Positions 1 through 64,000 of a DNA stretch of 64,000 nt are shown in pieces. Position numbers and translations under genes: made by a program. The notes under the pieces are model-generated. The model saw only the letters and a list, made by a program, of their open reading frames with translations. It made no database searches and was not told where the DNA came from. This DNA comes from an uncultured SAR92 cluster bacterium. GTDB taxonomy: Bacteria; Pseudomonadota; Gammaproteobacteria; Pseudomonadales; Porticoccaceae. Numbering within the stretch: position 1 is the stretch's first letter; every line of letters begins with the position of its first letter. The stretch lies in assembly GCA_902596775.1 (NCBI GenBank), contig CACJVE010000006.1, positions 5,962-69,961 on the forward strand, given 5' to 3'.

Positions 1-819
1 CACGCCTACGATATCAACTCTGGTTGGTTTTGACAGCACATCCAGTTTTATGACTTTGCCTTTCACCAATTCTACGGCCATTGCAAGATCAGGGCAGTGG
101 CACAAGCAATCAGAATTAATGACAAGCTCTTTACCCATATGCAACGAATCAATGGATACCACTTTCAACTTCTTCTTGATTAAACCGGGACTCTCTTTAA
201 GGCGGGGATAATACGGCGTAATTGCTGGAGCCTTGCTATTAAACATCCAAGGGTAAGGCTGCAGGTCTCTGGATTTAAGTGGCCGATCTAGCTTTCCTAG
301 GGGATGATCGATGGCACAAAAAGTACTAAAATTGCTACGAGTCATTAATTGAGAGATTAATGATTGAGGTACTGCTCCGTTAGAAGGCATAGAAACAAAT
401 CCTATATCAACAATCCCATCCTCCAAGTCGCTGAAAATGTCCTCGTAGTGGGATTCACTAAACTCGAGAGAGACGGTCGGATAATTTTCGTTAACCTTGG
501 CAGTCAACTCTCCAATGAAGTCGCCCGAGCGTATGTCACCCATTCCAATTCGGATGATAGCATTGCTAGCCTTTAGCTCTGCCTGAGCGAGGCGTAAATA
601 CTCCAGTGTCCGCTTAGCATGAGGATAAAAGTCTTTGCCTTTGGCATTCAGGACAAGACCTCGCCCCCGTCGCACAAAAAGAGAGACGCCCAACTGATTC
701 TCTAATCGTTTAATACTGCTGCTTAGACCAGGTTGTGAGATATGTTGGTCATCTGCCGCAGCATGAGCTGTTCCCGTTTCCACTAGAGCTACAAAGTGTC
801 TTAGTTGTCTGATATCCAT
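1..819 (-). CDS. LysR-family transcriptional regulator (C-terminal end runs off the window start)
   Basis: Not in the ORF track because there is no stop in the window. Manual minus-strand translation from the ATG at 817-819 gives MDIRQLRHFVALVETGTAHAAADDQHISQPGLSSSIKRLENQLGVSLFVRRGRG..., the canonical LysR winged-HTH N-terminus. The frame stays open for 273 codons to position 1. Confidence 0.8.
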   Translation of the reverse strand, partial: MDIRQLRHFVALVETGTAHAAADDQHISQPGLSSSIKRLENQLGVSLFVRRGRGLVLNAKGKDFYPHAKRTLEYLRLAQAELKASNAIIRIGMGDIRSGDFIGELTAKVNENYPTVSLEFSESHYEDIFSDLEDGIVDIGFVSMPSNGAVPQSLISQLMTRSNFSTFCAIDHPLGKLDRPLKSRDLQPYPWMFNSKAPAITPYYPRLKESPGLIKKKLKVVSIDSLHMGKELVINSDCLCHCPDLAMAVELVKGKVIKLDVLSKPTRVDIVGV

Positions 820-967
820 GCTATGGGCGGCCCACCTCAAAGGTTGTCCAAACTAAAAACAAGCTTGTTGTTGTTCGTTGTAACTCAAAATATTTATAAA
901 TGTGTTTAAGAATAATGACTAAATATCACCCTAAGATCAAGAAACGGCATTTTTATATCTACAGGTA

Positions 968-1000
968 TAAAAAAACGCCACCCTAAACGGATGGCGTTTT
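968..1000 (-). terminator. Rho-independent terminator after the TonB-dependent receptor gene
   Basis: The minus strand reads AAAACGCCATCCGTTTAGGGTGGCGTTTTTTT. This is a 7-bp GC-containing stem (ACGCCA.../...TGGCGT) followed by a T-run, 14 nt after the stop at 1014. Confidence 0.7.
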
Positions 1001-1013
1001 ATGCTTCATTTAA

Positions 1014-3308
1014 TTATTTATTTAGTGTGAATCTTATACCGACTGTTCTAGGTCTCAATGTCATATGACGATCATCAAAGAATGTCTGAGGCATGATAAA
1101 GGTATAGCCATCATCATCAAACGCATTTTCAGCATACAACACTGCCGACCACTTATCTGTAACATATCCTAGGCTTAGATCAACCTTTGTTACGTCGTCT
1201 GTGTAACCAAAGTTTGCCGATGGCACGCCGGCTTGTCCTGGAGTGAATGGGAATCCATTTGTCATACTATCGACATAGGATAGGTCCACTCGCCAGAACA
1301 TCTCATTGCCTCCCGATAGTGGAGTTGTGTTCTGAATATGCCCAGAAACTTGCATATCAGGAGAACTCAATGGGCTACCAACGACAGCTCCAACCATAGT
1401 AGACTCGACTTCAGAAATGGACGTAATCTCCGCATCTTGCGAGGCAATGCTAAGCCCATACTCAAAGCTTTCGTTTGGTCGTCCGATTATATCAAGCTCC
1501 ACACCAGTCGACTCAGCCTCACCAGCGTTAGTGAAGAAAGTCGCTGGATCACTAAGGCGCTGAGCAAAGAGTTGGATATCTTCCCAAACCATTTTGTACA
1601 CAGCCACGTTGGCACTGATGGTATCCCACTGCCCTTTCATACCAGCCTCGTAGTTCCATAGTGTATCTGGCTTCGAAAGTTTGGGAATTACCGTATCAGT
1701 CGGATCAACCGTACTTACACCATCATTAACAAAAGCGGCCCGATTGACATCATTAGCTCTGAAACCCTCTGACGCAGTAGCATAGTAGTTGACATTATCA
1801 CTTGCCTGCCAGGCCAAACTAAATTTCATCGTATTGGGCTTTACCTTACCCGGGGCATACTCACCGTAGTTATAAGGCACTGGAGTAAACGAGTCTCCTC
1901 CCATGAAGACCACGGGTCCAAGGAAAGAGCCGATACTACTAGATCCACCTGCCGTCCTCATATTTTTAATCTCTACCTCGGACGTTCTAAAACCAACTGT
2001 CGCTTTCAAGGAGTCAGTAACTTGGTAACCTACTTCGGCAAAGAATGCTGTTTCCGTTAGATTGTCAGTCACAGGGCTTCCATAAATAAAGGCATTGTTT
2101 GTGTTCATATAGTCGTTACTCATACCGCCAATACTGCCACCTTTAGAGTCAACAAATGCATCAGTTGTATGGAAGACCTGATTCTCAAGAACCTCTCTAT
2201 CCATATGGAACGCACCTATAACCCAATCAAGATCGGAGTCTGTTGTTGAAACCATTCGTACCTCCTGCACGAAAGCTTCACTCTTGTCCTCTCTAACAAT
2301 ACCCATCGGGAATGCCCCACCAAGAACAGCGCTCAGGTCGGTCTCTTGCCAGGGATCCGTTTCAGAGAAGTTGCTTGATGAAGTAATAGTCGCAAAATCT
2401 AAATCATAATTTAGAGTCAAATTGAACCTGTTTAGTTTTGCCTCAACCATTTCCGCCTTGAAGTTACTTCTAGTTTGACCCTCCAAATTTGGATTAACAG
2501 TCCCGCCGTCGTCAGATAAATTATCCTGATACATGTATGTGAAATCCGCAGTGAGGCGATCGTTAACTTCCCAACCGATCGCTGCCTTGAGTGCGACAGA
2601 CTCATAATTATTTGAAGGGTCCATTCCAATACCTGTATTAGCAACCCAACCTGCTTCGTCAGCGATCGAGGCGGACATCCTAAAAGCCATGGAATTACTC
2701 AACGGGACATTGTACATCGCGTTATACCGCCGCCTCATTTCACCGCTAGTCGTTCCAATATCACTTGAGAATTTATAATCAACACCACTAGGGTCAGGTT
2801 TCTTGGAGATGATCCTTATGGCTCCGGATAGTGTTCCAGCGCCGAAAAGTGTCCCCTGAGGACCTTTTAGAACCTCAACTCTCTCTACATCCCATAAGCC
2901 AAAGGACGTATTGACCGTACTCTTTCCGTCCTGCATAGGCATTTCGTCCAGGTATACCGCGACAGGCTTTTGGAGACCCTCCAAGTTTTGGCCAACTGCA
3001 ATACCTCTCATGACAAAGGTTGGATTTAAGTTACTTGACGCCTCGGCATACGTGAGCCCAGGAACAGCACTGGCAATCGACCCCATATCAAAAAGCCCTT
3101 TCGATTCGATGGTGCTTTCTCCTAAAACAGAAATGGACATTGGAACATCACGCAAGCGCTCTTCCCTTTTTGTTGCCGTTACAGTGATTTCATCAATCGC
3201 TTCGCCGCTTTGGGCAATGGCAGATGATGCTCCAAACCCAAGCGCAAGGAAGGCGCTTAAGCCAGTCACCTGTAACCGATTTATTTTTATCCTTGAAAGT
3301 TTTTCCAT
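1014..3308 (-). CDS. TonB-dependent outer-membrane receptor
   Basis: 770-aa ORF with a signal peptide (LSAFLALGFGASSAIAQS). It has a plug-domain motif (DEITVTATKREERLRDVPMSISVL; VEVLKGPQGTLFGAGTLSGAIRI) and a long beta-barrel-type sequence ending in an aromatic-rich C-terminus. The start is set at the internal Met (MEKLS), which is preceded by a G-rich SD. The ORF is open to 3326. Confidence 0.9.
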   Translation of the reverse strand: MEKLSRIKINRLQVTGLSAFLALGFGASSAIAQSGEAIDEITVTATKREERLRDVPMSISVLGESTIESKGLFDMGSIASAVPGLTYAEASSNLNPTFVMRGIAVGQNLEGLQKPVAVYLDEMPMQDGKSTVNTSFGLWDVERVEVLKGPQGTLFGAGTLSGAIRIISKKPDPSGVDYKFSSDIGTTSGEMRRRYNAMYNVPLSNSMAFRMSASIADEAGWVANTGIGMDPSNNYESVALKAAIGWEVNDRLTADFTYMYQDNLSDDGGTVNPNLEGQTRSNFKAEMVEAKLNRFNLTLNYDLDFATITSSSNFSETDPWQETDLSAVLGGAFPMGIVREDKSEAFVQEVRMVSTTDSDLDWVIGAFHMDREVLENQVFHTTDAFVDSKGGSIGGMSNDYMNTNNAFIYGSPVTDNLTETAFFAEVGYQVTDSLKATVGFRTSEVEIKNMRTAGGSSSIGSFLGPVVFMGGDSFTPVPYNYGEYAPGKVKPNTMKFSLAWQASDNVNYYATASEGFRANDVNRAAFVNDGVSTVDPTDTVIPKLSKPDTLWNYEAGMKGQWDTISANVAVYKMVWEDIQLFAQRLSDPATFFTNAGEAESTGVELDIIGRPNESFEYGLSIASQDAEITSISEVESTMVGAVVGSPLSSPDMQVSGHIQNTTPLSGGNEMFWRVDLSYVDSMTNGFPFTPGQAGVPSANFGYTDDVTKVDLSLGYVTDKWSAVLYAENAFDDDGYTFIMPQTFFDDRHMTLRPRTVGIRFTLNK

Positions 3309-3518
3309 AATTGACCCCCCAGTCAAAATAGTTTTTTTTTACAGTTAAACTTTTGAGACACATAATATCTACCAACAATATTTTATTAATTAATAACCTA
3401 ATGCTATTGGAAAAAGACCCTGAAAAAAGTTGACTCGACTCCAAGTAGAGGGAGTTCTTATATTCTCGCAAGCAAATAAGCATAATCTAAATTTTTGGGA
3501 GAGCTTTTTTGTGTTGAT

Positions 3519-4184
3519 TTATGTAATCCAACCTCCCGCAAGAGGTAAAATTTGACCGACCATATGATTAGATTTTTCGTTGGCAAGGTAGGCAGCTAAC
3601 TCAGCAGTTTCTTCAGACGATCCAATCTTTGTTGTAGGGACATTTCGATTAAGGTGATTGATGAACTTTTCATCTTTTAAAAGATCGTCAGGATAGTAGG
3701 TATCATTGTGAATATAATTCTGAGCAATAGCATTAACCTGAATATTAGAACGAGCCAACTCAAGGCCAACAGCTTTTATAAAACTATTTTGGGCACCTCT
3801 TGCCGCACAATAAGCACTATTATTGGGGATACCCTTCAAAGGAGCAGCACTCGTAATTGCAATAATTTTACCTGACGCCCTTTCTAGCATTTGCGGAATA
3901 GTGGCTCGAACTGTATACATCAACGGGTGCACCAACTGGTCAAATAATGTCGTCCAGTCATCACTCTTGAGCTGCTCCAATGCCCCTGTCACTGGTGGAT
4001 GAGCAAAATTAGCAACCAAAACATCAATATGACCCGCGGCATCGACTGCTTCTACAACTTGATTCTCAGTGATCATTGGCGAGCGCCCTGCAGTTACGTC
4101 AAACTCAAGGTTTTGAAACTTCTTTTGAATAGCTGGACCCATGTAGCGATCAGCACAAGTAATAAGAACCCGACGTTTTGCCAT
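3519..4184 (-). CDS. Halohydrin dehalogenase-like protein (SDR-derived, non-NAD-binding)
   Basis: 221 aa with an SDR fold, but the Gly-rich TGxxxGxG dinucleotide motif is replaced by T-x4-Y-x-G (TCADRYMG, residues 9-16). The catalytic motif is S-x12-Y-x3-R (S-AAPLKGIPNNSA-Y-CAA-R) instead of the SDR YxxxK. By eye it aligns with Agrobacterium HheC around SGxIIxITSA...Y..AR and IxVxAIxPNY. The HheC sequence was recalled from memory. Confidence 0.65.
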   Translation of the reverse strand: MAKRRVLITCADRYMGPAIQKKFQNLEFDVTAGRSPMITENQVVEAVDAAGHIDVLVANFAHPPVTGALEQLKSDDWTTLFDQLVHPLMYTVRATIPQMLERASGKIIAITSAAPLKGIPNNSAYCAARGAQNSFIKAVGLELARSNIQVNAIAQNYIHNDTYYPDDLLKDEKFINHLNRNVPTTKIGSSEETAELAAYLANEKSNHMVGQILPLAGGWIT

Positions 4185-4220
4185 TTAACTATGTACCTTT
4201 TTATTTATCGATCGCAAAAC

Positions 4221-5060
4221 TTACTTATACAAACCGTCTGCCATCTGTTCCAAACCTCGAAATATCATTGTCGGATCTTTGCGCTTTAGTTCAACCATCT
4301 TTGCAGAGTCACAATCACCAATAACGAACTCATCTGCCTTGCAGGCCAGCTGCGGTAAAATATCCTTAGCTGCCTCTTCTGCAGTCATACCCTCAGTCAT
4401 AACGCCCTCCTCAGCACCAATTACCGACCCGTCTCCGGTCATAGCATTGGCAACTGCTCCTGTTTTAACAAGGCCTGGAATGATCGTGCTAACTTTAATA
4501 CCGTGATAAGCCACCTCCGCACGAAGCGCGTCAAGAAACCCGATTAATCCGAATTTGGTAGCGCAGTAAGCCGTCCTCAAAGGAACCCCAACTTTGCCAG
4601 CAACACTTGACGTTCCTACAATATGACCTGATTTTTGATTGATCATAATGGGCAATACCTGTTTAGTCAGCGCTATTGGGCCAATAAGATTTACCTCCAA
4701 AGCCGTACGATAAACGTCTATCTTTATGTCAGTGCAGAAATCACGAACACCCACCCCAGCATTATTGATGAGTAAGTCGATTTTGGAATATTTTTCCATA
4801 ACCTTATTAACTGCTCCTGGCATAGCATCCAAGTCCACCACGTCCAAAGGCAACACGAGCATACTCCCATGATCAGCTCCTGCTTCAAAGCATCGATCCC
4901 TGACACACTCAAGTTTTTTTTGATTACGCGCAGACAGCACCAACTTTGAACCAGCCCTTGCAAATGCCACCGCCATCTCTTCTCCGATACCACCTGAAGC
5001 GCCTGTTATCCATACTACTTTCTCAGCAAATGCTTGTTGATTACTTATTTGTTCATCCAT
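4221..5060 (-). CDS. Classical short-chain dehydrogenase/reductase (SDR) oxidoreductase
   Basis: 279 aa with a TGASGGIG Rossmann motif, NNAG, and the catalytic S...YCATK (YxxxK). Confidence 0.85.
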   Translation of the reverse strand: MDEQISNQQAFAEKVVWITGASGGIGEEMAVAFARAGSKLVLSARNQKKLECVRDRCFEAGADHGSMLVLPLDVVDLDAMPGAVNKVMEKYSKIDLLINNAGVGVRDFCTDIKIDVYRTALEVNLIGPIALTKQVLPIMINQKSGHIVGTSSVAGKVGVPLRTAYCATKFGLIGFLDALRAEVAYHGIKVSTIIPGLVKTGAVANAMTGDGSVIGAEEGVMTEGMTAEEAAKDILPQLACKADEFVIGDCDSAKMVELKRKDPTMIFRGLEQMADGLYK

Positions 5061-5120
5061 AGGGTAAATCCTTATTCATTGTTAACATCAAAACTCTTAT
5101 TTTACATTACTCACTAGATT

Positions 5121-6167
5121 CTATGTTGTTTTAAAGAAATCAATCGCCACTCTCGCTAACTCCTCTCCCGCATCATCCTGAGGGTAGTGCCCTGAATCTG
5201 CAATAGTGCAATGATTCTGACCGCGAGCGCCCGGAATACTTTCCTGCATTCTTGCAATCATCGGACTCTCATTTTTATAAACCTTGAACTCAAGAAACGT
5301 TGCACAGGGACCTCTTGTGGGCAGAAGTGAAGCACTAAATGCGGTCAGGAAAGGTTTTTCGAACTTCTCAAGTTCTTTCCATGCACGCCGATTATCCGGT
5401 ATTGCAGGGTTATCTGGTATCATTGGAACTAACGTAGGGAACTCTCTCGCTCCCTGCTTGTAGGATTCGTCAGGAAAAGGAGCTGCATAAGCCCTGTATT
5501 CCTCATCAGAGCATTCATTCAGCCAAAAACGCATAACCGCTCCAGGATCAAAATCCTCATAAGCATCACAGTGCTTGACCCAATAAAAGAAGCCCGGTCG
5601 ACCATCTTTAGCGCTCAGAGCCTGTTTGGTGACCTCCTCAATAGGTAGGGCTGGCGTCTGATCTAAAAGTCTGCGTAACTCAGGTGTCTTTTCCTCAGGG
5701 ATACCAGTTCCATCTCCCAGACCTGTGTTAGTCACTACAATGCGCGCGAATCGTTCTGGCATATCCGCAGCATTTCGCAACGCAATTGGTCCACCCCAAT
5801 CCTGGGCTATCAGATTGATATTTCTAAGATCCAGTCCTTCAATAAAGTTCCGTAACCATGCGACATGTCGAGAAAACGTATAGTCTGACCGCTTCGTCGG
5901 CTTATCCGATCGACCGAAACCAACAATGTCTGGAACAATAACTCTGAAGCCAGCCTCAGCAAGCGGCATAATCATTTTCCTAAAAGAGTAGCTCCAATTT
6001 GGTTGACCATGCATACAGAGTAAAGGCTCGCCATCAGGGGCCCCCTCATCGATATAGTGCATTCTAATTGTTCCACCATCCTCGTCATCAATATTGATAT
6101 AGTGGGGTTCGAACGGAAAATCAACGAGATCTCTAAATCTCTCGTCTGGAGTTCTAAGTACTTCCAT
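5121..6167 (-). CDS. Haloalkane dehalogenase, HLD-I / DhlA-like alpha/beta hydrolase
   Basis: 348 aa. The N-terminal two thirds align by eye with Xanthobacter DhlA. Shared motifs are RTPDERF..FPF.P.Y, HGQPNWSYSFRKM, GFGRSDKP, DYTF, LDLRNI.L..QDWGG (nucleophile elbow plus halide-binding Trp), a cap Trp in GFFYW, AAPFPD.SY, and His in ADSGHY. Confidence 0.8.
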   Translation of the reverse strand: MEVLRTPDERFRDLVDFPFEPHYINIDDEDGGTIRMHYIDEGAPDGEPLLCMHGQPNWSYSFRKMIMPLAEAGFRVIVPDIVGFGRSDKPTKRSDYTFSRHVAWLRNFIEGLDLRNINLIAQDWGGPIALRNAADMPERFARIVVTNTGLGDGTGIPEEKTPELRRLLDQTPALPIEEVTKQALSAKDGRPGFFYWVKHCDAYEDFDPGAVMRFWLNECSDEEYRAYAAPFPDESYKQGAREFPTLVPMIPDNPAIPDNRRAWKELEKFEKPFLTAFSASLLPTRGPCATFLEFKVYKNESPMIARMQESIPGARGQNHCTIADSGHYPQDDAGEELARVAIDFFKTT

Positions 6168-6219
6168 AGATAACTCGCTTTATTTGTACACTGCTAATCA
6201 GCAAGTATAGAACAATACC

Positions 6220-6263
6220 AATCTATTGAAGTCTATTAACAGATAGATGTAGATCAATAGATT
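6220..6263. promoter_or_regulatory. Nested imperfect palindrome (candidate operator) in the divergent spacer between the dehalogenase operon and the DUF3604 gene
   Basis: AATCTATTGAAGTCTATTAACAGATAGATGTAGATCAATAGATT. The outer 10-bp arms AATCTATTGA/TCAATAGATT are perfect inverted repeats. There is also an inner TCTAT..ATAGA pair. Confidence 0.3.
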
Positions 6264-6463
6264 CTTGTTATGCAGAGTTTGTTGTCCAAAATTTAGAAAT
6301 GCATCTCGAAAAATTTCTTACATGGTTTTTTAAATCCTTAAGTGATAACTTACCGTTATTAGACTTTTGAATGGTACTAAATAAATAATAGTCAGAGGGA
6401 TCCCAAGGAAGTGCACACAAAACATATTCTAGCCCATCAGGAAAAAGAACCGGATATAAAAAG

Positions 6464-8434
6464 ATGCCATCGAAAATGTTAGGAAAATCAACTTTATCCA
6501 AACGCAGAGCTTCAATCTATTTTGCACTTTTCACTTCCGCTACCATTACGGGGTGCAACGATAATGCCTCCTCCGATAAACCGCTAACCTCCAGTATGGC
6601 CTCAAAGGAAGTTACTCAAGTTATTCCTAAAAATCCTGATAAAAATGCCTATTTTGGTGACCTTCACGTTCACACAAGTTACTCATTCGACGCATTTCTC
6701 TTTGGAGTCAGGGCAGAACCAGATGACGCATACCGGTTTGCACAAGGCGCCAGTCTGGATCATGTTGGTGGTTTTGAGATGAAACTCAAGTCACCATTAG
6801 ATTTTTTTTCTGTAACAGATCATGGGGTTATGTTGGGGCACTACAGGGCCATGGCTGATCCAAACCATCCTTTATCAAATCATCCAGATGCTAGAATTGC
6901 CGCTCAGCCCAAGACACACAAAGAAAGGGAAATGGCATTTGCCTTAGCAAGAGATTGGGTAACACCTAGCCCTCGGCAGGGAGAAATAAATGACTCAACG
7001 ATTATTCAATCAAGCTGGGCAGAAATTGTTTCTAGCGCAAATCGACACAATAAGCCGGGAGAATTCACCGCCTTTATCGGGTATGAATACACCACCACCG
7101 GAGAGGTAGATCAAGCAAACCTGCATCGCAATGTAATCTTTGCTGGAGATAAAGCGCCACTATCGCCATTTTCTCGCCTTGATTCCGAAAATCCTGAAGA
7201 TTTATGGCGGTGGATGGATCAGCTTCGCGATCAAGGAATCGATTCTATTGCGATACCCCACAACTCAAATGGCTCCAATGGTCAAATGTTCAGCCTGACT
7301 GATTTTTCGGGAAAAGATTTTACTCAAGAGTATTCAGACATCCGGATGAGAAATGAGCCATTGGTTGAAATCAGCCAAATTAAGGGAACATCAGAGACTC
7401 ATCCTAAGCTATCGCCAGCGGACCAATGGGCTGATTTTGAGATTGAGCCTCGCATTGTAAGTTCGCCAAAAATCAGCAAAGTTAAAGGGAGCTACGTGCG
7501 AGATGCATATCTTGAAGGTCTAAAACTGTCCTCGGAAAAAGGGTTTGATCCCTTCAGATTCGGTGTTGTCGGCTCCAGTGATTCACACAACGGAAGCAGT
7601 GGCGGTACTGAGGACGATTATTTTCTTAAGGTTGGAATGCTTGATGCTAAAGCCGAGGATCGAGGCTCGCTGCCTAAGAAGGTTAATAGTGACGGCCAAC
7701 GATATTATTCCAACACCGGCTTGGTACACTTTGGAGCATCAGGGTTAGCTGGCGTTTGGGCTGAGAAAAATACCCGCGAAGCGATTTATGACAGCATGCG
7801 GCAGAAAGAGACTTTTGGCACCAGTGGTACGAGGATTAAATTACGATTTTTTGCAGGCTATAAATTACCAAAGCTGCGAAGAACTGACTTTATTAGTGCA
7901 GCATACAAAGTAGGTGTCCCGATGGGAGGCCAACTTAACCAAACACAGAACGAAATTCCAGAGTTTATTGTGTGGGCTACTCGTGATCCAAAAAGTGCCC
8001 CACTAGAGAGAGTGCAAATCATCAAAGGTTGGTTGAGTAGCACTGGCGTTCAGGAGCGAGTTTATGACGTGGCATGCGCTAACGGTATGAAGGTCAACCA
8101 AGCATCGCACCGATGCCCTGAGGTTGCCCCCTCTGTAAATCTCGAAGATTGTAGCTATGATGAACAAGTAGGCTCAGTAGAACTGAAAACTCGCTGGCAG
8201 GATCCTGACTTTGATTCTAGTGAGCGGGCATTCTACTATGTTCGTGTTTTAGAATCGCCAATCTGTAGATGGTCTACTTGGGATGCTATCCGAGCTGGAG
8301 TAGATCCAAGAACTGACAAAGATCAAACAATTAAACCATTGGAAGGCGTTACACCAGTAGGCGATAAGGATATCCTTATTCAAGAGCGCGCTTGGTCATC
8401 CCCAATATGGTATCAACCAAGTTATAGCGGCTGA
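6464..8434 (+). CDS. DUF3604-family secreted lipoprotein (PHP-like metal-binding N-terminal motif)
   Basis: 656 aa with a lipobox ATITGC after a hydrophobic leader. GDLHVHTSYSFDAF is the typical DUF3604/PHP-type His motif. The length and C-terminal WSSPIWY are typical of the family. An alternative start is Met at 6476. Confidence 0.7.
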   Translation: MPSKMLGKSTLSKRRASIYFALFTSATITGCNDNASSDKPLTSSMASKEVTQVIPKNPDKNAYFGDLHVHTSYSFDAFLFGVRAEPDDAYRFAQGASLDHVGGFEMKLKSPLDFFSVTDHGVMLGHYRAMADPNHPLSNHPDARIAAQPKTHKEREMAFALARDWVTPSPRQGEINDSTIIQSSWAEIVSSANRHNKPGEFTAFIGYEYTTTGEVDQANLHRNVIFAGDKAPLSPFSRLDSENPEDLWRWMDQLRDQGIDSIAIPHNSNGSNGQMFSLTDFSGKDFTQEYSDIRMRNEPLVEISQIKGTSETHPKLSPADQWADFEIEPRIVSSPKISKVKGSYVRDAYLEGLKLSSEKGFDPFRFGVVGSSDSHNGSSGGTEDDYFLKVGMLDAKAEDRGSLPKKVNSDGQRYYSNTGLVHFGASGLAGVWAEKNTREAIYDSMRQKETFGTSGTRIKLRFFAGYKLPKLRRTDFISAAYKVGVPMGGQLNQTQNEIPEFIVWATRDPKSAPLERVQIIKGWLSSTGVQERVYDVACANGMKVNQASHRCPEVAPSVNLEDCSYDEQVGSVELKTRWQDPDFDSSERAFYYVRVLESPICRWSTWDAIRAGVDPRTDKDQTIKPLEGVTPVGDKDILIQERAWSSPIWYQPSYSG

Positions 8435-8452
8435 TGCACCGAGAAGTATGAT

Positions 8453-9460
8453 CTATACCAGCCAGTGCATTCCCCTCTCAATGCACCACATCACTGAAAG
8501 CCCTCCTAATAAGTAAATAGATACCTGTCTTGAATACCTAATTAAATCCAAAGATGCGCTTTTTGCCATAAACCAAAGAATAAAAATGAGTGCCATAAAA
8601 CTCAACTGGCCTAGTTCTATTCCAATGTTAAAAGCGACAAGTGACAGAAAAATGCTCTCTTGAGGCAACCCAAATTCTAATAAAGCCCCAGCAAAACCTA
8701 AGCCATGAAGTAATCCAAACCCACCAGCTAATAGCCAAGGATGTCGCCAAAGATTTCCAACTTCACTATCTCTAGATAATTCAATAGCCAGGAAAAAAAT
8801 ACTCAAAGCGATGGCAAACTCAATCAGACCAGAGGACTCAGGTATGAAACCAAGAGTAATTATTGCAAGAGTAATACTGTGCCCAATGGTGAAAGCCGTA
8901 ATCGTAAAAACAAGTTGTTTTACTCCAACTATAAGAAGCATCAACCCAAACACGAACATCAAATGATCGATCCCAGATAAAATATGAGTGATTCCTAGTT
9001 TCGAATAGGCTGTAAGGACAGAAAAAACGTCCATTCGGTGGGGAACTACAAACTTTGATTTTCCAACCGACAATACCTCTTGATAGCGACGGCTATCGCG
9101 GAGATTAACAATCACTACCGCTGAGGTTTGAGTATCTCCTAAACCCTTAACACCGATGGTCTCACCTGATAGACTTTGGTTAGTGAAACTACAACTTAGC
9201 AAAAAGTTACTCACTGTCGTAGCCTCTGCTGCTTGTACTCTAGTTTGTCGATCAGTTTCGCATGAGCTTGGCCACTCAGGAGTCAGCATTGGCAATCCAT
9301 CTGGCCTGCTAGGAGTCTTCAAGACAGCACTATAGCGTGATCTTTCTTCAGTGACCTGTGGCAGTTCATTGATTTTTAAAAGCGAAGGTGCAAATTCGTG
9401 GCAGTATCCAAAGTCACTGGCGATCCAAAACAATGCAACTAAAAACCATGTTATTTTCAT
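8453..9460 (-). CDS. HupE/UreJ-family membrane protein with a ~150-aa N-terminal periplasmic extension
   Basis: 335 aa with a signal peptide. The C-terminal ~190 aa are polytopic and carry the HupE/UreJ-type motif HILSGIDHLMFVFGL plus repeated GxxxG/His TM segments. Confidence 0.65.
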   Translation of the reverse strand: MKITWFLVALFWIASDFGYCHEFAPSLLKINELPQVTEERSRYSAVLKTPSRPDGLPMLTPEWPSSCETDRQTRVQAAEATTVSNFLLSCSFTNQSLSGETIGVKGLGDTQTSAVVIVNLRDSRRYQEVLSVGKSKFVVPHRMDVFSVLTAYSKLGITHILSGIDHLMFVFGLMLLIVGVKQLVFTITAFTIGHSITLAIITLGFIPESSGLIEFAIALSIFFLAIELSRDSEVGNLWRHPWLLAGGFGLLHGLGFAGALLEFGLPQESIFLSLVAFNIGIELGQLSFMALIFILWFMAKSASLDLIRYSRQVSIYLLGGLSVMWCIERGMHWLV

Positions 9461-10380
9461 AAACGAATTTCGTATTGATTTCTCAATTCCTGAATAAACA
9501 TTTCAAGTGCTTGACCCTCACGTTCACTCATCGCTTCTGCCATAAGATCCTTGTAAGCTTCAGAAAAAGTTAAATCTCTACTCTGATTTATGCCGTCTAT
9601 CCAAACGAAATGATCTCCAAAAGATGAGGCAATTGGACCCACCCAAACATTTTCCCGAACACGTTTAGAGACTAACTGGGAAACAAACTTATTATCAAAC
9701 TGTCTCGACAGCTGCTCTGGACTGTGATCAATAAATTGATAGCCTGACAAGAAGGGATAACCTACTTCCCTAACATCATCAAAACTGACACCTGATAGAT
9801 CAAAGGAGGCCGCGAAGGCGCTCTTCTCACTAATGCGATCCTTAGGAAAGTAGATATGCCTAATCGAATATCGAGCTGGTGATTTAAAAGCGGATTCTTG
9901 ACGTCTAAACTCAGATAATAGCTCCTCATTTGTGGGAAGAGAGGGTGGATTTTGAGATAGGAACTGGCGCTCTAATTGCTGAACTAACCGCCTTCGTATC
10001 AGCTCATCAGTCTGATGCAACTGCATCGCCAAAGCCTGCTCGAAAATGGCATCATTAGAAGCTCCACTGTTCATTTCCAGGAATGACATAGTTCGGATTA
10101 ATCGATTGTAAACGAACTCATCACTAAGATGCAGTCCATCGGCAAGAGCTCGCCTAAAGAGTATCTCTCGATCTAGCTCAGTTGTAGCAAGAAATTTTTT
10201 TTGCTGTTGATTGGGAGGCCTGCCAGACTCAATTTCCCATTGATTTATCAATACAGCCATACGCTCCTGAGATACTGGACCAATAATCGGGAGTGGTGTT
10301 GGGTAAAATAATTGCTTTAAACAAAAAAGCATTACACCCAAAATCAGAAAGTGGGCCAAAGGCTTATCGTAGAAACTCAT
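9457..10380 (-). CDS. Membrane-anchored hypothetical protein (possibly a parvulin/PpiC-like fold)
   Basis: 307-aa ORF with one N-terminal TM helix. Its stop overlaps the downstream HupE-like start (ATGA overlap at 9457-9460), which suggests translational coupling. The functional call is from recollection of similar gene pairs only. Confidence 0.4.
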   Translation of the reverse strand: MSFYDKPLAHFLILGVMLFCLKQLFYPTPLPIIGPVSQERMAVLINQWEIESGRPPNQQQKKFLATTELDREILFRRALADGLHLSDEFVYNRLIRTMSFLEMNSGASNDAIFEQALAMQLHQTDELIRRRLVQQLERQFLSQNPPSLPTNEELLSEFRRQESAFKSPARYSIRHIYFPKDRISEKSAFAASFDLSGVSFDDVREVGYPFLSGYQFIDHSPEQLSRQFDNKFVSQLVSKRVRENVWVGPIASSFGDHFVWIDGINQSRDLTFSEAYKDLMAEAMSEREGQALEMFIQELRNQYEIRL

Positions 10381-10418
10381 TCTTTTGTGATCAAATTTAA
10401 AAAATTAGAGAAATCATA

Positions 10419-10889
10419 CTACTTATCAATATCCGCCACTGCCAGAAGGTTGTGTGATCTAAATGCTTCATACAACTTTAATGAGGGCGCCTTGACCTTT
10501 CTTGTCTGCAGATCAAAAAAAGCACCTTGACTAATGATTTTTGCCGATAGTTCACCCGCTTGATTATAAATTTCGAATATTCTTCGCCATTTCCGAAAAT
10601 TAATAGACTCAGGAAGCAAGACAACCGAAATGGTAATTTCCTCGTCCACAAACACTTCTCGAAAAAATTCAATGTTCGATGAAAAAACAATTGGTGCCGT
10701 TTGCTCTGCGGAAAAACAGTCATTCAAACCTAGTTCTCGGTGTAAATCCTGCAGAACATCGATAGCGATCTTGTAGTAACTTGATTCTGAAACATGCTGA
10801 TTGCAATCAATAAAATCTGGAGATACGATTCGCTTTTGAGTTATCAAATTTTTCTCACAAATATTTTTCGAGAAATTTTCTGAGATCAC
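10419..10889 (-). CDS. Hotdog-fold acyl-CoA thioesterase-like protein
   Basis: 156 aa. The N-terminal segment IVSPDFIDCNQHVSESSYYK resembles the 4HBT/YbgC motif (V..D.D..GHV.N..Y). It overlaps the upstream esterase stop by 35 nt. Confidence 0.45.
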   Translation of the reverse strand: MISENFSKNICEKNLITQKRIVSPDFIDCNQHVSESSYYKIAIDVLQDLHRELGLNDCFSAEQTAPIVFSSNIEFFREVFVDEEITISVVLLPESINFRKWRRIFEIYNQAGELSAKIISQGAFFDLQTRKVKAPSLKLYEAFRSHNLLAVADIDK

Positions 10890-11913
10890 CTAACGCGCCA
10901 TCATACTCTCGAGATCCTGGAACTCTCAGATAAGCGCCATGAGGCAGCCCTTCAAATATATTTAGGTCAGCTGTAACTCCTGCTTCTCGCAATTTTCTAT
11001 GCATCCGCACAGTATCGCTAAGTAAAGCATCTCGGGTTCCGGCTATTAGATATGTCGGCGGAAAATCCGTTACGTCTCCATAGAGAGGAGATATCAAAGG
11101 ATTCTTAGGGTCAAAAGCACCAGCATAAACTTTGAATGCGGCCTGTAAAAGGCCCTCCTTGGTGACCAATACATTATCTACATATTCATTTGTTATCCAG
11201 CTGTCGCCTGTAAATAGAAGGTCCACACTAGGTGTTCCCGCAAATAAAGCTCCCGGCAATTCAATATCCAAGCTCTTTAGTTTTAAAGTCGAGGAAAGCG
11301 CCAAGCCTCCTCCAGCTGAAGATCCACCCATTCCAATTCTGGAGGCTGGCAGTGTTTCATTAACCGCTTTATAGACAGTAATTATGTCATCTAAGGCTGC
11401 GGGAAAAGGTTGTGAAGTCGACAAAGTATAGTCGACAGATATAACGCCAATGCCTCCTGAGGACGCAATCATGGCGCCCTCTACAGCACTGAGGAGTCCT
11501 CCCATTTGAAAGTATGCACCTCCGTGAATGTGGACAAATAATCGACCATCCAGTTTCGAGTTCAGATTCAGAGGGTTTATGCGATAAACACCTACGCCGT
11601 TTATTTTATCTTGAGAGATCTGAACGTTAAAAGTAGTCTCAAGCATTTCCTCTGTTACTGGATTTTCCGCAGCAGTTTGGTCGGCCATCTTAATTAATTC
11701 ATCAAGAAAATTGTCGCCAAAAAGTTGCCCTCTTCTCTCAAATTGAGATGACCCTATTTCCCCTATCGCAAGTCGAGTCTCATCACTGAGACTTGATGCT
11801 GCCGTCAATTTTTTTTCTGGAACTATCCATAGATCTGGTACTGCCATATTTTCACCGACAAAAAAAAGACTAAATATAAAGACAAAAAACACATTTCTCA
11901 TAGTAACCCCCAA
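10855..11913 (-). CDS. Secreted alpha/beta-hydrolase esterase/lipase (HSL / family IV type)
   Basis: 352 aa with a signal peptide, the HGGAY oxyanion motif (HIHGGAYFQMGG), a GGSSAGGG nucleophile elbow (GxSxG), and C-terminal D...H (GTRDALL, LPHGAY). Confidence 0.85.
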   Translation of the reverse strand: MGVTMRNVFFVFIFSLFFVGENMAVPDLWIVPEKKLTAASSLSDETRLAIGEIGSSQFERRGQLFGDNFLDELIKMADQTAAENPVTEEMLETTFNVQISQDKINGVGVYRINPLNLNSKLDGRLFVHIHGGAYFQMGGLLSAVEGAMIASSGGIGVISVDYTLSTSQPFPAALDDIITVYKAVNETLPASRIGMGGSSAGGGLALSSTLKLKSLDIELPGALFAGTPSVDLLFTGDSWITNEYVDNVLVTKEGLLQAAFKVYAGAFDPKNPLISPLYGDVTDFPPTYLIAGTRDALLSDTVRMHRKLREAGVTADLNIFEGLPHGAYLRVPGSREYDGALGDLRKFLEKYL

Positions 11914-12147
11914 TCACTTAAAGTATGTCACTGAGTAATCTCTTAAATCATTTCAATACCTTATGTTTCAACAAGTTCCACTTATTAATAACTATTATCT
12001 ATTGACTAAGTTCAATCTATAAATAGACACACTTAAAATTTTACTTAATAGTGCCATAAGCTAAATGTTAGATATTAAGCGCGATCCCACATAAAGCACA
12101 GAGTGTAATAAAAAATCATTCAATCAATCACAGTTGAGAGGATAACA

Positions 12148-12555
12148 ATGAAATACATTAATGAGCTTAGAGGAACTGACCAACAGATCCAAGATCTTCT
12201 GAAAAAGGACGATGGAGGCCCGGTCTGTATGATTAACTTGATGAAGTTCCGAGAAAAAGCAAAGTACGAAGATGGGCGAGAAACTGATTTGACAGGAATT
12301 GAGGCCTACGATCTCTACGGTAAACCAACAGGCGAGCTAATTGCTGAGTTAGGAGGAGAAATTGTTTTTACCGCTGTCCTTAAAGGGATGGTGGTGGGGG
12401 AGGTAGAGGAGCTTTGGGATGTTATGGCCATTGCTAAATACCCTACGCTCCAATCATTTATTGATATGACATCATCGCCTATCTATCGAGAGGCATATCA
12501 CCATCGTATTGCGGGCTTGCAAGGCCAATTGAATATTGCGAGCACTCAAGTCTAA
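12148..12555 (+). CDS. DUF1330-domain protein
   Basis: 135 aa. The segments VCMINLMKFREKA and YPTLQSFIDMTSSPIYREAYHHR match the DUF1330 pattern. There is a strong SD (GAGAGGA) 6 nt upstream. Confidence 0.65.
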   Translation: MKYINELRGTDQQIQDLLKKDDGGPVCMINLMKFREKAKYEDGRETDLTGIEAYDLYGKPTGELIAELGGEIVFTAVLKGMVVGEVEELWDVMAIAKYPTLQSFIDMTSSPIYREAYHHRIAGLQGQLNIASTQV

Positions 12556-12585
12556 AATTAATTTTTTGCAGAGGAATCATAAGCA

Positions 12586-13890
12586 ATGCCTAATAATTTG
12601 AGAAACAAAGATAAAATATCATCATCTGATATGGCCTTCCTTGGCTTGCTTACCATTCTTAATATCTTGAATATGCTAGATCGAAATCTACTTTCAGCTT
12701 TTTCAAATTATATAGTCCCCGACTTGGGGCTGAGTAATTTTCAGTATGGTCTGCTCGCTGGTTTGGCCTTCACTGCGTTTTATTCAGTGGCAGGTTTGTA
12801 TATGGGCATGCTAGCCGATACAGTTAACAGGACTCGACTCATCAGTTTTGGTGTGACGCTCTGGTCTGCTCTGACAGCAGTATCGGGATATGCCTGGAAT
12901 TTTGTTAGCATGTTAGTTCCTAGGATGTTAATTGGTGTTGGTGAGTCTATTTTGACGCCTAGTGCAATGTCGCTCCTTGCTGACCGATTCCCCCAATCGA
13001 GACTGGGTTTTGCGGCAGGTTTTTACTATCTTGGCGCATCGATTGGTGCTGGGGGTAGTTTCTTACTTGCAGGATATCTCGGACCCGCTATAGGGTGGCG
13101 CAACTGCTTTTACTTACTGGGGGGTATTGGCCTCATTCTTGGCGCAATAGTTTTCTTTATTAGGGAAACACCTCGGCGTCATTTGGTTGATTCCGGAGAA
13201 AAAGCAAAGCTACCTAAAATTAAGGAAGTTGCAAAAATTGCAATGACTGCAATTCCAAAATCGCCTGCACTAATGGCTGCTATGGCAGGTGCAATGCTCT
13301 TTCATGTATTTATTAGCGCCGGTTACTATGATCAATTGTGGTTCGTTCAAGAACGTAATTTTGATAAAGACGAAATCTTAAAATTGACTGGATTCATAGG
13401 TTTAGCGGGAGGTCTAACTGGAAATTTTGTGGGTGGCATAGGTAGTGACTGGTTTGCAAAAAAAACCGGTTACGGGCGCCTTGTGTTCCTTTCCCTAGTT
13501 CTAATAATTTGCGCTCCATTCATAATAGCGTACCGACTATCTCCAGGTGACTCAGTCTGGATACCAGTCGGTTTGTTTGTGGGGATGTTTCAAATTGGAG
13601 CATTCTTTGGACCTTTTTTTGCAAGCATCCAAGGGCTAATCCCACCAGAAGTGCGCTCCACGGTCATCGCCTTCTCAATTTTCTTAATGAACGTGATCGG
13701 TATTGGCATCGGTATCACCCTGGCAGGATTATCGATAGATTTAATGATCTCTTATGGTATAGAGGAGCCCTACAGCCTAACATTGATAGGCTTCTCACTC
13801 TTCTCATTCCTTGCCATGCCGTGTTTTTTATTTGCCGGGCTTCGATATAATCATGATCGCGAGAAATTGAACATAACAGAATCTCTTTGA
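12586..13890 (+). CDS. MFS transporter (Spinster-like subfamily)
   Basis: 434 aa with ~12 predicted TM segments, the MFS loop motif GMLADTVNRTRL between TM2 and TM3, and PRMLIGVGES. Confidence 0.85.
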   Translation: MPNNLRNKDKISSSDMAFLGLLTILNILNMLDRNLLSAFSNYIVPDLGLSNFQYGLLAGLAFTAFYSVAGLYMGMLADTVNRTRLISFGVTLWSALTAVSGYAWNFVSMLVPRMLIGVGESILTPSAMSLLADRFPQSRLGFAAGFYYLGASIGAGGSFLLAGYLGPAIGWRNCFYLLGGIGLILGAIVFFIRETPRRHLVDSGEKAKLPKIKEVAKIAMTAIPKSPALMAAMAGAMLFHVFISAGYYDQLWFVQERNFDKDEILKLTGFIGLAGGLTGNFVGGIGSDWFAKKTGYGRLVFLSLVLIICAPFIIAYRLSPGDSVWIPVGLFVGMFQIGAFFGPFFASIQGLIPPEVRSTVIAFSIFLMNVIGIGIGITLAGLSIDLMISYGIEEPYSLTLIGFSLFSFLAMPCFLFAGLRYNHDREKLNITESL

Positions 13891-13959
13891 TAAAAAAGTG
13901 TTGTCGAAATTTGTAAAGCATTAACTCACCATCTAAAGGGCGCATAAAAAAGGTTTTAT

Positions 13960-14634
13960 TTAATCGAAACCGACGTAACTAAGAAACGTGCTGTTGTCAG
14001 CGCGAGTGGATCGAACATCATTAGCTGGAAAACCGTCAGCCGGATAACCCATCGCAATGCAGATCATAATATTTTGATCATCAGGTATATTAGCGTGCTT
14101 CCGTACTACATCTGACTGCATGATGCCTTGACCATTAATGACACAACCAACTCCTCGCTCCCAAGCAGCGAGAACAATTCCATAAGCCAGCGACCCTAAT
14201 CCAAAATGTGTGATCGCCGCAGGATCAAGGTACTTGTCATAAGTGAGGACAAGAGATACAGGTGCATCAAATTGACGGAATCCTCTTAACATCCAATCCA
14301 TTCGTTTTTCTTTATCATCCCGCTTTATATCCATCGCTTCAAAAAGCTGTACCGCAACGTCTATTTGATTCTGCCGATGGCCTGCCTCATATTCTTCTTT
14401 GTAAGGAAAGTCCCTTACATGGGGTTTTCCAGCGAGAGTATTCTTTGTATTTCCCTCACGAATTTTATCAAGGACATCTCCTGCTACTGCGTGAATGTGC
14501 CATGTTTGGGTATTATAGGAGGATGGTGCCCATTTAGCGGTCTCAATAATCTCTTCTATGACGCTCACAGGAATTGGGTCTGGTTTGAATCCCCTAGTGC
14601 TCTTGCGGGAACGTGCAAATGTTGAAAAATCCAT
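13960..14634 (-). CDS. Nitroreductase-family (FMN) oxidoreductase
   Basis: 224 aa with RKSTRGFKPDPIP (the nitroreductase N-terminal motif), APSSYNTQTW, and a C-terminal GYP motif. Confidence 0.85.
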   Translation of the reverse strand: MDFSTFARSRKSTRGFKPDPIPVSVIEEIIETAKWAPSSYNTQTWHIHAVAGDVLDKIREGNTKNTLAGKPHVRDFPYKEEYEAGHRQNQIDVAVQLFEAMDIKRDDKEKRMDWMLRGFRQFDAPVSLVLTYDKYLDPAAITHFGLGSLAYGIVLAAWERGVGCVINGQGIMQSDVVRKHANIPDDQNIMICIAMGYPADGFPANDVRSTRADNSTFLSYVGFD

Positions 14635-14713
14635 ATCAAGTCCTCTGATGTAAAATCGGTAGGTTAAATTATTCTTTTTTCAATGTCATTAGTGAGGTAC
14701 GAGTTCATTGGAA

Positions 14714-16525
14714 CTAGAAGTATTCATCACGCATATGAAAACAAGTGCCCTCATTAAGGTCAAGCAATGCGGCCGTCTGAATCGTCTGAGGTAACTCTCT
14801 ATTAATGAAGTAATTTGCGGCATACAGTTTACCTTGATAAAAGTTGACCTCTGAAATAATACCTTCACACTCATCAGAACCCAGCTTGCGCGAAGCTACT
14901 ATAGCTTGCTTTAGCCAAATCCATGCAATAACAAGCTGTCCAAACATATCTAAGTAAAGAGTGGCATTTGCAAGTCCTTTATCCGGATCATCTTTAATAG
15001 CTGATAATAGAGACCCAGTCACGTGACTTACTCTATCTATAGCCTCTCTTAATGGAGCAACTAAATCGGAAATTTCTGTTAGTTCCGCTGCCTCTAAACA
15101 TGTCGCCTCAATCAAATTAAGAAAATCTCGGTAACTTTGACCATTATTAAAGGATACCTTTCGCCCCAGCAAATCCAGACCATGAATGCCCTCGGTTCCC
15201 TCATGTATCGGATTGAGACGCTGATCGCGATACAGTTGTTCAACAGGATACTCCCTAATATAACCTGACCCTCCCAATACCTGAATAGCCAAATCATTGC
15301 TCATACAACCATATTTTGAAGGGAAAGATTTGACTACAGGGGTTAAGAAATCCAATAGCGCCGCTGCCTGCTCTCTTTCATGAGGGGACTCTGCTGTTTT
15401 CGAGTCCTCTGCCAAGGATGTGGCATACAAACATAGGGCCAAACTGCCTTCGGAATAAGACTTTTGGGTGATGAGCATACGCCTTACATCTGCATGCTCA
15501 ATAATCTTGACCTGAGGGGACAGCGGGTCTTTGTTCGATGGCAGGCGTCCTTGGGGCCTTTCACGCGCGTAATCCAGGGCATGGAGGTAACCTCTATATG
15601 CAATTGCTGATGCACCCAAACCAACACCAATTCTCAAGTCATTCATCATCTGAAACATATAACGAAGACCTTGATGTGGTTCTCCAACCAGATAGCCAAC
15701 CGCTCCATTCTTCTCACCAAAATTCAGGACCGTCGATGTTGCGCTGCGATTACCCATCTTGTGAAGTAACCCAGCTAGGGCAACATCATTTCTTTCTCCA
15801 ATCGTTCCATCACTATTAACTAAAAATTTGGGAACAATAAATAAAGAGATCCCTCGAGTGCCCTTGGGAGCTCCGTCAATCCTTGCTAAAACTAAATGGA
15901 CAATATTATCCGACAGTGTGTGGTCACCATTACTAATATAGATTTTCTGCCCATGGATAAGATAGGTATTATCAGACTGGATCGTCGCTGATGTGGCAAT
16001 ATCACCAAGTGTCGACCCCTGCGCGGGCTCTGTTAAAGCCATAGTTCCAGCGCTCCGACCATCCATCATCGAACTTAAAAATAAAGCCTTCTGTTGATCA
16101 TCGCCAAATGCTCTAATCACGTTACTAGCTGCCGCTGTAACGAAGTAGTATCCGCTACTGCCTGAATTTGCAGCTTGAATATACGTTCCACAAACCTTAC
16201 AAATTACCTCAGGTAATTGGACGCCCCCTTCATCAAAATCATAGCTTGCTCTAAGTAATCCAAACTCTGCCGTGGCATCCCACGCTGACTGTATCTCTGG
16301 AATTAATGAAACAGATTCACCATCAAACATAGGTTCATTGGCATCACCTTTTCGATAGTGATTTGAATAGTATTTTTCAGCAATGTTCTTTGCACCACTG
16401 ATGGTGGCATCAAAAGTCTCCTTTGAGTGCTCTGCATACCTCTCCCGCTTAAGAAGCGAGCTGGTATCGAGAAACTCATAGAGTAAAAAATCAACATCAC
16501 GCTGATTCAAAGTTACCGGATTCAT
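14714..16525 (-). CDS. Large (~600 aa) acyl-CoA dehydrogenase with extra N- and C-terminal domains
   Basis: ACAD core motifs are present (GTMALTEPQ-like MALTEPAQGS, IFIVPK, YRDQRLNPIHEGTEGI). The start is placed at MNPVTLNQRDVDFLLYEFLD (16525). The ORF is open to 16633. Confidence 0.9.
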   Translation of the reverse strand: MNPVTLNQRDVDFLLYEFLDTSSLLKRERYAEHSKETFDATISGAKNIAEKYYSNHYRKGDANEPMFDGESVSLIPEIQSAWDATAEFGLLRASYDFDEGGVQLPEVICKVCGTYIQAANSGSSGYYFVTAAASNVIRAFGDDQQKALFLSSMMDGRSAGTMALTEPAQGSTLGDIATSATIQSDNTYLIHGQKIYISNGDHTLSDNIVHLVLARIDGAPKGTRGISLFIVPKFLVNSDGTIGERNDVALAGLLHKMGNRSATSTVLNFGEKNGAVGYLVGEPHQGLRYMFQMMNDLRIGVGLGASAIAYRGYLHALDYARERPQGRLPSNKDPLSPQVKIIEHADVRRMLITQKSYSEGSLALCLYATSLAEDSKTAESPHEREQAAALLDFLTPVVKSFPSKYGCMSNDLAIQVLGGSGYIREYPVEQLYRDQRLNPIHEGTEGIHGLDLLGRKVSFNNGQSYRDFLNLIEATCLEAAELTEISDLVAPLREAIDRVSHVTGSLLSAIKDDPDKGLANATLYLDMFGQLVIAWIWLKQAIVASRKLGSDECEGIISEVNFYQGKLYAANYFINRELPQTIQTAALLDLNEGTCFHMRDEYF

Positions 16526-16777
16526 ATTAAAGGGACCTATTGTCTCCACGTCTGCAAGACGCACCAAACATTTATATGACGTATTGAGCGTGATTTTGTA
16601 GATCAGGTCTAACTCCTTTTGGCTATTAAGCAATAAGTGATTTTTATAGATGACGAGCGTGATTTGATAATGATTGGTTATAAGCTTGAAATTAGAAAAA
16701 AATAGACAGAATAGAATTTAATATGTAAGAAGATATGAAATCTACTCCACCGTGATTGAATTGATTTGTTTGGTGCA

Positions 16778-16903
16778 TTAATCTTCCTTGTAATTCTCTT
16801 CTAGAATTCCTTTTTCTTTTAGTTTGCTTGTTAGTTTCTGAACCCGAATAAATGCTATCAGTCCAAACACAAATCCCAGTATTCCCCATACGTCTATTTC
16901 CAT
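16778..16903 (-). CDS. Possible 41-aa single-TM small protein downstream of glmS
   Basis: Manual translation gives MEIDVWGILGFVFGLIAFIRVQKLTSKLKEKGILEENYKED. It has a hydrophobic helix plus a basic/acidic tail. There is no clear SD, and it is below the ORF-track length cutoff. Confidence 0.25.
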   Translation of the reverse strand: MEIDVWGILGFVFGLIAFIRVQKLTSKLKEKGILEENYKED

Positions 16904-16933
16904 AATTTTTTCTATTTAATGCACCATTTAAAT

Positions 16934-18766
16934 CTACTCTACCGTAACTGACTTTGCCAAGTTCCTCGGCTGATCCACATCAGTTCCCTTTAGACAAGCC
17001 ACATGATAGGAGAGAAGTTGCAAAGGGATAGTATATAAAATAGCCTCGAGCGAGCTAGGAATTGATGGTATCTCAATAATTGATATGCCAGGCATGTCTA
17101 TAAACTGAGAGTCTTGATCAGCAAAGACAAAAAGTTCTCCGCCTCTCGCTTGCACTTCATGTAAATTAGATTTTAATTTCTCAAAAAGCTCATTGTTGGG
17201 AGCTATTGCAACAACTGGCATGTTCTCATCAACAAGTGCCAATGGCCCGTGTTTTAACTCACCTGAGGGATAGGCTTCTGCATGGATATATGATATTTCT
17301 TTTAATTTCAATGCGCCTTCCAATGCTACTGGATAATGTTCGCCTCGACCCAAAAACAAAGCATGGTTTTTATCAGCAAAAGACTCTGCCATCTCCTTAA
17401 TTTTAAAATCTAGATTTAGAATTTTTTCCGCCAACCGAGGCAATCTCTTTAAATCTTTTACCCATTTTGTTTCGAAAGATCGATTACTAGCGCGAGCTAA
17501 TGATAAAGAAAAAGTCAGCAACTGAAGAACCACTAACTGCGTTGTAAACGCCTTGGTCGAGGCAACCCCTATTTCAGGACCCGCCATGGTCATCAGTGAT
17601 AAATCAGACTCTCTCACTAAGGTCGAGTTAGCAACGTTACAGATAGCCAAAAACCCAATATAATTTTTGGAGTTTTTTGCCTTCCTAAATGCTGCCAGAG
17701 TATCTGCTGTTTCACCAGATTGAGATATTGTTACAAACATTGTGTTTTTTGGAATTATTAAATTTCTATATCTATATTCGCTTGCGACTTCTACCTGACA
17801 AGGTACCTTAGCCAAATCTTCTAACCAATACTTAGCAATTAGCCCAGAATGATAGCTTGTGCCGCAAGCAACGATGTGTATATTCTCGATCTCCTTAAAA
17901 ATTTCACGAGCCTTATGGCCGAAAATAGATTGCATGATTTTCGATCCTGAAATTCTTCCATTTAAGCACTCATCAATAACCCTAGGTTGCTCAAATATTT
18001 CTTTAAGCATGAAATGCTTGTACTCACCCTTTTCGGAAAGAAAATCTGACTCATTTAACTGATTTATTTCTCTTTCAACCAATTCGCCATTATCATCGAA
18101 GATTGATATTTCATTTTTAGAAACTTCGGCTACATCGCCCTCTTCGAGATAGATAAAGCGGTCTGTCACTTGTCGAAGCGCCATTTGATCTGATGCCATA
18201 AAATGTTCACCAATACCTAATCCAATTACCAGAGGACTTCCACTTCTAGCCCCAATCATTTTGTCCGGATAATCTTCTGAAATCACGCAGATTGCATAAG
18301 CTCCCTCTAATCTGGGGAGAGTTTTATTGACAGCTTCTTTCAGTGAACCAGTTTCAGATGCATAAAACTCGATAAGATGAGCAATTACTTCACTATCTGT
18401 CTCGGAGGATAAAGTAGCACCTCTATCTCTGAGTTCTTCCTTAAGAAGATTATGATTTTCAATAATTCCATTATGCACTACGGAAATAGAGCCAGAGGTA
18501 TGCGGATGGGAATTTGCACTACTTGGAGCTCCATGTGTCGCCCATCGAGTATGGGCTATCCCCAAGCCGCCATTTGGAATCTCACCATTGAACAAATCTT
18601 CTAAATCAGCAACTCTGCCAATGGTTTTTTGAGTATTAAGACATGAATTTGCATCAATTAGAGATAACCCAGCGGAATCATAGCCCCTATACTCAAGGCG
18701 TTTTAATCCTTCAATTAAGATACCAAACACATCCCGGTTACATGCTGCCCCAACTATTCCACACAT
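16934..18766 (-). CDS. glmS: Glutamine--fructose-6-phosphate aminotransferase
   Basis: 610 aa with the MCGIVGA N-terminal nucleophile, two SIS domains, and the C-terminal ...DQPRNLAKSVTVE. Confidence 0.97.
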   Translation of the reverse strand: MCGIVGAACNRDVFGILIEGLKRLEYRGYDSAGLSLIDANSCLNTQKTIGRVADLEDLFNGEIPNGGLGIAHTRWATHGAPSSANSHPHTSGSISVVHNGIIENHNLLKEELRDRGATLSSETDSEVIAHLIEFYASETGSLKEAVNKTLPRLEGAYAICVISEDYPDKMIGARSGSPLVIGLGIGEHFMASDQMALRQVTDRFIYLEEGDVAEVSKNEISIFDDNGELVEREINQLNESDFLSEKGEYKHFMLKEIFEQPRVIDECLNGRISGSKIMQSIFGHKAREIFKEIENIHIVACGTSYHSGLIAKYWLEDLAKVPCQVEVASEYRYRNLIIPKNTMFVTISQSGETADTLAAFRKAKNSKNYIGFLAICNVANSTLVRESDLSLMTMAGPEIGVASTKAFTTQLVVLQLLTFSLSLARASNRSFETKWVKDLKRLPRLAEKILNLDFKIKEMAESFADKNHALFLGRGEHYPVALEGALKLKEISYIHAEAYPSGELKHGPLALVDENMPVVAIAPNNELFEKLKSNLHEVQARGGELFVFADQDSQFIDMPGISIIEIPSIPSSLEAILYTIPLQLLSYHVACLKGTDVDQPRNLAKSVTVE

Positions 18767-18778
18767 AAATTAATACTC

Positions 18779-20137
18779 TTATGTTTTAGGTCTTTGCCAA
18801 TTTTCAATATTCTTTTGCTTAGATCTCCCAATTCCCAAACAATTATTGGGTACATCAGTAGTGATGGTAGATCCAGCTCCGACAAACGCTCCGTCTTTTA
18901 TGTGCACCGGTGCAACTAAAGTAGAATTTGATCCAATAAAAACGTTCGCTCCAATACTCGTTTTATGCTTACTTGTACCGTCATAATTGCAAGTAATCGT
19001 TCCCGCGCCAATATTCACATCTCTTTCTAAAATAGCATCACCAACATAAGCTAAATGATTTACTTTACTACCATCACCGATCATAGAGTTTTTTATTTCC
19101 ACAAAGTTCCCAACTTTTGCGTTAGGCATTACTTTTGTGTCTGGTCTCAATCTCGCATACGGACCAATAGTGGTGTTCTCATGTACGTGAGATTTTTCAA
19201 TTATTGAATTAGCCTTAATACGAGCACCGTCCGCAATTTTACTATCAATAATTAAACAGTTTGACTCGATATGGACCTCGCTACCGAGAACGTTCTCTCC
19301 TTCAAAAATACAGTTAATATCAATAAAACAGTCCGCCCCAGCAGAAAGTGTTCCTCTTTGATCAAAACGATTAGGATCTGCAATAGTAGTACCAGAATCC
19401 ATCAAGTTTTGAGCTTGTATAAGCTGATAACTTCTTTCCAAATTACTTAGCTGTTTTTTGTCATTCACACCCTGAACCTCGATTAATTGACTCGGCGAGA
19501 CAGTTTTAACGGCTAAACCACTGCTTCTCGCCAATTTTATAATATCGGTTAAATAATACTCTTTTTGTGCATTTTGGTTATTAATCTTTGGTAACAAAGA
19601 TTTAAGTTGAGTATCTGTAAGAGCAATAACCCCTGTATTCACCTCATTTATCCGTAACTGATCAGGAGACGCGTCCTTTTGCTCTACAATTTCCTGAACA
19701 CTATTATTGCGATCTCTCACAATTCGTCCATAGCCTTCAGGGCTATCAATATTAACCGTTAGTAGTCCGATTGTATCTGAAGAAACTTTGCTAATAAGTA
19801 CTTTGATCGTTTCAACTTCAATACAAGGCACGTCTCCATAGAGAATCACCACTTTTGAATTAGTTTTTAGTTTTGGAACAGCGACCGATACAGCATGTGC
19901 AGTTCCGAGCTGCTCTTTTTGTTTTACAAAGCTAATATTTTCAGAATGTAGATGTTTTTCAACCTGTTTAGCTTGATAGCCAGTTACAACAATTGGTTTT
20001 CGAGCACCAACGGATTGTGCAGTTTTCACCACGCGACTTAATAAAGAAATACCCGCTAGTTTTTGCAATACCTTGGAGCTAGCTGAGTACATTCGGCTAC
20101 CTTTACCTGCTGCAAGAATAACGACTTCAATATTCAT
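18779..20137 (-). CDS. glmU: Bifunctional UDP-N-acetylglucosamine pyrophosphorylase / GlcN-1-P acetyltransferase
   Basis: It contains the ILAAGKGSRM motif and C-terminal left-handed beta-helix hexapeptide repeats. The start is placed at MNIEVVILAAG (20137). The ORF is open to 20221. Confidence 0.95.
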   Translation of the reverse strand: MNIEVVILAAGKGSRMYSASSKVLQKLAGISLLSRVVKTAQSVGARKPIVVTGYQAKQVEKHLHSENISFVKQKEQLGTAHAVSVAVPKLKTNSKVVILYGDVPCIEVETIKVLISKVSSDTIGLLTVNIDSPEGYGRIVRDRNNSVQEIVEQKDASPDQLRINEVNTGVIALTDTQLKSLLPKINNQNAQKEYYLTDIIKLARSSGLAVKTVSPSQLIEVQGVNDKKQLSNLERSYQLIQAQNLMDSGTTIADPNRFDQRGTLSAGADCFIDINCIFEGENVLGSEVHIESNCLIIDSKIADGARIKANSIIEKSHVHENTTIGPYARLRPDTKVMPNAKVGNFVEIKNSMIGDGSKVNHLAYVGDAILERDVNIGAGTITCNYDGTSKHKTSIGANVFIGSNSTLVAPVHIKDGAFVGAGSTITTDVPNNCLGIGRSKQKNIENWQRPKT

Positions 20138-20241
20138 ATTTTCAAGGTCTTTACTATTTTGACGACGCAGATTAACTGAATTAAAAACAAGATCCAAGCG
20201 CCATAAAATTAAGAATAGCACTGCCTCAATGAAAAAATATA

Positions 20242-20667
20242 TTACTTACCTAATTTTTTCTTTAGCGCGCGCACCGTCCGAAGCTGAGCAGTAGCTTCGG
20301 CAAGCATCGATGCAGCTTTAGAGTATTCAATATCACCGCTATTATTGCCTACATCATTTTCAGCATCTTTAACAGCTTGCGCAGCCGCAGCTTCGTCAAT
20401 GTTATCTGCCCGAATTGCGGTGTCAGCTAAAACCGCGATTCCGCTCGGTTGCACCTCTACGTAACCGCCAGATAAAAAATATACTTCTTCAGTATCGTCA
20501 GTTTTGATTATTCTTACCGGCCCTGGTTTCAAATCACTCAATAAAGCCGCATGCCCGGGCATTATACCCATTTCTCCGGTCGAGCCAGTGATAACCAGCA
20601 TTTTTACAGACCCCTGAAAAATGCTTTCACTTGCACTTACTATTTCACAATGAACACTCGCGGCCAT
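20242..20667 (-). CDS. atpC: F1 ATP synthase epsilon subunit
   Basis: 141 aa. It is the last gene of the atp operon and has typical epsilon N-terminal beta-sandwich sequence (GEMGIMPGHAALLS). Confidence 0.95.
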   Translation of the reverse strand: MAASVHCEIVSASESIFQGSVKMLVITGSTGEMGIMPGHAALLSDLKPGPVRIIKTDDTEEVYFLSGGYVEVQPSGIAVLADTAIRADNIDEAAAAQAVKDAENDVGNNSGDIEYSKAASMLAEATAQLRTVRALKKKLGK

Positions 20668-20685
20668 CGACTTATGATCCTTTGT

Positions 20686-22095
<1,410 letters not shown>

Positions 22096-22117
22096 TCACA
22101 TAACCTTAAACATTCTT

Positions 22118-22978
22118 TTAAACGGCAGATGCACCGCCAACTATTTCCGACAATTCTTGTGTAATTGCAGCTTGCCTTGCTTTGTTGTAAAGAAGCTGTA
22201 ACTCGTCAATAAGATCACCTGCATTATCGGTGGCATTTTTCATTGCCAACATCCGAGCAGCTTGCTCACATGCTTTATTTTCGACGACCCCTTGATAGAC
22301 TTGAGACTCAATATATCGAATTAGAAGACCATCAATTAATTCCTTTGCATCAGGCTCATAAATATAATCCCAATGATAAGATAGCTCGCTATTATCACTG
22401 GGCTCTAATGGAAGTATTTGTTCCACTCTAGGGGATTGCGTCATCGTATTAACGAACTCGTTAGTTACAAGCATCAGTTGATCTATTTCACTATTGTCAT
22501 AAGCATCAAGCATTACTTTTATGCCACCAATCAGATCATCTATTTGCGGCTCTTCACCAACATCCTTGATAGTAGCAACGACATTGCCTCCAACTGAGGA
22601 AAAAAAACTCACGCCCTTATTGCCAATGACACATAAATTTATATTTATGTTTTTATCTGAAAACTCTTTTATTTCTCGAAGAGCACATTTAAAAAGATTA
22701 ATATTTAGACCGCCACATAATCCTCTGTCAGTGGATATAATAATAAATCCTACTCTTTTAACATCTCTCTTAATTAAATAACGGTGCTTGTACTCTGATG
22801 ATGATTTTGCAATATGCCCAACAACTTTTCTGATGTGTCTTGAATAAGGCTTACCAAGTAACATTTTATCTTGGGCCTTTCGCATTTTACTCGCGGCAAC
22901 CATTTCCATTGCACTCGTTATCTTTTGAGTGCTGCTGATACTCGCAATTTTTGTTTTTACTTCTTTGCCAATAGCCAT
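22118..22978 (-). CDS. atpG: F1 ATP synthase gamma subunit
   Basis: 286 aa with an N-terminal [29 protein letters not shown] and C-terminal [12 protein letters not shown]. Confidence 0.97.
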
Positions 22979-22993
22979 TGTCTAGACGGGCCT

Positions 22994-24538
22994 TTACCAA
23001 GTTCCAGTGGAGGCAAATTTTTCAAGTGCCTTAGTAAATGTTGACTCTATCTCATCGTTATAATCACCATTTTCATTTATCTTTGCCATGAGTTCTTTAT
23101 GGTCAGTGTTCATGTATGACAGTAACGCACTTTCAAAATCATTTATCTTTTCTACCAAAACATCTTTCAAAAAGCCTTTGTCTGCCGCAAATACCATAAC
23201 ACCCATTTCCGCAACGCTAAGCGGTGAATATTGCTTCTGCTTCATTAATTCCGTAACTCGTTCACCATGATCAAGTTGAGCTTTAGTTGCCTCATCTAAA
23301 TCTGAAGCAAACTGAGAGAAAGCAGCCAATTCTCTGTATTGTGCCAACGCTGTCCTAATTCCACCCGACAATTTCTTCATGATTTTTGTTTGTGCCGCTC
23401 CGCCAACTCTTGACACAGAAATACCGGCATTCATTGCAGGTCGAACTCCAGCGTTAAACATGTCAGCTTCTAAAAAGATTTGACCATCTGTTATGGATAT
23501 CACGTTAGTTGGAACAAAAGCAGATACATCACCCGCTTGAGTCTCAATCACTGGAAGCGCAGTCAGAGAACCAGTCTTCCCTTTCACTTTGCCTTTCGTG
23601 AACTTTTCTACATAGTCTGCATTAACTCGTGCCCCTCTCTCTAGTAGTCTCGAGTGCAAATAAAAAACGTCCCCCGGATACGCTTCTCGACCAGGCGGTC
23701 TTCGCAAAAGTAATGATATTTGCCGATAAGCTACGGCTTGTTTTGTAAGATCATCATAAATAATCAATGCATCTTGCCCACGGTCACGGTAATACTCCCC
23801 CATGGTGCATCCTGCAAATGGCGCTAAAAATTGCATTGCTGCTGCATCTGCGGCCGATGCAGAAACAACTATGGTATGGCCCATAGCTCCGTGCTCTTCT
23901 AACTTTCTAACTACTGCCGCTACAGAAGCTGCTTTTTGGCCAACAGCTACGTAGACACATTTAATCCCTGAATCTTTTTGATTAATAATTGCATCAACAG
24001 CAATTGCTGTTTTTCCAATTTGTCTGTCTCCAATTATTAGCTCCCTTTGACCCCTCCCAATTGGCACCATTGCATCAACCGCTTTAAGGCCAATCTGAAC
24101 TGGCTGATCAACGGACTGTCTGTCAATAACACCAGGCGCTACTTTTTCTAAGGCATCAGTCAACTTCGCATTGATTGGTCCTTTACCATCGATAGGGTTT
24201 CCTAATGCATCTATTACCCTACCCTCTAACTCAGGCCCAACAGGAACTTCTAAAACTTTACCTGTACACCGAACTCGTCCTCCTTCAGCGAGAGCTTGAT
24301 AGTCACCTAAAACAACGGCACCAACGGAATCACGCTCTAAATTTAGAGCCATTCCAAACATGCCTCCATCAAATTCAATCATCTCTCCATACATAACGTC
24401 TTCAAGACCATGAATTCTGATAATACCGTCAGAAACGGAAACTATTGTTCCCTCATTTCTTGATTCAGCAGAGACGTCAAGATTATCAATTCGGTCCTTA
24501 ATTATTTCACTAATTTCAGACGGGTTTAATTGTTGCAT
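22994..24538 (-). CDS. atpA: F1 ATP synthase alpha subunit
   Basis: 514 aa with Walker [10 protein letters not shown]. Confidence 0.98.
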
Positions 24539-24555
24539 TTCAGAAACCTCAATAC

Positions 24556-25092
24556 TCAGGTGTTTAACGAATCGGCGAGTTTAGTCAATTTACCTCTTAT
24601 GGAGTTATCAATAACCATATCTCCAGCTTGAATAACTGCGCCGCCTAATAAGTCTTTATCGATCAAAACTTGTACGCTTATTTTTCTTTTTAAATTCTCC
24701 GCCAAGGCGGAAGAAAGTTTTTTCAATTGAACATCGTTTGGCTTTTCTGTAACTGTCAGGGCTATCTCTATTACTGCCTCTCGATTTGCTTTTAAAGCTT
24801 CAAATTGCCGAGTTATAAAGGGTGCTAAAGATAATCTTCTATTTTCCACTAAAAGCTTTATAAAATTTTCGAATGCTGTTGGAATGTCTTCTTGATATGT
24901 TCCAAGTATCGTATCAACTAACTCATTAGAACCTAAGCTAGGCTGGCCAAGAATTTCTTTAGCTAATGGGTTTTGAATTATCTCGGATAAATACTTTAAA
25001 TATTTCAACCAATCTTCAATTACACTTTTCTCGATAGAGTATTCAAATGCTGCTTTCGAATATGGTCTTGCTAAAGTAGATAATTCATTCAT
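24556..25092 (-). CDS. atpH: F1 ATP synthase delta subunit
   Basis: 178 aa. Called from operon position and the [11 protein letters not shown]-terminus. Confidence 0.93.
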
Positions 25093-25105
25093 GAGATTTC
25101 AAAAT

Positions 25106-25576
25106 TTAAAGTTCTTGAGCCAATTTATCTAACAAATCTTTATTTGTTTCACTGTCAACTGATTTCTCGAGGATTTTTTCAGCGCCCGCAATAGCTAATT
25201 CAGATACAGATTTTCTAAGTTTTTCCTTTGCTCTGTTAATTTCAAGATCTATCTCAGACTGAGCCGCAATTTTAATTCTTTCACCCTCATCAGACGCTTT
25301 AATCTTTGCCTCTTCGATAATTTGGCTCGCGCGTTTATTTGCTTGATCAATAATGACAGATGCTTCACTTTTCGCATCATCTATCTTCCTATCTATTTCG
25401 AGTTTGGTTTCCGCTAATTCTCTCGTTGCTTTCTCAGCAAAATTTAATCCATCTTCGATTTTCTTTTGACGCTCCTCTAGAGAAGTTAAAATCACCGGCC
25501 AAACGAACTTCATACAAAACCAAACAAAGATAGCGAATGTCACCATTTGACCGAATAACGTCAAATTAATATTCAT
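25106..25576 (-). CDS. atpF: Fo ATP synthase subunit b
   Basis: 156 aa with a single N-terminal TM helix followed by a long charged helix. Operon position supports the call. Confidence 0.93.
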
Positions 25577-25609
25577 TGTTGAGCCTCAAATTTATCTATT
25601 TGGGTTTGA

Positions 25610-25843
<234 letters not shown>

Positions 25844-25873
25844 TTAAGACTCCTTTATTTAAGTTAAGTTAAG

Positions 25874-26947
<1,074 letters not shown>

Positions 26948-26982
26948 CTATACCGCTAAGATTACTCATTGTTACCGTATCA

Positions 26983-27423
26983 TTATTCATAATTTTGACT
27001 ACCGATAACCTTGCTCATTATCAGTGATAACATTAATTGTACAACATTCATCATTATAAAAACTCCAAAAATCAAGTATGGGTCTACTGTTGGAAAAAGG
27101 ATAAATGTTCCCATAAATAGCACGGCCGCTAAAATATATTTTCCCGTTGTTCCTTTGTATAAGGCGGAGACAACTTTTTTCATCGTGATATTTCTTCGAC
27201 TAAAAAACACTTTATAAAACCAAAGATGAGGCCCTAAAAATATCAAACCACCACTCAAAATCGAAAGGCCTGTATGAATATCAATCAAAATAAAATAAAA
27301 AGAAATTACAAACAGAAATATGGTAGGAAATTTTAATGCATTAAAATACAAATGCCTGTAATTATTTGTCATAAATATATTGATTAACTGAATATAGCAC
27401 CGGGTCGAATTATATGAGGTCAT
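26983..27423 (-). CDS. atpI: ATP synthase protein I
   Basis: Small polytopic membrane protein immediately upstream of atpB. Called from position and hydrophobicity only. Confidence 0.7.
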   Translation of the reverse strand: MTSYNSTRCYIQLINIFMTNNYRHLYFNALKFPTIFLFVISFYFILIDIHTGLSILSGGLIFLGPHLWFYKVFFSRRNITMKKVVSALYKGTTGKYILAAVLFMGTFILFPTVDPYLIFGVFIMMNVVQLMLSLIMSKVIGSQNYE

Positions 27424-27474
27424 AAGCGACTATTCAATAAAACTTTTACCTAAGCCACAATACATTTAGCAATG

Positions 27475-28335
27475 CTATAGCTTGTCTATGATCCCTTGCA
27501 GTTGGTCATTGTTAAAGTATTGAATAACTAATTTACCAGATCCATTTCCCTTGTGTTGGATGATAACAGGTGATCCTATTTTTTCTGAAAGTTCATTTTG
27601 AAGGTTCAAAATATCTGCATCAATAGAATTTTTAATCTTTGATGATTGAATCTTACTAAAATCGCCTTTGAACGTCTTAACCAGTACTTCCGTTTGTCTG
27701 ACCGTAAGATTGGATTCAATGATCTTTTTACATGCTGCCACTTGTTTCAAGCCTGTCAACCCAAGTAAACACTTTGCATGACCCAGTTCAATTTCACCAT
27801 CTTCTAAATAACTTAAAACCTCGCCCTGTAAAGCAATTAGTCTTATCAAATTAGTCACAGAGGATCTTGGCTTGCTTACTACTTGTGCAACCTGTTGCTG
27901 GGTTAAGTTAAACTCCTCTTGAAGACGAATTAAAGCTCTTCCCTCCTCAACAACATTTAAGTCTTCCCTCTGGATATTCTCTATCAGAGACATGGCCAAA
28001 GTTTGTTCATCTGTCAAATCCTTAAGTAAAGCCGGGACTTTTTCTAATCCTATTTGTTGACAAGCTCTCCAACGACGCTCGCCTGCTACGATTTCAAATA
28101 AATCTTCATCGATTTTTCTTAAGACAAGTGGTTGCATTACTCCATGTTGTTCTATCGACTTCGCTAACTCATCAATCCTAGCAGGATCTAACTTTCTTCT
28201 CGGTTGATATCTTCCACGAGTCAAAAATTTAATTGGTATATTTATTAACTCTTCAGTATCAAACTGAGCATCGTCATTTGCTACACCTAGCAATGCGCTT
28301 AAATCTGTTCCAAGACTTTTCCTACTCTTTGTCAT
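27475..28335 (-). CDS. parB: Chromosome partitioning protein ParB
   Basis: 286 aa with the ParB box IVAGERRWRA, an HTH (LTQQQVAQVV) and a C-terminal dimerisation region. Confidence 0.95.
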   Translation of the reverse strand: MTKSRKSLGTDLSALLGVANDDAQFDTEELINIPIKFLTRGRYQPRRKLDPARIDELAKSIEQHGVMQPLVLRKIDEDLFEIVAGERRWRACQQIGLEKVPALLKDLTDEQTLAMSLIENIQREDLNVVEEGRALIRLQEEFNLTQQQVAQVVSKPRSSVTNLIRLIALQGEVLSYLEDGEIELGHAKCLLGLTGLKQVAACKKIIESNLTVRQTEVLVKTFKGDFSKIQSSKIKNSIDADILNLQNELSEKIGSPVIIQHKGNGSGKLVIQYFNNDQLQGIIDKL

Positions 28336-28355
28336 AATCGTCTATCCATGAAGTT

Positions 28356-29156
28356 TTATATCTCCATTTTTTCGTATTTTAATATCTCGCCAGCTAATGC
28401 CAAATAGGCAAGTGATCCTTTTGAATTTTTATCATAGAAATAAGCAGGTAAGCCGTGACTTGGAGCTTCTGCTAACCTTACATTTCTGGGGATACTTGAT
28501 CTATACATTTTGCTACCAAAGTATTCTCGAAGTTGTGCAGATACTGCATTAGTTAGACTATTTCTTGGGTCATACATAGTTCTCAAAATACCCTGTATTT
28601 TCAATTCTTTGTTTAACAACGACGAGATCTGCTCGATTGTCTTGTTCAGGTCAGCCAAACCCTCTAATGAAAAATACTCACATTGCATCGGTATAATAAC
28701 GCCTTTACTAGCTACTAATGCATTGATTGTCAGTAAATTTAGTGTAGGCGGACAATCAATCACAATGTAATCATAAAGTTCTGATACTAAATCAAAATTT
28801 CTCTTTAACGCGGTTTCACGAGAATCGCTCTGCATTAATTCAACTTCGCCAGCGACAAGATTTCTGTTTGCAGGAAGAACATCAAAATTCCCACTTGGTT
28901 TACTTTTAATTACATCTTTAATTGAATTTTTAAATGTAATTGCTTCATACAGAGTCAGAGAGCATTTGTTTTTATCTACCCCTGAACCCATCGTGGCGTT
29001 TCCTTGTGGATCACAATCTACGAGGAGAACACGCTTTTTATAGACTCCTAAAGACGCAGCAAGATTTATGGCTGTTGTCGTTTTACCAACGCCACCTTTT
29101 TGATTAGCTATGGAAATAATATTGGTCAATTGATTATTTCTTAAATTTAATTTCAA
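28356..29156 (-). CDS. parA: Chromosome partitioning ATPase ParA/Soj
   Basis: It has the deviant Walker A NQKGGVGKTT. An alternative TTG start at 29129 would remove the 23-nt overlap with rsmG. Confidence 0.95.
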   Translation of the reverse strand: MKLNLRNNQLTNIISIANQKGGVGKTTTAINLAASLGVYKKRVLLVDCDPQGNATMGSGVDKNKCSLTLYEAITFKNSIKDVIKSKPSGNFDVLPANRNLVAGEVELMQSDSRETALKRNFDLVSELYDYIVIDCPPTLNLLTINALVASKGVIIPMQCEYFSLEGLADLNKTIEQISSLLNKELKIQGILRTMYDPRNSLTNAVSAQLREYFGSKMYRSSIPRNVRLAEAPSHGLPAYFYDKNSKGSLAYLALAGEILKYEKMEI

Positions 29157-29790
29157 GGATATGTCTGTTTTTATTTAACATAGGAACTATTACTTTGTGT
29201 TTGTTTGTGACCTTATATTGTTTAGGCAGTTGACTCAACTCAGATTCTGATATGTGACCTTTCATTGCCAGAAAACTCCCGTTATCTCTTAAAAGATGCT
29301 GAGTAAAATTAACCATTTTCTCAACTGAGCTAAATGCTCGGCTTATAATATGATCGAACTTATCTTCTGTTTGATAATTTTCTACCCGAGCTTTAATAAT
29401 CCTGACATTTTTTACAGACAAATGTGTCTTTATTTGATTCAAAAATATTGTTTTTTTTTGAGAACTGTCTAACAAGACAAAAGCTTTGTTAGGGAAAATC
29501 AATGCCAACGGTAACCCTGGAAAGCCGGGACCGGTTCCAACATCAATTATTTTTTCGCCACTTAAATACTTGTTAACAGATAAACTATCTAAAAGGTGAT
29601 TAGTAATTATCTCTTGGCTATCAGAAATGGCGGTTAGATTATGAATTTTGTTCCATTTCCTTAAATAAAAAACAAATTTAGAAAATTTTTGAATCTGAAT
29701 ACCAGATAAATTTATTCCTAGTTCCGCAGAACCTGTTGTAAACAAATCTAATATTTTTTTATTTAATTGATAGCTCCGATCAAGCTGCAT
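29134..29790 (-). CDS. rsmG: 16S rRNA (guanine527-N7)-methyltransferase
   Basis: 218 aa with the SAM motif [14 protein letters not shown]. Its position after mnmG supports the call. Confidence 0.93.
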
Positions 29791-31648
29791 GTTTTTTTAA
29801 TTGAATTAATAACAAAGAGATCGCTGCCGCCGTAATACCAGGAATTCTTATCGCTGCTGCTAATGACTCAGGTCTTGCATCCTCTAGTTTTTGCATAACC
29901 TCGTTAGATAGACCTTTTATATTTTGATATTCAAAATCAGAGGGAATTTTTAGTTTCTCATTTTTCTGTAACTTGATAATTTCTTGTTCTTGGCGCTTAA
30001 CATAACCTTCATACTTTATGTCGGTCTCTATCTGGTTCAAGTATTGGGTCTCTCCCATTTCCTGTTTAAATAATTGATTAATTTTTTGGTAATTAACCTC
30101 GGGTCTTTTAAGAAGATCATACAAGGAATATTCTCTGCTAATACTATGTGGCAAACTTTCGGATAAAGTTTCAACATTTTTTGTTTCTGGGTTTATCCAA
30201 GTATCTTTCAGTTTCTGCTTCTCTCTTTCAATACTCTCTTTCTTTTCACAGAAACTTCGCCACCTTGATTCCTCTACTATTCCCAAGGACTTTCCTATCT
30301 CCGTTAATCGAATATCCGCGTTATCTTCTCGCAAAAGTAGCCTGTATTCAGCTCTGCTGGTGAACATTCTATATGGCTCTTTTGTTCCAAAATTTATTAA
30401 ATCATCAACCAAAACACCAATATATGCCTGATCGCGTCGTGGATACCAAGGATCTTTTTCTAAAACATTTAAACTCGCATTCAACCCTGCTAATAATCCT
30501 TGTGCTGCTGCCTCCTCATAACCCGTGGTCCCATTGATTTGTCCAGCAAAATAGAGGTTTTTTATTATTTTCGATTGTAAACTGTGGTGCAAGTCCTGTG
30601 GGTTGAAAAAGTCATATTCAATCGCATATCCTGGTCGAGTTATTTGAGCCTTCTCGAAACCCTCAATTGTTCTCAAGAAGTTCAACTGTGTTTCAAACGG
30701 CATGCTAGTACTAATACCATTTGGATATAATTCGTTGGTATTCAACCCCTCCGGTTCAATAAAAATTTGATGTTTATCTCTATCTGGAAATCTGACAATT
30801 TTATCTTCTATTGAAGGGCAATATCGCGGACCAACCCCTTCGATTGTTCCAGTAAATAAAGGCGATTTATCTAAGGAGTCATGAATAATAGCGTGAGTTT
30901 GTTTATTAGTATGTGCGATCCAACAGCAAACTTGTTGTGGGTGCTGTTCAACCTCCCCGAGATAAGACATTACAGGCCTTTCTTTATCACCCCATTGTTC
31001 AGTTAAAAGGTTAAAGTTAACAGAACGCTTATCAACACGTGGTGGTGTTCCAGTTTTTAAGCGCTCAATTCTAAAAGGAAGCGACTTAAAATACCGAGCT
31101 AAAAGTATTGAAGATGAATCTCCTGCTCTTCCACCTGAAAAATTTTCTAAACCAACATGCATTTTTCCCGCTAGAAATGTACCAGCGGTCACTATCACTG
31201 TTTTTGAATGGAAAGATAAACCCTTTGATGCCTCAACACCGATAACCTTCTCTTTCTCGATTATTAAATTGTCAACTGATGCTTGAAAAATAGACAAGTT
31301 TTCTTGATTCTCTAAAAAGCTTCGAATAGCTGCCCTATAAAGTGATCTATCTGCTTGTGCTCTAGTTGCCCTCACTGCAGGTCCTTTTCGTCGATTTAAA
31401 ACCCTGAAGTGAATCCCGCTTAAATCAGCTGCTTTTGCCATAACTCCATCTAATGCATCGATTTCCTTTACAAGATGGGTTTTTCCAATACCACCTATTG
31501 ATGGGTTACACGACATTTGACCTAATGTTTCAATATTATGCGTTAATAAGAGTGTTTTGCAGCCCATACGAGCTGCTGCAAGAGACGCCTCTGTTCCTGC
31601 ATGTCCGCCACCAACAACAATAACGTCAAATTTATCTGAATAAATCAT
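29780..31648 (-). CDS. mnmG: tRNA uridine 5-carboxymethylaminomethyl modification enzyme
   Basis: 622 aa with the FAD motif [13 protein letters not shown] and conserved [17 protein letters not shown]. Confidence 0.97.
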
Positions 31649-32010
31649 TATTTAAATCATATTTATAAAATATACATTATATATATATTTAGTTTATTTT
31701 TATTGTTATTAGTAAATAATTATTTGTTAATAACTTTAATTATAGTCATAAAATCAGATACTTAATTGAAATTTTAAGGTGAATGAACTGTATATATTAA
31801 GTAAAACTTTCAGTTAGTAAGTGTGTATCACTCAACAATAACTTTTATCACTTTGGGCAGTAATCTTAATTCTTTTACTTTCTGTGGATAATTTTTAAAA
31901 GAATACAGGTTTTTTTACAACTTATTCATCCTTACTAATTTAATGATAATCATTGTATTGTTCAAAGGATTTGATTAAACTCGCGACCAAACTTTATGGG
32001 GTATACATCC
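31649..32010. other. Candidate oriC / DNA-unwinding region (mnmG-rpmH divergent spacer)
   Basis: 362-nt non-coding spacer at the point where gene orientation switches from minus to plus. Positions 31649-31800 are roughly 90 percent A+T by eye. It contains one perfect DnaA box. Confidence 0.45.
31883..31891 (-). promoter_or_regulatory. Perfect DnaA box (TTATCCACA on the minus strand)
   Basis: The plus strand reads TGTGGATAA. Confidence 0.6.
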
Positions 32011-32145
32011 ATGAAAAGAACATTCCAGCCAAGTAACTTAAAGCGAAAGCGAACTCACGGCTTTAGAGCTCGTATGGCAACTGCTGGGGGAAGAGCAGTT
32101 TTAAATCGAAGAAGAGCGAAGGGAAGAAAAATACTTTCCGCTTAA
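32011..32145 (+). CDS. rpmH: 50S ribosomal protein L34
   Basis: Below the ORF-track cutoff. Manual translation gives [44 protein letters not shown] (44 aa), which is near-universal L34 sequence. Confidence 0.97.
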
Positions 32146-32150
32146 CTCTT

Positions 32151-32513
32151 TTGGGTAATCAATCTTTTTCAAAAATCAATAAGCTAACCTGCCCGTCTCA
32201 GTTCAACGCTGTCTTTTCAGATTGTGATCTAAGAATTCAGTTAAAAGGTTTCATAATGTTGGTAAAAAAAACCAACGATGAAAACTCTCGACTAGGATTA
32301 GTGATAGCAAAAAAAAATCTCCCTTTAGCGGCACAAAGAAATAAATTAAAGAGAATAGTGAGAGAGACGTTTCGCAAGAATAGATTTTCTCAATCGGTTG
32401 ATGTAGTGTTTCTAGCTCAGAAAGAGATTGTGAAATACCCTTTTTCTGATTTGAATGAAATGGTAGCAAAGGCATGGTCTAACCTTCAAAAGAAGCTGCA
32501 AAAATATGATTAA
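32151..32513 (+). CDS. rnpA: Ribonuclease P protein component
   Basis: 120 aa and basic. It has the conserved RLG..I.KK....A..RN..KR..RE motif and sits after rpmH. The TTG start is uncertain. Confidence 0.9.
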
Positions 32514-32733
32514 AAAATTTTTAATTAAAACAATAAGATTGTATCAATTAATATTGAGCCCTCTTCTAGGCTCAAACTGCAGGTTTGAACCCACTTGTTC
32601 ACAATACTTTATAGAAGCAGTTGAAATGAATGGCGCTTTAAAGGGCTCTGTGATGGGCATAAAAAGATTATTGAAATGTCATCCTTGGCATCCGGGGGGG
32701 TTCGATCCTGTTTGTAAAAATCATCAAAATTAA
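32506..32733 (+). CDS. yidD: Membrane protein insertion efficiency factor YidD
   Basis: 75 aa with [22 protein letters not shown]...[17 protein letters not shown]. It overlaps the rnpA stop by 8 nt. Confidence 0.95.
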
Positions 32734-32755
32734 AAATCTTATTTTGGATTAATTA

Positions 32756-34441
32756 ATGGACTGGCAAAAATCATTTTTGATTATTGGTATGGCTGTATCG
32801 GCTTGGCTTTTAGTTATCCAATGGAATCATTTTAGTGAAAGGCAGGATAGCTTTGTTGAAACTGTTGAGTCAGTGGACACACAGATTTCTAGCTCCAATT
32901 ATGAGAAACGTATTGATAACACACCAGTTTCAGATTTTTCCAACGAGTTGCCAACACTAATAGAGCAGGAAATTGAGACAAGTGTATTACCTGTGATAAA
33001 GGAATTCAGCTATATCAGAGCGACAACAGACCTGTTAGACATTCTTATAGATCCAGAAGGTGGCGATATCGTTAAAGCCACTTTGTTAAAACATAAAGAC
33101 AAGTTATCTGAAACAGGGAAACCAATAGTCTTGCTCGATAACACTTCAGACAAATTATATATTGCAAGGAGTGGGATTATAGGCAGAAATGCCACGGATA
33201 CTGTGGATGGAAGACCAATTTTTACCTCCAGATATCAACAATATAATTTAATAGATGGCAGCTCGTCTATGGACGTAGACCTGTTTTATTCTGATGGAAA
33301 AGTAGATTTCGTCAAACGATTTACTTTTAATGAAAGCGCTTATCATGTTGATGTAACTTATTTAATTGAAAATAATTCGACAGAAATGTGGAGTGGTGTC
33401 TTTTATGGTCAATTAAAAAGAGATTCTAAGGTACCTGATATAAACGAAGGAAGATTTGGTCCTGCTGCTTTCTTGGGTGCAGCAATTCGAGAGCCAGAGA
33501 AAAATTTTGCTAAATATGATTTTGAAGACATCGCTGATCAAACTATAAATACAAGCATAGATGGTGGTTGGATATCTATGGTTCAACTATATTATATAAG
33601 CGCTTGGGTGCCTCCAGCAAAAGAGACAAATAACTATTCACTTAGAAAAATTTCGGGGAAAGATGAATATGTCATGTCATTTACCAGCCCGCCTGTATTG
33701 ATTTCATCAGGTTCTTCTGGTGAATATTCATCTCGATTTTACGTAGGCCCGAAGGACCAAAAAGTTTTATCTGATTTGGCAGACTACCTGGATTTAACTG
33801 TGGATTATGGGTTTCTCTGGATGGTGGGTAAGCCAATTTTCATGGCAATGGAATTCATAGAGAGTTACGTCGGTAATTGGGGTTGGGCGATTATTCTTGT
33901 CACAATTTTGATTAAATTATTCTTGTATCCGTTGTCTAAGGCCAGCTTAAAGTCGATGGCCAAGATGAGAGAGTTGCAACCAGAGATGAACCGTTTGAAA
34001 GAACTGTATGGTGATGATAGGCAAAAAATGAGCCAAGAGTTAATGGGGCTTTATAAAAAAGAGAAAGTAAATCCCGCTGGAGGCTGTTTTCCGATATTGT
34101 TACAAATGCCTGTTTTTCTTGCACTTTACTGGGTTTTGCTAGAGTCAGTGGAAATAAGACATGCTCCTTGGATATTTTGGATCCACGATTTGTCTTCGAG
34201 AGACCCTTATTTCATCTTACCTTTAATCATGGGTGGTAGTATGCTGCTTATGCAAAGAACCCAACCTATGCCTACTGATCCTTTGCAAGCAAAGATAATG
34301 AAATTTATGCCAATTGCGTTTACTTTGTTTTGTATGAGCTTTCCTTCAGGGCTGGTTTTGTACTGGACAATCAATAATATTATATCGATGGGTCAACAGT
34401 ACTACGTAAATAAACAGTTAAAAAAGCCCTCTCAGGCCTAA
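32756..34441 (+). CDS. yidC: Membrane protein insertase YidC
   Basis: 561 aa with an N-terminal TM helix, a large periplasmic domain, and a conserved C-terminal core (GWAIILVTILIKLFLYPL, GCFPILLQMPVF). Confidence 0.97.
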   Translation: MDWQKSFLIIGMAVSAWLLVIQWNHFSERQDSFVETVESVDTQISSSNYEKRIDNTPVSDFSNELPTLIEQEIETSVLPVIKEFSYIRATTDLLDILIDPEGGDIVKATLLKHKDKLSETGKPIVLLDNTSDKLYIARSGIIGRNATDTVDGRPIFTSRYQQYNLIDGSSSMDVDLFYSDGKVDFVKRFTFNESAYHVDVTYLIENNSTEMWSGVFYGQLKRDSKVPDINEGRFGPAAFLGAAIREPEKNFAKYDFEDIADQTINTSIDGGWISMVQLYYISAWVPPAKETNNYSLRKISGKDEYVMSFTSPPVLISSGSSGEYSSRFYVGPKDQKVLSDLADYLDLTVDYGFLWMVGKPIFMAMEFIESYVGNWGWAIILVTILIKLFLYPLSKASLKSMAKMRELQPEMNRLKELYGDDRQKMSQELMGLYKKEKVNPAGGCFPILLQMPVFLALYWVLLESVEIRHAPWIFWIHDLSSRDPYFILPLIMGGSMLLMQRTQPMPTDPLQAKIMKFMPIAFTLFCMSFPSGLVLYWTINNIISMGQQYYVNKQLKKPSQA

Positions 34442-34465
34442 TCTAGGCTTATTCTGGTCCATAAA

Positions 34466-35836
34466 TTGGCTAGCAATGATATAGATACAATTGTCGCAAT
34501 TTCAACTCCCAGGGGCACTGGGGGGATAAGTATTGTTAGGCTTTCAGGCTATGATTTAGAACAATTTTGTGAACATCTATTTTCTTCAAAGTTAGTGCCC
34601 AAGCAAGCTCTATTTAAGAGATTTCTCGATTCAAAAAAAATGGTAATTGATGAGGGCATTGCTATTTATTTTCCTAGTCCAGAAAGTTTTACTGGTGAAT
34701 GTGTGTTGGAATTGCATTGTCATGGAGGTCACGTGATTACAGACATGATTGTAACTCGGTGTTTGGAGCTTGGTGCTCGCATGGCTCAGCCTGGAGAGTT
34801 TACAGAACGAGCTTTTTTAAATGGAAAGTTAGATCTAGCCCAAGCAGAAGGGATTTCGGATCTTATAAACGCTTCATCTAAGAGCGCTGCCCGTTCGGCG
34901 TCACTGTCAATGCAGGGAGAGTTTTCTTTTCAGGTGCGAGAGATTGTAGAGGATATTATAGAGATGCGTAAATTCGTTGAGGCGTGTATAGACTTTCCAG
35001 CAGAAGACATAGATTTCTTAGATAATCGAGACTTAAAAAAACGCTTAGTGTTATGTATTAAAAAATTAAATTTAGTAATAAAGAGAGCACATCAGGGAAG
35101 AATTCTACAAGAGGGTATAAATGTAGCACTTACCGGAAAACCTAATGCTGGTAAATCAACTTTATTTAATCTATTGACTGGATATGATTCGGCGATCGTG
35201 ACTAGCACACCTGGCACGACAAGAGATGTGCTTAGAGAGAAAGTGTTAATTAATGATGTCCCCATTTTTTTGTCAGATAGCGCTGGGCTAAGGGAGAGTG
35301 ATGAGGAAATTGAAAAAGAAGGTATTAGAAGAGCGGAAGAGGAAATCAAAGCTGCAGATGTCGTTTTATATATAGTTGATTGCGCTAATGGAAGTCTAAA
35401 TCAAGAACTTGCACATTTATTACCTGGCGTTCTTAAGCTTTGCAGTGATGGGTCGTTGTTTGCAGTTGTTTTTAATAAGATTGACATGCTTGACTTTAAA
35501 AAAAGCGATGTCAGTCACTGTCTTTATCCTTTCCATCTTATTTCTGCTAAAGAAGGGTTAGGTATCAATGAACTTAAAAATTTTATTACAGATTTGGTTG
35601 GTCTTGATGAGATAGTTGAAGGAGTTTTTTCGGCGAGAAAACGCCACCTAATAGCATTGGGCGAAGCACTGAAATTCATAGAGATCGGTAAAAAGCAATT
35701 AAATAATACAGGTTCTGGTGAGTTATTGGCTGAAGATCTTAAGTCTGCACAAAATAACTTATCGAGTATCGTTGGTTCTTATTCTCCAGATGATCTTTTA
35801 GGGGAGATCTTTTCATCTTTTTGCATTGGGAAGTGA
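34466..35836 (+). CDS. mnmE: tRNA modification GTPase MnmE
   Basis: 456 aa with DTIVAISTP, the G1 motif GKPNAGKSTL, and C-terminal FCIGK. TTG start. Confidence 0.96.
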   Translation: MASNDIDTIVAISTPRGTGGISIVRLSGYDLEQFCEHLFSSKLVPKQALFKRFLDSKKMVIDEGIAIYFPSPESFTGECVLELHCHGGHVITDMIVTRCLELGARMAQPGEFTERAFLNGKLDLAQAEGISDLINASSKSAARSASLSMQGEFSFQVREIVEDIIEMRKFVEACIDFPAEDIDFLDNRDLKKRLVLCIKKLNLVIKRAHQGRILQEGINVALTGKPNAGKSTLFNLLTGYDSAIVTSTPGTTRDVLREKVLINDVPIFLSDSAGLRESDEEIEKEGIRRAEEEIKAADVVLYIVDCANGSLNQELAHLLPGVLKLCSDGSLFAVVFNKIDMLDFKKSDVSHCLYPFHLISAKEGLGINELKNFITDLVGLDEIVEGVFSARKRHLIALGEALKFIEIGKKQLNNTGSGELLAEDLKSAQNNLSSIVGSYSPDDLLGEIFSSFCIGK

Positions 35837-35952
35837 CTAATAAGATGATAATGGTCATACTATTTTTTCGAAATTATTTTTATGTTCTAAAATGGAGCAA
35901 TGTTTGTCTTTTTTCAAAATTTTCAACTGTATTTTTACTGGTTGTATACATG

Positions 35953-35961
35953 TTATACACA
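35953..35961 (+). promoter_or_regulatory. DnaA box, 1 mismatch (TTATACACA; fits TTWTNCACA)
   Basis: Read directly from the plus strand. Confidence 0.5.
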
Positions 35962-36085
35962 AAAAATGGTTAATTATCAATCAAACATGTAGCCCTGTGC
36001 TGTTGATAGTTTTTGGCAATCTTATTTTCAAGTAATTGAAATAAAACAATATTATTTTTATTACATAAATGACAATAATTTTTCT

Positions 36086-36094
36086 TGTGGATAA
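36086..36094 (-). promoter_or_regulatory. Perfect DnaA box (TTATCCACA on the minus strand)
   Basis: The plus strand reads TGTGGATAA, 54 nt upstream of the dnaA GTG start. Confidence 0.6.
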
Positions 36095-36147
36095 ACTAAT
36101 TATGCTGCTTTAATATGGGTTAGGTTTTTTTACTTTGAGTACAGCAC

Positions 36148-37584
36148 GTGTCCTTAAGCATAATAGAAGATAATATAACCTTGGTAGTTTGGCCGAAATG
36201 TCAAGATTATCTACAAGGTGAGTTGCCTCAACAGCAGTTCAACACCTGGATAAGACCTTTAACAGCTTCACTCGGTAGCAATGATTCTATACTGCTTTGC
36301 GCTCCTAATAGGTTTATTGAGGGATGGGTTAGAGATAATTTTTTAGAGAGGATTATAGAGTTAGTAAGTTATATATGTTCACGAGAGGTGGCAATTGAGA
36401 TAGGTGTGGTCGCTAACGTGCCAAATTTTTCGAGAGAATCGTCGCAGAGGGAATTTAGTGACAATGTTCGTATGGGTGTTGAACCACCTGGTAGCGAGCA
36501 AAAATTAGAAGTAATGCCTGCAGAGAAAATCAAAATTCCTAGGTCAGCAGCAGAAACAAGTCTAAAGACAAATTTAAATTCTGGCTTCACTTTCGATTCA
36601 TTTGTAGAGGGTAAGTCAAACCAGCTAGCTTTTGCTGCTGCTCAACAAGTAGCTCAGAACCCAGGTGGTTCATATAATCCTCTCTTTATTTATGGAGGCG
36701 TTGGACTTGGTAAAACTCATTTAATGCATGCAGTTGGGCAAGCTATGCTAGAAAAAAATCCAGAAGCAAAAATTGTATATCTTCATTCTGAAAGATTTGT
36801 TGCTGATATGGTAAAAGCGCTGCAATTAAAGGCAATTGATGAATTTAAGAATTTCTATCGGTCTCTAGATGCATTGTTAATCGACGATATACAGTTTTTC
36901 GCTGGCAAAGAAAGATCACAAGAGGAATTTTTCCACACCTACAACGCCCTTTTAGAAGGTGGTCAGCAAATGATATTAACTTGCGATAGATATCCAAAAG
37001 AAATCGATGGTGTCGAAGAGAGATTAAAATCAAGATTTGGATGGGGACTTACGGTTGCTGTAGAACCTCCAGAACTTGAAACAAGGGCAGCTATTCTGAT
37101 TAATAAAGCTGAGCAGTTGGGCTTTTTCCTCTCGAAAGACGCCGCTTTCTTTATCGCACAAAGAATCCGATCTAATGTTAGGGAGTTGGAGGGTGCATTA
37201 AAAAGAGTTATAGCACATGCTCAATTTACAAGCAGGCAGATAGATATAGATCTAATACGAGAATCTTTGAAAGATTTGCTCGCATTACAGGATAAACTGG
37301 TAACGGTAGATAATATTCAGAGGGTAGTCGCTGATTATTATAAATTAAAAATGTCTGATATGCTTTCAAAGAGAAGAAGCCGTTCTGTTGCTCGTCCAAG
37401 ACAAATTGCAATGTCAATTGCGAAGGATTTAACAAACCATAGTCTTCCAGAGATTGGTGAATCGTTTGGGGGGAGGGATCATACTACTGTTATACATGCT
37501 TGCCGGAAAATTAAAGCGTTAAGCATAGAGGACAGGGAAGTTAAGCAAGACTTGAAGCATATATACAGGTTATTATCTGCTTAA
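36148..37584 (+). CDS. dnaA: Chromosomal replication initiator DnaA
   Basis: 478 aa with N-terminal W..C...L..EL....FNTWIRPL, the AAA+ Walker [11 protein letters not shown], and C-terminal DNA-binding [14 protein letters not shown] start. Confidence 0.98.
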
Positions 37585-37617
37585 ATAAAAGATAGATCTT
37601 TAGGAGAACAAACTGTT

Positions 37618-38715
37618 ATGAAATTTAGCCTGTCAAGAGAAGCTTTATTAAAACCTTTGCAATTAGTGATCGGCGTTGTCGAAAGAAGACAAACCTTGCC
37701 AATATTGTCCAATGTTTTGCTGTCTCTTTCAGGAAAAATATTATCTGTTACAGGCACTGATTTAGAAGTTGAAATCGTAGGAGTTACTGAAGTTAGTGAT
37801 GTTCTCGAAGAAGGCAGCATTACAGTATCCGCGAGAAAAATTCTCGACATATGTAGATCTCTTCCTGATGGCGCAGTGGTTAATTTCTCAAGCTCAGAGG
37901 GCAAAGCATCTATTAAAAGTAGCAAAAGTAGCTTTATGTTGTCGACATTACCAGCCAGCGAGTTTCCATCTGTAGATGGTGGAGAGAAAACTTTTGAATT
38001 TGATATATCGGGTCAAGAATTACAGAAATTAATAGAAGCTACGTCCTTTGCTATGGCTCAACAAGATGTAAGGTACTATTTAAATGGAATGCTATGGGAG
38101 TTAACTAGTGGCCAAATAAGAGTAGTGGCAACTGATGGCCATAGGATGTCGTTATCAGATGGTAATTGTGATATTTCGGTCGAAGAACCAGTAAAGGCGA
38201 TTGTTCCCAGAAAAGGAGTTGTCGAATTACAACGATTATTAGATAACAACACAGTTAAGATAGCACTCGGTTCTAACCATCTCAGGGCTATTGGAAGCGA
38301 TTACCAATTTACATCAAAATTAGTTGATGGTGCTTATCCTGACTACAATAGAGTCCTTCCTAAAGGTGGCGATAAGATTATAGAGGCTGACCGTCTCGCT
38401 TTGAAAGCAGCGTTTGGAAGGGCTGCGATTTTATCTAATGAGAAGTATCGAGGTGTTAGATTATCAGTTAGTGAGGATTTGCTGAAGATTGTTGCAAGTA
38501 ACCCTGAGCAAGAAGAAGCGCAAGAAGATTTGGAAGTAAAATATAATAGCGAATCAATGGAAATTGGCTTTAATGTAAGTTATCTACTCGATGTTCTAAA
38601 TGTTTTAGATCACGAAGCTTTGAAAATGACGCTTATTAACTCTAATAGCAGCGTTTTAATTGAGAGTCTCAAGGACAGCCATTCATTGTATGTCGTAATG
38701 CCTATGAGACTTTAG
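37618..38715 (+). CDS. dnaN: DNA polymerase III beta sliding clamp
   Basis: 365 aa with the MKF..SRE.LLKPLQ N-terminus, ATDGHRM, and C-terminal MPMRL. Confidence 0.97.
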   Translation: MKFSLSREALLKPLQLVIGVVERRQTLPILSNVLLSLSGKILSVTGTDLEVEIVGVTEVSDVLEEGSITVSARKILDICRSLPDGAVVNFSSSEGKASIKSSKSSFMLSTLPASEFPSVDGGEKTFEFDISGQELQKLIEATSFAMAQQDVRYYLNGMLWELTSGQIRVVATDGHRMSLSDGNCDISVEEPVKAIVPRKGVVELQRLLDNNTVKIALGSNHLRAIGSDYQFTSKLVDGAYPDYNRVLPKGGDKIIEADRLALKAAFGRAAILSNEKYRGVRLSVSEDLLKIVASNPEQEEAQEDLEVKYNSESMEIGFNVSYLLDVLNVLDHEALKMTLINSNSSVLIESLKDSHSLYVVMPMRL

Positions 38716-38745
38716 AGTCAAACACTCGATATTCAGCATCTGTCA

Positions 38746-42260
<3,515 letters not shown>

Positions 42261-42262
42261 TT

Positions 42263-44350
42263 CTATCCCTGCTCGCCAGCTAAAAATGTAAGGTCTGCAG
42301 TAGAAGAAAAAAGTGCCTTTAAATTTTTTAAAAGTGTAAGCCGATTAATCTTTAAATCAGTGTCTTTGCTATCTACCAAGACATTATCAAAGAAATTATC
42401 TATTTGTTCTTTGAGTACGAGAAGATTATTCAATACTTCTGTGTATTCCCTGTCGTTCAAGAGTTTTTTGTTCTTTATCACTAATGCTGTTATAGATTCA
42501 GACAATTGTATTTCATGTTTATCGCTAAGAATTTTAGTGTCGACAGAATTTCTTAATGGAAGAGAGCTATTCTTATCTAGGATGTTGGACACTCTTTTAA
42601 AAAGTTGTGCTAGTTGGACGGCATTTTTGTTTTGAGCAAAAGCGTTGACTGCTTTAACTCGAGCATCAATATCTAAGGGATTAGATAGAGACATGTTTTT
42701 GACCGATAAAAATATTTCAGTACGTACACCTTGATCCTTAAACCAACCTTCAATTCTATCTAAGATATATGCAATTACGGTACTGGATGTTTCTTTTGCT
42801 TCGAGCTTTTTATCAGCTACATGGGTCTGATAAAAGCCAATTATTTCGTTCAAATCAAGATCGATATTTCCCTCAATTAGAATTCTTAATATTGCCAAGC
42901 TAGACCGCCTCAGCCCAAATGGATCTTTCGATCCCGAGGGTTTTGCTCCAGTTGAGAAAATTCCAAATACGGTATCAAGTTTGTCAGCTAAGGAGATTGT
43001 TATGCCGATATTTGATGTCGGTAGCTTATCGCCTGAAAAACTCGGTAAATAATGCTCTGCAATCGCAAGCGAAACTGAGTCACTTTCCCCATCATTTTTC
43101 GCATAATACCCACCCATGACACCTTGTAGACTGGGAAATTCATTCACCATATCTGTAACTAAATCAACTTTACAGAGCTCACTTGCTTTAACTGCAGATT
43201 CAACATCAGCGCCCGTGTATTCGCACAAATATCTTGCTAATGCCTTTATGCGTTCTGTCTTGTCGAATAAAGAACCCAATTTCTCTTGAAAAACTACTTC
43301 TTTCAGCTTTTTTTGTCTCGTACCTAAAGACTGGCTAATGTCTTGATCATAGAAAAATGCAGCATCTGCAAGTCTTGAATTCACGACTCTCTCATTACCT
43401 GTTTTTACTACATTAGCATCCTTACTTTCTATGTTTGAAATAGTGATGAATGAAGAAGTTAAGTCTCCATTTGTATCGATTAAGTGAAAGAATTTTTGAT
43501 GCTTTTTCATTGAAGAGACAAGCGCTTCGGACGGCACGGTCAAATATTCTTCTTTGAAATTTCCGATTATTGCAACTGGCCACTCGCAGAGAGCTGTTAC
43601 CTCGATTAATAAGTTTTCGTCTATCTCGGCCTTCAATCCTGTTTCAGTCTCGATTTCTGTTATTTGACGAAGGATCTTGTCTTTACGTTTATCAAAACTG
43701 GCAATTACCTTGTTAGACAAAAGTTGAGATTCATACGACTCTGGTGATTTGATAATCAGTTCCTTATCAGAGTGAAATCGATGACCCTTTGTAATATCAG
43801 CGGTTTTTAAACCAAAAATATTGGTTTTATATACTTTATTATTAAAAATTAAAACAGCCCATTTAACGGGTCTCACAAAATAGTCTTTCCTTGCGCCCCA
43901 CCTCATTTTTTTTGGCATTGGGAGTTTGGATAAAGTTGATTGGATTAATTCTTGAAATAAGGTGGTGATATCAATTTGCTCAGAAATACCCTCGAAAAGT
44001 AGCTTTTCCTTATAGCCATCGCTTTTTAAAAATTTATGTAAATTTTTTGTATCAATATTAAATTTTTTAGCAAATGCTTCGCCAGCTTTTGTCGGCAGAT
44101 TAGATGAGTCAAAAGCAATAGACTTTGTCGGGCCCCAATGAAGAGTTGATGTTTTTGGTGTAAAACAGTCTAGCCCTTCTATTTTGACAGCTAACCTTCG
44201 TGGCGTTGAGAATGAAGAGGCATTTTTATATTGCACATTTAACTTATTGAAATTATTGCATAAATCATTACACATTGCTTCGGCAAGCTGCTTTACTGAG
44301 TCTGTTGGAAGCTCCTCTGTCCCAAGTTCAAATAGAAAATCTGCTTGCAC
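42263..44350 (-). CDS. glyS: Glycine--tRNA ligase beta subunit
   Basis: 695 aa with the FELGTEELP N-terminus. It lies immediately downstream of glyQ. Confidence 0.96.
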   Translation of the reverse strand: MQADFLFELGTEELPTDSVKQLAEAMCNDLCNNFNKLNVQYKNASSFSTPRRLAVKIEGLDCFTPKTSTLHWGPTKSIAFDSSNLPTKAGEAFAKKFNIDTKNLHKFLKSDGYKEKLLFEGISEQIDITTLFQELIQSTLSKLPMPKKMRWGARKDYFVRPVKWAVLIFNNKVYKTNIFGLKTADITKGHRFHSDKELIIKSPESYESQLLSNKVIASFDKRKDKILRQITEIETETGLKAEIDENLLIEVTALCEWPVAIIGNFKEEYLTVPSEALVSSMKKHQKFFHLIDTNGDLTSSFITISNIESKDANVVKTGNERVVNSRLADAAFFYDQDISQSLGTRQKKLKEVVFQEKLGSLFDKTERIKALARYLCEYTGADVESAVKASELCKVDLVTDMVNEFPSLQGVMGGYYAKNDGESDSVSLAIAEHYLPSFSGDKLPTSNIGITISLADKLDTVFGIFSTGAKPSGSKDPFGLRRSSLAILRILIEGNIDLDLNEIIGFYQTHVADKKLEAKETSSTVIAYILDRIEGWFKDQGVRTEIFLSVKNMSLSNPLDIDARVKAVNAFAQNKNAVQLAQLFKRVSNILDKNSSLPLRNSVDTKILSDKHEIQLSESITALVIKNKKLLNDREYTEVLNNLLVLKEQIDNFFDNVLVDSKDTDLKINRLTLLKNLKALFSSTADLTFLAGEQG

Positions 44351-44353
44351 TGT

Positions 44354-45280
44354 TTATGACTCCTTATTTACCTGATTAGCAATTTGTTTATCGGCCATTG
44401 GAAAACCGGCTTGCTTTCTTGAGAGAAAATATTCATTTGCAACCATTCTCGCTAACGTTCTTACTTTTAAAATATATCTTTGTCTCTCTGTCACTGATAC
44501 AGCCTTTCTAGCATCCAAGAGATTGAACACATGGGATGCTTTCATAACCATTTCATAGGCAGGCAGAGGCAAATGATTTTCGACTAGTAATGAACATTCT
44601 TTTTCAAAATTATCAAAAGAGCTAAACAGCTGGGGTATGTTCGCGTACTCAAAGTTGTAGGTAGACATTTCAAATTCATTTTGTAAATAGACATCACCGT
44701 AAGTGACGGTATTGTTTGGTGATTTAGTCCAAATTAAATCATAGACGTTATCTACATTTTGAAGGTACATTGCTATGCGTTCGATACCATAGGTTATTTC
44801 TCCTGTTACAGGAAAACACTCAATGCCACCCGCTTGTTGGAAATATGTAAATTGAGAGACTTCCATTCCATTTAGCCAAACTTCCCACCCAAGACCCCAT
44901 GCTCCGAGAGTTGGCGACTCCCAATTATCTTCGACAAATCGAATATCATGAATTAATGAGTCAATGCCAATCGCTTTGAGCGAATTTAAATACATCTCTT
45001 GAAAATTATCTGGTGATGGTTTCATAACAACCTGGAATTGATAGTAATGTTGGAGTCTGTTTGGATTTTGTCCATACCGTCCATCTGTAGGCCTTCTGGA
45101 AGGCTGCACATATGCGCTATTCCATGTTTCTGGACCAATGGCTCTCAAGAAGGTCGCAGGATGAAATGTTCCAGCGCCTACTTCCATATCTAAAGGTTGC
45201 ATAATGAGGCATCCTTCCGAGGCCCAGAATTTTTGTAACTCGAAAATTAGTTCTTGGAAGGTAATTTTGCTTTTATTCAA
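44354..45280 (-). CDS. glyQ: Glycine--tRNA ligase alpha subunit
   Basis: 308 aa with [22 protein letters not shown] and highly conserved class II core sequence. Confidence 0.97.
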
Positions 45281-45456
45281 AGTCCGCTAACCATATAGAC
45301 AATTTAACGCATTATAAATGTAAAGGTTAAGAAAGATAGGTTAATTTAAAGTTGTTAGCTGCTAAATTTTTTTTAAGTTTTCGATGATTTTGTCAGATAT
45401 AATACTTCGAAGTCACATTTGCTCTTGAAAAACCTTAACCTGTTTAACTGGGCTAT

Positions 45457-46332
45457 ATGAAAAATTACCTTGCTCTTTTAATCCTAAAAATCGTCGCGTA
45501 TTTCCCACTTGGAGCCTCGCGAGGTTTAGGCAAGCTTTTAGGACGTTTTCTCTATTCCTTAAATTCCCGGTCCGCGCAAACATGTAAAAAAAATTTGACT
45601 CTCTGTTATCCAGAATTGAATGCACAAGAGATTAATAGATTGTGTTTTGATCGAATGCAGCATCTGGGACAAAGTCTCTTTGAGACCCCAAAAATTTGGA
45701 GAAAAGGGAGTATATGGGTAGAGTCGAAGGTTAAAAAAGTTTATGGGCTAGATATATTCGAATCACTGTTTGAGCAAAAAAAGGGTCTTATCATCATCAT
45801 CCCTCACCTTGGTAATTGGGAAATACTTGGCTTGTGGATCTCGAAAAGGGTCCCTATGACGTCTATTTACGAGCCTCCAAAAATAAAAAGTTTAAATGAT
45901 TGGGTCAAGAGAGGCAGGGAGAACGCAGGTGCAAGTTTGGTGCCTGCCGACATAACTGGCGTTAGTAATGTTTTGAAAGCTTTGACAAAGGGCCAGGTTA
46001 CTGGAATTTTACCTGATCAATTTCCACCTGAGATTAGCGGACACATATCAACATTTTTTAATGTTAAAACACGAACAATGACTTTAATTCATAAATTAAT
46101 CGGACGCGTCAATTGTAATGCTCTAATAGCATCTGCTATTCGTGTAACGGATGGTTGGGAGATTTATTTTCAAAGAGTTGACGATAGCATAAATAGTACC
46201 GAGATATCAGTTAGCTTGAATGCGTTAAATCAAAGTATTCAAACTATGATAAATCTAAATCCATCGCAATATCAGTGGGAATATAAGAGATTTAAAGATC
46301 TTAAAAATAACGGTAAGAAATTTTATGATTGA
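45457..46332 (+). CDS. Lipid A biosynthesis late acyltransferase (LpxL/HtrB family)
   Basis: 291 aa with an N-terminal membrane anchor and the HX4E acyltransferase motif (PHLGNWE). Confidence 0.8.
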   Translation: MKNYLALLILKIVAYFPLGASRGLGKLLGRFLYSLNSRSAQTCKKNLTLCYPELNAQEINRLCFDRMQHLGQSLFETPKIWRKGSIWVESKVKKVYGLDIFESLFEQKKGLIIIIPHLGNWEILGLWISKRVPMTSIYEPPKIKSLNDWVKRGRENAGASLVPADITGVSNVLKALTKGQVTGILPDQFPPEISGHISTFFNVKTRTMTLIHKLIGRVNCNALIASAIRVTDGWEIYFQRVDDSINSTEISVSLNALNQSIQTMINLNPSQYQWEYKRFKDLKNNGKKFYD

Positions 46333-46901
46333 AACCCAGCATGAATAGGCAACCCAACTACCCTATCCTTTCTTGGGCCTCGATGGAAAATATAAACGAA
46401 TCTGTAATAGATAAACTTATTTTAAATTGGCTCCTAGATAATGGATCACTGACGTCAAAACTAGTCGAATTAAGTGATAATCAATTTAGTCTGGAATTAC
46501 TAGATCAAACTCAAAGAGCGCCTTTAGATATTGAAGTATCAATGTTTGATGTCAAAACAATAGGTAATATTATAGATAGGAAAGTCGTTTTGATGGGTAA
46601 CACAGCTCCATGGGTATATGCACAAAGCATCATCCCTTTATCAACTGCAGTAGGAGATTTAGCGATTTTAAAAAACTTAAACAAACGATCTCTTGGTGAA
46701 TTCATATTTAAGAATAAGGCAATTAAGAGAAGATCTTTACAAATTGCATATTTATCGGCCAGAGAATATGGCATTCCCCCAAGGTTGTGCGGTGGAGATG
46801 AAATGTTATGGGGTAGAAAATCACTTTTTACGCTAAATACTAACTCTTTGCTTGTCTCGGAGATATTTCTACCATCTTTAATTTTAGAGATTAAGAGTTA
46901 A
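46329..46901 (+). CDS. ubiC: Chorismate--pyruvate lyase
   Basis: It has the WLLDNGSLTSKL motif and sits directly upstream of ubiA. It uses either the TTG start overlapping the upstream stop or the ATG at 46341. Confidence 0.8.
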   Translation: MKPSMNRQPNYPILSWASMENINESVIDKLILNWLLDNGSLTSKLVELSDNQFSLELLDQTQRAPLDIEVSMFDVKTIGNIIDRKVVLMGNTAPWVYAQSIIPLSTAVGDLAILKNLNKRSLGEFIFKNKAIKRRSLQIAYLSAREYGIPPRLCGGDEMLWGRKSLFTLNTNSLLVSEIFLPSLILEIKS

Positions 46902-46908
46902 AAGCATA

Positions 46909-47760
46909 ATGGTGTCTTTCCTTTCTAATCGTTGGGTGCGTCTTATGCGTTTAGATAGACCTATCGGAATTCTTTTATTGTTATGGCCAACTCTTTGGGC
47001 GTTATTGCTGGCGAGTGAGGGCAGGCCAAGTTTAAACAATCTCGTTATTTTTGTTGTAGGAACCATTGTTATGCGTTCCGCAGGTTGCGTTATTAATGAT
47101 TACTTAGATCGGGATATAGATGGCCATGTTGATAGAACGAAATCCCGGCCATTACCAATGGGCGAGGTTCTTCCAAGGCAAGCTATATTGTTATTTGCGG
47201 TTCTCATTTTCGTAGCCTTTGGTCTCGTTTTATTAATTAACTTGCACACTGTTTTAGTTTCTATTATTGCTCTGCTCATCACGGCAACCTATCCACTGTT
47301 AAAGCGAATAACTAACCTTCCTCAGTTAGGCTTGGGTTTTGCTTGGGCTTTAGTTGTTCCAATGGCTTTTACTGCTGAAAAAACTCCTATAACCTTTGAA
47401 ATTGGCTACCTTTTTTTAGCGATTATTGTTTGGGCACTTATTTTTGATACGTACTATGCGCTGGTGGATATGCAAGACGATTTAAAAATTGGTGTTAAAT
47501 CAACAGCAATATTATTTGGAGAACAAGTTCTTACAATTTTAATTTGCTTTAAATTTTTGATGATAATGCTCCTCATACTGTTAGGCTTCAGTTTTCAGCT
47601 GGGAATAACTTATTACACTGCTTTAACTTTAGTTGCCCTAATCTTTGTTAAGCAGGGAATTAAGGCGAGATATGCAAAGAGGAATGAATTTCTTGCTATT
47701 TTTAAAGAGAATAATTACGTTGGAATGATTTTATTTTTAGGGATTTTATTTGGCTTTTAA
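46909..47760 (+). CDS. ubiA: 4-hydroxybenzoate polyprenyltransferase
   Basis: 283 aa and polytopic. It has the UbiA prenyltransferase motif NDYLDRDIDGHVDRTKSRPLP and a second Asp-rich motif (YALVDMQDD). Confidence 0.95.
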   Translation: MVSFLSNRWVRLMRLDRPIGILLLLWPTLWALLLASEGRPSLNNLVIFVVGTIVMRSAGCVINDYLDRDIDGHVDRTKSRPLPMGEVLPRQAILLFAVLIFVAFGLVLLINLHTVLVSIIALLITATYPLLKRITNLPQLGLGFAWALVVPMAFTAEKTPITFEIGYLFLAIIVWALIFDTYYALVDMQDDLKIGVKSTAILFGEQVLTILICFKFLMIMLLILLGFSFQLGITYYTALTLVALIFVKQGIKARYAKRNEFLAIFKENNYVGMILFLGILFGF

Positions 47761-47770
47761 ATTGGAATAT

Positions 47771-48538
47771 TTAATCTCGACAAAAGACTGGTTTATCTTC
47801 AGTGCTCATAGCCTTATTAAATTTGTATCCAGCTTCTGAAAAGTCTTTAATTTGGTTTGCATCAGTGATGCGGTTCTTGATGACGAATCGAGTCATGAAG
47901 CCTCGAGCCTTTTTAGCAAAAAATGAGATAATTTTATATTTATCATTTTTATAGTCCATAAAAGCTGGCGTAATTACTCGTGCGTTTATCTTACTTTCAC
48001 TTATTGATTTGAAATATTCATTAGAGGCGAGATTTAATAGTATTCCGTTGGATGAATTGAAAATTTTATTCAACTCATCAGTAATAGTCGATCCCCAGAA
48101 TTCATACAAATCTTTACCTCTTTCTGTTCTAAGCTTTGTCCCCATCTCCAACCGGTAGGCCTGCATGAGATCCAGCGGTTTTAAAATTCCATAAAGTCCT
48201 GATAATATCCTTAAATTATCTTGTGCCCAGGCAAGATCCTCCTTAGAAAGTGACGCCGGATCTAACCCTTGATAGACATCACCCTTAAATGCCATGATTG
48301 CCTGTTTCGCATTCTTTTTTGTGAAGGGTAACTGCCATTCTTGGAATCTCCCATAGTTAAGAGCTCCTAATTTATCGCTGAGGCCCATGAGTGAACTCAC
48401 CCCTTGAGGAGATAGTTTCCTTAAATCACCAATTAGACTTGCTGAGTGATTCAGTAACGTTGGCTCAGAAGAACTCAGCTTTTGGTCAATACTTTCATAG
48501 TCCAATTTTTTGGCTGGCGAGATAATCATGGTAAGCAT
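47771..48538 (-). CDS. yaaA: Peroxide stress protein YaaA (UPF0246/DUF328)
   Basis: 255 aa with the N-terminus M..IISPAKKLDY and RILSGLYGILKPLDLMQAYRLEM. Confidence 0.9.
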   Translation of the reverse strand: MLTMIISPAKKLDYESIDQKLSSSEPTLLNHSASLIGDLRKLSPQGVSSLMGLSDKLGALNYGRFQEWQLPFTKKNAKQAIMAFKGDVYQGLDPASLSKEDLAWAQDNLRILSGLYGILKPLDLMQAYRLEMGTKLRTERGKDLYEFWGSTITDELNKIFNSSNGILLNLASNEYFKSISESKINARVITPAFMDYKNDKYKIISFFAKKARGFMTRFVIKNRITDANQIKDFSEAGYKFNKAMSTEDKPVFCRD

Positions 48539-48705
48539 TATCGTGTCCCTTATTAATTTAATTACATTACGTATTAACTGTTATTTTGGTTGAGAACCTA
48601 TGTTACACAATCCTTAGCTCCATTCTCTATTGATCATTAAAATTTTTCAAACTTAATTTAATTTGCTGATTATGCTACGATTATTTTTTTAATTGGATAT
48701 TCATT

Positions 48706-48909
48706 ATGCAACAAAGACCGGCTTGTCAATTTTGCAATCGCATAAGAATCATTGTTTTCGCTATTATAATAATCGGATTTTTAGCGGTAAGACCTGAATT
48801 TGCTTTCTTATGGAAGCTTGACACGACTGAGGTTTTTGCCTGGGCTCTAGCCGTTGCGGTTGGACTATTGGTTCTATGGAAAGCTTATCATGAGTTCTGG
48901 AAAAAATAG
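48706..48909 (+). CDS. Hypothetical small membrane protein (2 TM, N-terminal CxxC)
   Basis: 67-aa ORF, MQQRPACQFCNR..., with two hydrophobic helices. No homolog is recognised. Confidence 0.4.
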   Translation: MQQRPACQFCNRIRIIVFAIIIIGFLAVRPEFAFLWKLDTTEVFAWALAVAVGLLVLWKAYHEFWKK

Positions 48910-49099
48910 TTTCACTGTTTATAAAGCTTCGAGAAATAATTGTTGGGATTGTGAATTTTTTGCAATTACCCATGACAGGTTATTTCCTTATAAATGCTCA
49001 TCAATGAATTTTAAGTCAAAAGCTTTACCTTGTTTTGAAGTGGTCAAAATAGAAGGTGACAAATGTTTGAGCTTTAAAAGTAAAGAAATAAAGCATTAA
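48890..49099 (+). CDS. Hypothetical small Cys-rich protein
   Basis: 69 aa from the internal ATG, MSSGKNSFTVYKASRNNCWDCEFF...KCSS...PCFE...DKCLSF, with 5 Cys including CxxC. It overlaps the preceding ORF by 20 nt. The ORF track gives 48854 as the longest start. Confidence 0.4.
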   Translation: MSSGKNSFTVYKASRNNCWDCEFFAITHDRLFPYKCSSMNFKSKALPCFEVVKIEGDKCLSFKSKEIKH

Positions 49100-49106
49100 A
49101 AGATCC

Positions 49107-49137
49107 GCCTTTTGATGAGTCTTTAGAAAGGCTTTTT
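49107..49137 (+). terminator. Possible Rho-independent terminator
   Basis: GCCTTT...AAAGGC stem (6-7 bp, ~12-nt loop) followed by TTTTT. Confidence 0.35.
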
Positions 49138-49243
49138 AATCATTACCTTTAAGCCCTAGATTTTTAGGCACACCTTGCTAAACTAGGATAGTGTAAATCT
49201 CTTTAGTTGTATTGCTAAATTACTAATCGAACAGGAAATTTTT

Positions 49244-50047
49244 ATGGATTTTGCCTCTATATTAGGAATTCTAATTTTTATTGGTGCGATGGCGGTGGGA
49301 GTTGGTAATAGTGAGGGGTACAACCTCTCCTTACCAACTGTTGACGAAATTAGTATCTTCTTCCAGTTTTCGAGTTTTTTCATTGTTATAATTGGCTCGA
49401 GTGGCGCATGTTTACTCAGATGTCAGTTATCTGAATATTTCCTAATGTTTGTAACGTTTGCAAAGATCTTTAGGCACAAAGTTGATAAACCGACCGATTT
49501 GATCGATCAAATGGTTGAATTAGCAACTATCGCTAGAAAAGACGGGATGATTGCACTGGAGAGTCAAGAAATTAATAATCGTATGCTTGGCAAAGGCGTA
49601 AGGGCGCTTGTTGACGGTAACGACGCAAGATTCATTCGTTCATCACTTCAAAGGGATACATTGATTACCGCTAATCGTCATGAATCTGCGAGGGGCGTTT
49701 TACAATCTCTTGGAGAGATTGCTCCAGCAATGGGAATGATCGGAACTCTTATAGGGTTGGTTAAACTACTGATAAACCTAGAAGAAGATCCAGGTGGCAT
49801 TGGCCCGGCTATGTCAACTGCACTTTTAACAACTCTTTATGGAGCTATTCTGGCTAATGGATTTTGTCTTCCAATGGTCCAAAAGTTAGAAAATTACGCG
49901 AAACGAGAAGAAGCAAACAACGAAATGATTATTGAGGGGGTTGTTTTCATTCAAGGAGGTGGCAACCCAAGACTGTTAGAAGATTTGTTATCGTCTTATT
50001 TATCTCCCAAGGTTAATAAAAAACGACAGGCAGCAGCTAGTAGCTGA
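49244..50047 (+). CDS. motA: Flagellar stator protein A (MotA/PomA family)
   Basis: 267 aa with 4 TM segments and the conserved C-terminal channel segment GPAMSTALLTTLYGAILANGFCLPM. The N-terminus MDFASILGIL resembles PomA. Confidence 0.9.
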   Translation: MDFASILGILIFIGAMAVGVGNSEGYNLSLPTVDEISIFFQFSSFFIVIIGSSGACLLRCQLSEYFLMFVTFAKIFRHKVDKPTDLIDQMVELATIARKDGMIALESQEINNRMLGKGVRALVDGNDARFIRSSLQRDTLITANRHESARGVLQSLGEIAPAMGMIGTLIGLVKLLINLEEDPGGIGPAMSTALLTTLYGAILANGFCLPMVQKLENYAKREEANNEMIIEGVVFIQGGGNPRLLEDLLSSYLSPKVNKKRQAAASS

Positions 50048-50057
50048 ATAGATTCCT

Positions 50058-51122
50058 ATGACTGATGCAGTCGAATCAACAGAATTCGTTATTGAAGACG
50101 AATTATTCACAGAAGCAAAGTGCCCAAAATGCAAAAAAGTGGCACCCCCTTGGATGACAACATTTGCTGATATGGCGACTTTGCTAATGGCTCTATTTTC
50201 TCTTATGTACAACTTCGCTGAAATGGATGAACGAGAGAAGGCACAAGCACTTGGTTCAATCAACGCAACTTTCGGAGCATCTGTCATTATTCCGGTTATT
50301 GATATTCCCGTCGCAGATAGCATTATTTTTACAGAATACGATAATATAAATAAAAATTTACAGCAGTTGAGCCAAGAGGAGTTAGAAGCATTACAGGTAG
50401 AAGAAACTTACTCGTCATTGATGGAAAGTCTTGCGGGGGAAATTCAGCAAGGAGAAGTAGTTGTCCGAAAAGCAAACAATAAAGTTGTTGTGGAATTACA
50501 ATCGTTTAGTTCAAAAGACGACATTAATGATGATTACTATCTTATGCAAAATGTTATAGAAATTACCGAGAAAGTAGTATCAGTGCAGGCGACGACTCCA
50601 ACTGAGATAGAAGTTAGAAAACAGGACTTAGCAGCCTTGCAAGCTATGAGAGACCGACGAGTGAAAGATGCAAAAGCAAAGTTCGAAAAATTAGGTTCGG
50701 ATTTAAAGGATGATATTGAGGAAGGAAAATTAAAGTTAGTATTAAAGGATGATAATTTAATTATCAGATTAGCTGGAGAGGGATCATTTGTTTCGGGAAG
50801 TGATCAAGTTCGTCCTGCTTTCAGAGAATTACTTGGAAAGATTGGCAATGAGATAAAGGCATCAACTGGAAAGGTTAGAATCGAGGGGCACACTGATAAT
50901 GTGAAAATTGCATTTAGTGATCGCTTTAATAGCAATTGGGATTTGTCCTCTGCCCGGTCTTCTTCTGTAGCGAGCGTACTGATACGCGACGCGGGTGTGG
51001 ACTTTGAGAGGTTAATAGTTGCGGGATATGCAGATTCATTGCCGATTGAAGATAATGACTCAGCGTCAGGTAGAGCTGCGAATAGGAGAATAGAAATAAT
51101 CGTTCGAGGAAGTAGCGAGTGA
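50058..51122 (+). CDS. motB: Flagellar stator protein B, copy 1 (PomB/MotB-like, OmpA-type C-terminal domain)
   Basis: 354 aa. It has KCPKCKKVAPPWMTTFADMATLLMALF, which is a CxxC followed by a TM helix with the conserved stator Asp. The C-terminal peptidoglycan-binding motifs are IEGHTDN, RFNSNWDLSSARS, and NRRIEIIV. Confidence 0.85.
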   Translation: MTDAVESTEFVIEDELFTEAKCPKCKKVAPPWMTTFADMATLLMALFSLMYNFAEMDEREKAQALGSINATFGASVIIPVIDIPVADSIIFTEYDNINKNLQQLSQEELEALQVEETYSSLMESLAGEIQQGEVVVRKANNKVVVELQSFSSKDDINDDYYLMQNVIEITEKVVSVQATTPTEIEVRKQDLAALQAMRDRRVKDAKAKFEKLGSDLKDDIEEGKLKLVLKDDNLIIRLAGEGSFVSGSDQVRPAFRELLGKIGNEIKASTGKVRIEGHTDNVKIAFSDRFNSNWDLSSARSSSVASVLIRDAGVDFERLIVAGYADSLPIEDNDSASGRAANRRIEIIVRGSSE

Positions 51123-52102
51123 GTGCGCAGTTAGAAGAACAAGATCTTGAGATAGTTCGGCGCTGCCCTCCTTGTGAAAGAGGTCCAGGGATGTGGATGG
51201 CTACATTTGCAGATATGGCAATTCTTCTGATGGCAATGTTTGTTCTGCTTATAGCGTTAGCCGAAACCGCTAAACAAAGAAACACTATGTTTTCAGTTGC
51301 AGGAGACAATCAGAGTGCCTTCGGCACCCAAGATATTATTGAGTCAGATTTGGCGCCCTCAGGATATCAAGGTGCGGAAGTTAGCGCAGATACGAACGAA
51401 GGTTATGAACAAGTGGTCAAAGCGCTTGCTAAAGAGATAAATGATGGAAAAGTAGAAGTAACAATTAAAGATCAGCGAGTCGTTGTTAATGTTGAAGGTT
51501 CAGATAATCCAAATTCTGATACTGCAAGAGTGCAGCAGGAAGAATTAGAAATTTATACTAAAGTCGCTGAAGTACAAAGAAAAATTAAAGTTGATGTAAA
51601 AGTTTCTCAGGAGTCAGAGGGAACTACTTCAGATAGCGAGGCTTGGGAGCAGATGTTCTCCGCACAATATCGACAAATCAGAGGAGACCTGTCGCAAGCG
51701 ATTGAACAAGAACGAGCAGAGGTAATAAGAGAGGGAGATAAGATAATTGTTAGGCTCGCATCTCAAGGTTCATTTAGAAGCGGTGTCGCTGACTTACAAC
51801 AAGGGTTTACCGGATTACTTGATGACGTAGGTAGTGCAATAAAAAATGTAGAAGGGTTAATTACTATAGAAGGGCATACGGACAATTTGCCCGTAGGCTT
51901 TAGTTTGCGATTTCGATCAAATTGGGATTTATCAGCTGCACGATCTGGAGCTGTTGCTGACTACTTATTGACAAAGTACGCCTTTACAAAGGGACTAATG
52001 GTTTCAGGTCTAGCAGATACAAAACCTTTAATGTCAAATGATACAACTGAAGGGCGAAGTAGAAATAGACGTATTGAAATTGTTATAGATGGGAGTTTCT
52101 GA
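51119..52102 (+). CDS. motB: Flagellar stator protein B, copy 2 (PomB/MotB-like paralog)
   Basis: 327 aa with RCPPCERGPGMWMATFADMAILLMAMF, and C-terminal IEGHTDN, RFRSNWDLSAARS, NRRIEIVI. The GTG start overlaps the stop of copy 1 (GTGA). Confidence 0.85.
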   Translation: MSAQLEEQDLEIVRRCPPCERGPGMWMATFADMAILLMAMFVLLIALAETAKQRNTMFSVAGDNQSAFGTQDIIESDLAPSGYQGAEVSADTNEGYEQVVKALAKEINDGKVEVTIKDQRVVVNVEGSDNPNSDTARVQQEELEIYTKVAEVQRKIKVDVKVSQESEGTTSDSEAWEQMFSAQYRQIRGDLSQAIEQERAEVIREGDKIIVRLASQGSFRSGVADLQQGFTGLLDDVGSAIKNVEGLITIEGHTDNLPVGFSLRFRSNWDLSAARSGAVADYLLTKYAFTKGLMVSGLADTKPLMSNDTTEGRSRNRRIEIVIDGSF

Positions 52103-52103
52103 C

Positions 52104-52130
52104 AAAAAACACCCCAAGTGGGGCGTTTTA
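52104..52130. terminator. Bidirectional Rho-independent terminator between the convergent motB copy 2 and fliS
   Basis: AAAAAACACCCCAAGTGGGGCGTTTTA. This is a CCCC/GGGG-centred 7-bp stem with an A-run upstream and a T-run downstream. Confidence 0.7.
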
Positions 52131-52161
52131 AAAGACCATTTAGGTTTTTAAGGGGGAGAAA

Positions 52162-52578
52162 TTATGAAGCCATTGATACATCTGGATCATCAAGTAATTG
52201 TGGGACTAGGTTCCATGCGTCACTAATTTCTTTCATTAAACCTTTGACTTCCACAATACCTTCAACATCATTTCTTATGTTTGCCTTGAGAAGACGTCTA
52301 ATGCAATAGTCGTAAAGCTCTGAAAGATTTTGGGCAAGCTCTTTACCTTTCTCAAAGTCAAGAGCGCTTTGGAGGCCGATAATTATTTTGTTGGCTTTAC
52401 CAATAGATTCGTTTTTACCTTTGATGTCTTTTCGTTCGAAGTGACCTTCAGCATCAGAAAGGCTTGCAATTAGGCCATCGAATAGCATTTGAATTAATTG
52501 AATGCTGTCTGCGTAGGGAACTGCCGACGACACTTCAACATTTCTATATGCGTTTGCTGCACGTTTGTTCAGAGTCAT
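52162..52578 (-). CDS. fliS: Flagellar export chaperone FliS
   Basis: 138 aa. The sequence AYRNVEVSS..P..LIQMLFDG....L..A......D...K...I.KA..II..L...LD.E.G.ELA.NL..LYDY..RRL..AN...D is the typical FliS four-helix sequence. Confidence 0.9.
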   Translation of the reverse strand: MTLNKRAANAYRNVEVSSAVPYADSIQLIQMLFDGLIASLSDAEGHFERKDIKGKNESIGKANKIIIGLQSALDFEKGKELAQNLSELYDYCIRRLLKANIRNDVEGIVEVKGLMKEISDAWNLVPQLLDDPDVSMAS

Positions 52579-52608
52579 GTCTTTGTCCTGTCTTATTTAA
52601 TATTAATA

Positions 52609-52635
52609 ACATCGGAACAGAGCAGAAAATCTTTA
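52609..52635 (-). promoter_or_regulatory. Candidate sigma-28 (FliA) promoter for fliS
   Basis: The minus strand reads TAAAG-N14-TCCGATGT against the consensus TAAAG-N14-GCCGATAA. The spacing is exact, the CCGAT core is conserved, and the site ends 30 nt before the fliS ATG. Confidence 0.5.
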
Positions 52636-52649
52636 GCAAAATATGAAAT

Positions 52650-53378
52650 TTATTCAGGACAATTTTGATAATTACTTTGAAAACACTCATTAGCTATTTT
52701 CTCAGCTGTCTTTATTTCGAGCTCTGTCATTGTCATGCTGGCAGGAACAGTGATTGCGACAGTATTCTTTTTACCATTTTTCTCAGCCACTAATGCCCAT
52801 ACCATCGCGTTTGGAGGGTTGGATTTTTCCCCCTCTCCGGCTTGAAGCATAAATGAATACATAAACTGAGCATTAGCATAACCCTGTTTCGCAGCTTTTA
52901 AAAACCACAATCTCGCGCGTTCAAAATTCACAGCCACACCTTGCCCCTGGTGATACATTAGACCTAACATGTATTGAGAGGGGGGATATTCATTGTCAGT
53001 AGCCCTGAGAAACCATTCATAGGCGCTAGGATAATCTTGAATTACCCCTCTGCCTTCATAGTAAAAAATCCCTGTGTTGTGCTGTCCTTGCGGATTACCA
53101 GCTCGTCCAGCTTTTTCGTACCAAATTAATGCAGCTTTTTTATCTTCTAGTACACCAAGTCCTCGTTCATATAAGTTTCCGAGATGGGTCTGCGCTTCAG
53201 CGTTCCCCTCATTAGCCAGAGGACTAAATGCTCGAAAAGCAATACTATAATCTCCTCTTTTAAGTGCACTTTTGCCGGCTGCTATCGGATCGCTGAGTAC
53301 CATTGATATTGGACTCAGAAATATTGCGGTTAAAATAAACATAATTAAAATTTTTAAGTGCTTCAATTCAAGTCCCAA
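52650..53378 (-). CDS. Secreted Sel1-like repeat protein (possible MotX-type stator-associated T-ring protein)
   Basis: 242 aa with a signal peptide and about five Sel1 repeats (AQ..LG.LY..G.GV..D...A..W). It has a C-terminal Cys pair (CFQSNYQNC). The MotX assignment is inferred only from repeat type, size, secretion signal and its position next to pomAB-like genes. Confidence 0.6.
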   Translation of the reverse strand: MGLELKHLKILIMFILTAIFLSPISMVLSDPIAAGKSALKRGDYSIAFRAFSPLANEGNAEAQTHLGNLYERGLGVLEDKKAALIWYEKAGRAGNPQGQHNTGIFYYEGRGVIQDYPSAYEWFLRATDNEYPPSQYMLGLMYHQGQGVAVNFERARLWFLKAAKQGYANAQFMYSFMLQAGEGEKSNPPNAMVWALVAEKNGKKNTVAITVPASMTMTELEIKTAEKIANECFQSNYQNCPE

Positions 53379-53559
53379 CTATTTTTGATTATCTTAGACC
53401 GTATTAAAATATGTATGAAAATCTATCCAATTATTTTAAGTTAATAGTCAAAGACAACGCAAATCCTTGGCTGTAGAGATAAATAGTCGAGTGTTGTATA
53501 GTCTTTCCATCAAGTTTCGATTGATAAATTAAAAATTTATTCACACAAGAGCTGCCATA

Positions 53560-54642
53560 TTGTCAGTATTAAATTCAATAATAGGTTCAAGCCAGGAAGT
53601 TTTAGCTCTTCGGAAGTTAATTAGCACTGTTGGCAAAAGTGATTCTACGGTATTGATTTTAGGAGAGAGTGGCACGGGTAAAGACTTAGCTGCACGGGCT
53701 TTGCATGAGTCGTCATCAAGAAAGATGAAACCTTTCATTCCAGTAAATTGTGGTGCGATACCAAAAGATCTTTTAGAGAGCGAGTTATTTGGGCATAAGA
53801 AAGGCTCTTTTACTGGCGCTATTTCAGATCGTAAAGGGAGATTTCAACTCGCCCATCAAGGGACTTTGTTTTTAGATGAGATTGGAGATATGTCTCTGGA
53901 TTTACAGGTGAAATTACTTAGGGTTCTTCAAGAAAGGCAAATTGACCCGGTGGGCTCAACTAGTAGTATTGACGTTGATGTTCGGGTAATCGCTGCAACT
54001 CATAAAAATATTGAATCCTTGATAGACGAGGGAAAATTTAGGCAAGATTTATATTACAGGCTAAATGTTTTACCTATTGAAATTCCAAGTTTATCTGATA
54101 GAAAGTCTGATGTTCCAGAACTAGTGAGCTTCTTTGCGCAGCAACATGCTGAAAAGCATTCTAATCCAATAAGACTCAATAATGAGACTATGAGGATCTT
54201 CTTAAGTTATCAGTGGCCAGGCAATATTCGAGAATTATCAAATTTAATTGCAAGATACTCCGCTTTGATGCCGGGAGCTGAGATTGATTTCAGAGATATC
54301 CCTTTAAGTATGATCCCAGCTTTGATGAGAAAAACTCTCGATAATTCATCTGGTGGTAATTCTTCAAATAATGAGGCGATAATCTCGACAGAACCAAATC
54401 CGCTTGGCGGATTTGACAACTCTTTCTCTGACGTAGAGAGAATTATTAGTTTGGCCCAAGGAGCAAACACATTGCCAGAAGAGGGTTTACATCTAAAAGA
54501 GCATCTTATGGGAATTGAGAAAGATCTTATTCAGCAAGCTCTAATGCGATCTGATAGTAATGTTTCAAAAACCGCACGCTTACTTGGATTACAGCGAACT
54601 ACTTTGATCGAAAAAATTAATAAGCACAATTTACAGTCCTGA
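53560..54642 (+). CDS. Sigma-54-dependent transcriptional activator lacking any N-terminal regulatory domain (AAA+ plus Fis-type HTH only)
   Basis: 360 aa. The AAA+ core starts at residue ~6 (IIGSSQEVLALRKLISTVGKSDSTVLILGESGTGKD). It has the GAFTGA loop as ESELFGHKKGSFTGA and the C-terminal HTH VSKTARLLGLQRTTLIEKI. TTG start. Confidence 0.85.
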   Translation: MSVLNSIIGSSQEVLALRKLISTVGKSDSTVLILGESGTGKDLAARALHESSSRKMKPFIPVNCGAIPKDLLESELFGHKKGSFTGAISDRKGRFQLAHQGTLFLDEIGDMSLDLQVKLLRVLQERQIDPVGSTSSIDVDVRVIAATHKNIESLIDEGKFRQDLYYRLNVLPIEIPSLSDRKSDVPELVSFFAQQHAEKHSNPIRLNNETMRIFLSYQWPGNIRELSNLIARYSALMPGAEIDFRDIPLSMIPALMRKTLDNSSGGNSSNNEAIISTEPNPLGGFDNSFSDVERIISLAQGANTLPEEGLHLKEHLMGIEKDLIQQALMRSDSNVSKTARLLGLQRTTLIEKINKHNLQS

Positions 54643-54649
54643 TTCTATT

Positions 54650-54663
54650 GTCAATATTTTGAC
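54650..54663. promoter_or_regulatory. Palindrome resembling a FleQ box upstream of the sigma-54 promoter
   Basis: GTCAATATTTTGAC, with perfect 5-bp arms GTCAA/TTGAC. It matches 12 of 14 positions of the Pseudomonas FleQ consensus GTCaNTAAAtTGAC as I remember it. It lies about 72 nt upstream of the -24 element. Confidence 0.4.
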
Positions 54664-54734
54664 TTTGTTTTAGTTCGGGTGACAATTTATAGCCAGTTGC
54701 TTTAAAAACCATTGATTTTACAACACTTTTTTAT

Positions 54735-54750
54735 TGGCATGGTACTTGCT
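54735..54750 (+). promoter_or_regulatory. Sigma-54 (-24/-12) promoter of the FleQ-like gene
   Basis: TGGCAT-GGTAC-TTGCT has the exact TGGCAC-N5-TTGCW spacing. It lies 47 nt upstream of the GTG start at 54797. Confidence 0.75.
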
Positions 54751-54796
54751 TTAGTTTAGCTAATTAATAGAAAGCGGCAAAACTAAGGACTAAAAA

Positions 54797-56206
54797 GTGG
54801 CAAATTACAATTCAGTAAGTGTTTTATGGATCGATAGTGATTTAGAGAACGCAAACACATTAATAGATAAGATTAAGACTCAAAATATTAATGTCACTCT
54901 TGTTCATCCAGAAGAATTAAGTCGAGAATTAGAGATCAATCACGACTTAGCAGTGATAAGTTTGAATAAGAATATTAGCGATCTTGCTAAATTAAAAGCA
55001 GTTCAAGCATCGCAGGGTGCTGTCACACCAATCATTGCAAGAGTGTGTCGTCAAAATTTTGAGCTCGGCATCGAAGCTATGGGTGGTGGTGCAAAAACTG
55101 TTATTCCAATACAGCTTGAAGATACAGATGAGTTAACAGGAAAAATCAAGTTATTAATTCCAAGCAATGTTGAGAGCGGCAATGCTAGTTCATATGTTTT
55201 TGCAGATCCGGCTAGTCGAAAATTGCTTGCTTTAACTGAAAGAGTCGCAGGTGCAGAGGTTGCTGTTTTATTGAATGGTTCGACAGGGACAGGAAAAGAG
55301 GTACTAGCGAAAGTAATTCATGAGGCTTCATCTCGACATTCGGGACCTTTTATCGCATTTAACTGCGCTGCTTTGCCCGAGAGCTTGGCTGAAGACATGT
55401 TATTTGGTCATGAGAAAGGATCCTTTACTGGTGCATCTTCCTCAAAGCCTGGACTTTTCGAGCAAGCTCAGAATGGAACTATATTCTTGGATGAAATTGG
55501 CGAGATGCCAATGCAATTGCAAGTCAAGTTATTGAGAATCTTACAAGAAAGAAAAGTAACTAGGTTAGGCAGCCTGAGCTCAGTTGACTTAAACATTAGA
55601 ATTGTAGCAGCGACAAACAAAGATCTGAAACAAGCGATTCTAAAGGGTATCTTCAGAGAAGATTTATATTTTCGGTTGAGTGCCTTCAAGTTAACTATAC
55701 CACCCTTGAGTGAAAGGCCTTTGGATATAATTCCACTGGCAGAGCAATTTCTTAAAAGTGAAATGGGAAATGGCAAATTATATTCCCTGTCTCAAGATGC
55801 GAAGGATCAACTAGTGTCTTATAGATGGCCGGGCAATGTCCGAGAACTCAATAATGTGATCATGCGAGCCGTCGTTCTTACAAATGATGAGACAATAGAC
55901 ACATCCCATTTGATTTTTGACGATCTATATATTGCAGATGACACGAGGAAGAGTTCACATTTGATAGACGGATTTTCTAATAACGCTCTTCAGTTCAAGC
56001 AAGCTGACGAGGGGTTGTCTTCGTCAGAGTCCTTATCCAATGTGGTGAAAAATAGTGAGTATCAAACAATTATGACCGCATTGAAAAGTACTCGGAATCG
56101 TGATCAAGCTGCGCAGATTTTAGGAATTAGCACCAGAACTTTGAGACACAAATTACAACGTTTAAGAGAAGATGGAATGGCTGTAACCCGCGCATATGCG
56201 AGATAG
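54797..56206 (+). CDS. fleQ: FleQ/FlrA-like sigma-54-dependent flagellar master regulator (degenerate receiver domain)
   Basis: 469 aa. The N-terminal REC-like domain has Ser at the phospho-acceptor position (DLAVISLN versus the typical D..V..D). The AAA+ core has GSTGTGKE and EDMLFGHEKGSFTGA. The C-terminal HTH is RDQAAQILGISTRTLRHKL. It sits directly upstream of fliE. Confidence 0.8.
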   Translation: MANYNSVSVLWIDSDLENANTLIDKIKTQNINVTLVHPEELSRELEINHDLAVISLNKNISDLAKLKAVQASQGAVTPIIARVCRQNFELGIEAMGGGAKTVIPIQLEDTDELTGKIKLLIPSNVESGNASSYVFADPASRKLLALTERVAGAEVAVLLNGSTGTGKEVLAKVIHEASSRHSGPFIAFNCAALPESLAEDMLFGHEKGSFTGASSSKPGLFEQAQNGTIFLDEIGEMPMQLQVKLLRILQERKVTRLGSLSSVDLNIRIVAATNKDLKQAILKGIFREDLYFRLSAFKLTIPPLSERPLDIIPLAEQFLKSEMGNGKLYSLSQDAKDQLVSYRWPGNVRELNNVIMRAVVLTNDETIDTSHLIFDDLYIADDTRKSSHLIDGFSNNALQFKQADEGLSSSESLSNVVKNSEYQTIMTALKSTRNRDQAAQILGISTRTLRHKLQRLREDGMAVTRAYAR

Positions 56207-56220
56207 ATTAGACGGAGATT

Positions 56221-56559
56221 ATGATGAATCCAACAAATATGGCCAATATCGAATCTGTTTTAGGGCAACTTAGGCAGTATCAAGCATTAGCTGAGAACAG
56301 TAACTCAACACCGAGTCCAATACAAAACGAAAATGGAGCAGGGTTGTTTGCTGAGTCAATAAAGAACGCAGTTCAAGAAGTAAATGAAACTCAAAAGGCA
56401 TCAAAAGCGATCAAAGCCGCCTATGAGAGTGGAGAAGATATACCTTTAACCGATGTGGTGATGAGTATACAAAAATCCTCATTAGCATTTGAGGCAACGC
56501 TTCAAGTAAGAAATAAAGTACTTAAGGCATACGAAGAAATAATGAATATGCCCGTTTAA
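56221..56559 (+). CDS. fliE: Flagellar hook-basal body protein FliE
   Basis: 112 aa with the C-terminal LAFEATLQVRNKVLKAYEEIMNMPV. Confidence 0.92.
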   Translation: MMNPTNMANIESVLGQLRQYQALAENSNSTPSPIQNENGAGLFAESIKNAVQEVNETQKASKAIKAAYESGEDIPLTDVVMSIQKSSLAFEATLQVRNKVLKAYEEIMNMPV

Positions 56560-56581
56560 CAACTATTAAGAGAGATTTAAA

Positions 56582-58363
56582 ATGGCAACAACCTTAGCGA
56601 ACCCACAAGATGTAAATAGTGGACTAACAACAGATGTGACGAACTCAAGCTCTCCAAGTAATCTGCCCAGTACAGGTCCTCAACAAGGAATGGTACAGTC
56701 ATCTGCACCAGCAAATGCTGGTCTGTCAGGTGTTCTAACGCAGGCCGCTGTTAGACAAGCGATGCCAGGGATAATAGTGTTTTTAACTATAGCAGTATTT
56801 CTCTTAGCATATTCATGGATATCAGAACCACCTTATAAGGCAGTATTTCCCGGTATGTCTGCAGCCGACCGGCAATTGGCATACACGGAGTTAACTTCCT
56901 CTGATTTTAAAGCAAAAATTGATTCTTCAACCGGTGAATTAAAAGTGCCGGCGAGTCAATATCACGAGGCAATATTGCTTTTAGCATCACAAGGACTGCC
57001 TGAAAGCACAGCTTCAGGAGGAATGAGTAGTTTAAGTGATGATTCGTCGATCACAACTAGTCAATTTATGGAGCAGGTTAGATATATTGCTGCCATGGAA
57101 AACGAACTAGCTAGGAGTATATCTCAAATTAATTCTATTAAATCAGCTCGAGTGCATTTGGCCTCACCGAAGGAAAGTGTATTTGTCAGAAATAGAACAC
57201 CTGCAAAAGCATCAGTTGTGGTAACCCCATTTCCTGGAAGAGTCGTTTCAGGATCTCAAGTGCAAGCAATTGTCCATATGGTCGCATCCAGCGTGCCTTA
57301 TTTGGCAGCAGATGGCGTCTCTGTTGTTGATCAGAGGGGTAAGTTACTAACTGACTCGTCGAAATTTGCGTCAATGCAATTGAATGGTGAACAAATGATT
57401 CATAAACAGCAGATGGAAGAAATATACCGAAATAGGATCGATAGTTTTTTGAGTCCTGTAGTGGGTATAGGCAACGTAAGATCTGAGGTAGATATGCAAA
57501 TTGACTTTACCGAAATAGAATCTACATTTGAAGATTATGATGGCAATAATGCGGGTCCTCTCGCTAGATCTGAGGTATTGAATGTTGAGCAAGAGCCTGT
57601 TGGTGGCGCTGCAAGTGGCATTCCAGGTGCTGCTTCAAATACTTCTCCTACAAATGGTTCTGCTGTGAAGGAAGCAGAAATGAACACTACTAGTAGTCAA
57701 ACTACTAGAAATTACGAAATGGACCGTGAAATACGATATGTCAGAAATAAGGGTGCAAAAGTAGAGAAGATATCGGTAGCAGTTGTGATCAATGATCTGG
57801 TTAAAGTGCCAAATACTGGGGGTCAAGCTGAGGAAGCACCAGCAGTTGCAGCTGGTTATTCTCAAGAGGACTTAGATCGATTTTCGGATTTGATTAAGGG
57901 CGTTATAGGCTTTGACGAAACTCGAGGTGACACGGTAAAAATCATAGCGATTCCTTTCGATGAGCCTGAGTTGATTGAGGAGGCATCTATTCCATGGTAC
58001 TCAAATGACCAAATCCTTAATCTTATAAAAATAATATTTGGTTCATTGGCGTTTATCGCAATTATATTTTTTGTAGTAAGACCGGCCATGAAAAGTTATT
58101 CAAACTTTAGTCTAGCAGCCAAGGCGATGGGTGGGAAGGATGGAGAGCTAACTGCAGCAGAACTTAATATGCTAAGTTCCGGAAACAGCGGCTCTATAGA
58201 CGATATAAGAGCAAAATTGAAGCCTAAAAAGTCGGGGCTGTCAGCAGATATGCTTAATACCGCAAATACATACGATGATAAGGTTGCGCTGGTTAGATTA
58301 TTGGTTGCAGAAGACGCGGGTCGTGTGGCAAATGTATTAAAGAAAATGACAAGACCAGCATAA
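56582..58363 (+). CDS. fliF: Flagellar MS-ring protein FliF
   Basis: 593 aa with two TM segments flanking a large periplasmic domain. It contains ARVHLASPKESVFVR and an N-terminal ~60-aa extension as in polar-flagellum FliF. Confidence 0.95.
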   Translation: MATTLANPQDVNSGLTTDVTNSSSPSNLPSTGPQQGMVQSSAPANAGLSGVLTQAAVRQAMPGIIVFLTIAVFLLAYSWISEPPYKAVFPGMSAADRQLAYTELTSSDFKAKIDSSTGELKVPASQYHEAILLLASQGLPESTASGGMSSLSDDSSITTSQFMEQVRYIAAMENELARSISQINSIKSARVHLASPKESVFVRNRTPAKASVVVTPFPGRVVSGSQVQAIVHMVASSVPYLAADGVSVVDQRGKLLTDSSKFASMQLNGEQMIHKQQMEEIYRNRIDSFLSPVVGIGNVRSEVDMQIDFTEIESTFEDYDGNNAGPLARSEVLNVEQEPVGGAASGIPGAASNTSPTNGSAVKEAEMNTTSSQTTRNYEMDREIRYVRNKGAKVEKISVAVVINDLVKVPNTGGQAEEAPAVAAGYSQEDLDRFSDLIKGVIGFDETRGDTVKIIAIPFDEPELIEEASIPWYSNDQILNLIKIIFGSLAFIAIIFFVVRPAMKSYSNFSLAAKAMGGKDGELTAAELNMLSSGNSGSIDDIRAKLKPKKSGLSADMLNTANTYDDKVALVRLLVAEDAGRVANVLKKMTRPA

Positions 58364-58376
58364 ATTTAAGGATATT

Positions 58377-59468
58377 GTGATGGCTAAGAACGAAGAAAAA
58401 GAACAAAAACAAAAAAAGAAAGGGAAGAACGTAGCTGAAGAAAAGCCAGTCATTAGCCCGTTGCAAGCCCAATTCAATGTGATGTCTGGAACAGAGAAAG
58501 CTGCGGTAATAATGCTACTTTTAGGCGAGCAACAAGCTGCTGATGTTATAAGATTTATGGCCCCCCGTGAGGTAAATGCCTTGGGATCTGCCATGGTAAG
58601 TGTTGCTGATTTATCGCAAGATTTGGTGAACTTGGTCTTGGATGATTTTGTGTCGACACTAAAAACCCAAACTAACCTGGGACTGGGAACACCCAACTAT
58701 GTTCAGAATGTATTTAAACGAGCTCTTGGTGACGAGAAGGCAGCAACCGTTTTAGGGAAGATCATGCCACCTGCGTCGAGCAAGGGATTAGAAATTTTAC
58801 AGTGGATGGATGCTAAATCTATAGGTGAGATGATTAATGAGGAACATCCTCAAGTAATAGCGATAATTCTGTCGGTTCTTGAGCATGATATCGCTGCGGA
58901 GGTTTTGGAATATGTTTCTGAAGCTAAAAGATCAGAAATTATTAAAAGGGTAGCGAGTCTTGATTCAGTTCAGCCCTCTGCAATGGCTGAACTAGAAGGC
59001 ATCATGGCCAAACAATTCACAAATAATACCTCAAGTAAAGCATCCAGCATTGGTGGAGTCGAAACTGCTGCAAAGATTATGAATTTTGCAAAGGTGGATG
59101 TTGAATCAGGAGTCATGTCGGGTGTTACGAAAATGGACAAAGAGTTAGCGACACAAATACAAGATCGTATGCTCACCTTTGAGAACATGGCAGATATCGA
59201 TAATCGGAGTATGCAACGGCTACTTAGAGATGTCGAAAATGATTTACTTTTGTCTGGCCTTAGAGGTGCAGATGAAGCTACTAAAGACAAATTCCTCTCT
59301 AATATGTCAGAAAGAGCTCGTGACCTACTGCTTGATGATATGGAGGCTAAAGGGCCTATTAGAGTCAGTGAAGTAGAGGCGGCTCAAAAAGCGATTATGC
59401 AAATTGCAAGAAAACTTTCTGATGATGGCGAGATAATGCTGGCGGGTGCAGGTGAGGCCTTTGTCTGA
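58377..59468 (+). CDS. fliG: Flagellar motor switch protein FliG
   Basis: 363 aa with MSGTEKAAVIMLLLGEQQAADV, and a C-terminal torque-helix region with the MFxF-equivalent (MLTFENM). It has a Lys-rich ~30-aa N-terminal extension. Confidence 0.95.
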   Translation: MMAKNEEKEQKQKKKGKNVAEEKPVISPLQAQFNVMSGTEKAAVIMLLLGEQQAADVIRFMAPREVNALGSAMVSVADLSQDLVNLVLDDFVSTLKTQTNLGLGTPNYVQNVFKRALGDEKAATVLGKIMPPASSKGLEILQWMDAKSIGEMINEEHPQVIAIILSVLEHDIAAEVLEYVSEAKRSEIIKRVASLDSVQPSAMAELEGIMAKQFTNNTSSKASSIGGVETAAKIMNFAKVDVESGVMSGVTKMDKELATQIQDRMLTFENMADIDNRSMQRLLRDVENDLLLSGLRGADEATKDKFLSNMSERARDLLLDDMEAKGPIRVSEVEAAQKAIMQIARKLSDDGEIMLAGAGEAFV

Positions 59469-60363
59469 TTCTGATAAAAGCATAAGTTGGAGGCTGAACG
59501 ATCTCTTGCGAGCCGGGGAAAAAGCAAAGTCTTTTGCGGCTATTACCTGGAGGGATAGCTCCGATGGATCTATCGCTGGTTTTAAAAGTTGGAATCCAGA
59601 CACATCTGTAATTACGGCTTCTAGTGAAGCTGACTCGGGCGGTCTATTACCTGGGAACGAAACTGGTCAGGATGGATTATCAAGTGCTCTTAGCTTCGAT
59701 GAATCTATGGAAAAAGTGAAGACAGAAGCTTACGAAAAAGGTTTTCGAGAGGGCGAAGAAAAAGAGCAAATATCCAATCAGGAGATGAAAAATTTACTAA
59801 GAAACCTCTTAGATAACATTAACAATGAGCAAAAAAGCTTAAGCAATTTCTTTGACCCTTTAAAGACGTTAGCTTTATCAATTGCAAGGCAAATAGTAAA
59901 AGGTGATTTAACTCTTTCAGAGGAGCTGATTAATCGCTTGGTTAAAAATGCTTTGGAAGAAATCGATAACGCTAATGAGCATAGCCTTGTTTTAGAAATG
60001 AATCCAAATGATATTGAACAGCTAGACAAGTCAGCATTGATTGAATCAATGCAAGCTGAATTTTCACCTAACAAAGCAATTCTCAGGGGAGACATAAAAG
60101 TGAAGATGGGTGATTCAGTTATAGAAAATTTCATCGAAAATCGTTTGGAGCTTATCGCAGAAGAATTATTTAGTGACGGAGAGTTAACCGCAGCTGAAGA
60201 AGAGAAGCCAGAAGAGCAACAACCAGACGACAGTTTAAGTAGTGAAGAAGTCAATGAGGAATCAGTTTCGGTAAGTAAGCGAGACGAAGTTAATCTATCT
60301 GATGAAAGTGATACAACTGTTTCAGAGAGTGATGAACCGGATGATGGTGATGAAACAAAATAA
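59446..60363 (+). CDS. fliH: Flagellar assembly protein FliH (start uncertain; acidic C-terminal tail)
   Basis: Its position is between fliG and fliI. It has a central EAYEKGFREGEE motif and a FliH-type C-terminal domain. Possible alternative starts are GTG at 59452 and TTG at 59461. Confidence 0.8.
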   Translation: MQVRPLSDSDKSISWRLNDLLRAGEKAKSFAAITWRDSSDGSIAGFKSWNPDTSVITASSEADSGGLLPGNETGQDGLSSALSFDESMEKVKTEAYEKGFREGEEKEQISNQEMKNLLRNLLDNINNEQKSLSNFFDPLKTLALSIARQIVKGDLTLSEELINRLVKNALEEIDNANEHSLVLEMNPNDIEQLDKSALIESMQAEFSPNKAILRGDIKVKMGDSVIENFIENRLELIAEELFSDGELTAAEEEKPEEQQPDDSLSSEEVNEESVSVSKRDEVNLSDESDTTVSESDEPDDGDETK

Positions 60364-61702
60364 TCTTAAGCATCTTTTTGAAAAAGACGTAGATCGATTT
60401 ATTAACAAAAATTTTAATCCCCCCCAATCTGTCTGTGGCAAGGTCGTGAGGGTTATTGGCTTAACTCTAGAGGCAAAAGGGATAGCTGCGCCTTTAGGAG
60501 CACATTGCAAAGTCGAGGGTACAGGAGTTAACAAGGCAATTGACGCAGAGGTTGTTGGATTTCAGGACGATATTCTTTATTTGATGCCTTTTGACGAGCC
60601 TGCGGGTATAGCGCCAGGTGCAAAGGTTTGGATCAGTTCTTTTCAGCCCGAAATACCTGTAGGACCTGATTTACTCGGGAGGGTAATTGATGGGTTAGGA
60701 AATCCGATAGATGGGAAAGGACCGATGGTCTGTGAGGAAAAATTTCATTTGGAGGGTGAGAAAATTAATCCTATGGAGCGAGGCTCCATCAGTAGTGTTT
60801 TAGATACTGGCATTAAAGCAATTAATACTTGTTTAACCTTAGGTCGTGGTCAAAGGATAGGTCTTATGGCGGGATCTGGCGTTGGTAAAAGTGTCTTGCT
60901 TGGCATGCTTACCAGAAATACAGAGGCTGATATCGTTGTTATAGGTTTAATTGGTGAAAGAGGACGTGAGGTACTTGAATTTATAGATAGAATCCTCGGA
61001 CCTGAAGGATTAAAAAAATCTGTTGTTGTCGCTGCGCCAGCTAATGTCTCGCCAGTTGTGAGATTAAAGGCGACACACTTATCTCATTTAATAGCAGAAT
61101 ATTTTAGAGATCAGGGTAAGAATGTTTTGCTTCTATGCGATAGTTTAACGAGAGTAGCACATGCACAAAGAGAGATAGGACTGGCGGTTGGAGAACCTCC
61201 CACTGCAAAAGGATATCCACCGTCGGTATTTGCTCTTATGCCCAAATTAATAGAGAGAGCGGGGGTTGGGAAACATGGTTTTGGAGCTATCACTGCGGTC
61301 TATACTGTTTTAGCAGAAGGTGATGACAAAACTGATCCGATTGTTGATATCGCCAGAGCATCCCTCGATGGACAAGTGATGTTATCGAGAGAGTTGGCTG
61401 ATGCGGCACATTATCCAGCGATTGATCTGGAGGGATCTATCTCTAGGGTGATGGAGAGTATTGTAGACCCTAAATCTATGAAGAAAGCGAATAAGTTGAG
61501 ACGACTCTGGACGCTTTTCAAACAAAATCAGGACTTAATTCAAGTAGGAGCTTATGAGCCTGGCACAAATCATGATCTTGATGAGGCAATAAGGCTTAAA
61601 AAAGAAATGGAGAATCTGCTTCAGCAAAATAGCGACGAATCTTTTTCTTTTAGCGATTGTCATGAAATGCTTGCCGAGGTTGTAGGGGATCAGAATGACT
61701 AG
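60350..61702 (+). CDS. fliI: Flagellum-specific ATPase FliI
   Basis: Walker A GSGVGKSVLLGM and Walker B LLLCDSLTR are present. The start is set at MKQNNLKHLF, and the ORF is open to 60302. It overlaps the fliH stop by 14 nt. Confidence 0.95.
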   Translation: MKQNNLKHLFEKDVDRFINKNFNPPQSVCGKVVRVIGLTLEAKGIAAPLGAHCKVEGTGVNKAIDAEVVGFQDDILYLMPFDEPAGIAPGAKVWISSFQPEIPVGPDLLGRVIDGLGNPIDGKGPMVCEEKFHLEGEKINPMERGSISSVLDTGIKAINTCLTLGRGQRIGLMAGSGVGKSVLLGMLTRNTEADIVVIGLIGERGREVLEFIDRILGPEGLKKSVVVAAPANVSPVVRLKATHLSHLIAEYFRDQGKNVLLLCDSLTRVAHAQREIGLAVGEPPTAKGYPPSVFALMPKLIERAGVGKHGFGAITAVYTVLAEGDDKTDPIVDIARASLDGQVMLSRELADAAHYPAIDLEGSISRVMESIVDPKSMKKANKLRRLWTLFKQNQDLIQVGAYEPGTNHDLDEAIRLKKEMENLLQQNSDESFSFSDCHEMLAEVVGDQND

Positions 61703-62141
61703 CCAGAGAAAACCAATTTGGAAGATTTTGTGTTCTAAGAGCGAGAGCGAAGTAACTAAGGCTAAAACTATTTTTGAAACAATAAGATTAAGAAGAGTCG
61801 AAGCCGCGTCCAGGAAGTTAAAACTCCAAAATATGGCGCATGAATATACTCAAAAATTAAATGATGTTTTAAAAAAGGCACATACAAAGCATGAAGCTTC
61901 AAATTACCGGCAATTTATGGTGCAGTTGCAAAAGTTACTTGTTTTTGCTGATTCTGATTTGAAACAAATTGAATTGGAGCTTGGTGTTGCTCGGAAAAAT
62001 CTTGTAAATGCTGAAAATGAAAATATGAAGTCACAAAAACTGCTGGCACGTCACTCATCAAAGATCAGCGCTCAAAAGGCCAAATCGGATAGCAAAGAAT
62101 CTGAATCACTCAATATTATCCAATACAACATAAATTCTTGA
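61695..62141 (+). CDS. fliJ: Flagellar export protein FliJ
   Basis: 148-aa coiled-coil protein. It overlaps the fliI stop by 8 nt and has the canonical position. Confidence 0.8.
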   Translation: MTSQRKPIWKILCSKSESEVTKAKTIFETIRLRRVEAASRKLKLQNMAHEYTQKLNDVLKKAHTKHEASNYRQFMVQLQKLLVFADSDLKQIELELGVARKNLVNAENENMKSQKLLARHSSKISAQKAKSDSKESESLNIIQYNINS

Positions 62142-62164
62142 AATAATATTGAAATTTTTATAGT

Positions 62165-62180
62165 TGGCACATCCATTGCT
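62165..62180 (+). promoter_or_regulatory. Sigma-54 (-24/-12) promoter of fliK
   Basis: TGGCAC-ATCCA-TTGCT is a perfect consensus with correct spacing. It lies 45 nt upstream of the fliK ATG. Confidence 0.75.
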
Positions 62181-62224
62181 AGTGTACTTATAGAAATTTA
62201 ATTTTTAGGAAGAGACCTTTAGCA

Positions 62225-63478
62225 ATGATGGATATAAAAATATCACCTCAAAAAATTGAAGTAGCTGAAAACGAGGGTTCTAGTGCTACTCAGGGCGTTG
62301 GCGCTGAACCCGCATCAAAAAAAACACCATTTAGCAGCATATTTAACCGAGAGATAAGCGAAATAAGAGAAAGTCAACGTGGCAACAATTCACCGGAGGC
62401 TGATTACCCAAACGAAGAAAATGTCACAAAGATAGATTCGGGACAAGTTTATGGAATAGCTAATGTAGTAGGTGAAGAGAGAGTATTAGATGGTGGCAGC
62501 AAATTAATATTACAAGGAGAGGAACCGAGTGAGGATAGCTTAATACAATTCGCTAAAACGCAAGGCATTAATATAAATTTTCTAAGTGAACCTGTTCGTG
62601 AAAATTCAAAATTTAACTTAGAAGATCAATTGCTCAAAAATAAGGTAGCTAATGAGTCTGTCATTGAAAATTCAAAAGTAAATCCAGGAGATGCATTGCT
62701 CAAAAATAAGGCAGCTACAGAGATTGGGCTAAATAAGCGTATTGATATTGCCAACTCTTTAGAATTAAAAATACAAGAAAAGAACAGAACAGAAAATGCT
62801 ATTTTCTCGGGAAATATAAATGAGAAACTGCTATTAAAGGATGTCCAAATTCCTGTAACAAAAGCAGAACTTTTAAATTTGGCACAACAATCCAAAAGAT
62901 TTACACAGATTAAATCAATTGAAGCTACGTCAAAAAAAGGAGCAACACTAACTGCAGATCCTACATTAGTTGCCACCAACAAGCTTGACGCCTCGTCTAG
63001 ATTGATTAATTTCGGAGTGCAGAGTTGGTCACTAACTGACATAGAAAAGCGTCATGAACAGTACCTCGAAATTTCAAGAAGATTGACTGAATCATTGGGA
63101 AATAGGATATCAACACAGATTAAAAGAGGAGCATGGCGTGTAGAGATGGATTTACACCCAAAGTCATTAGGTAGGATTGAAATACAATTAGAAATGAGAA
63201 ATGGTGAGTTGGAAGCGCACTTTAATACCTCACAAAGTGTTACTAGGGAGCTTCTTCAAGAGAGTTTTTCTAAATTAAAAGATGTTTTGTCACAACATGG
63301 CATAGATTCTGCTTATATAGGTTTAGGAAGCGAAAACGGACGGAATTCTGACGGGAATTCGACAGAGGGAGAGGAGAGCGACGCTGACGGGTCCTTTACT
63401 GAAGTTGAGCTTGATAGTGAAACATCAAAAGAACCTGATTTTTCAATATCGAGTGGCAGATTGGATGTAAAAGTTTGA
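62225..63478 (+). CDS. fliK: Flagellar hook-length control protein FliK
   Basis: 417 aa with a low-complexity N-terminal ruler region. The C-terminal Flg_hook-type domain reads RVEMDLHPKSLGRIEIQLEMRNGELEAHFNTSQSVTRELLQ. Confidence 0.88.
   Translation: MMDIKISPQKIEVAENEGSSATQGVGAEPASKKTPFSSIFNREISEIRESQRGNNSPEADYPNEENVTKIDSGQVYGIANVVGEERVLDGGSKLILQGEEPSEDSLIQFAKTQGININFLSEPVRENSKFNLEDQLLKNKVANESVIENSKVNPGDALLKNKAATEIGLNKRIDIANSLELKIQEKNRTENAIFSGNINEKLLLKDVQIPVTKAELLNLAQQSKRFTQIKSIEATSKKGATLTADPTLVATNKLDASSRLINFGVQSWSLTDIEKRHEQYLEISRRLTESLGNRISTQIKRGAWRVEMDLHPKSLGRIEIQLEMRNGELEAHFNTSQSVTRELLQESFSKLKDVLSQHGIDSAYIGLGSENGRNSDGNSTEGEESDADGSFTEVELDSETSKEPDFSISSGRLDVKV
62600..62716 (+). repeat. Imperfect 66-nt (22-aa) tandem duplication inside fliK
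   Basis: GAAAATTCAAAATTTAAC...TTGCTCAAAAATAAGGTAGCT is followed 66 nt later by GAAAATTCAAAAGTAAAT...TTGCTCAAAAATAAGGCAGCT. The protein repeats are ENSKFNLEDQLLKNKVA and ENSKVNPGDALLKNKAA. Confidence 0.7.
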
Positions 63479-63514
63479 GTGAAAATTATTAATGATTGTT
63501 AGGTTAGATAAAAA

Positions 63515-64000
63515 ATGGCAGATAGTAAAAATGTACTTACCCCAGAAGAATTAGAGGCTTTGTCATCTGGAATTGAGGATGGTTCTATAGAATCAGATAC
63601 TGGTATTAATCCAGACATTGAGGCTATAAAACACGATTTGACGAATGAAGATTCGTCGATTGGGATGAACTTAACCGCTGTTAATCTAATCAATGAGCGT
63701 TTTATAAGATATTTGAAAACTGGCATTCTTGACGTTCTGCGTGCTAGCGCTAAAGTCACCGCCGAGGGTGTTGCAGTCATGAAATATGAAGAATATATTT
63801 CAGGCCTTCAAGCCCCCATAGCTTTAAATACTGTCAAGGTAACTCCTTTGACAGGCAAATCGCTGGTGGTAATAGATCCATCAATTATATTTACCGCATT
63901 AGATAACTTTTTTGGCGGGCCAGGCAAGAGTATGAGTGATCTTGTCCCTACTCGTCCTTTCACGCCTACAGAAGTAAGTATAAATAAAATAATGTTAGAT
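63515..64000 (+). CDS. fliM: Flagellar motor switch protein FliM (N-terminal 162 codons; continues past the window end)
   Basis: Not in the ORF track because there is no stop. Manual translation gives MADSKNVLTPEELEALSSGIEDG...INERFIRYLKTGILDVLRA...LTGKSLVVIDPSIIFTALDNFFGG...RPFTPTEVSINKIM. It has the typical FliM N-terminal CheY-P-binding-type peptide and middle-domain start. Confidence 0.8.
   Translation, partial: MADSKNVLTPEELEALSSGIEDGSIESDTGINPDIEAIKHDLTNEDSSIGMNLTAVNLINERFIRYLKTGILDVLRASAKVTAEGVAVMKYEEYISGLQAPIALNTVKVTPLTGKSLVVIDPSIIFTALDNFFGGPGKSMSDLVPTRPFTPTEVSINKIMLD

Follow-up and report, generated by a model that had tools for sequence, protein, structure and literature searches.

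In this study, we analysed a window of 64,000 nt from the chromosome of a SAR92 cluster bacterium, in which a hydrolase gene related to haloalkane dehalogenases (HLDs), an SDR gene and a predicted halohydrin dehalogenase (HHDH) gene lie beside a receptor and a regulator gene (Table 1). The preliminary description of this DNA had placed three minus-strand genes only 60 and 36 nt apart, and the ORF coordinates bear this out. No terminator-like hairpin was found in either spacer, and both spacer lengths are identical in the related loci L003 and L087. The arrangement on one strand, with short spacers, no internal terminator-like site and conserved adjacency, is of operon type as proposed, and co-transcription of the HLD-like gene, the SDR and the HHDH is plausible on this sequence evidence. 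Upstream of the HLD-like gene, a stretch of approximately 130 nt hardly differs between the window and L003 despite a coding dS of 0.47, a conservation beyond the synonymous rate, and this region contains a promoter-like TGGACA-16-AAGAAT (6288..6261) together with an inverted repeat with arms at 6220-6229 and 6254-6263. The locus is native to the SAR92/Porticoccaceae chromosome, in agreement with the preliminary description: GC content is uniform, dnaA lies about 30 kb away in an origin-proximal core context of a Porticoccaceae/SAR92 genome, and the same three-gene arrangement recurs in three SAR92 genomes and one metagenome contig, which together rule out a horizontal island.

Table 1. Features of the locus, in window coordinates
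Feature	Position	Strand	Basis or remark
LysR-family regulator, 273 aa visible, C-terminus beyond window end	1..819	-	Pfam HTH_1 4e-19, LysR_substrate 3e-16
TonB-dependent outer-membrane receptor, 770 aa	1014..3326	-	Pfam Plug and TonB_dep_Rec_b-barrel
Predicted halohydrin dehalogenase, HheD/HheB branch, 221 aa	3519..4184	-	Motifs, PDB matches, NJ tree
36-nt spacer, SDR/HHDH	4185..4220	-	AAAGG before start codon; equal length and near-identical sequence in L003 and L087
Classical NAD(P)-dependent SDR, 279 aa	4221..5060	-	Pfam adh_short 2e-52
60-nt spacer, HLD-like/SDR	5061..5120	-	AAGGA before start codon; conserved in L003 and L087
HLD-I-derived alpha/beta-hydrolase, 348 aa, long cap, non-canonical catalytic acid	5121..6167	-	NCBIfam, AlphaFold, Foldseek
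Clade-specific insertion LLPTRGPCATFLEFKVYKN plus E300 of YKNE, codons 281-300	5268..5327	-	Alignment
Conserved upstream region of operon	6168..6300	-	Promoter-like site, perfect 10-nt inverted repeat
DUF3604 protein, 656 aa, lipoprotein-type N-terminus, divergent	6464..8434	+	Pfam DUF3604 6e-214
HupE_UreJ_2 membrane protein and Rotamase_2-like protein	8453..10380	-	Pfam; travel with DUF3604

Halohydrin dehalogenases are defined by the motifs T-x4-[F/Y]-x-G and S-x12-Y-x3-R (PMC4989007). Regex searches located both in the 221-aa protein, as TCADRYMG (T9-x4-Y14-x-G16) at residues 9-16 and as S112-x12-Y125-x3-R129 with Arg in place of the SDR Lys, while TGxxxGxG, present as TGASGGIG in the neighbouring SDR, was not found in it by regex and NNAG is also missing. 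This combination had been claimed previously, and it holds: all 29 homologues have S112, Y125, R129, Y14 and G16, with T or S at position 9, so the motifs are not due to chance. The best PDB matches were HheD8-M3 (8xxb, 183 bits), HheD2 (7b73, 173 bits) and HheB (144 bits; structures 4zd6/5b12), whereas the best true SDR scored 88 bits, about half of the verified HHDHs (8xxb and 7b73 being HheD8 and HheD2; PMC11782660, PMC9629495). Like these three enzymes, the 221-aa protein has about 220 residues, an SDR fold, the T-x4-[F/Y]-x-G motif instead of the Rossmann motif and a Ser-Tyr-Arg triad, and it aligns with them end to end without gaps. However, its identity to HheD8, HheD2 and HheB is only 43%, 40% and 39% (HheD8 and HheD2 share 61%), and it belongs to a separate branch that is sister to HheD2 plus HheD8, a placement based on PDB bit-score ranking and an NJ tree with three references. 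By every sequence criterion the 221-aa protein is thus a putative halohydrin dehalogenase, closer to verified HHDHs than to SDRs as the preliminary description had expected. Its clade is found widely among marine Gammaproteobacteria and shows high conservation (62-99%), and we know of no assayed member; it represents an unsampled branch beside HheD/HheB with potential use in biocatalysis.

The middle gene encodes the bona fide NAD(P) SDR that had been proposed, with TGASGGIG at residues 19-26, NNAG at 99-102 and S151...Y165-x3-K169; it reached 213.8 bits against NCBIfam PRK06181, just below the cutoff of 215. In nine of ten informative orthologous loci the SDR directly follows the HLD-like gene, and NCBIfam NF004514, a model of a 578-aa hydrolase-SDR fusion, matches both the N-terminus of the HLD-like protein and the SDR, a weak hint that such hydrolase-SDR pairs may act together.

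The 348-aa protein had been described as a DhlA-like HLD-I enzyme, and its best matches in both sequence and structure are indeed all HLDs. It scored 374.2 bits against the NCBIfam haloalkane dehalogenase model NF002043 (cutoff 265), and its AlphaFold model (pLDDT 96.5) shows an alpha/beta-hydrolase core with a helical cap. Every one of the top 17 Foldseek matches is an HLD-I structure (E 5e-36 to 4e-24). The best are DpcA (6f9o), DmrA (4mj3), DccA (5esr), DppA (2xt0) and DhlA (2had), with TM-scores normalised to the target of 0.85-0.95, and the protein shares with them the fold, the QDWGG elbow, the His after beta8 and the Trp-Trp pair. Regex searches placed HGQP at 53, QDWGG at 122 and GHY at 326. 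The elbow Q-D123-W124-G-G supplies the nucleophile D123 and the halide-stabilising W124, W196 aligns with the cap Trp region of DmrA as the second halide-stabilising Trp, and H327 occupies the position of the catalytic base after beta8. These four residues, out of the five of the HLD-I pentad, are invariant in 118 of 118 HLD homologues, so the motifs are not chance occurrences. Unlike solved HLD-I enzymes, the 348-aa protein has a cap about 35 residues longer, common to all 118 long-cap homologues, and HGQP instead of HGEP.

At the fifth residue the protein departs from the HLD-I pattern, a point missed in the preliminary description: beta7 is not followed by the canonical catalytic Asp. Its column is L281 in the 348-aa protein, with FSASLLPTRG in the window versus FSDSDPVTRG in relatives; of the 118 homologues, 96 have D there, 6 have E and 11 have N, and the 5 that belong to the window clade have P/L/S. 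There is also no acid at the HLD-II position, where N147 is invariant. Dehalogenase turnover by the 348-aa protein is therefore not assured. In the window clade the missing-Asp site is followed by an insertion of 18-19 aa with a conserved YKNE, which occurs only in the window, L001-L003, L081, L082, L085, L086 and P0121-P0124 and is absent in the other 113 of the 118 homologues and in solved HLD-I enzymes. In the AlphaFold model it forms a helix (286-291) and a loop, both lacking in the sister model, and DSSP comparison of the two models gave new single-residue bridges at 187, 190, 280 and 298, with partners not assignable. E300 of the inserted YKNE loop is a candidate replacement for the lost Asp, which the sister orthologues L084 and L088 retain in the same cluster. 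A frameshift or sequencing error as the cause of the missing Asp was rejected: the other two frames yield a stop or unrelated sequence, and eight independent contigs share this sequence and show purifying selection. The dN/dS of 0.04-0.07 indicates that the gene is functional and rules out a pseudogene. The clade thus offers a natural experiment in the relocation or loss of the HLD catalytic acid.

The HLD-SDR pair, the receptor and the LysR regulator occur together on one strand in the window and L001-L003, L087, L086 and L088, and this cluster is kept at 44-63% identity with its gene order reshuffled, so the linkage to a LysR gene and a TonB-dependent receptor proposed earlier is upheld. A LysR orthologue (53-97% identity) closes the cluster in L001, L003, L087, L086, L015, L088 and L075, and receptor orthologues (42-98%) are retained in every cluster variant. 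The presence of a TonB-dependent receptor suggests a substrate larger than small volatile haloalkanes. Partial loci agree, L084 with the order HLD-SDR-DUF3604-receptor, and L015 and L075 with SDR or receptor followed by HHDH and LysR. DUF3604 copies of 45-49% identity flank the HLD-SDR pair in L084 and L088, the latter also carrying the HupE_UreJ_2 and Rotamase_2-like orthologues (52% and 39% identity); we found no solved relative of the DUF3604 protein by sequence and essentially no literature on DUF3604. Searches of the window proteins found no epoxide hydrolase, as previously noted, and no other enzyme that would obviously consume an epoxide, nor any of the sister-cluster genes for GST, MaoC, FMN-dehydrogenase, TPP-enzyme, carboxylesterase, DSBA and CoA-transferase.

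The linkage of the HHDH is more variable. It adjoins the HLD-SDR pair only within the SAR92 lineage, where identity is at least 84%. In the sister lineages L088, L015 and L075 it is found beyond the receptor, and the sister cluster L086 has no HHDH; the HLD orthologue L081 stands alone. Only 3 of the 80 genome loci showed HLD-HHDH adjacency, as did 1 of the 80 HLD metagenome loci (in L088 the two genes are about 6 kb apart), which rules out adjacency as a general rule. The frequency with which the two genes are neighbours, named earlier as a check, weakens the proposal: 75 of 80 genomes with an HHDH orthologue have no HLD within 10 kb of it, and 50 of 80 HHDH orthologues follow a DSBA-like gene, with CoA-transferase III, MaoC and acyl-CoA dehydrogenase genes as further neighbours. 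On the other hand, wherever the HHDH is present in Porticoccaceae it is inside the same LysR-bounded, same-strand cluster, and the NJ tree places the cluster-linked HHDHs together as basal branches of the clade, distinct from those in DSBA context. The natural HLD-HHDH module put forward in the preliminary description is thus partly supported, with direct adjacency limited to one narrow lineage. Overall, a pathway that couples the two dehalogenation steps is no more than plausible.

We found no literature on a native HLD-HHDH operon or on HHDH genomic context. In Mycobacterium sp. GP1, a haloalkane dehalogenase is reportedly followed by a haloalcohol dehalogenase, and we know of no report of the two genes as one operon. 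The putative sequence of HLD and then HHDH acting on a vicinal dihalide would resemble the GP1 pathway, whereas GP1 is an enrichment isolate on a pollutant and its pathway has no described SDR, TonB-dependent receptor or LysR linkage; the window host is a relative of abundant marine oligotrophs. The statement that HLD-to-HHDH coupling had to be engineered cannot be maintained, because a natural GP1 route converts 1,2-dibromoethane through 2-bromoethanol to ethylene oxide, according to PMC6802363, which cites Poelarends et al. 1999. The engineered 1,2,3-trichloropropane pathway (DhaA, HheC and EchA; PMC5539299) likewise combines hydrolytic dehalogenation with subsequent halohydrin ring closure, but it is synthetic, draws on three organisms, includes an epoxide hydrolase and uses an HLD-II and a C-type HHDH. 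A review (PMC4989007) counts only two HHDH genes that share an operon with an epoxide hydrolase gene and leaves room for other roles. In such classical operons, as in locus L165 of Novosphingobium resinovorum pSA2, where an epoxide hydrolase adjoins the HHDH, an HHDH lies next to an alpha/beta-hydrolase with an SDR nearby as in the window; however, their hydrolase is annotated in the epoxide hydrolase family, while that of the window is HLD-I-derived with the Trp-Trp pair.

We propose with moderate confidence that the hydrolase, SDR and HHDH form a native, probably co-transcribed unit, the cytoplasmic core of a Porticoccaceae cluster with receptor, LysR and DUF3604, most likely for breakdown or detoxification of an imported organohalogen. 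The 348-aa hydrolase would displace halide through an ester intermediate on D123, with H327 as base and W124 and W196 holding the halide; the HHDH would close a vicinal halo-alcohol to an epoxide through S112-Y125-R129; and the SDR may convert between hydroxyl and carbonyl at a neighbouring position, whether by oxidising the alcohol product or by making the halohydrin from an alpha-haloketone. We infer both the reaction order and the substrate of the unit. SAR92/Porticoccaceae is a common, abundant and cultivable marine clade, and as read from its genes the cluster points to a natural route for the breakdown of halogenated compounds there; joining both dehalogenase types to an importer and a regulator, it is a concrete system for finding inducer and substrate. 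A more specific version, which we regard as rather unlikely in its entirety, is a dedicated LysR-controlled, TonB-dependent import and dehalogenation of algal halogenated natural products, such as lipids or terpenoids that are vicinally halogenated or carry a bromohydrin, by an HLD-I descendant whose acid has moved to E300 of YKNE, in series with the HheD-like HHDH and the SDR. If true, HLDs and HHDHs would serve a physiological function in the open ocean.

Alternatively, the working pair might be the HLD-like hydrolase and the SDR, converting a halide or ester to an alcohol and then a carbonyl, with the HHDH a recent positional neighbour acting on halohydrin substrates of its own and its adjacency a lineage-specific rearrangement rather than a two-step module. 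This is a tentative possibility to which we give less weight; the near-constant HLD-SDR adjacency, the fusion model NF004514, the patchy position of the HHDH and its frequent DSBA-like context elsewhere all favour it, while the HHDH of Porticoccaceae never leaves the LysR-bounded cluster, the cluster-linked HHDHs are basal branches of their own and the 36-nt spacer is conserved. It seems improbable that the 348-aa protein has given up haloalkane dehalogenation and shifted, with the Asp loss and new loop, to another hydrolysis such as opening of the HHDH-made epoxide or ester cleavage. Against the L/P/S at the Asp column throughout the clade, the epoxide hydrolase partner of classical HHDHs (Novosphingobium pSA2; PMC4989007), the window holding no other epoxide hydrolase, and the esterases (Abhydrolase_3, COesterase) near several cluster variants stand the invariant W124 and W196, the exclusively HLD matches with the NCBIfam HLD model passed, the Asp kept by L084 and L088, and the conserved Glu available in the insertion. 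An ordinary NAD(P)-dependent SDR in a cluster unrelated to halogens is a very improbable reading of the 221-aa protein: in public annotations it is named 'SDR family oxidoreductase' or '2-keto-3-deoxy-L-fuconate dehydrogenase', and Pfam and NCBIfam offer only SDR models for it, but it lacks the Gly-rich motif and NNAG, carries Arg for the SDR Lys and has about twice the bit score against verified HHDHs as against the best true SDR, and all of its NCBIfam SDR matches fall far under their cutoffs.

The three minus-strand genes that the preliminary description had read as an operon for two-step dehalogenation, encoding a haloalkane dehalogenase (HLD)-like hydrolase, an SDR and a halohydrin dehalogenase (HHDH), were confirmed as open reading frames with the spacers it had given, 60 nt (HLD-SDR) and 36 nt (SDR-HHDH) by ORF coordinates, and every motif quoted in it was found in the three proteins. 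The LysR-family regulator gene and the TonB-dependent outer-membrane receptor gene near the unit are both real. The three-gene unit is confirmed as an observation, and its interpretation is partly supported. A consensus scan found no terminator-like hairpin in either spacer, and the sole promoter-like site sensibly placed for the unit lies upstream of the HLD-like gene. The source genome is an HTCC2207-like member of Porticoccaceae/SAR92 (the related contig L001 is 99% identical), GC is uniform, and the window contains mnmG, yidC, dnaA, dnaN, gyrB and the atp operon; the locus is native, as had been supposed, and origin-proximal. The F1F0 ATP synthase operon adjoins the chromosomal origin region, and about 30 kb separate dnaA from the dehalogenase cluster.

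Features of the dehalogenase locus and its surroundings (window coordinates)
Feature	Position	Strand	Remark
LysR gene	1-819	minus	runs off window edge
TonB-dependent receptor gene	1014-3326	minus	
HHDH gene	3519-4184	minus	ORF, 221 aa
SDR gene	4221-5060	minus	ORF, 279 aa
HLD-like gene	5121-6167	minus	ORF, 348 aa
Inverted repeat, arms	6220-6229 / 6254-6263		candidate operator
Promoter-like site	6288..6261		
DUF3604 gene	6464-8434	plus	divergent from the unit
HupE_UreJ_2 and Rotamase_2-like genes	8453-10380	minus	overlap of 4 nt
Abhydrolase_3 gene	10855-11913	minus	HSL-type esterase
Chromosomal origin region with the adjoining F1F0 ATP synthase operon	29780-42260 and about 20000-26000		

The approximately 130 nt upstream of the HLD-like gene are near-identical between the window and the related locus L003, at a coding dS of 0.47. 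Together with a promoter-like site, this stretch holds a perfect 10-nt inverted repeat whose arms, AATCTATTGA and TCAATAGATT, are 24 nt apart; it may serve as an operator, and the first candidate to bind there would be the conserved LysR protein.

The 221-aa protein carries TCADRYMG and S112-x12-Y125-x3-R129, the two HHDH fingerprints introduced by Schallmey and co-workers (see the summary in PMC4989007), and the motif check found no Gly-rich dinucleotide motif in it. Residues S112, Y125, R129, Y14 and G16 are invariant across 29 homologues of 66-99% identity. In a search of all sequences in the PDB, the top matches were 8xxb (HheD8-M3, PMC11782660; 183 bits), 7b73 (HheD2, PMC9629495; 173 bits) and HheB (144 bits), compared with 88 bits for the best genuine SDR, and the NCBIfam SDR models all scored far under their own cutoffs. 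Every sequence criterion identifies the protein as a halohydrin dehalogenase, in agreement with the earlier call, and it would be expected to work like other members of the family; that it is a plain SDR is highly improbable. Identity is only 43% to HheD8, 40% to HheD2 and 39% to HheB, whereas HheD8 and HheD2 share 61%, and in a neighbour-joining tree rooted with HheB the entire clade is sister to HheD2 and HheD8, so it is a distinct, highly conserved new branch next to types D and B. Public data contain more than 1000 relatives, mainly from marine Gammaproteobacteria. The 279-aa protein carries TGASGGIG, NNAG and S-Y-K, which bears out the view of the middle gene as a bona fide NAD(P) SDR; it is an ordinary classical SDR, and no informative close characterised relative was found.

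The 348-aa hydrolase had been assigned to HLD-I, and much of this assignment holds. It carries QDWGG (D123-W124), a cap tryptophan (W196) and SGHY (H327), scores 374 bits with the NCBIfam haloalkane dehalogenase model (cutoff 265), and its best-ranking solved relatives are DmrA, DpcA, DccA, DhlA and DppA, on which an AlphaFold model built with 118 homologues as input (pLDDT 96.5) superposes with target-normalised TM-scores of 0.85-0.95. All 118 homologues share D123, W124, N147, W196 and H327. A cap with about 35 extra residues, characteristic of the whole 330-350-aa homologue set, had been overlooked; HMMER aligns DmrA residues 160-180 twice, at query positions 160-180 and 192-212, a sign that part of the cap may have been duplicated long ago. 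The extra residues lie at about 153-192 and occur in all 118 close homologues.

Also overlooked was the absence of the canonical catalytic acid after beta7, where the sequence is FSDSDPVTRG in relatives but FSASLLPTRG in the window, with an insertion, PCATFLEFKVYKNESPMIA, after it. At the Asp column, 96 homologues have D, 6 have E and 11 have N, and the five sequences that represent the clusters of the window clade have P, L or S; the insertion, with a strictly conserved YKNE motif, is present in all eight contigs of this clade (75-99% identity). Neither alternative reading frame restores the Asp. The dN/dS ratio is 0.04-0.07 over the gene and low within the insertion too, so the protein is functional. 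The sister orthologues P0125 and P0127 (57-58% identity, in an equivalent cluster) keep the Asp and lack the insertion, and the P0127 model has a helix directly after beta7, while in the window model an extra helix at 286-291 is followed by a loop, with additional single-residue bridges at 187, 190, 280 and 298. E300 or N299 might reach H327, a proposal to which we give roughly even odds. Fold and four of the five catalytic residues agree with HLD-I, but the defining catalytic acid is absent from its canonical place, and the protein is therefore described as HLD-I-derived rather than as a bona fide HLD. In a second long-cap HLD-I subgroup (P0209, P0215 and relatives, with the motif FNNPNS; 11 of 118) the same column is occupied by Asn, so this subfamily has lost or altered the acid on at least two occasions. 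The hydrolase is an unusual natural HLD active-site variant, and no acid-less HLD variant was found in the literature searched, though an earlier description is possible.

Two surveys addressed conservation of the cluster, one centred on the HHDH (80 genome loci with an orthologue of 62-99% identity, 10 kb flanks) and one on the HLD (80 metagenome loci and four contigs).

Gene order at related loci (HLD identity in brackets where available)
Locus	Gene order
Window, L001	HLD-SDR-HHDH-receptor-LysR
L003	HLD-SDR-HHDH-receptor-LysR, and a second receptor
L087	HLD-SDR-HHDH-receptor2-LysR
L086 (80%)	carboxylesterase-Abhydrolase_3-HLD-SDR-receptor-LysR; HHDH absent
L088 (57%), first part	thioesterase-PPIase-like-HupE-FMN dehydrogenase-DUF3604, followed by opposite-strand GST and two MaoC genes
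L088, after the GST and MaoC genes	HLD-SDR-DUF3604-receptor-HHDH (63%)-LysR
L084	HLD-SDR-DUF3604-receptor
L015, L075	SDR-receptor-HHDH-LysR
L081 (75%)	HLD alone

HLD-SDR with receptor and LysR is a conserved, same-strand but reshuffled Porticoccaceae cluster, and its persistence despite reshuffling argues for selection on linkage; in the HLD-centred survey, no cluster neighbours were found beside HLD-I genes more distant than these (53% identity or less). Although often part of the cluster, the HHDH is dispensable, and its place in the gene order varies. Among the 80 genome loci, HLD-SDR-HHDH was present only in the three closest SAR92 genomes, and the HLD-HHDH coupling is lineage-restricted. 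In 50 of the 80 loci (e.g., L004, 5391-10583) the orthologue lies behind a DSBA-like thioredoxin-fold gene, beside CoA-transferase III, MaoC hydratase and acyl-CoA dehydrogenase genes on the opposite strand, a context that hints at a different, CoA-linked role of this HHDH branch. Cluster-linked HHDHs occupy adjacent basal branches of the tree, apart from those in the DSBA context, consistent with vertical inheritance within the cluster.

The mechanism we consider most likely, with about an even chance of being right, is receptor uptake and cytoplasmic dehalogenation of a halogenated organic compound by the three-gene unit. The compound would enter via the TonB-dependent receptor and perhaps be processed in the periplasm by the DUF3604 lipoprotein; the HLD-derived hydrolase would then displace halide through a D123 alkyl-enzyme, with W124/W196 binding the leaving halide and H327, possibly with E300, activating water. 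The HHDH would convert a vicinal halohydrin to an epoxide, with Y125 as base together with S112 and R129, and the SDR would adjust a neighbouring hydroxyl or carbonyl. The receptor, esterases and thioesterase in the neighbourhood suggest a substrate larger than a volatile C2-C3 haloalkane. Alternatively, HLD-SDR could be the real pair, with the HHDH acting independently, a possible though clearly less probable arrangement. A changed activity of the 348-aa hydrolase, possibly epoxide hydrolysis, is rather unlikely; it would mimic the classical pairing of HHDH and epoxide hydrolase on the conjugative megaplasmid pSA2 of Novosphingobium resinovorum (L165, 4880-8663), where SDR, enolase-like, epoxide hydrolase family and HHDH-like (53% identical to HheB) genes stand in a row downstream of ALDH and PQQ-dehydrogenase genes. 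Around the SAR92 unit, no enzyme that would consume an epoxide is evident.

At the pathway level, the HLD-to-HHDH sequence has precedents in Mycobacterium GP1, in its 1,2-dibromoethane route (PMC6802363, with reference to Poelarends 1999), and in the engineered trichloropropane pathway (PMC5539299). The literature searched contained neither a native operon joining HLD and HHDH nor an example of such an operon within a receptor/LysR cluster in an abundant marine clade, and both may have been described earlier. The locus is well suited to experiments on what HLDs and HHDHs do in the physiology of their hosts.

The DUF3604 protein starts with a lipoprotein-type N-terminus and contains an HVH (PHP-like) motif; by sequence, none of its relatives has a solved structure, and its name occurs in only one paper of the literature searched. 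Two DUF3604 copies flank HLD-SDR in sister clusters (L088, 3945-5957 and 9929-11935; also L084). The HupE_UreJ_2 membrane protein and Rotamase_2-like protein accompany DUF3604 in L088 as well (557-2655), at only 39-52% identity. In the window, 4.7 kb separate the Abhydrolase_3 gene from the HLD-like gene; in L082, L083 and L086 it lies directly upstream of the HLD-like gene, in L086 together with a carboxylesterase gene, and this Abhydrolase_3 esterase may belong to the same pathway.
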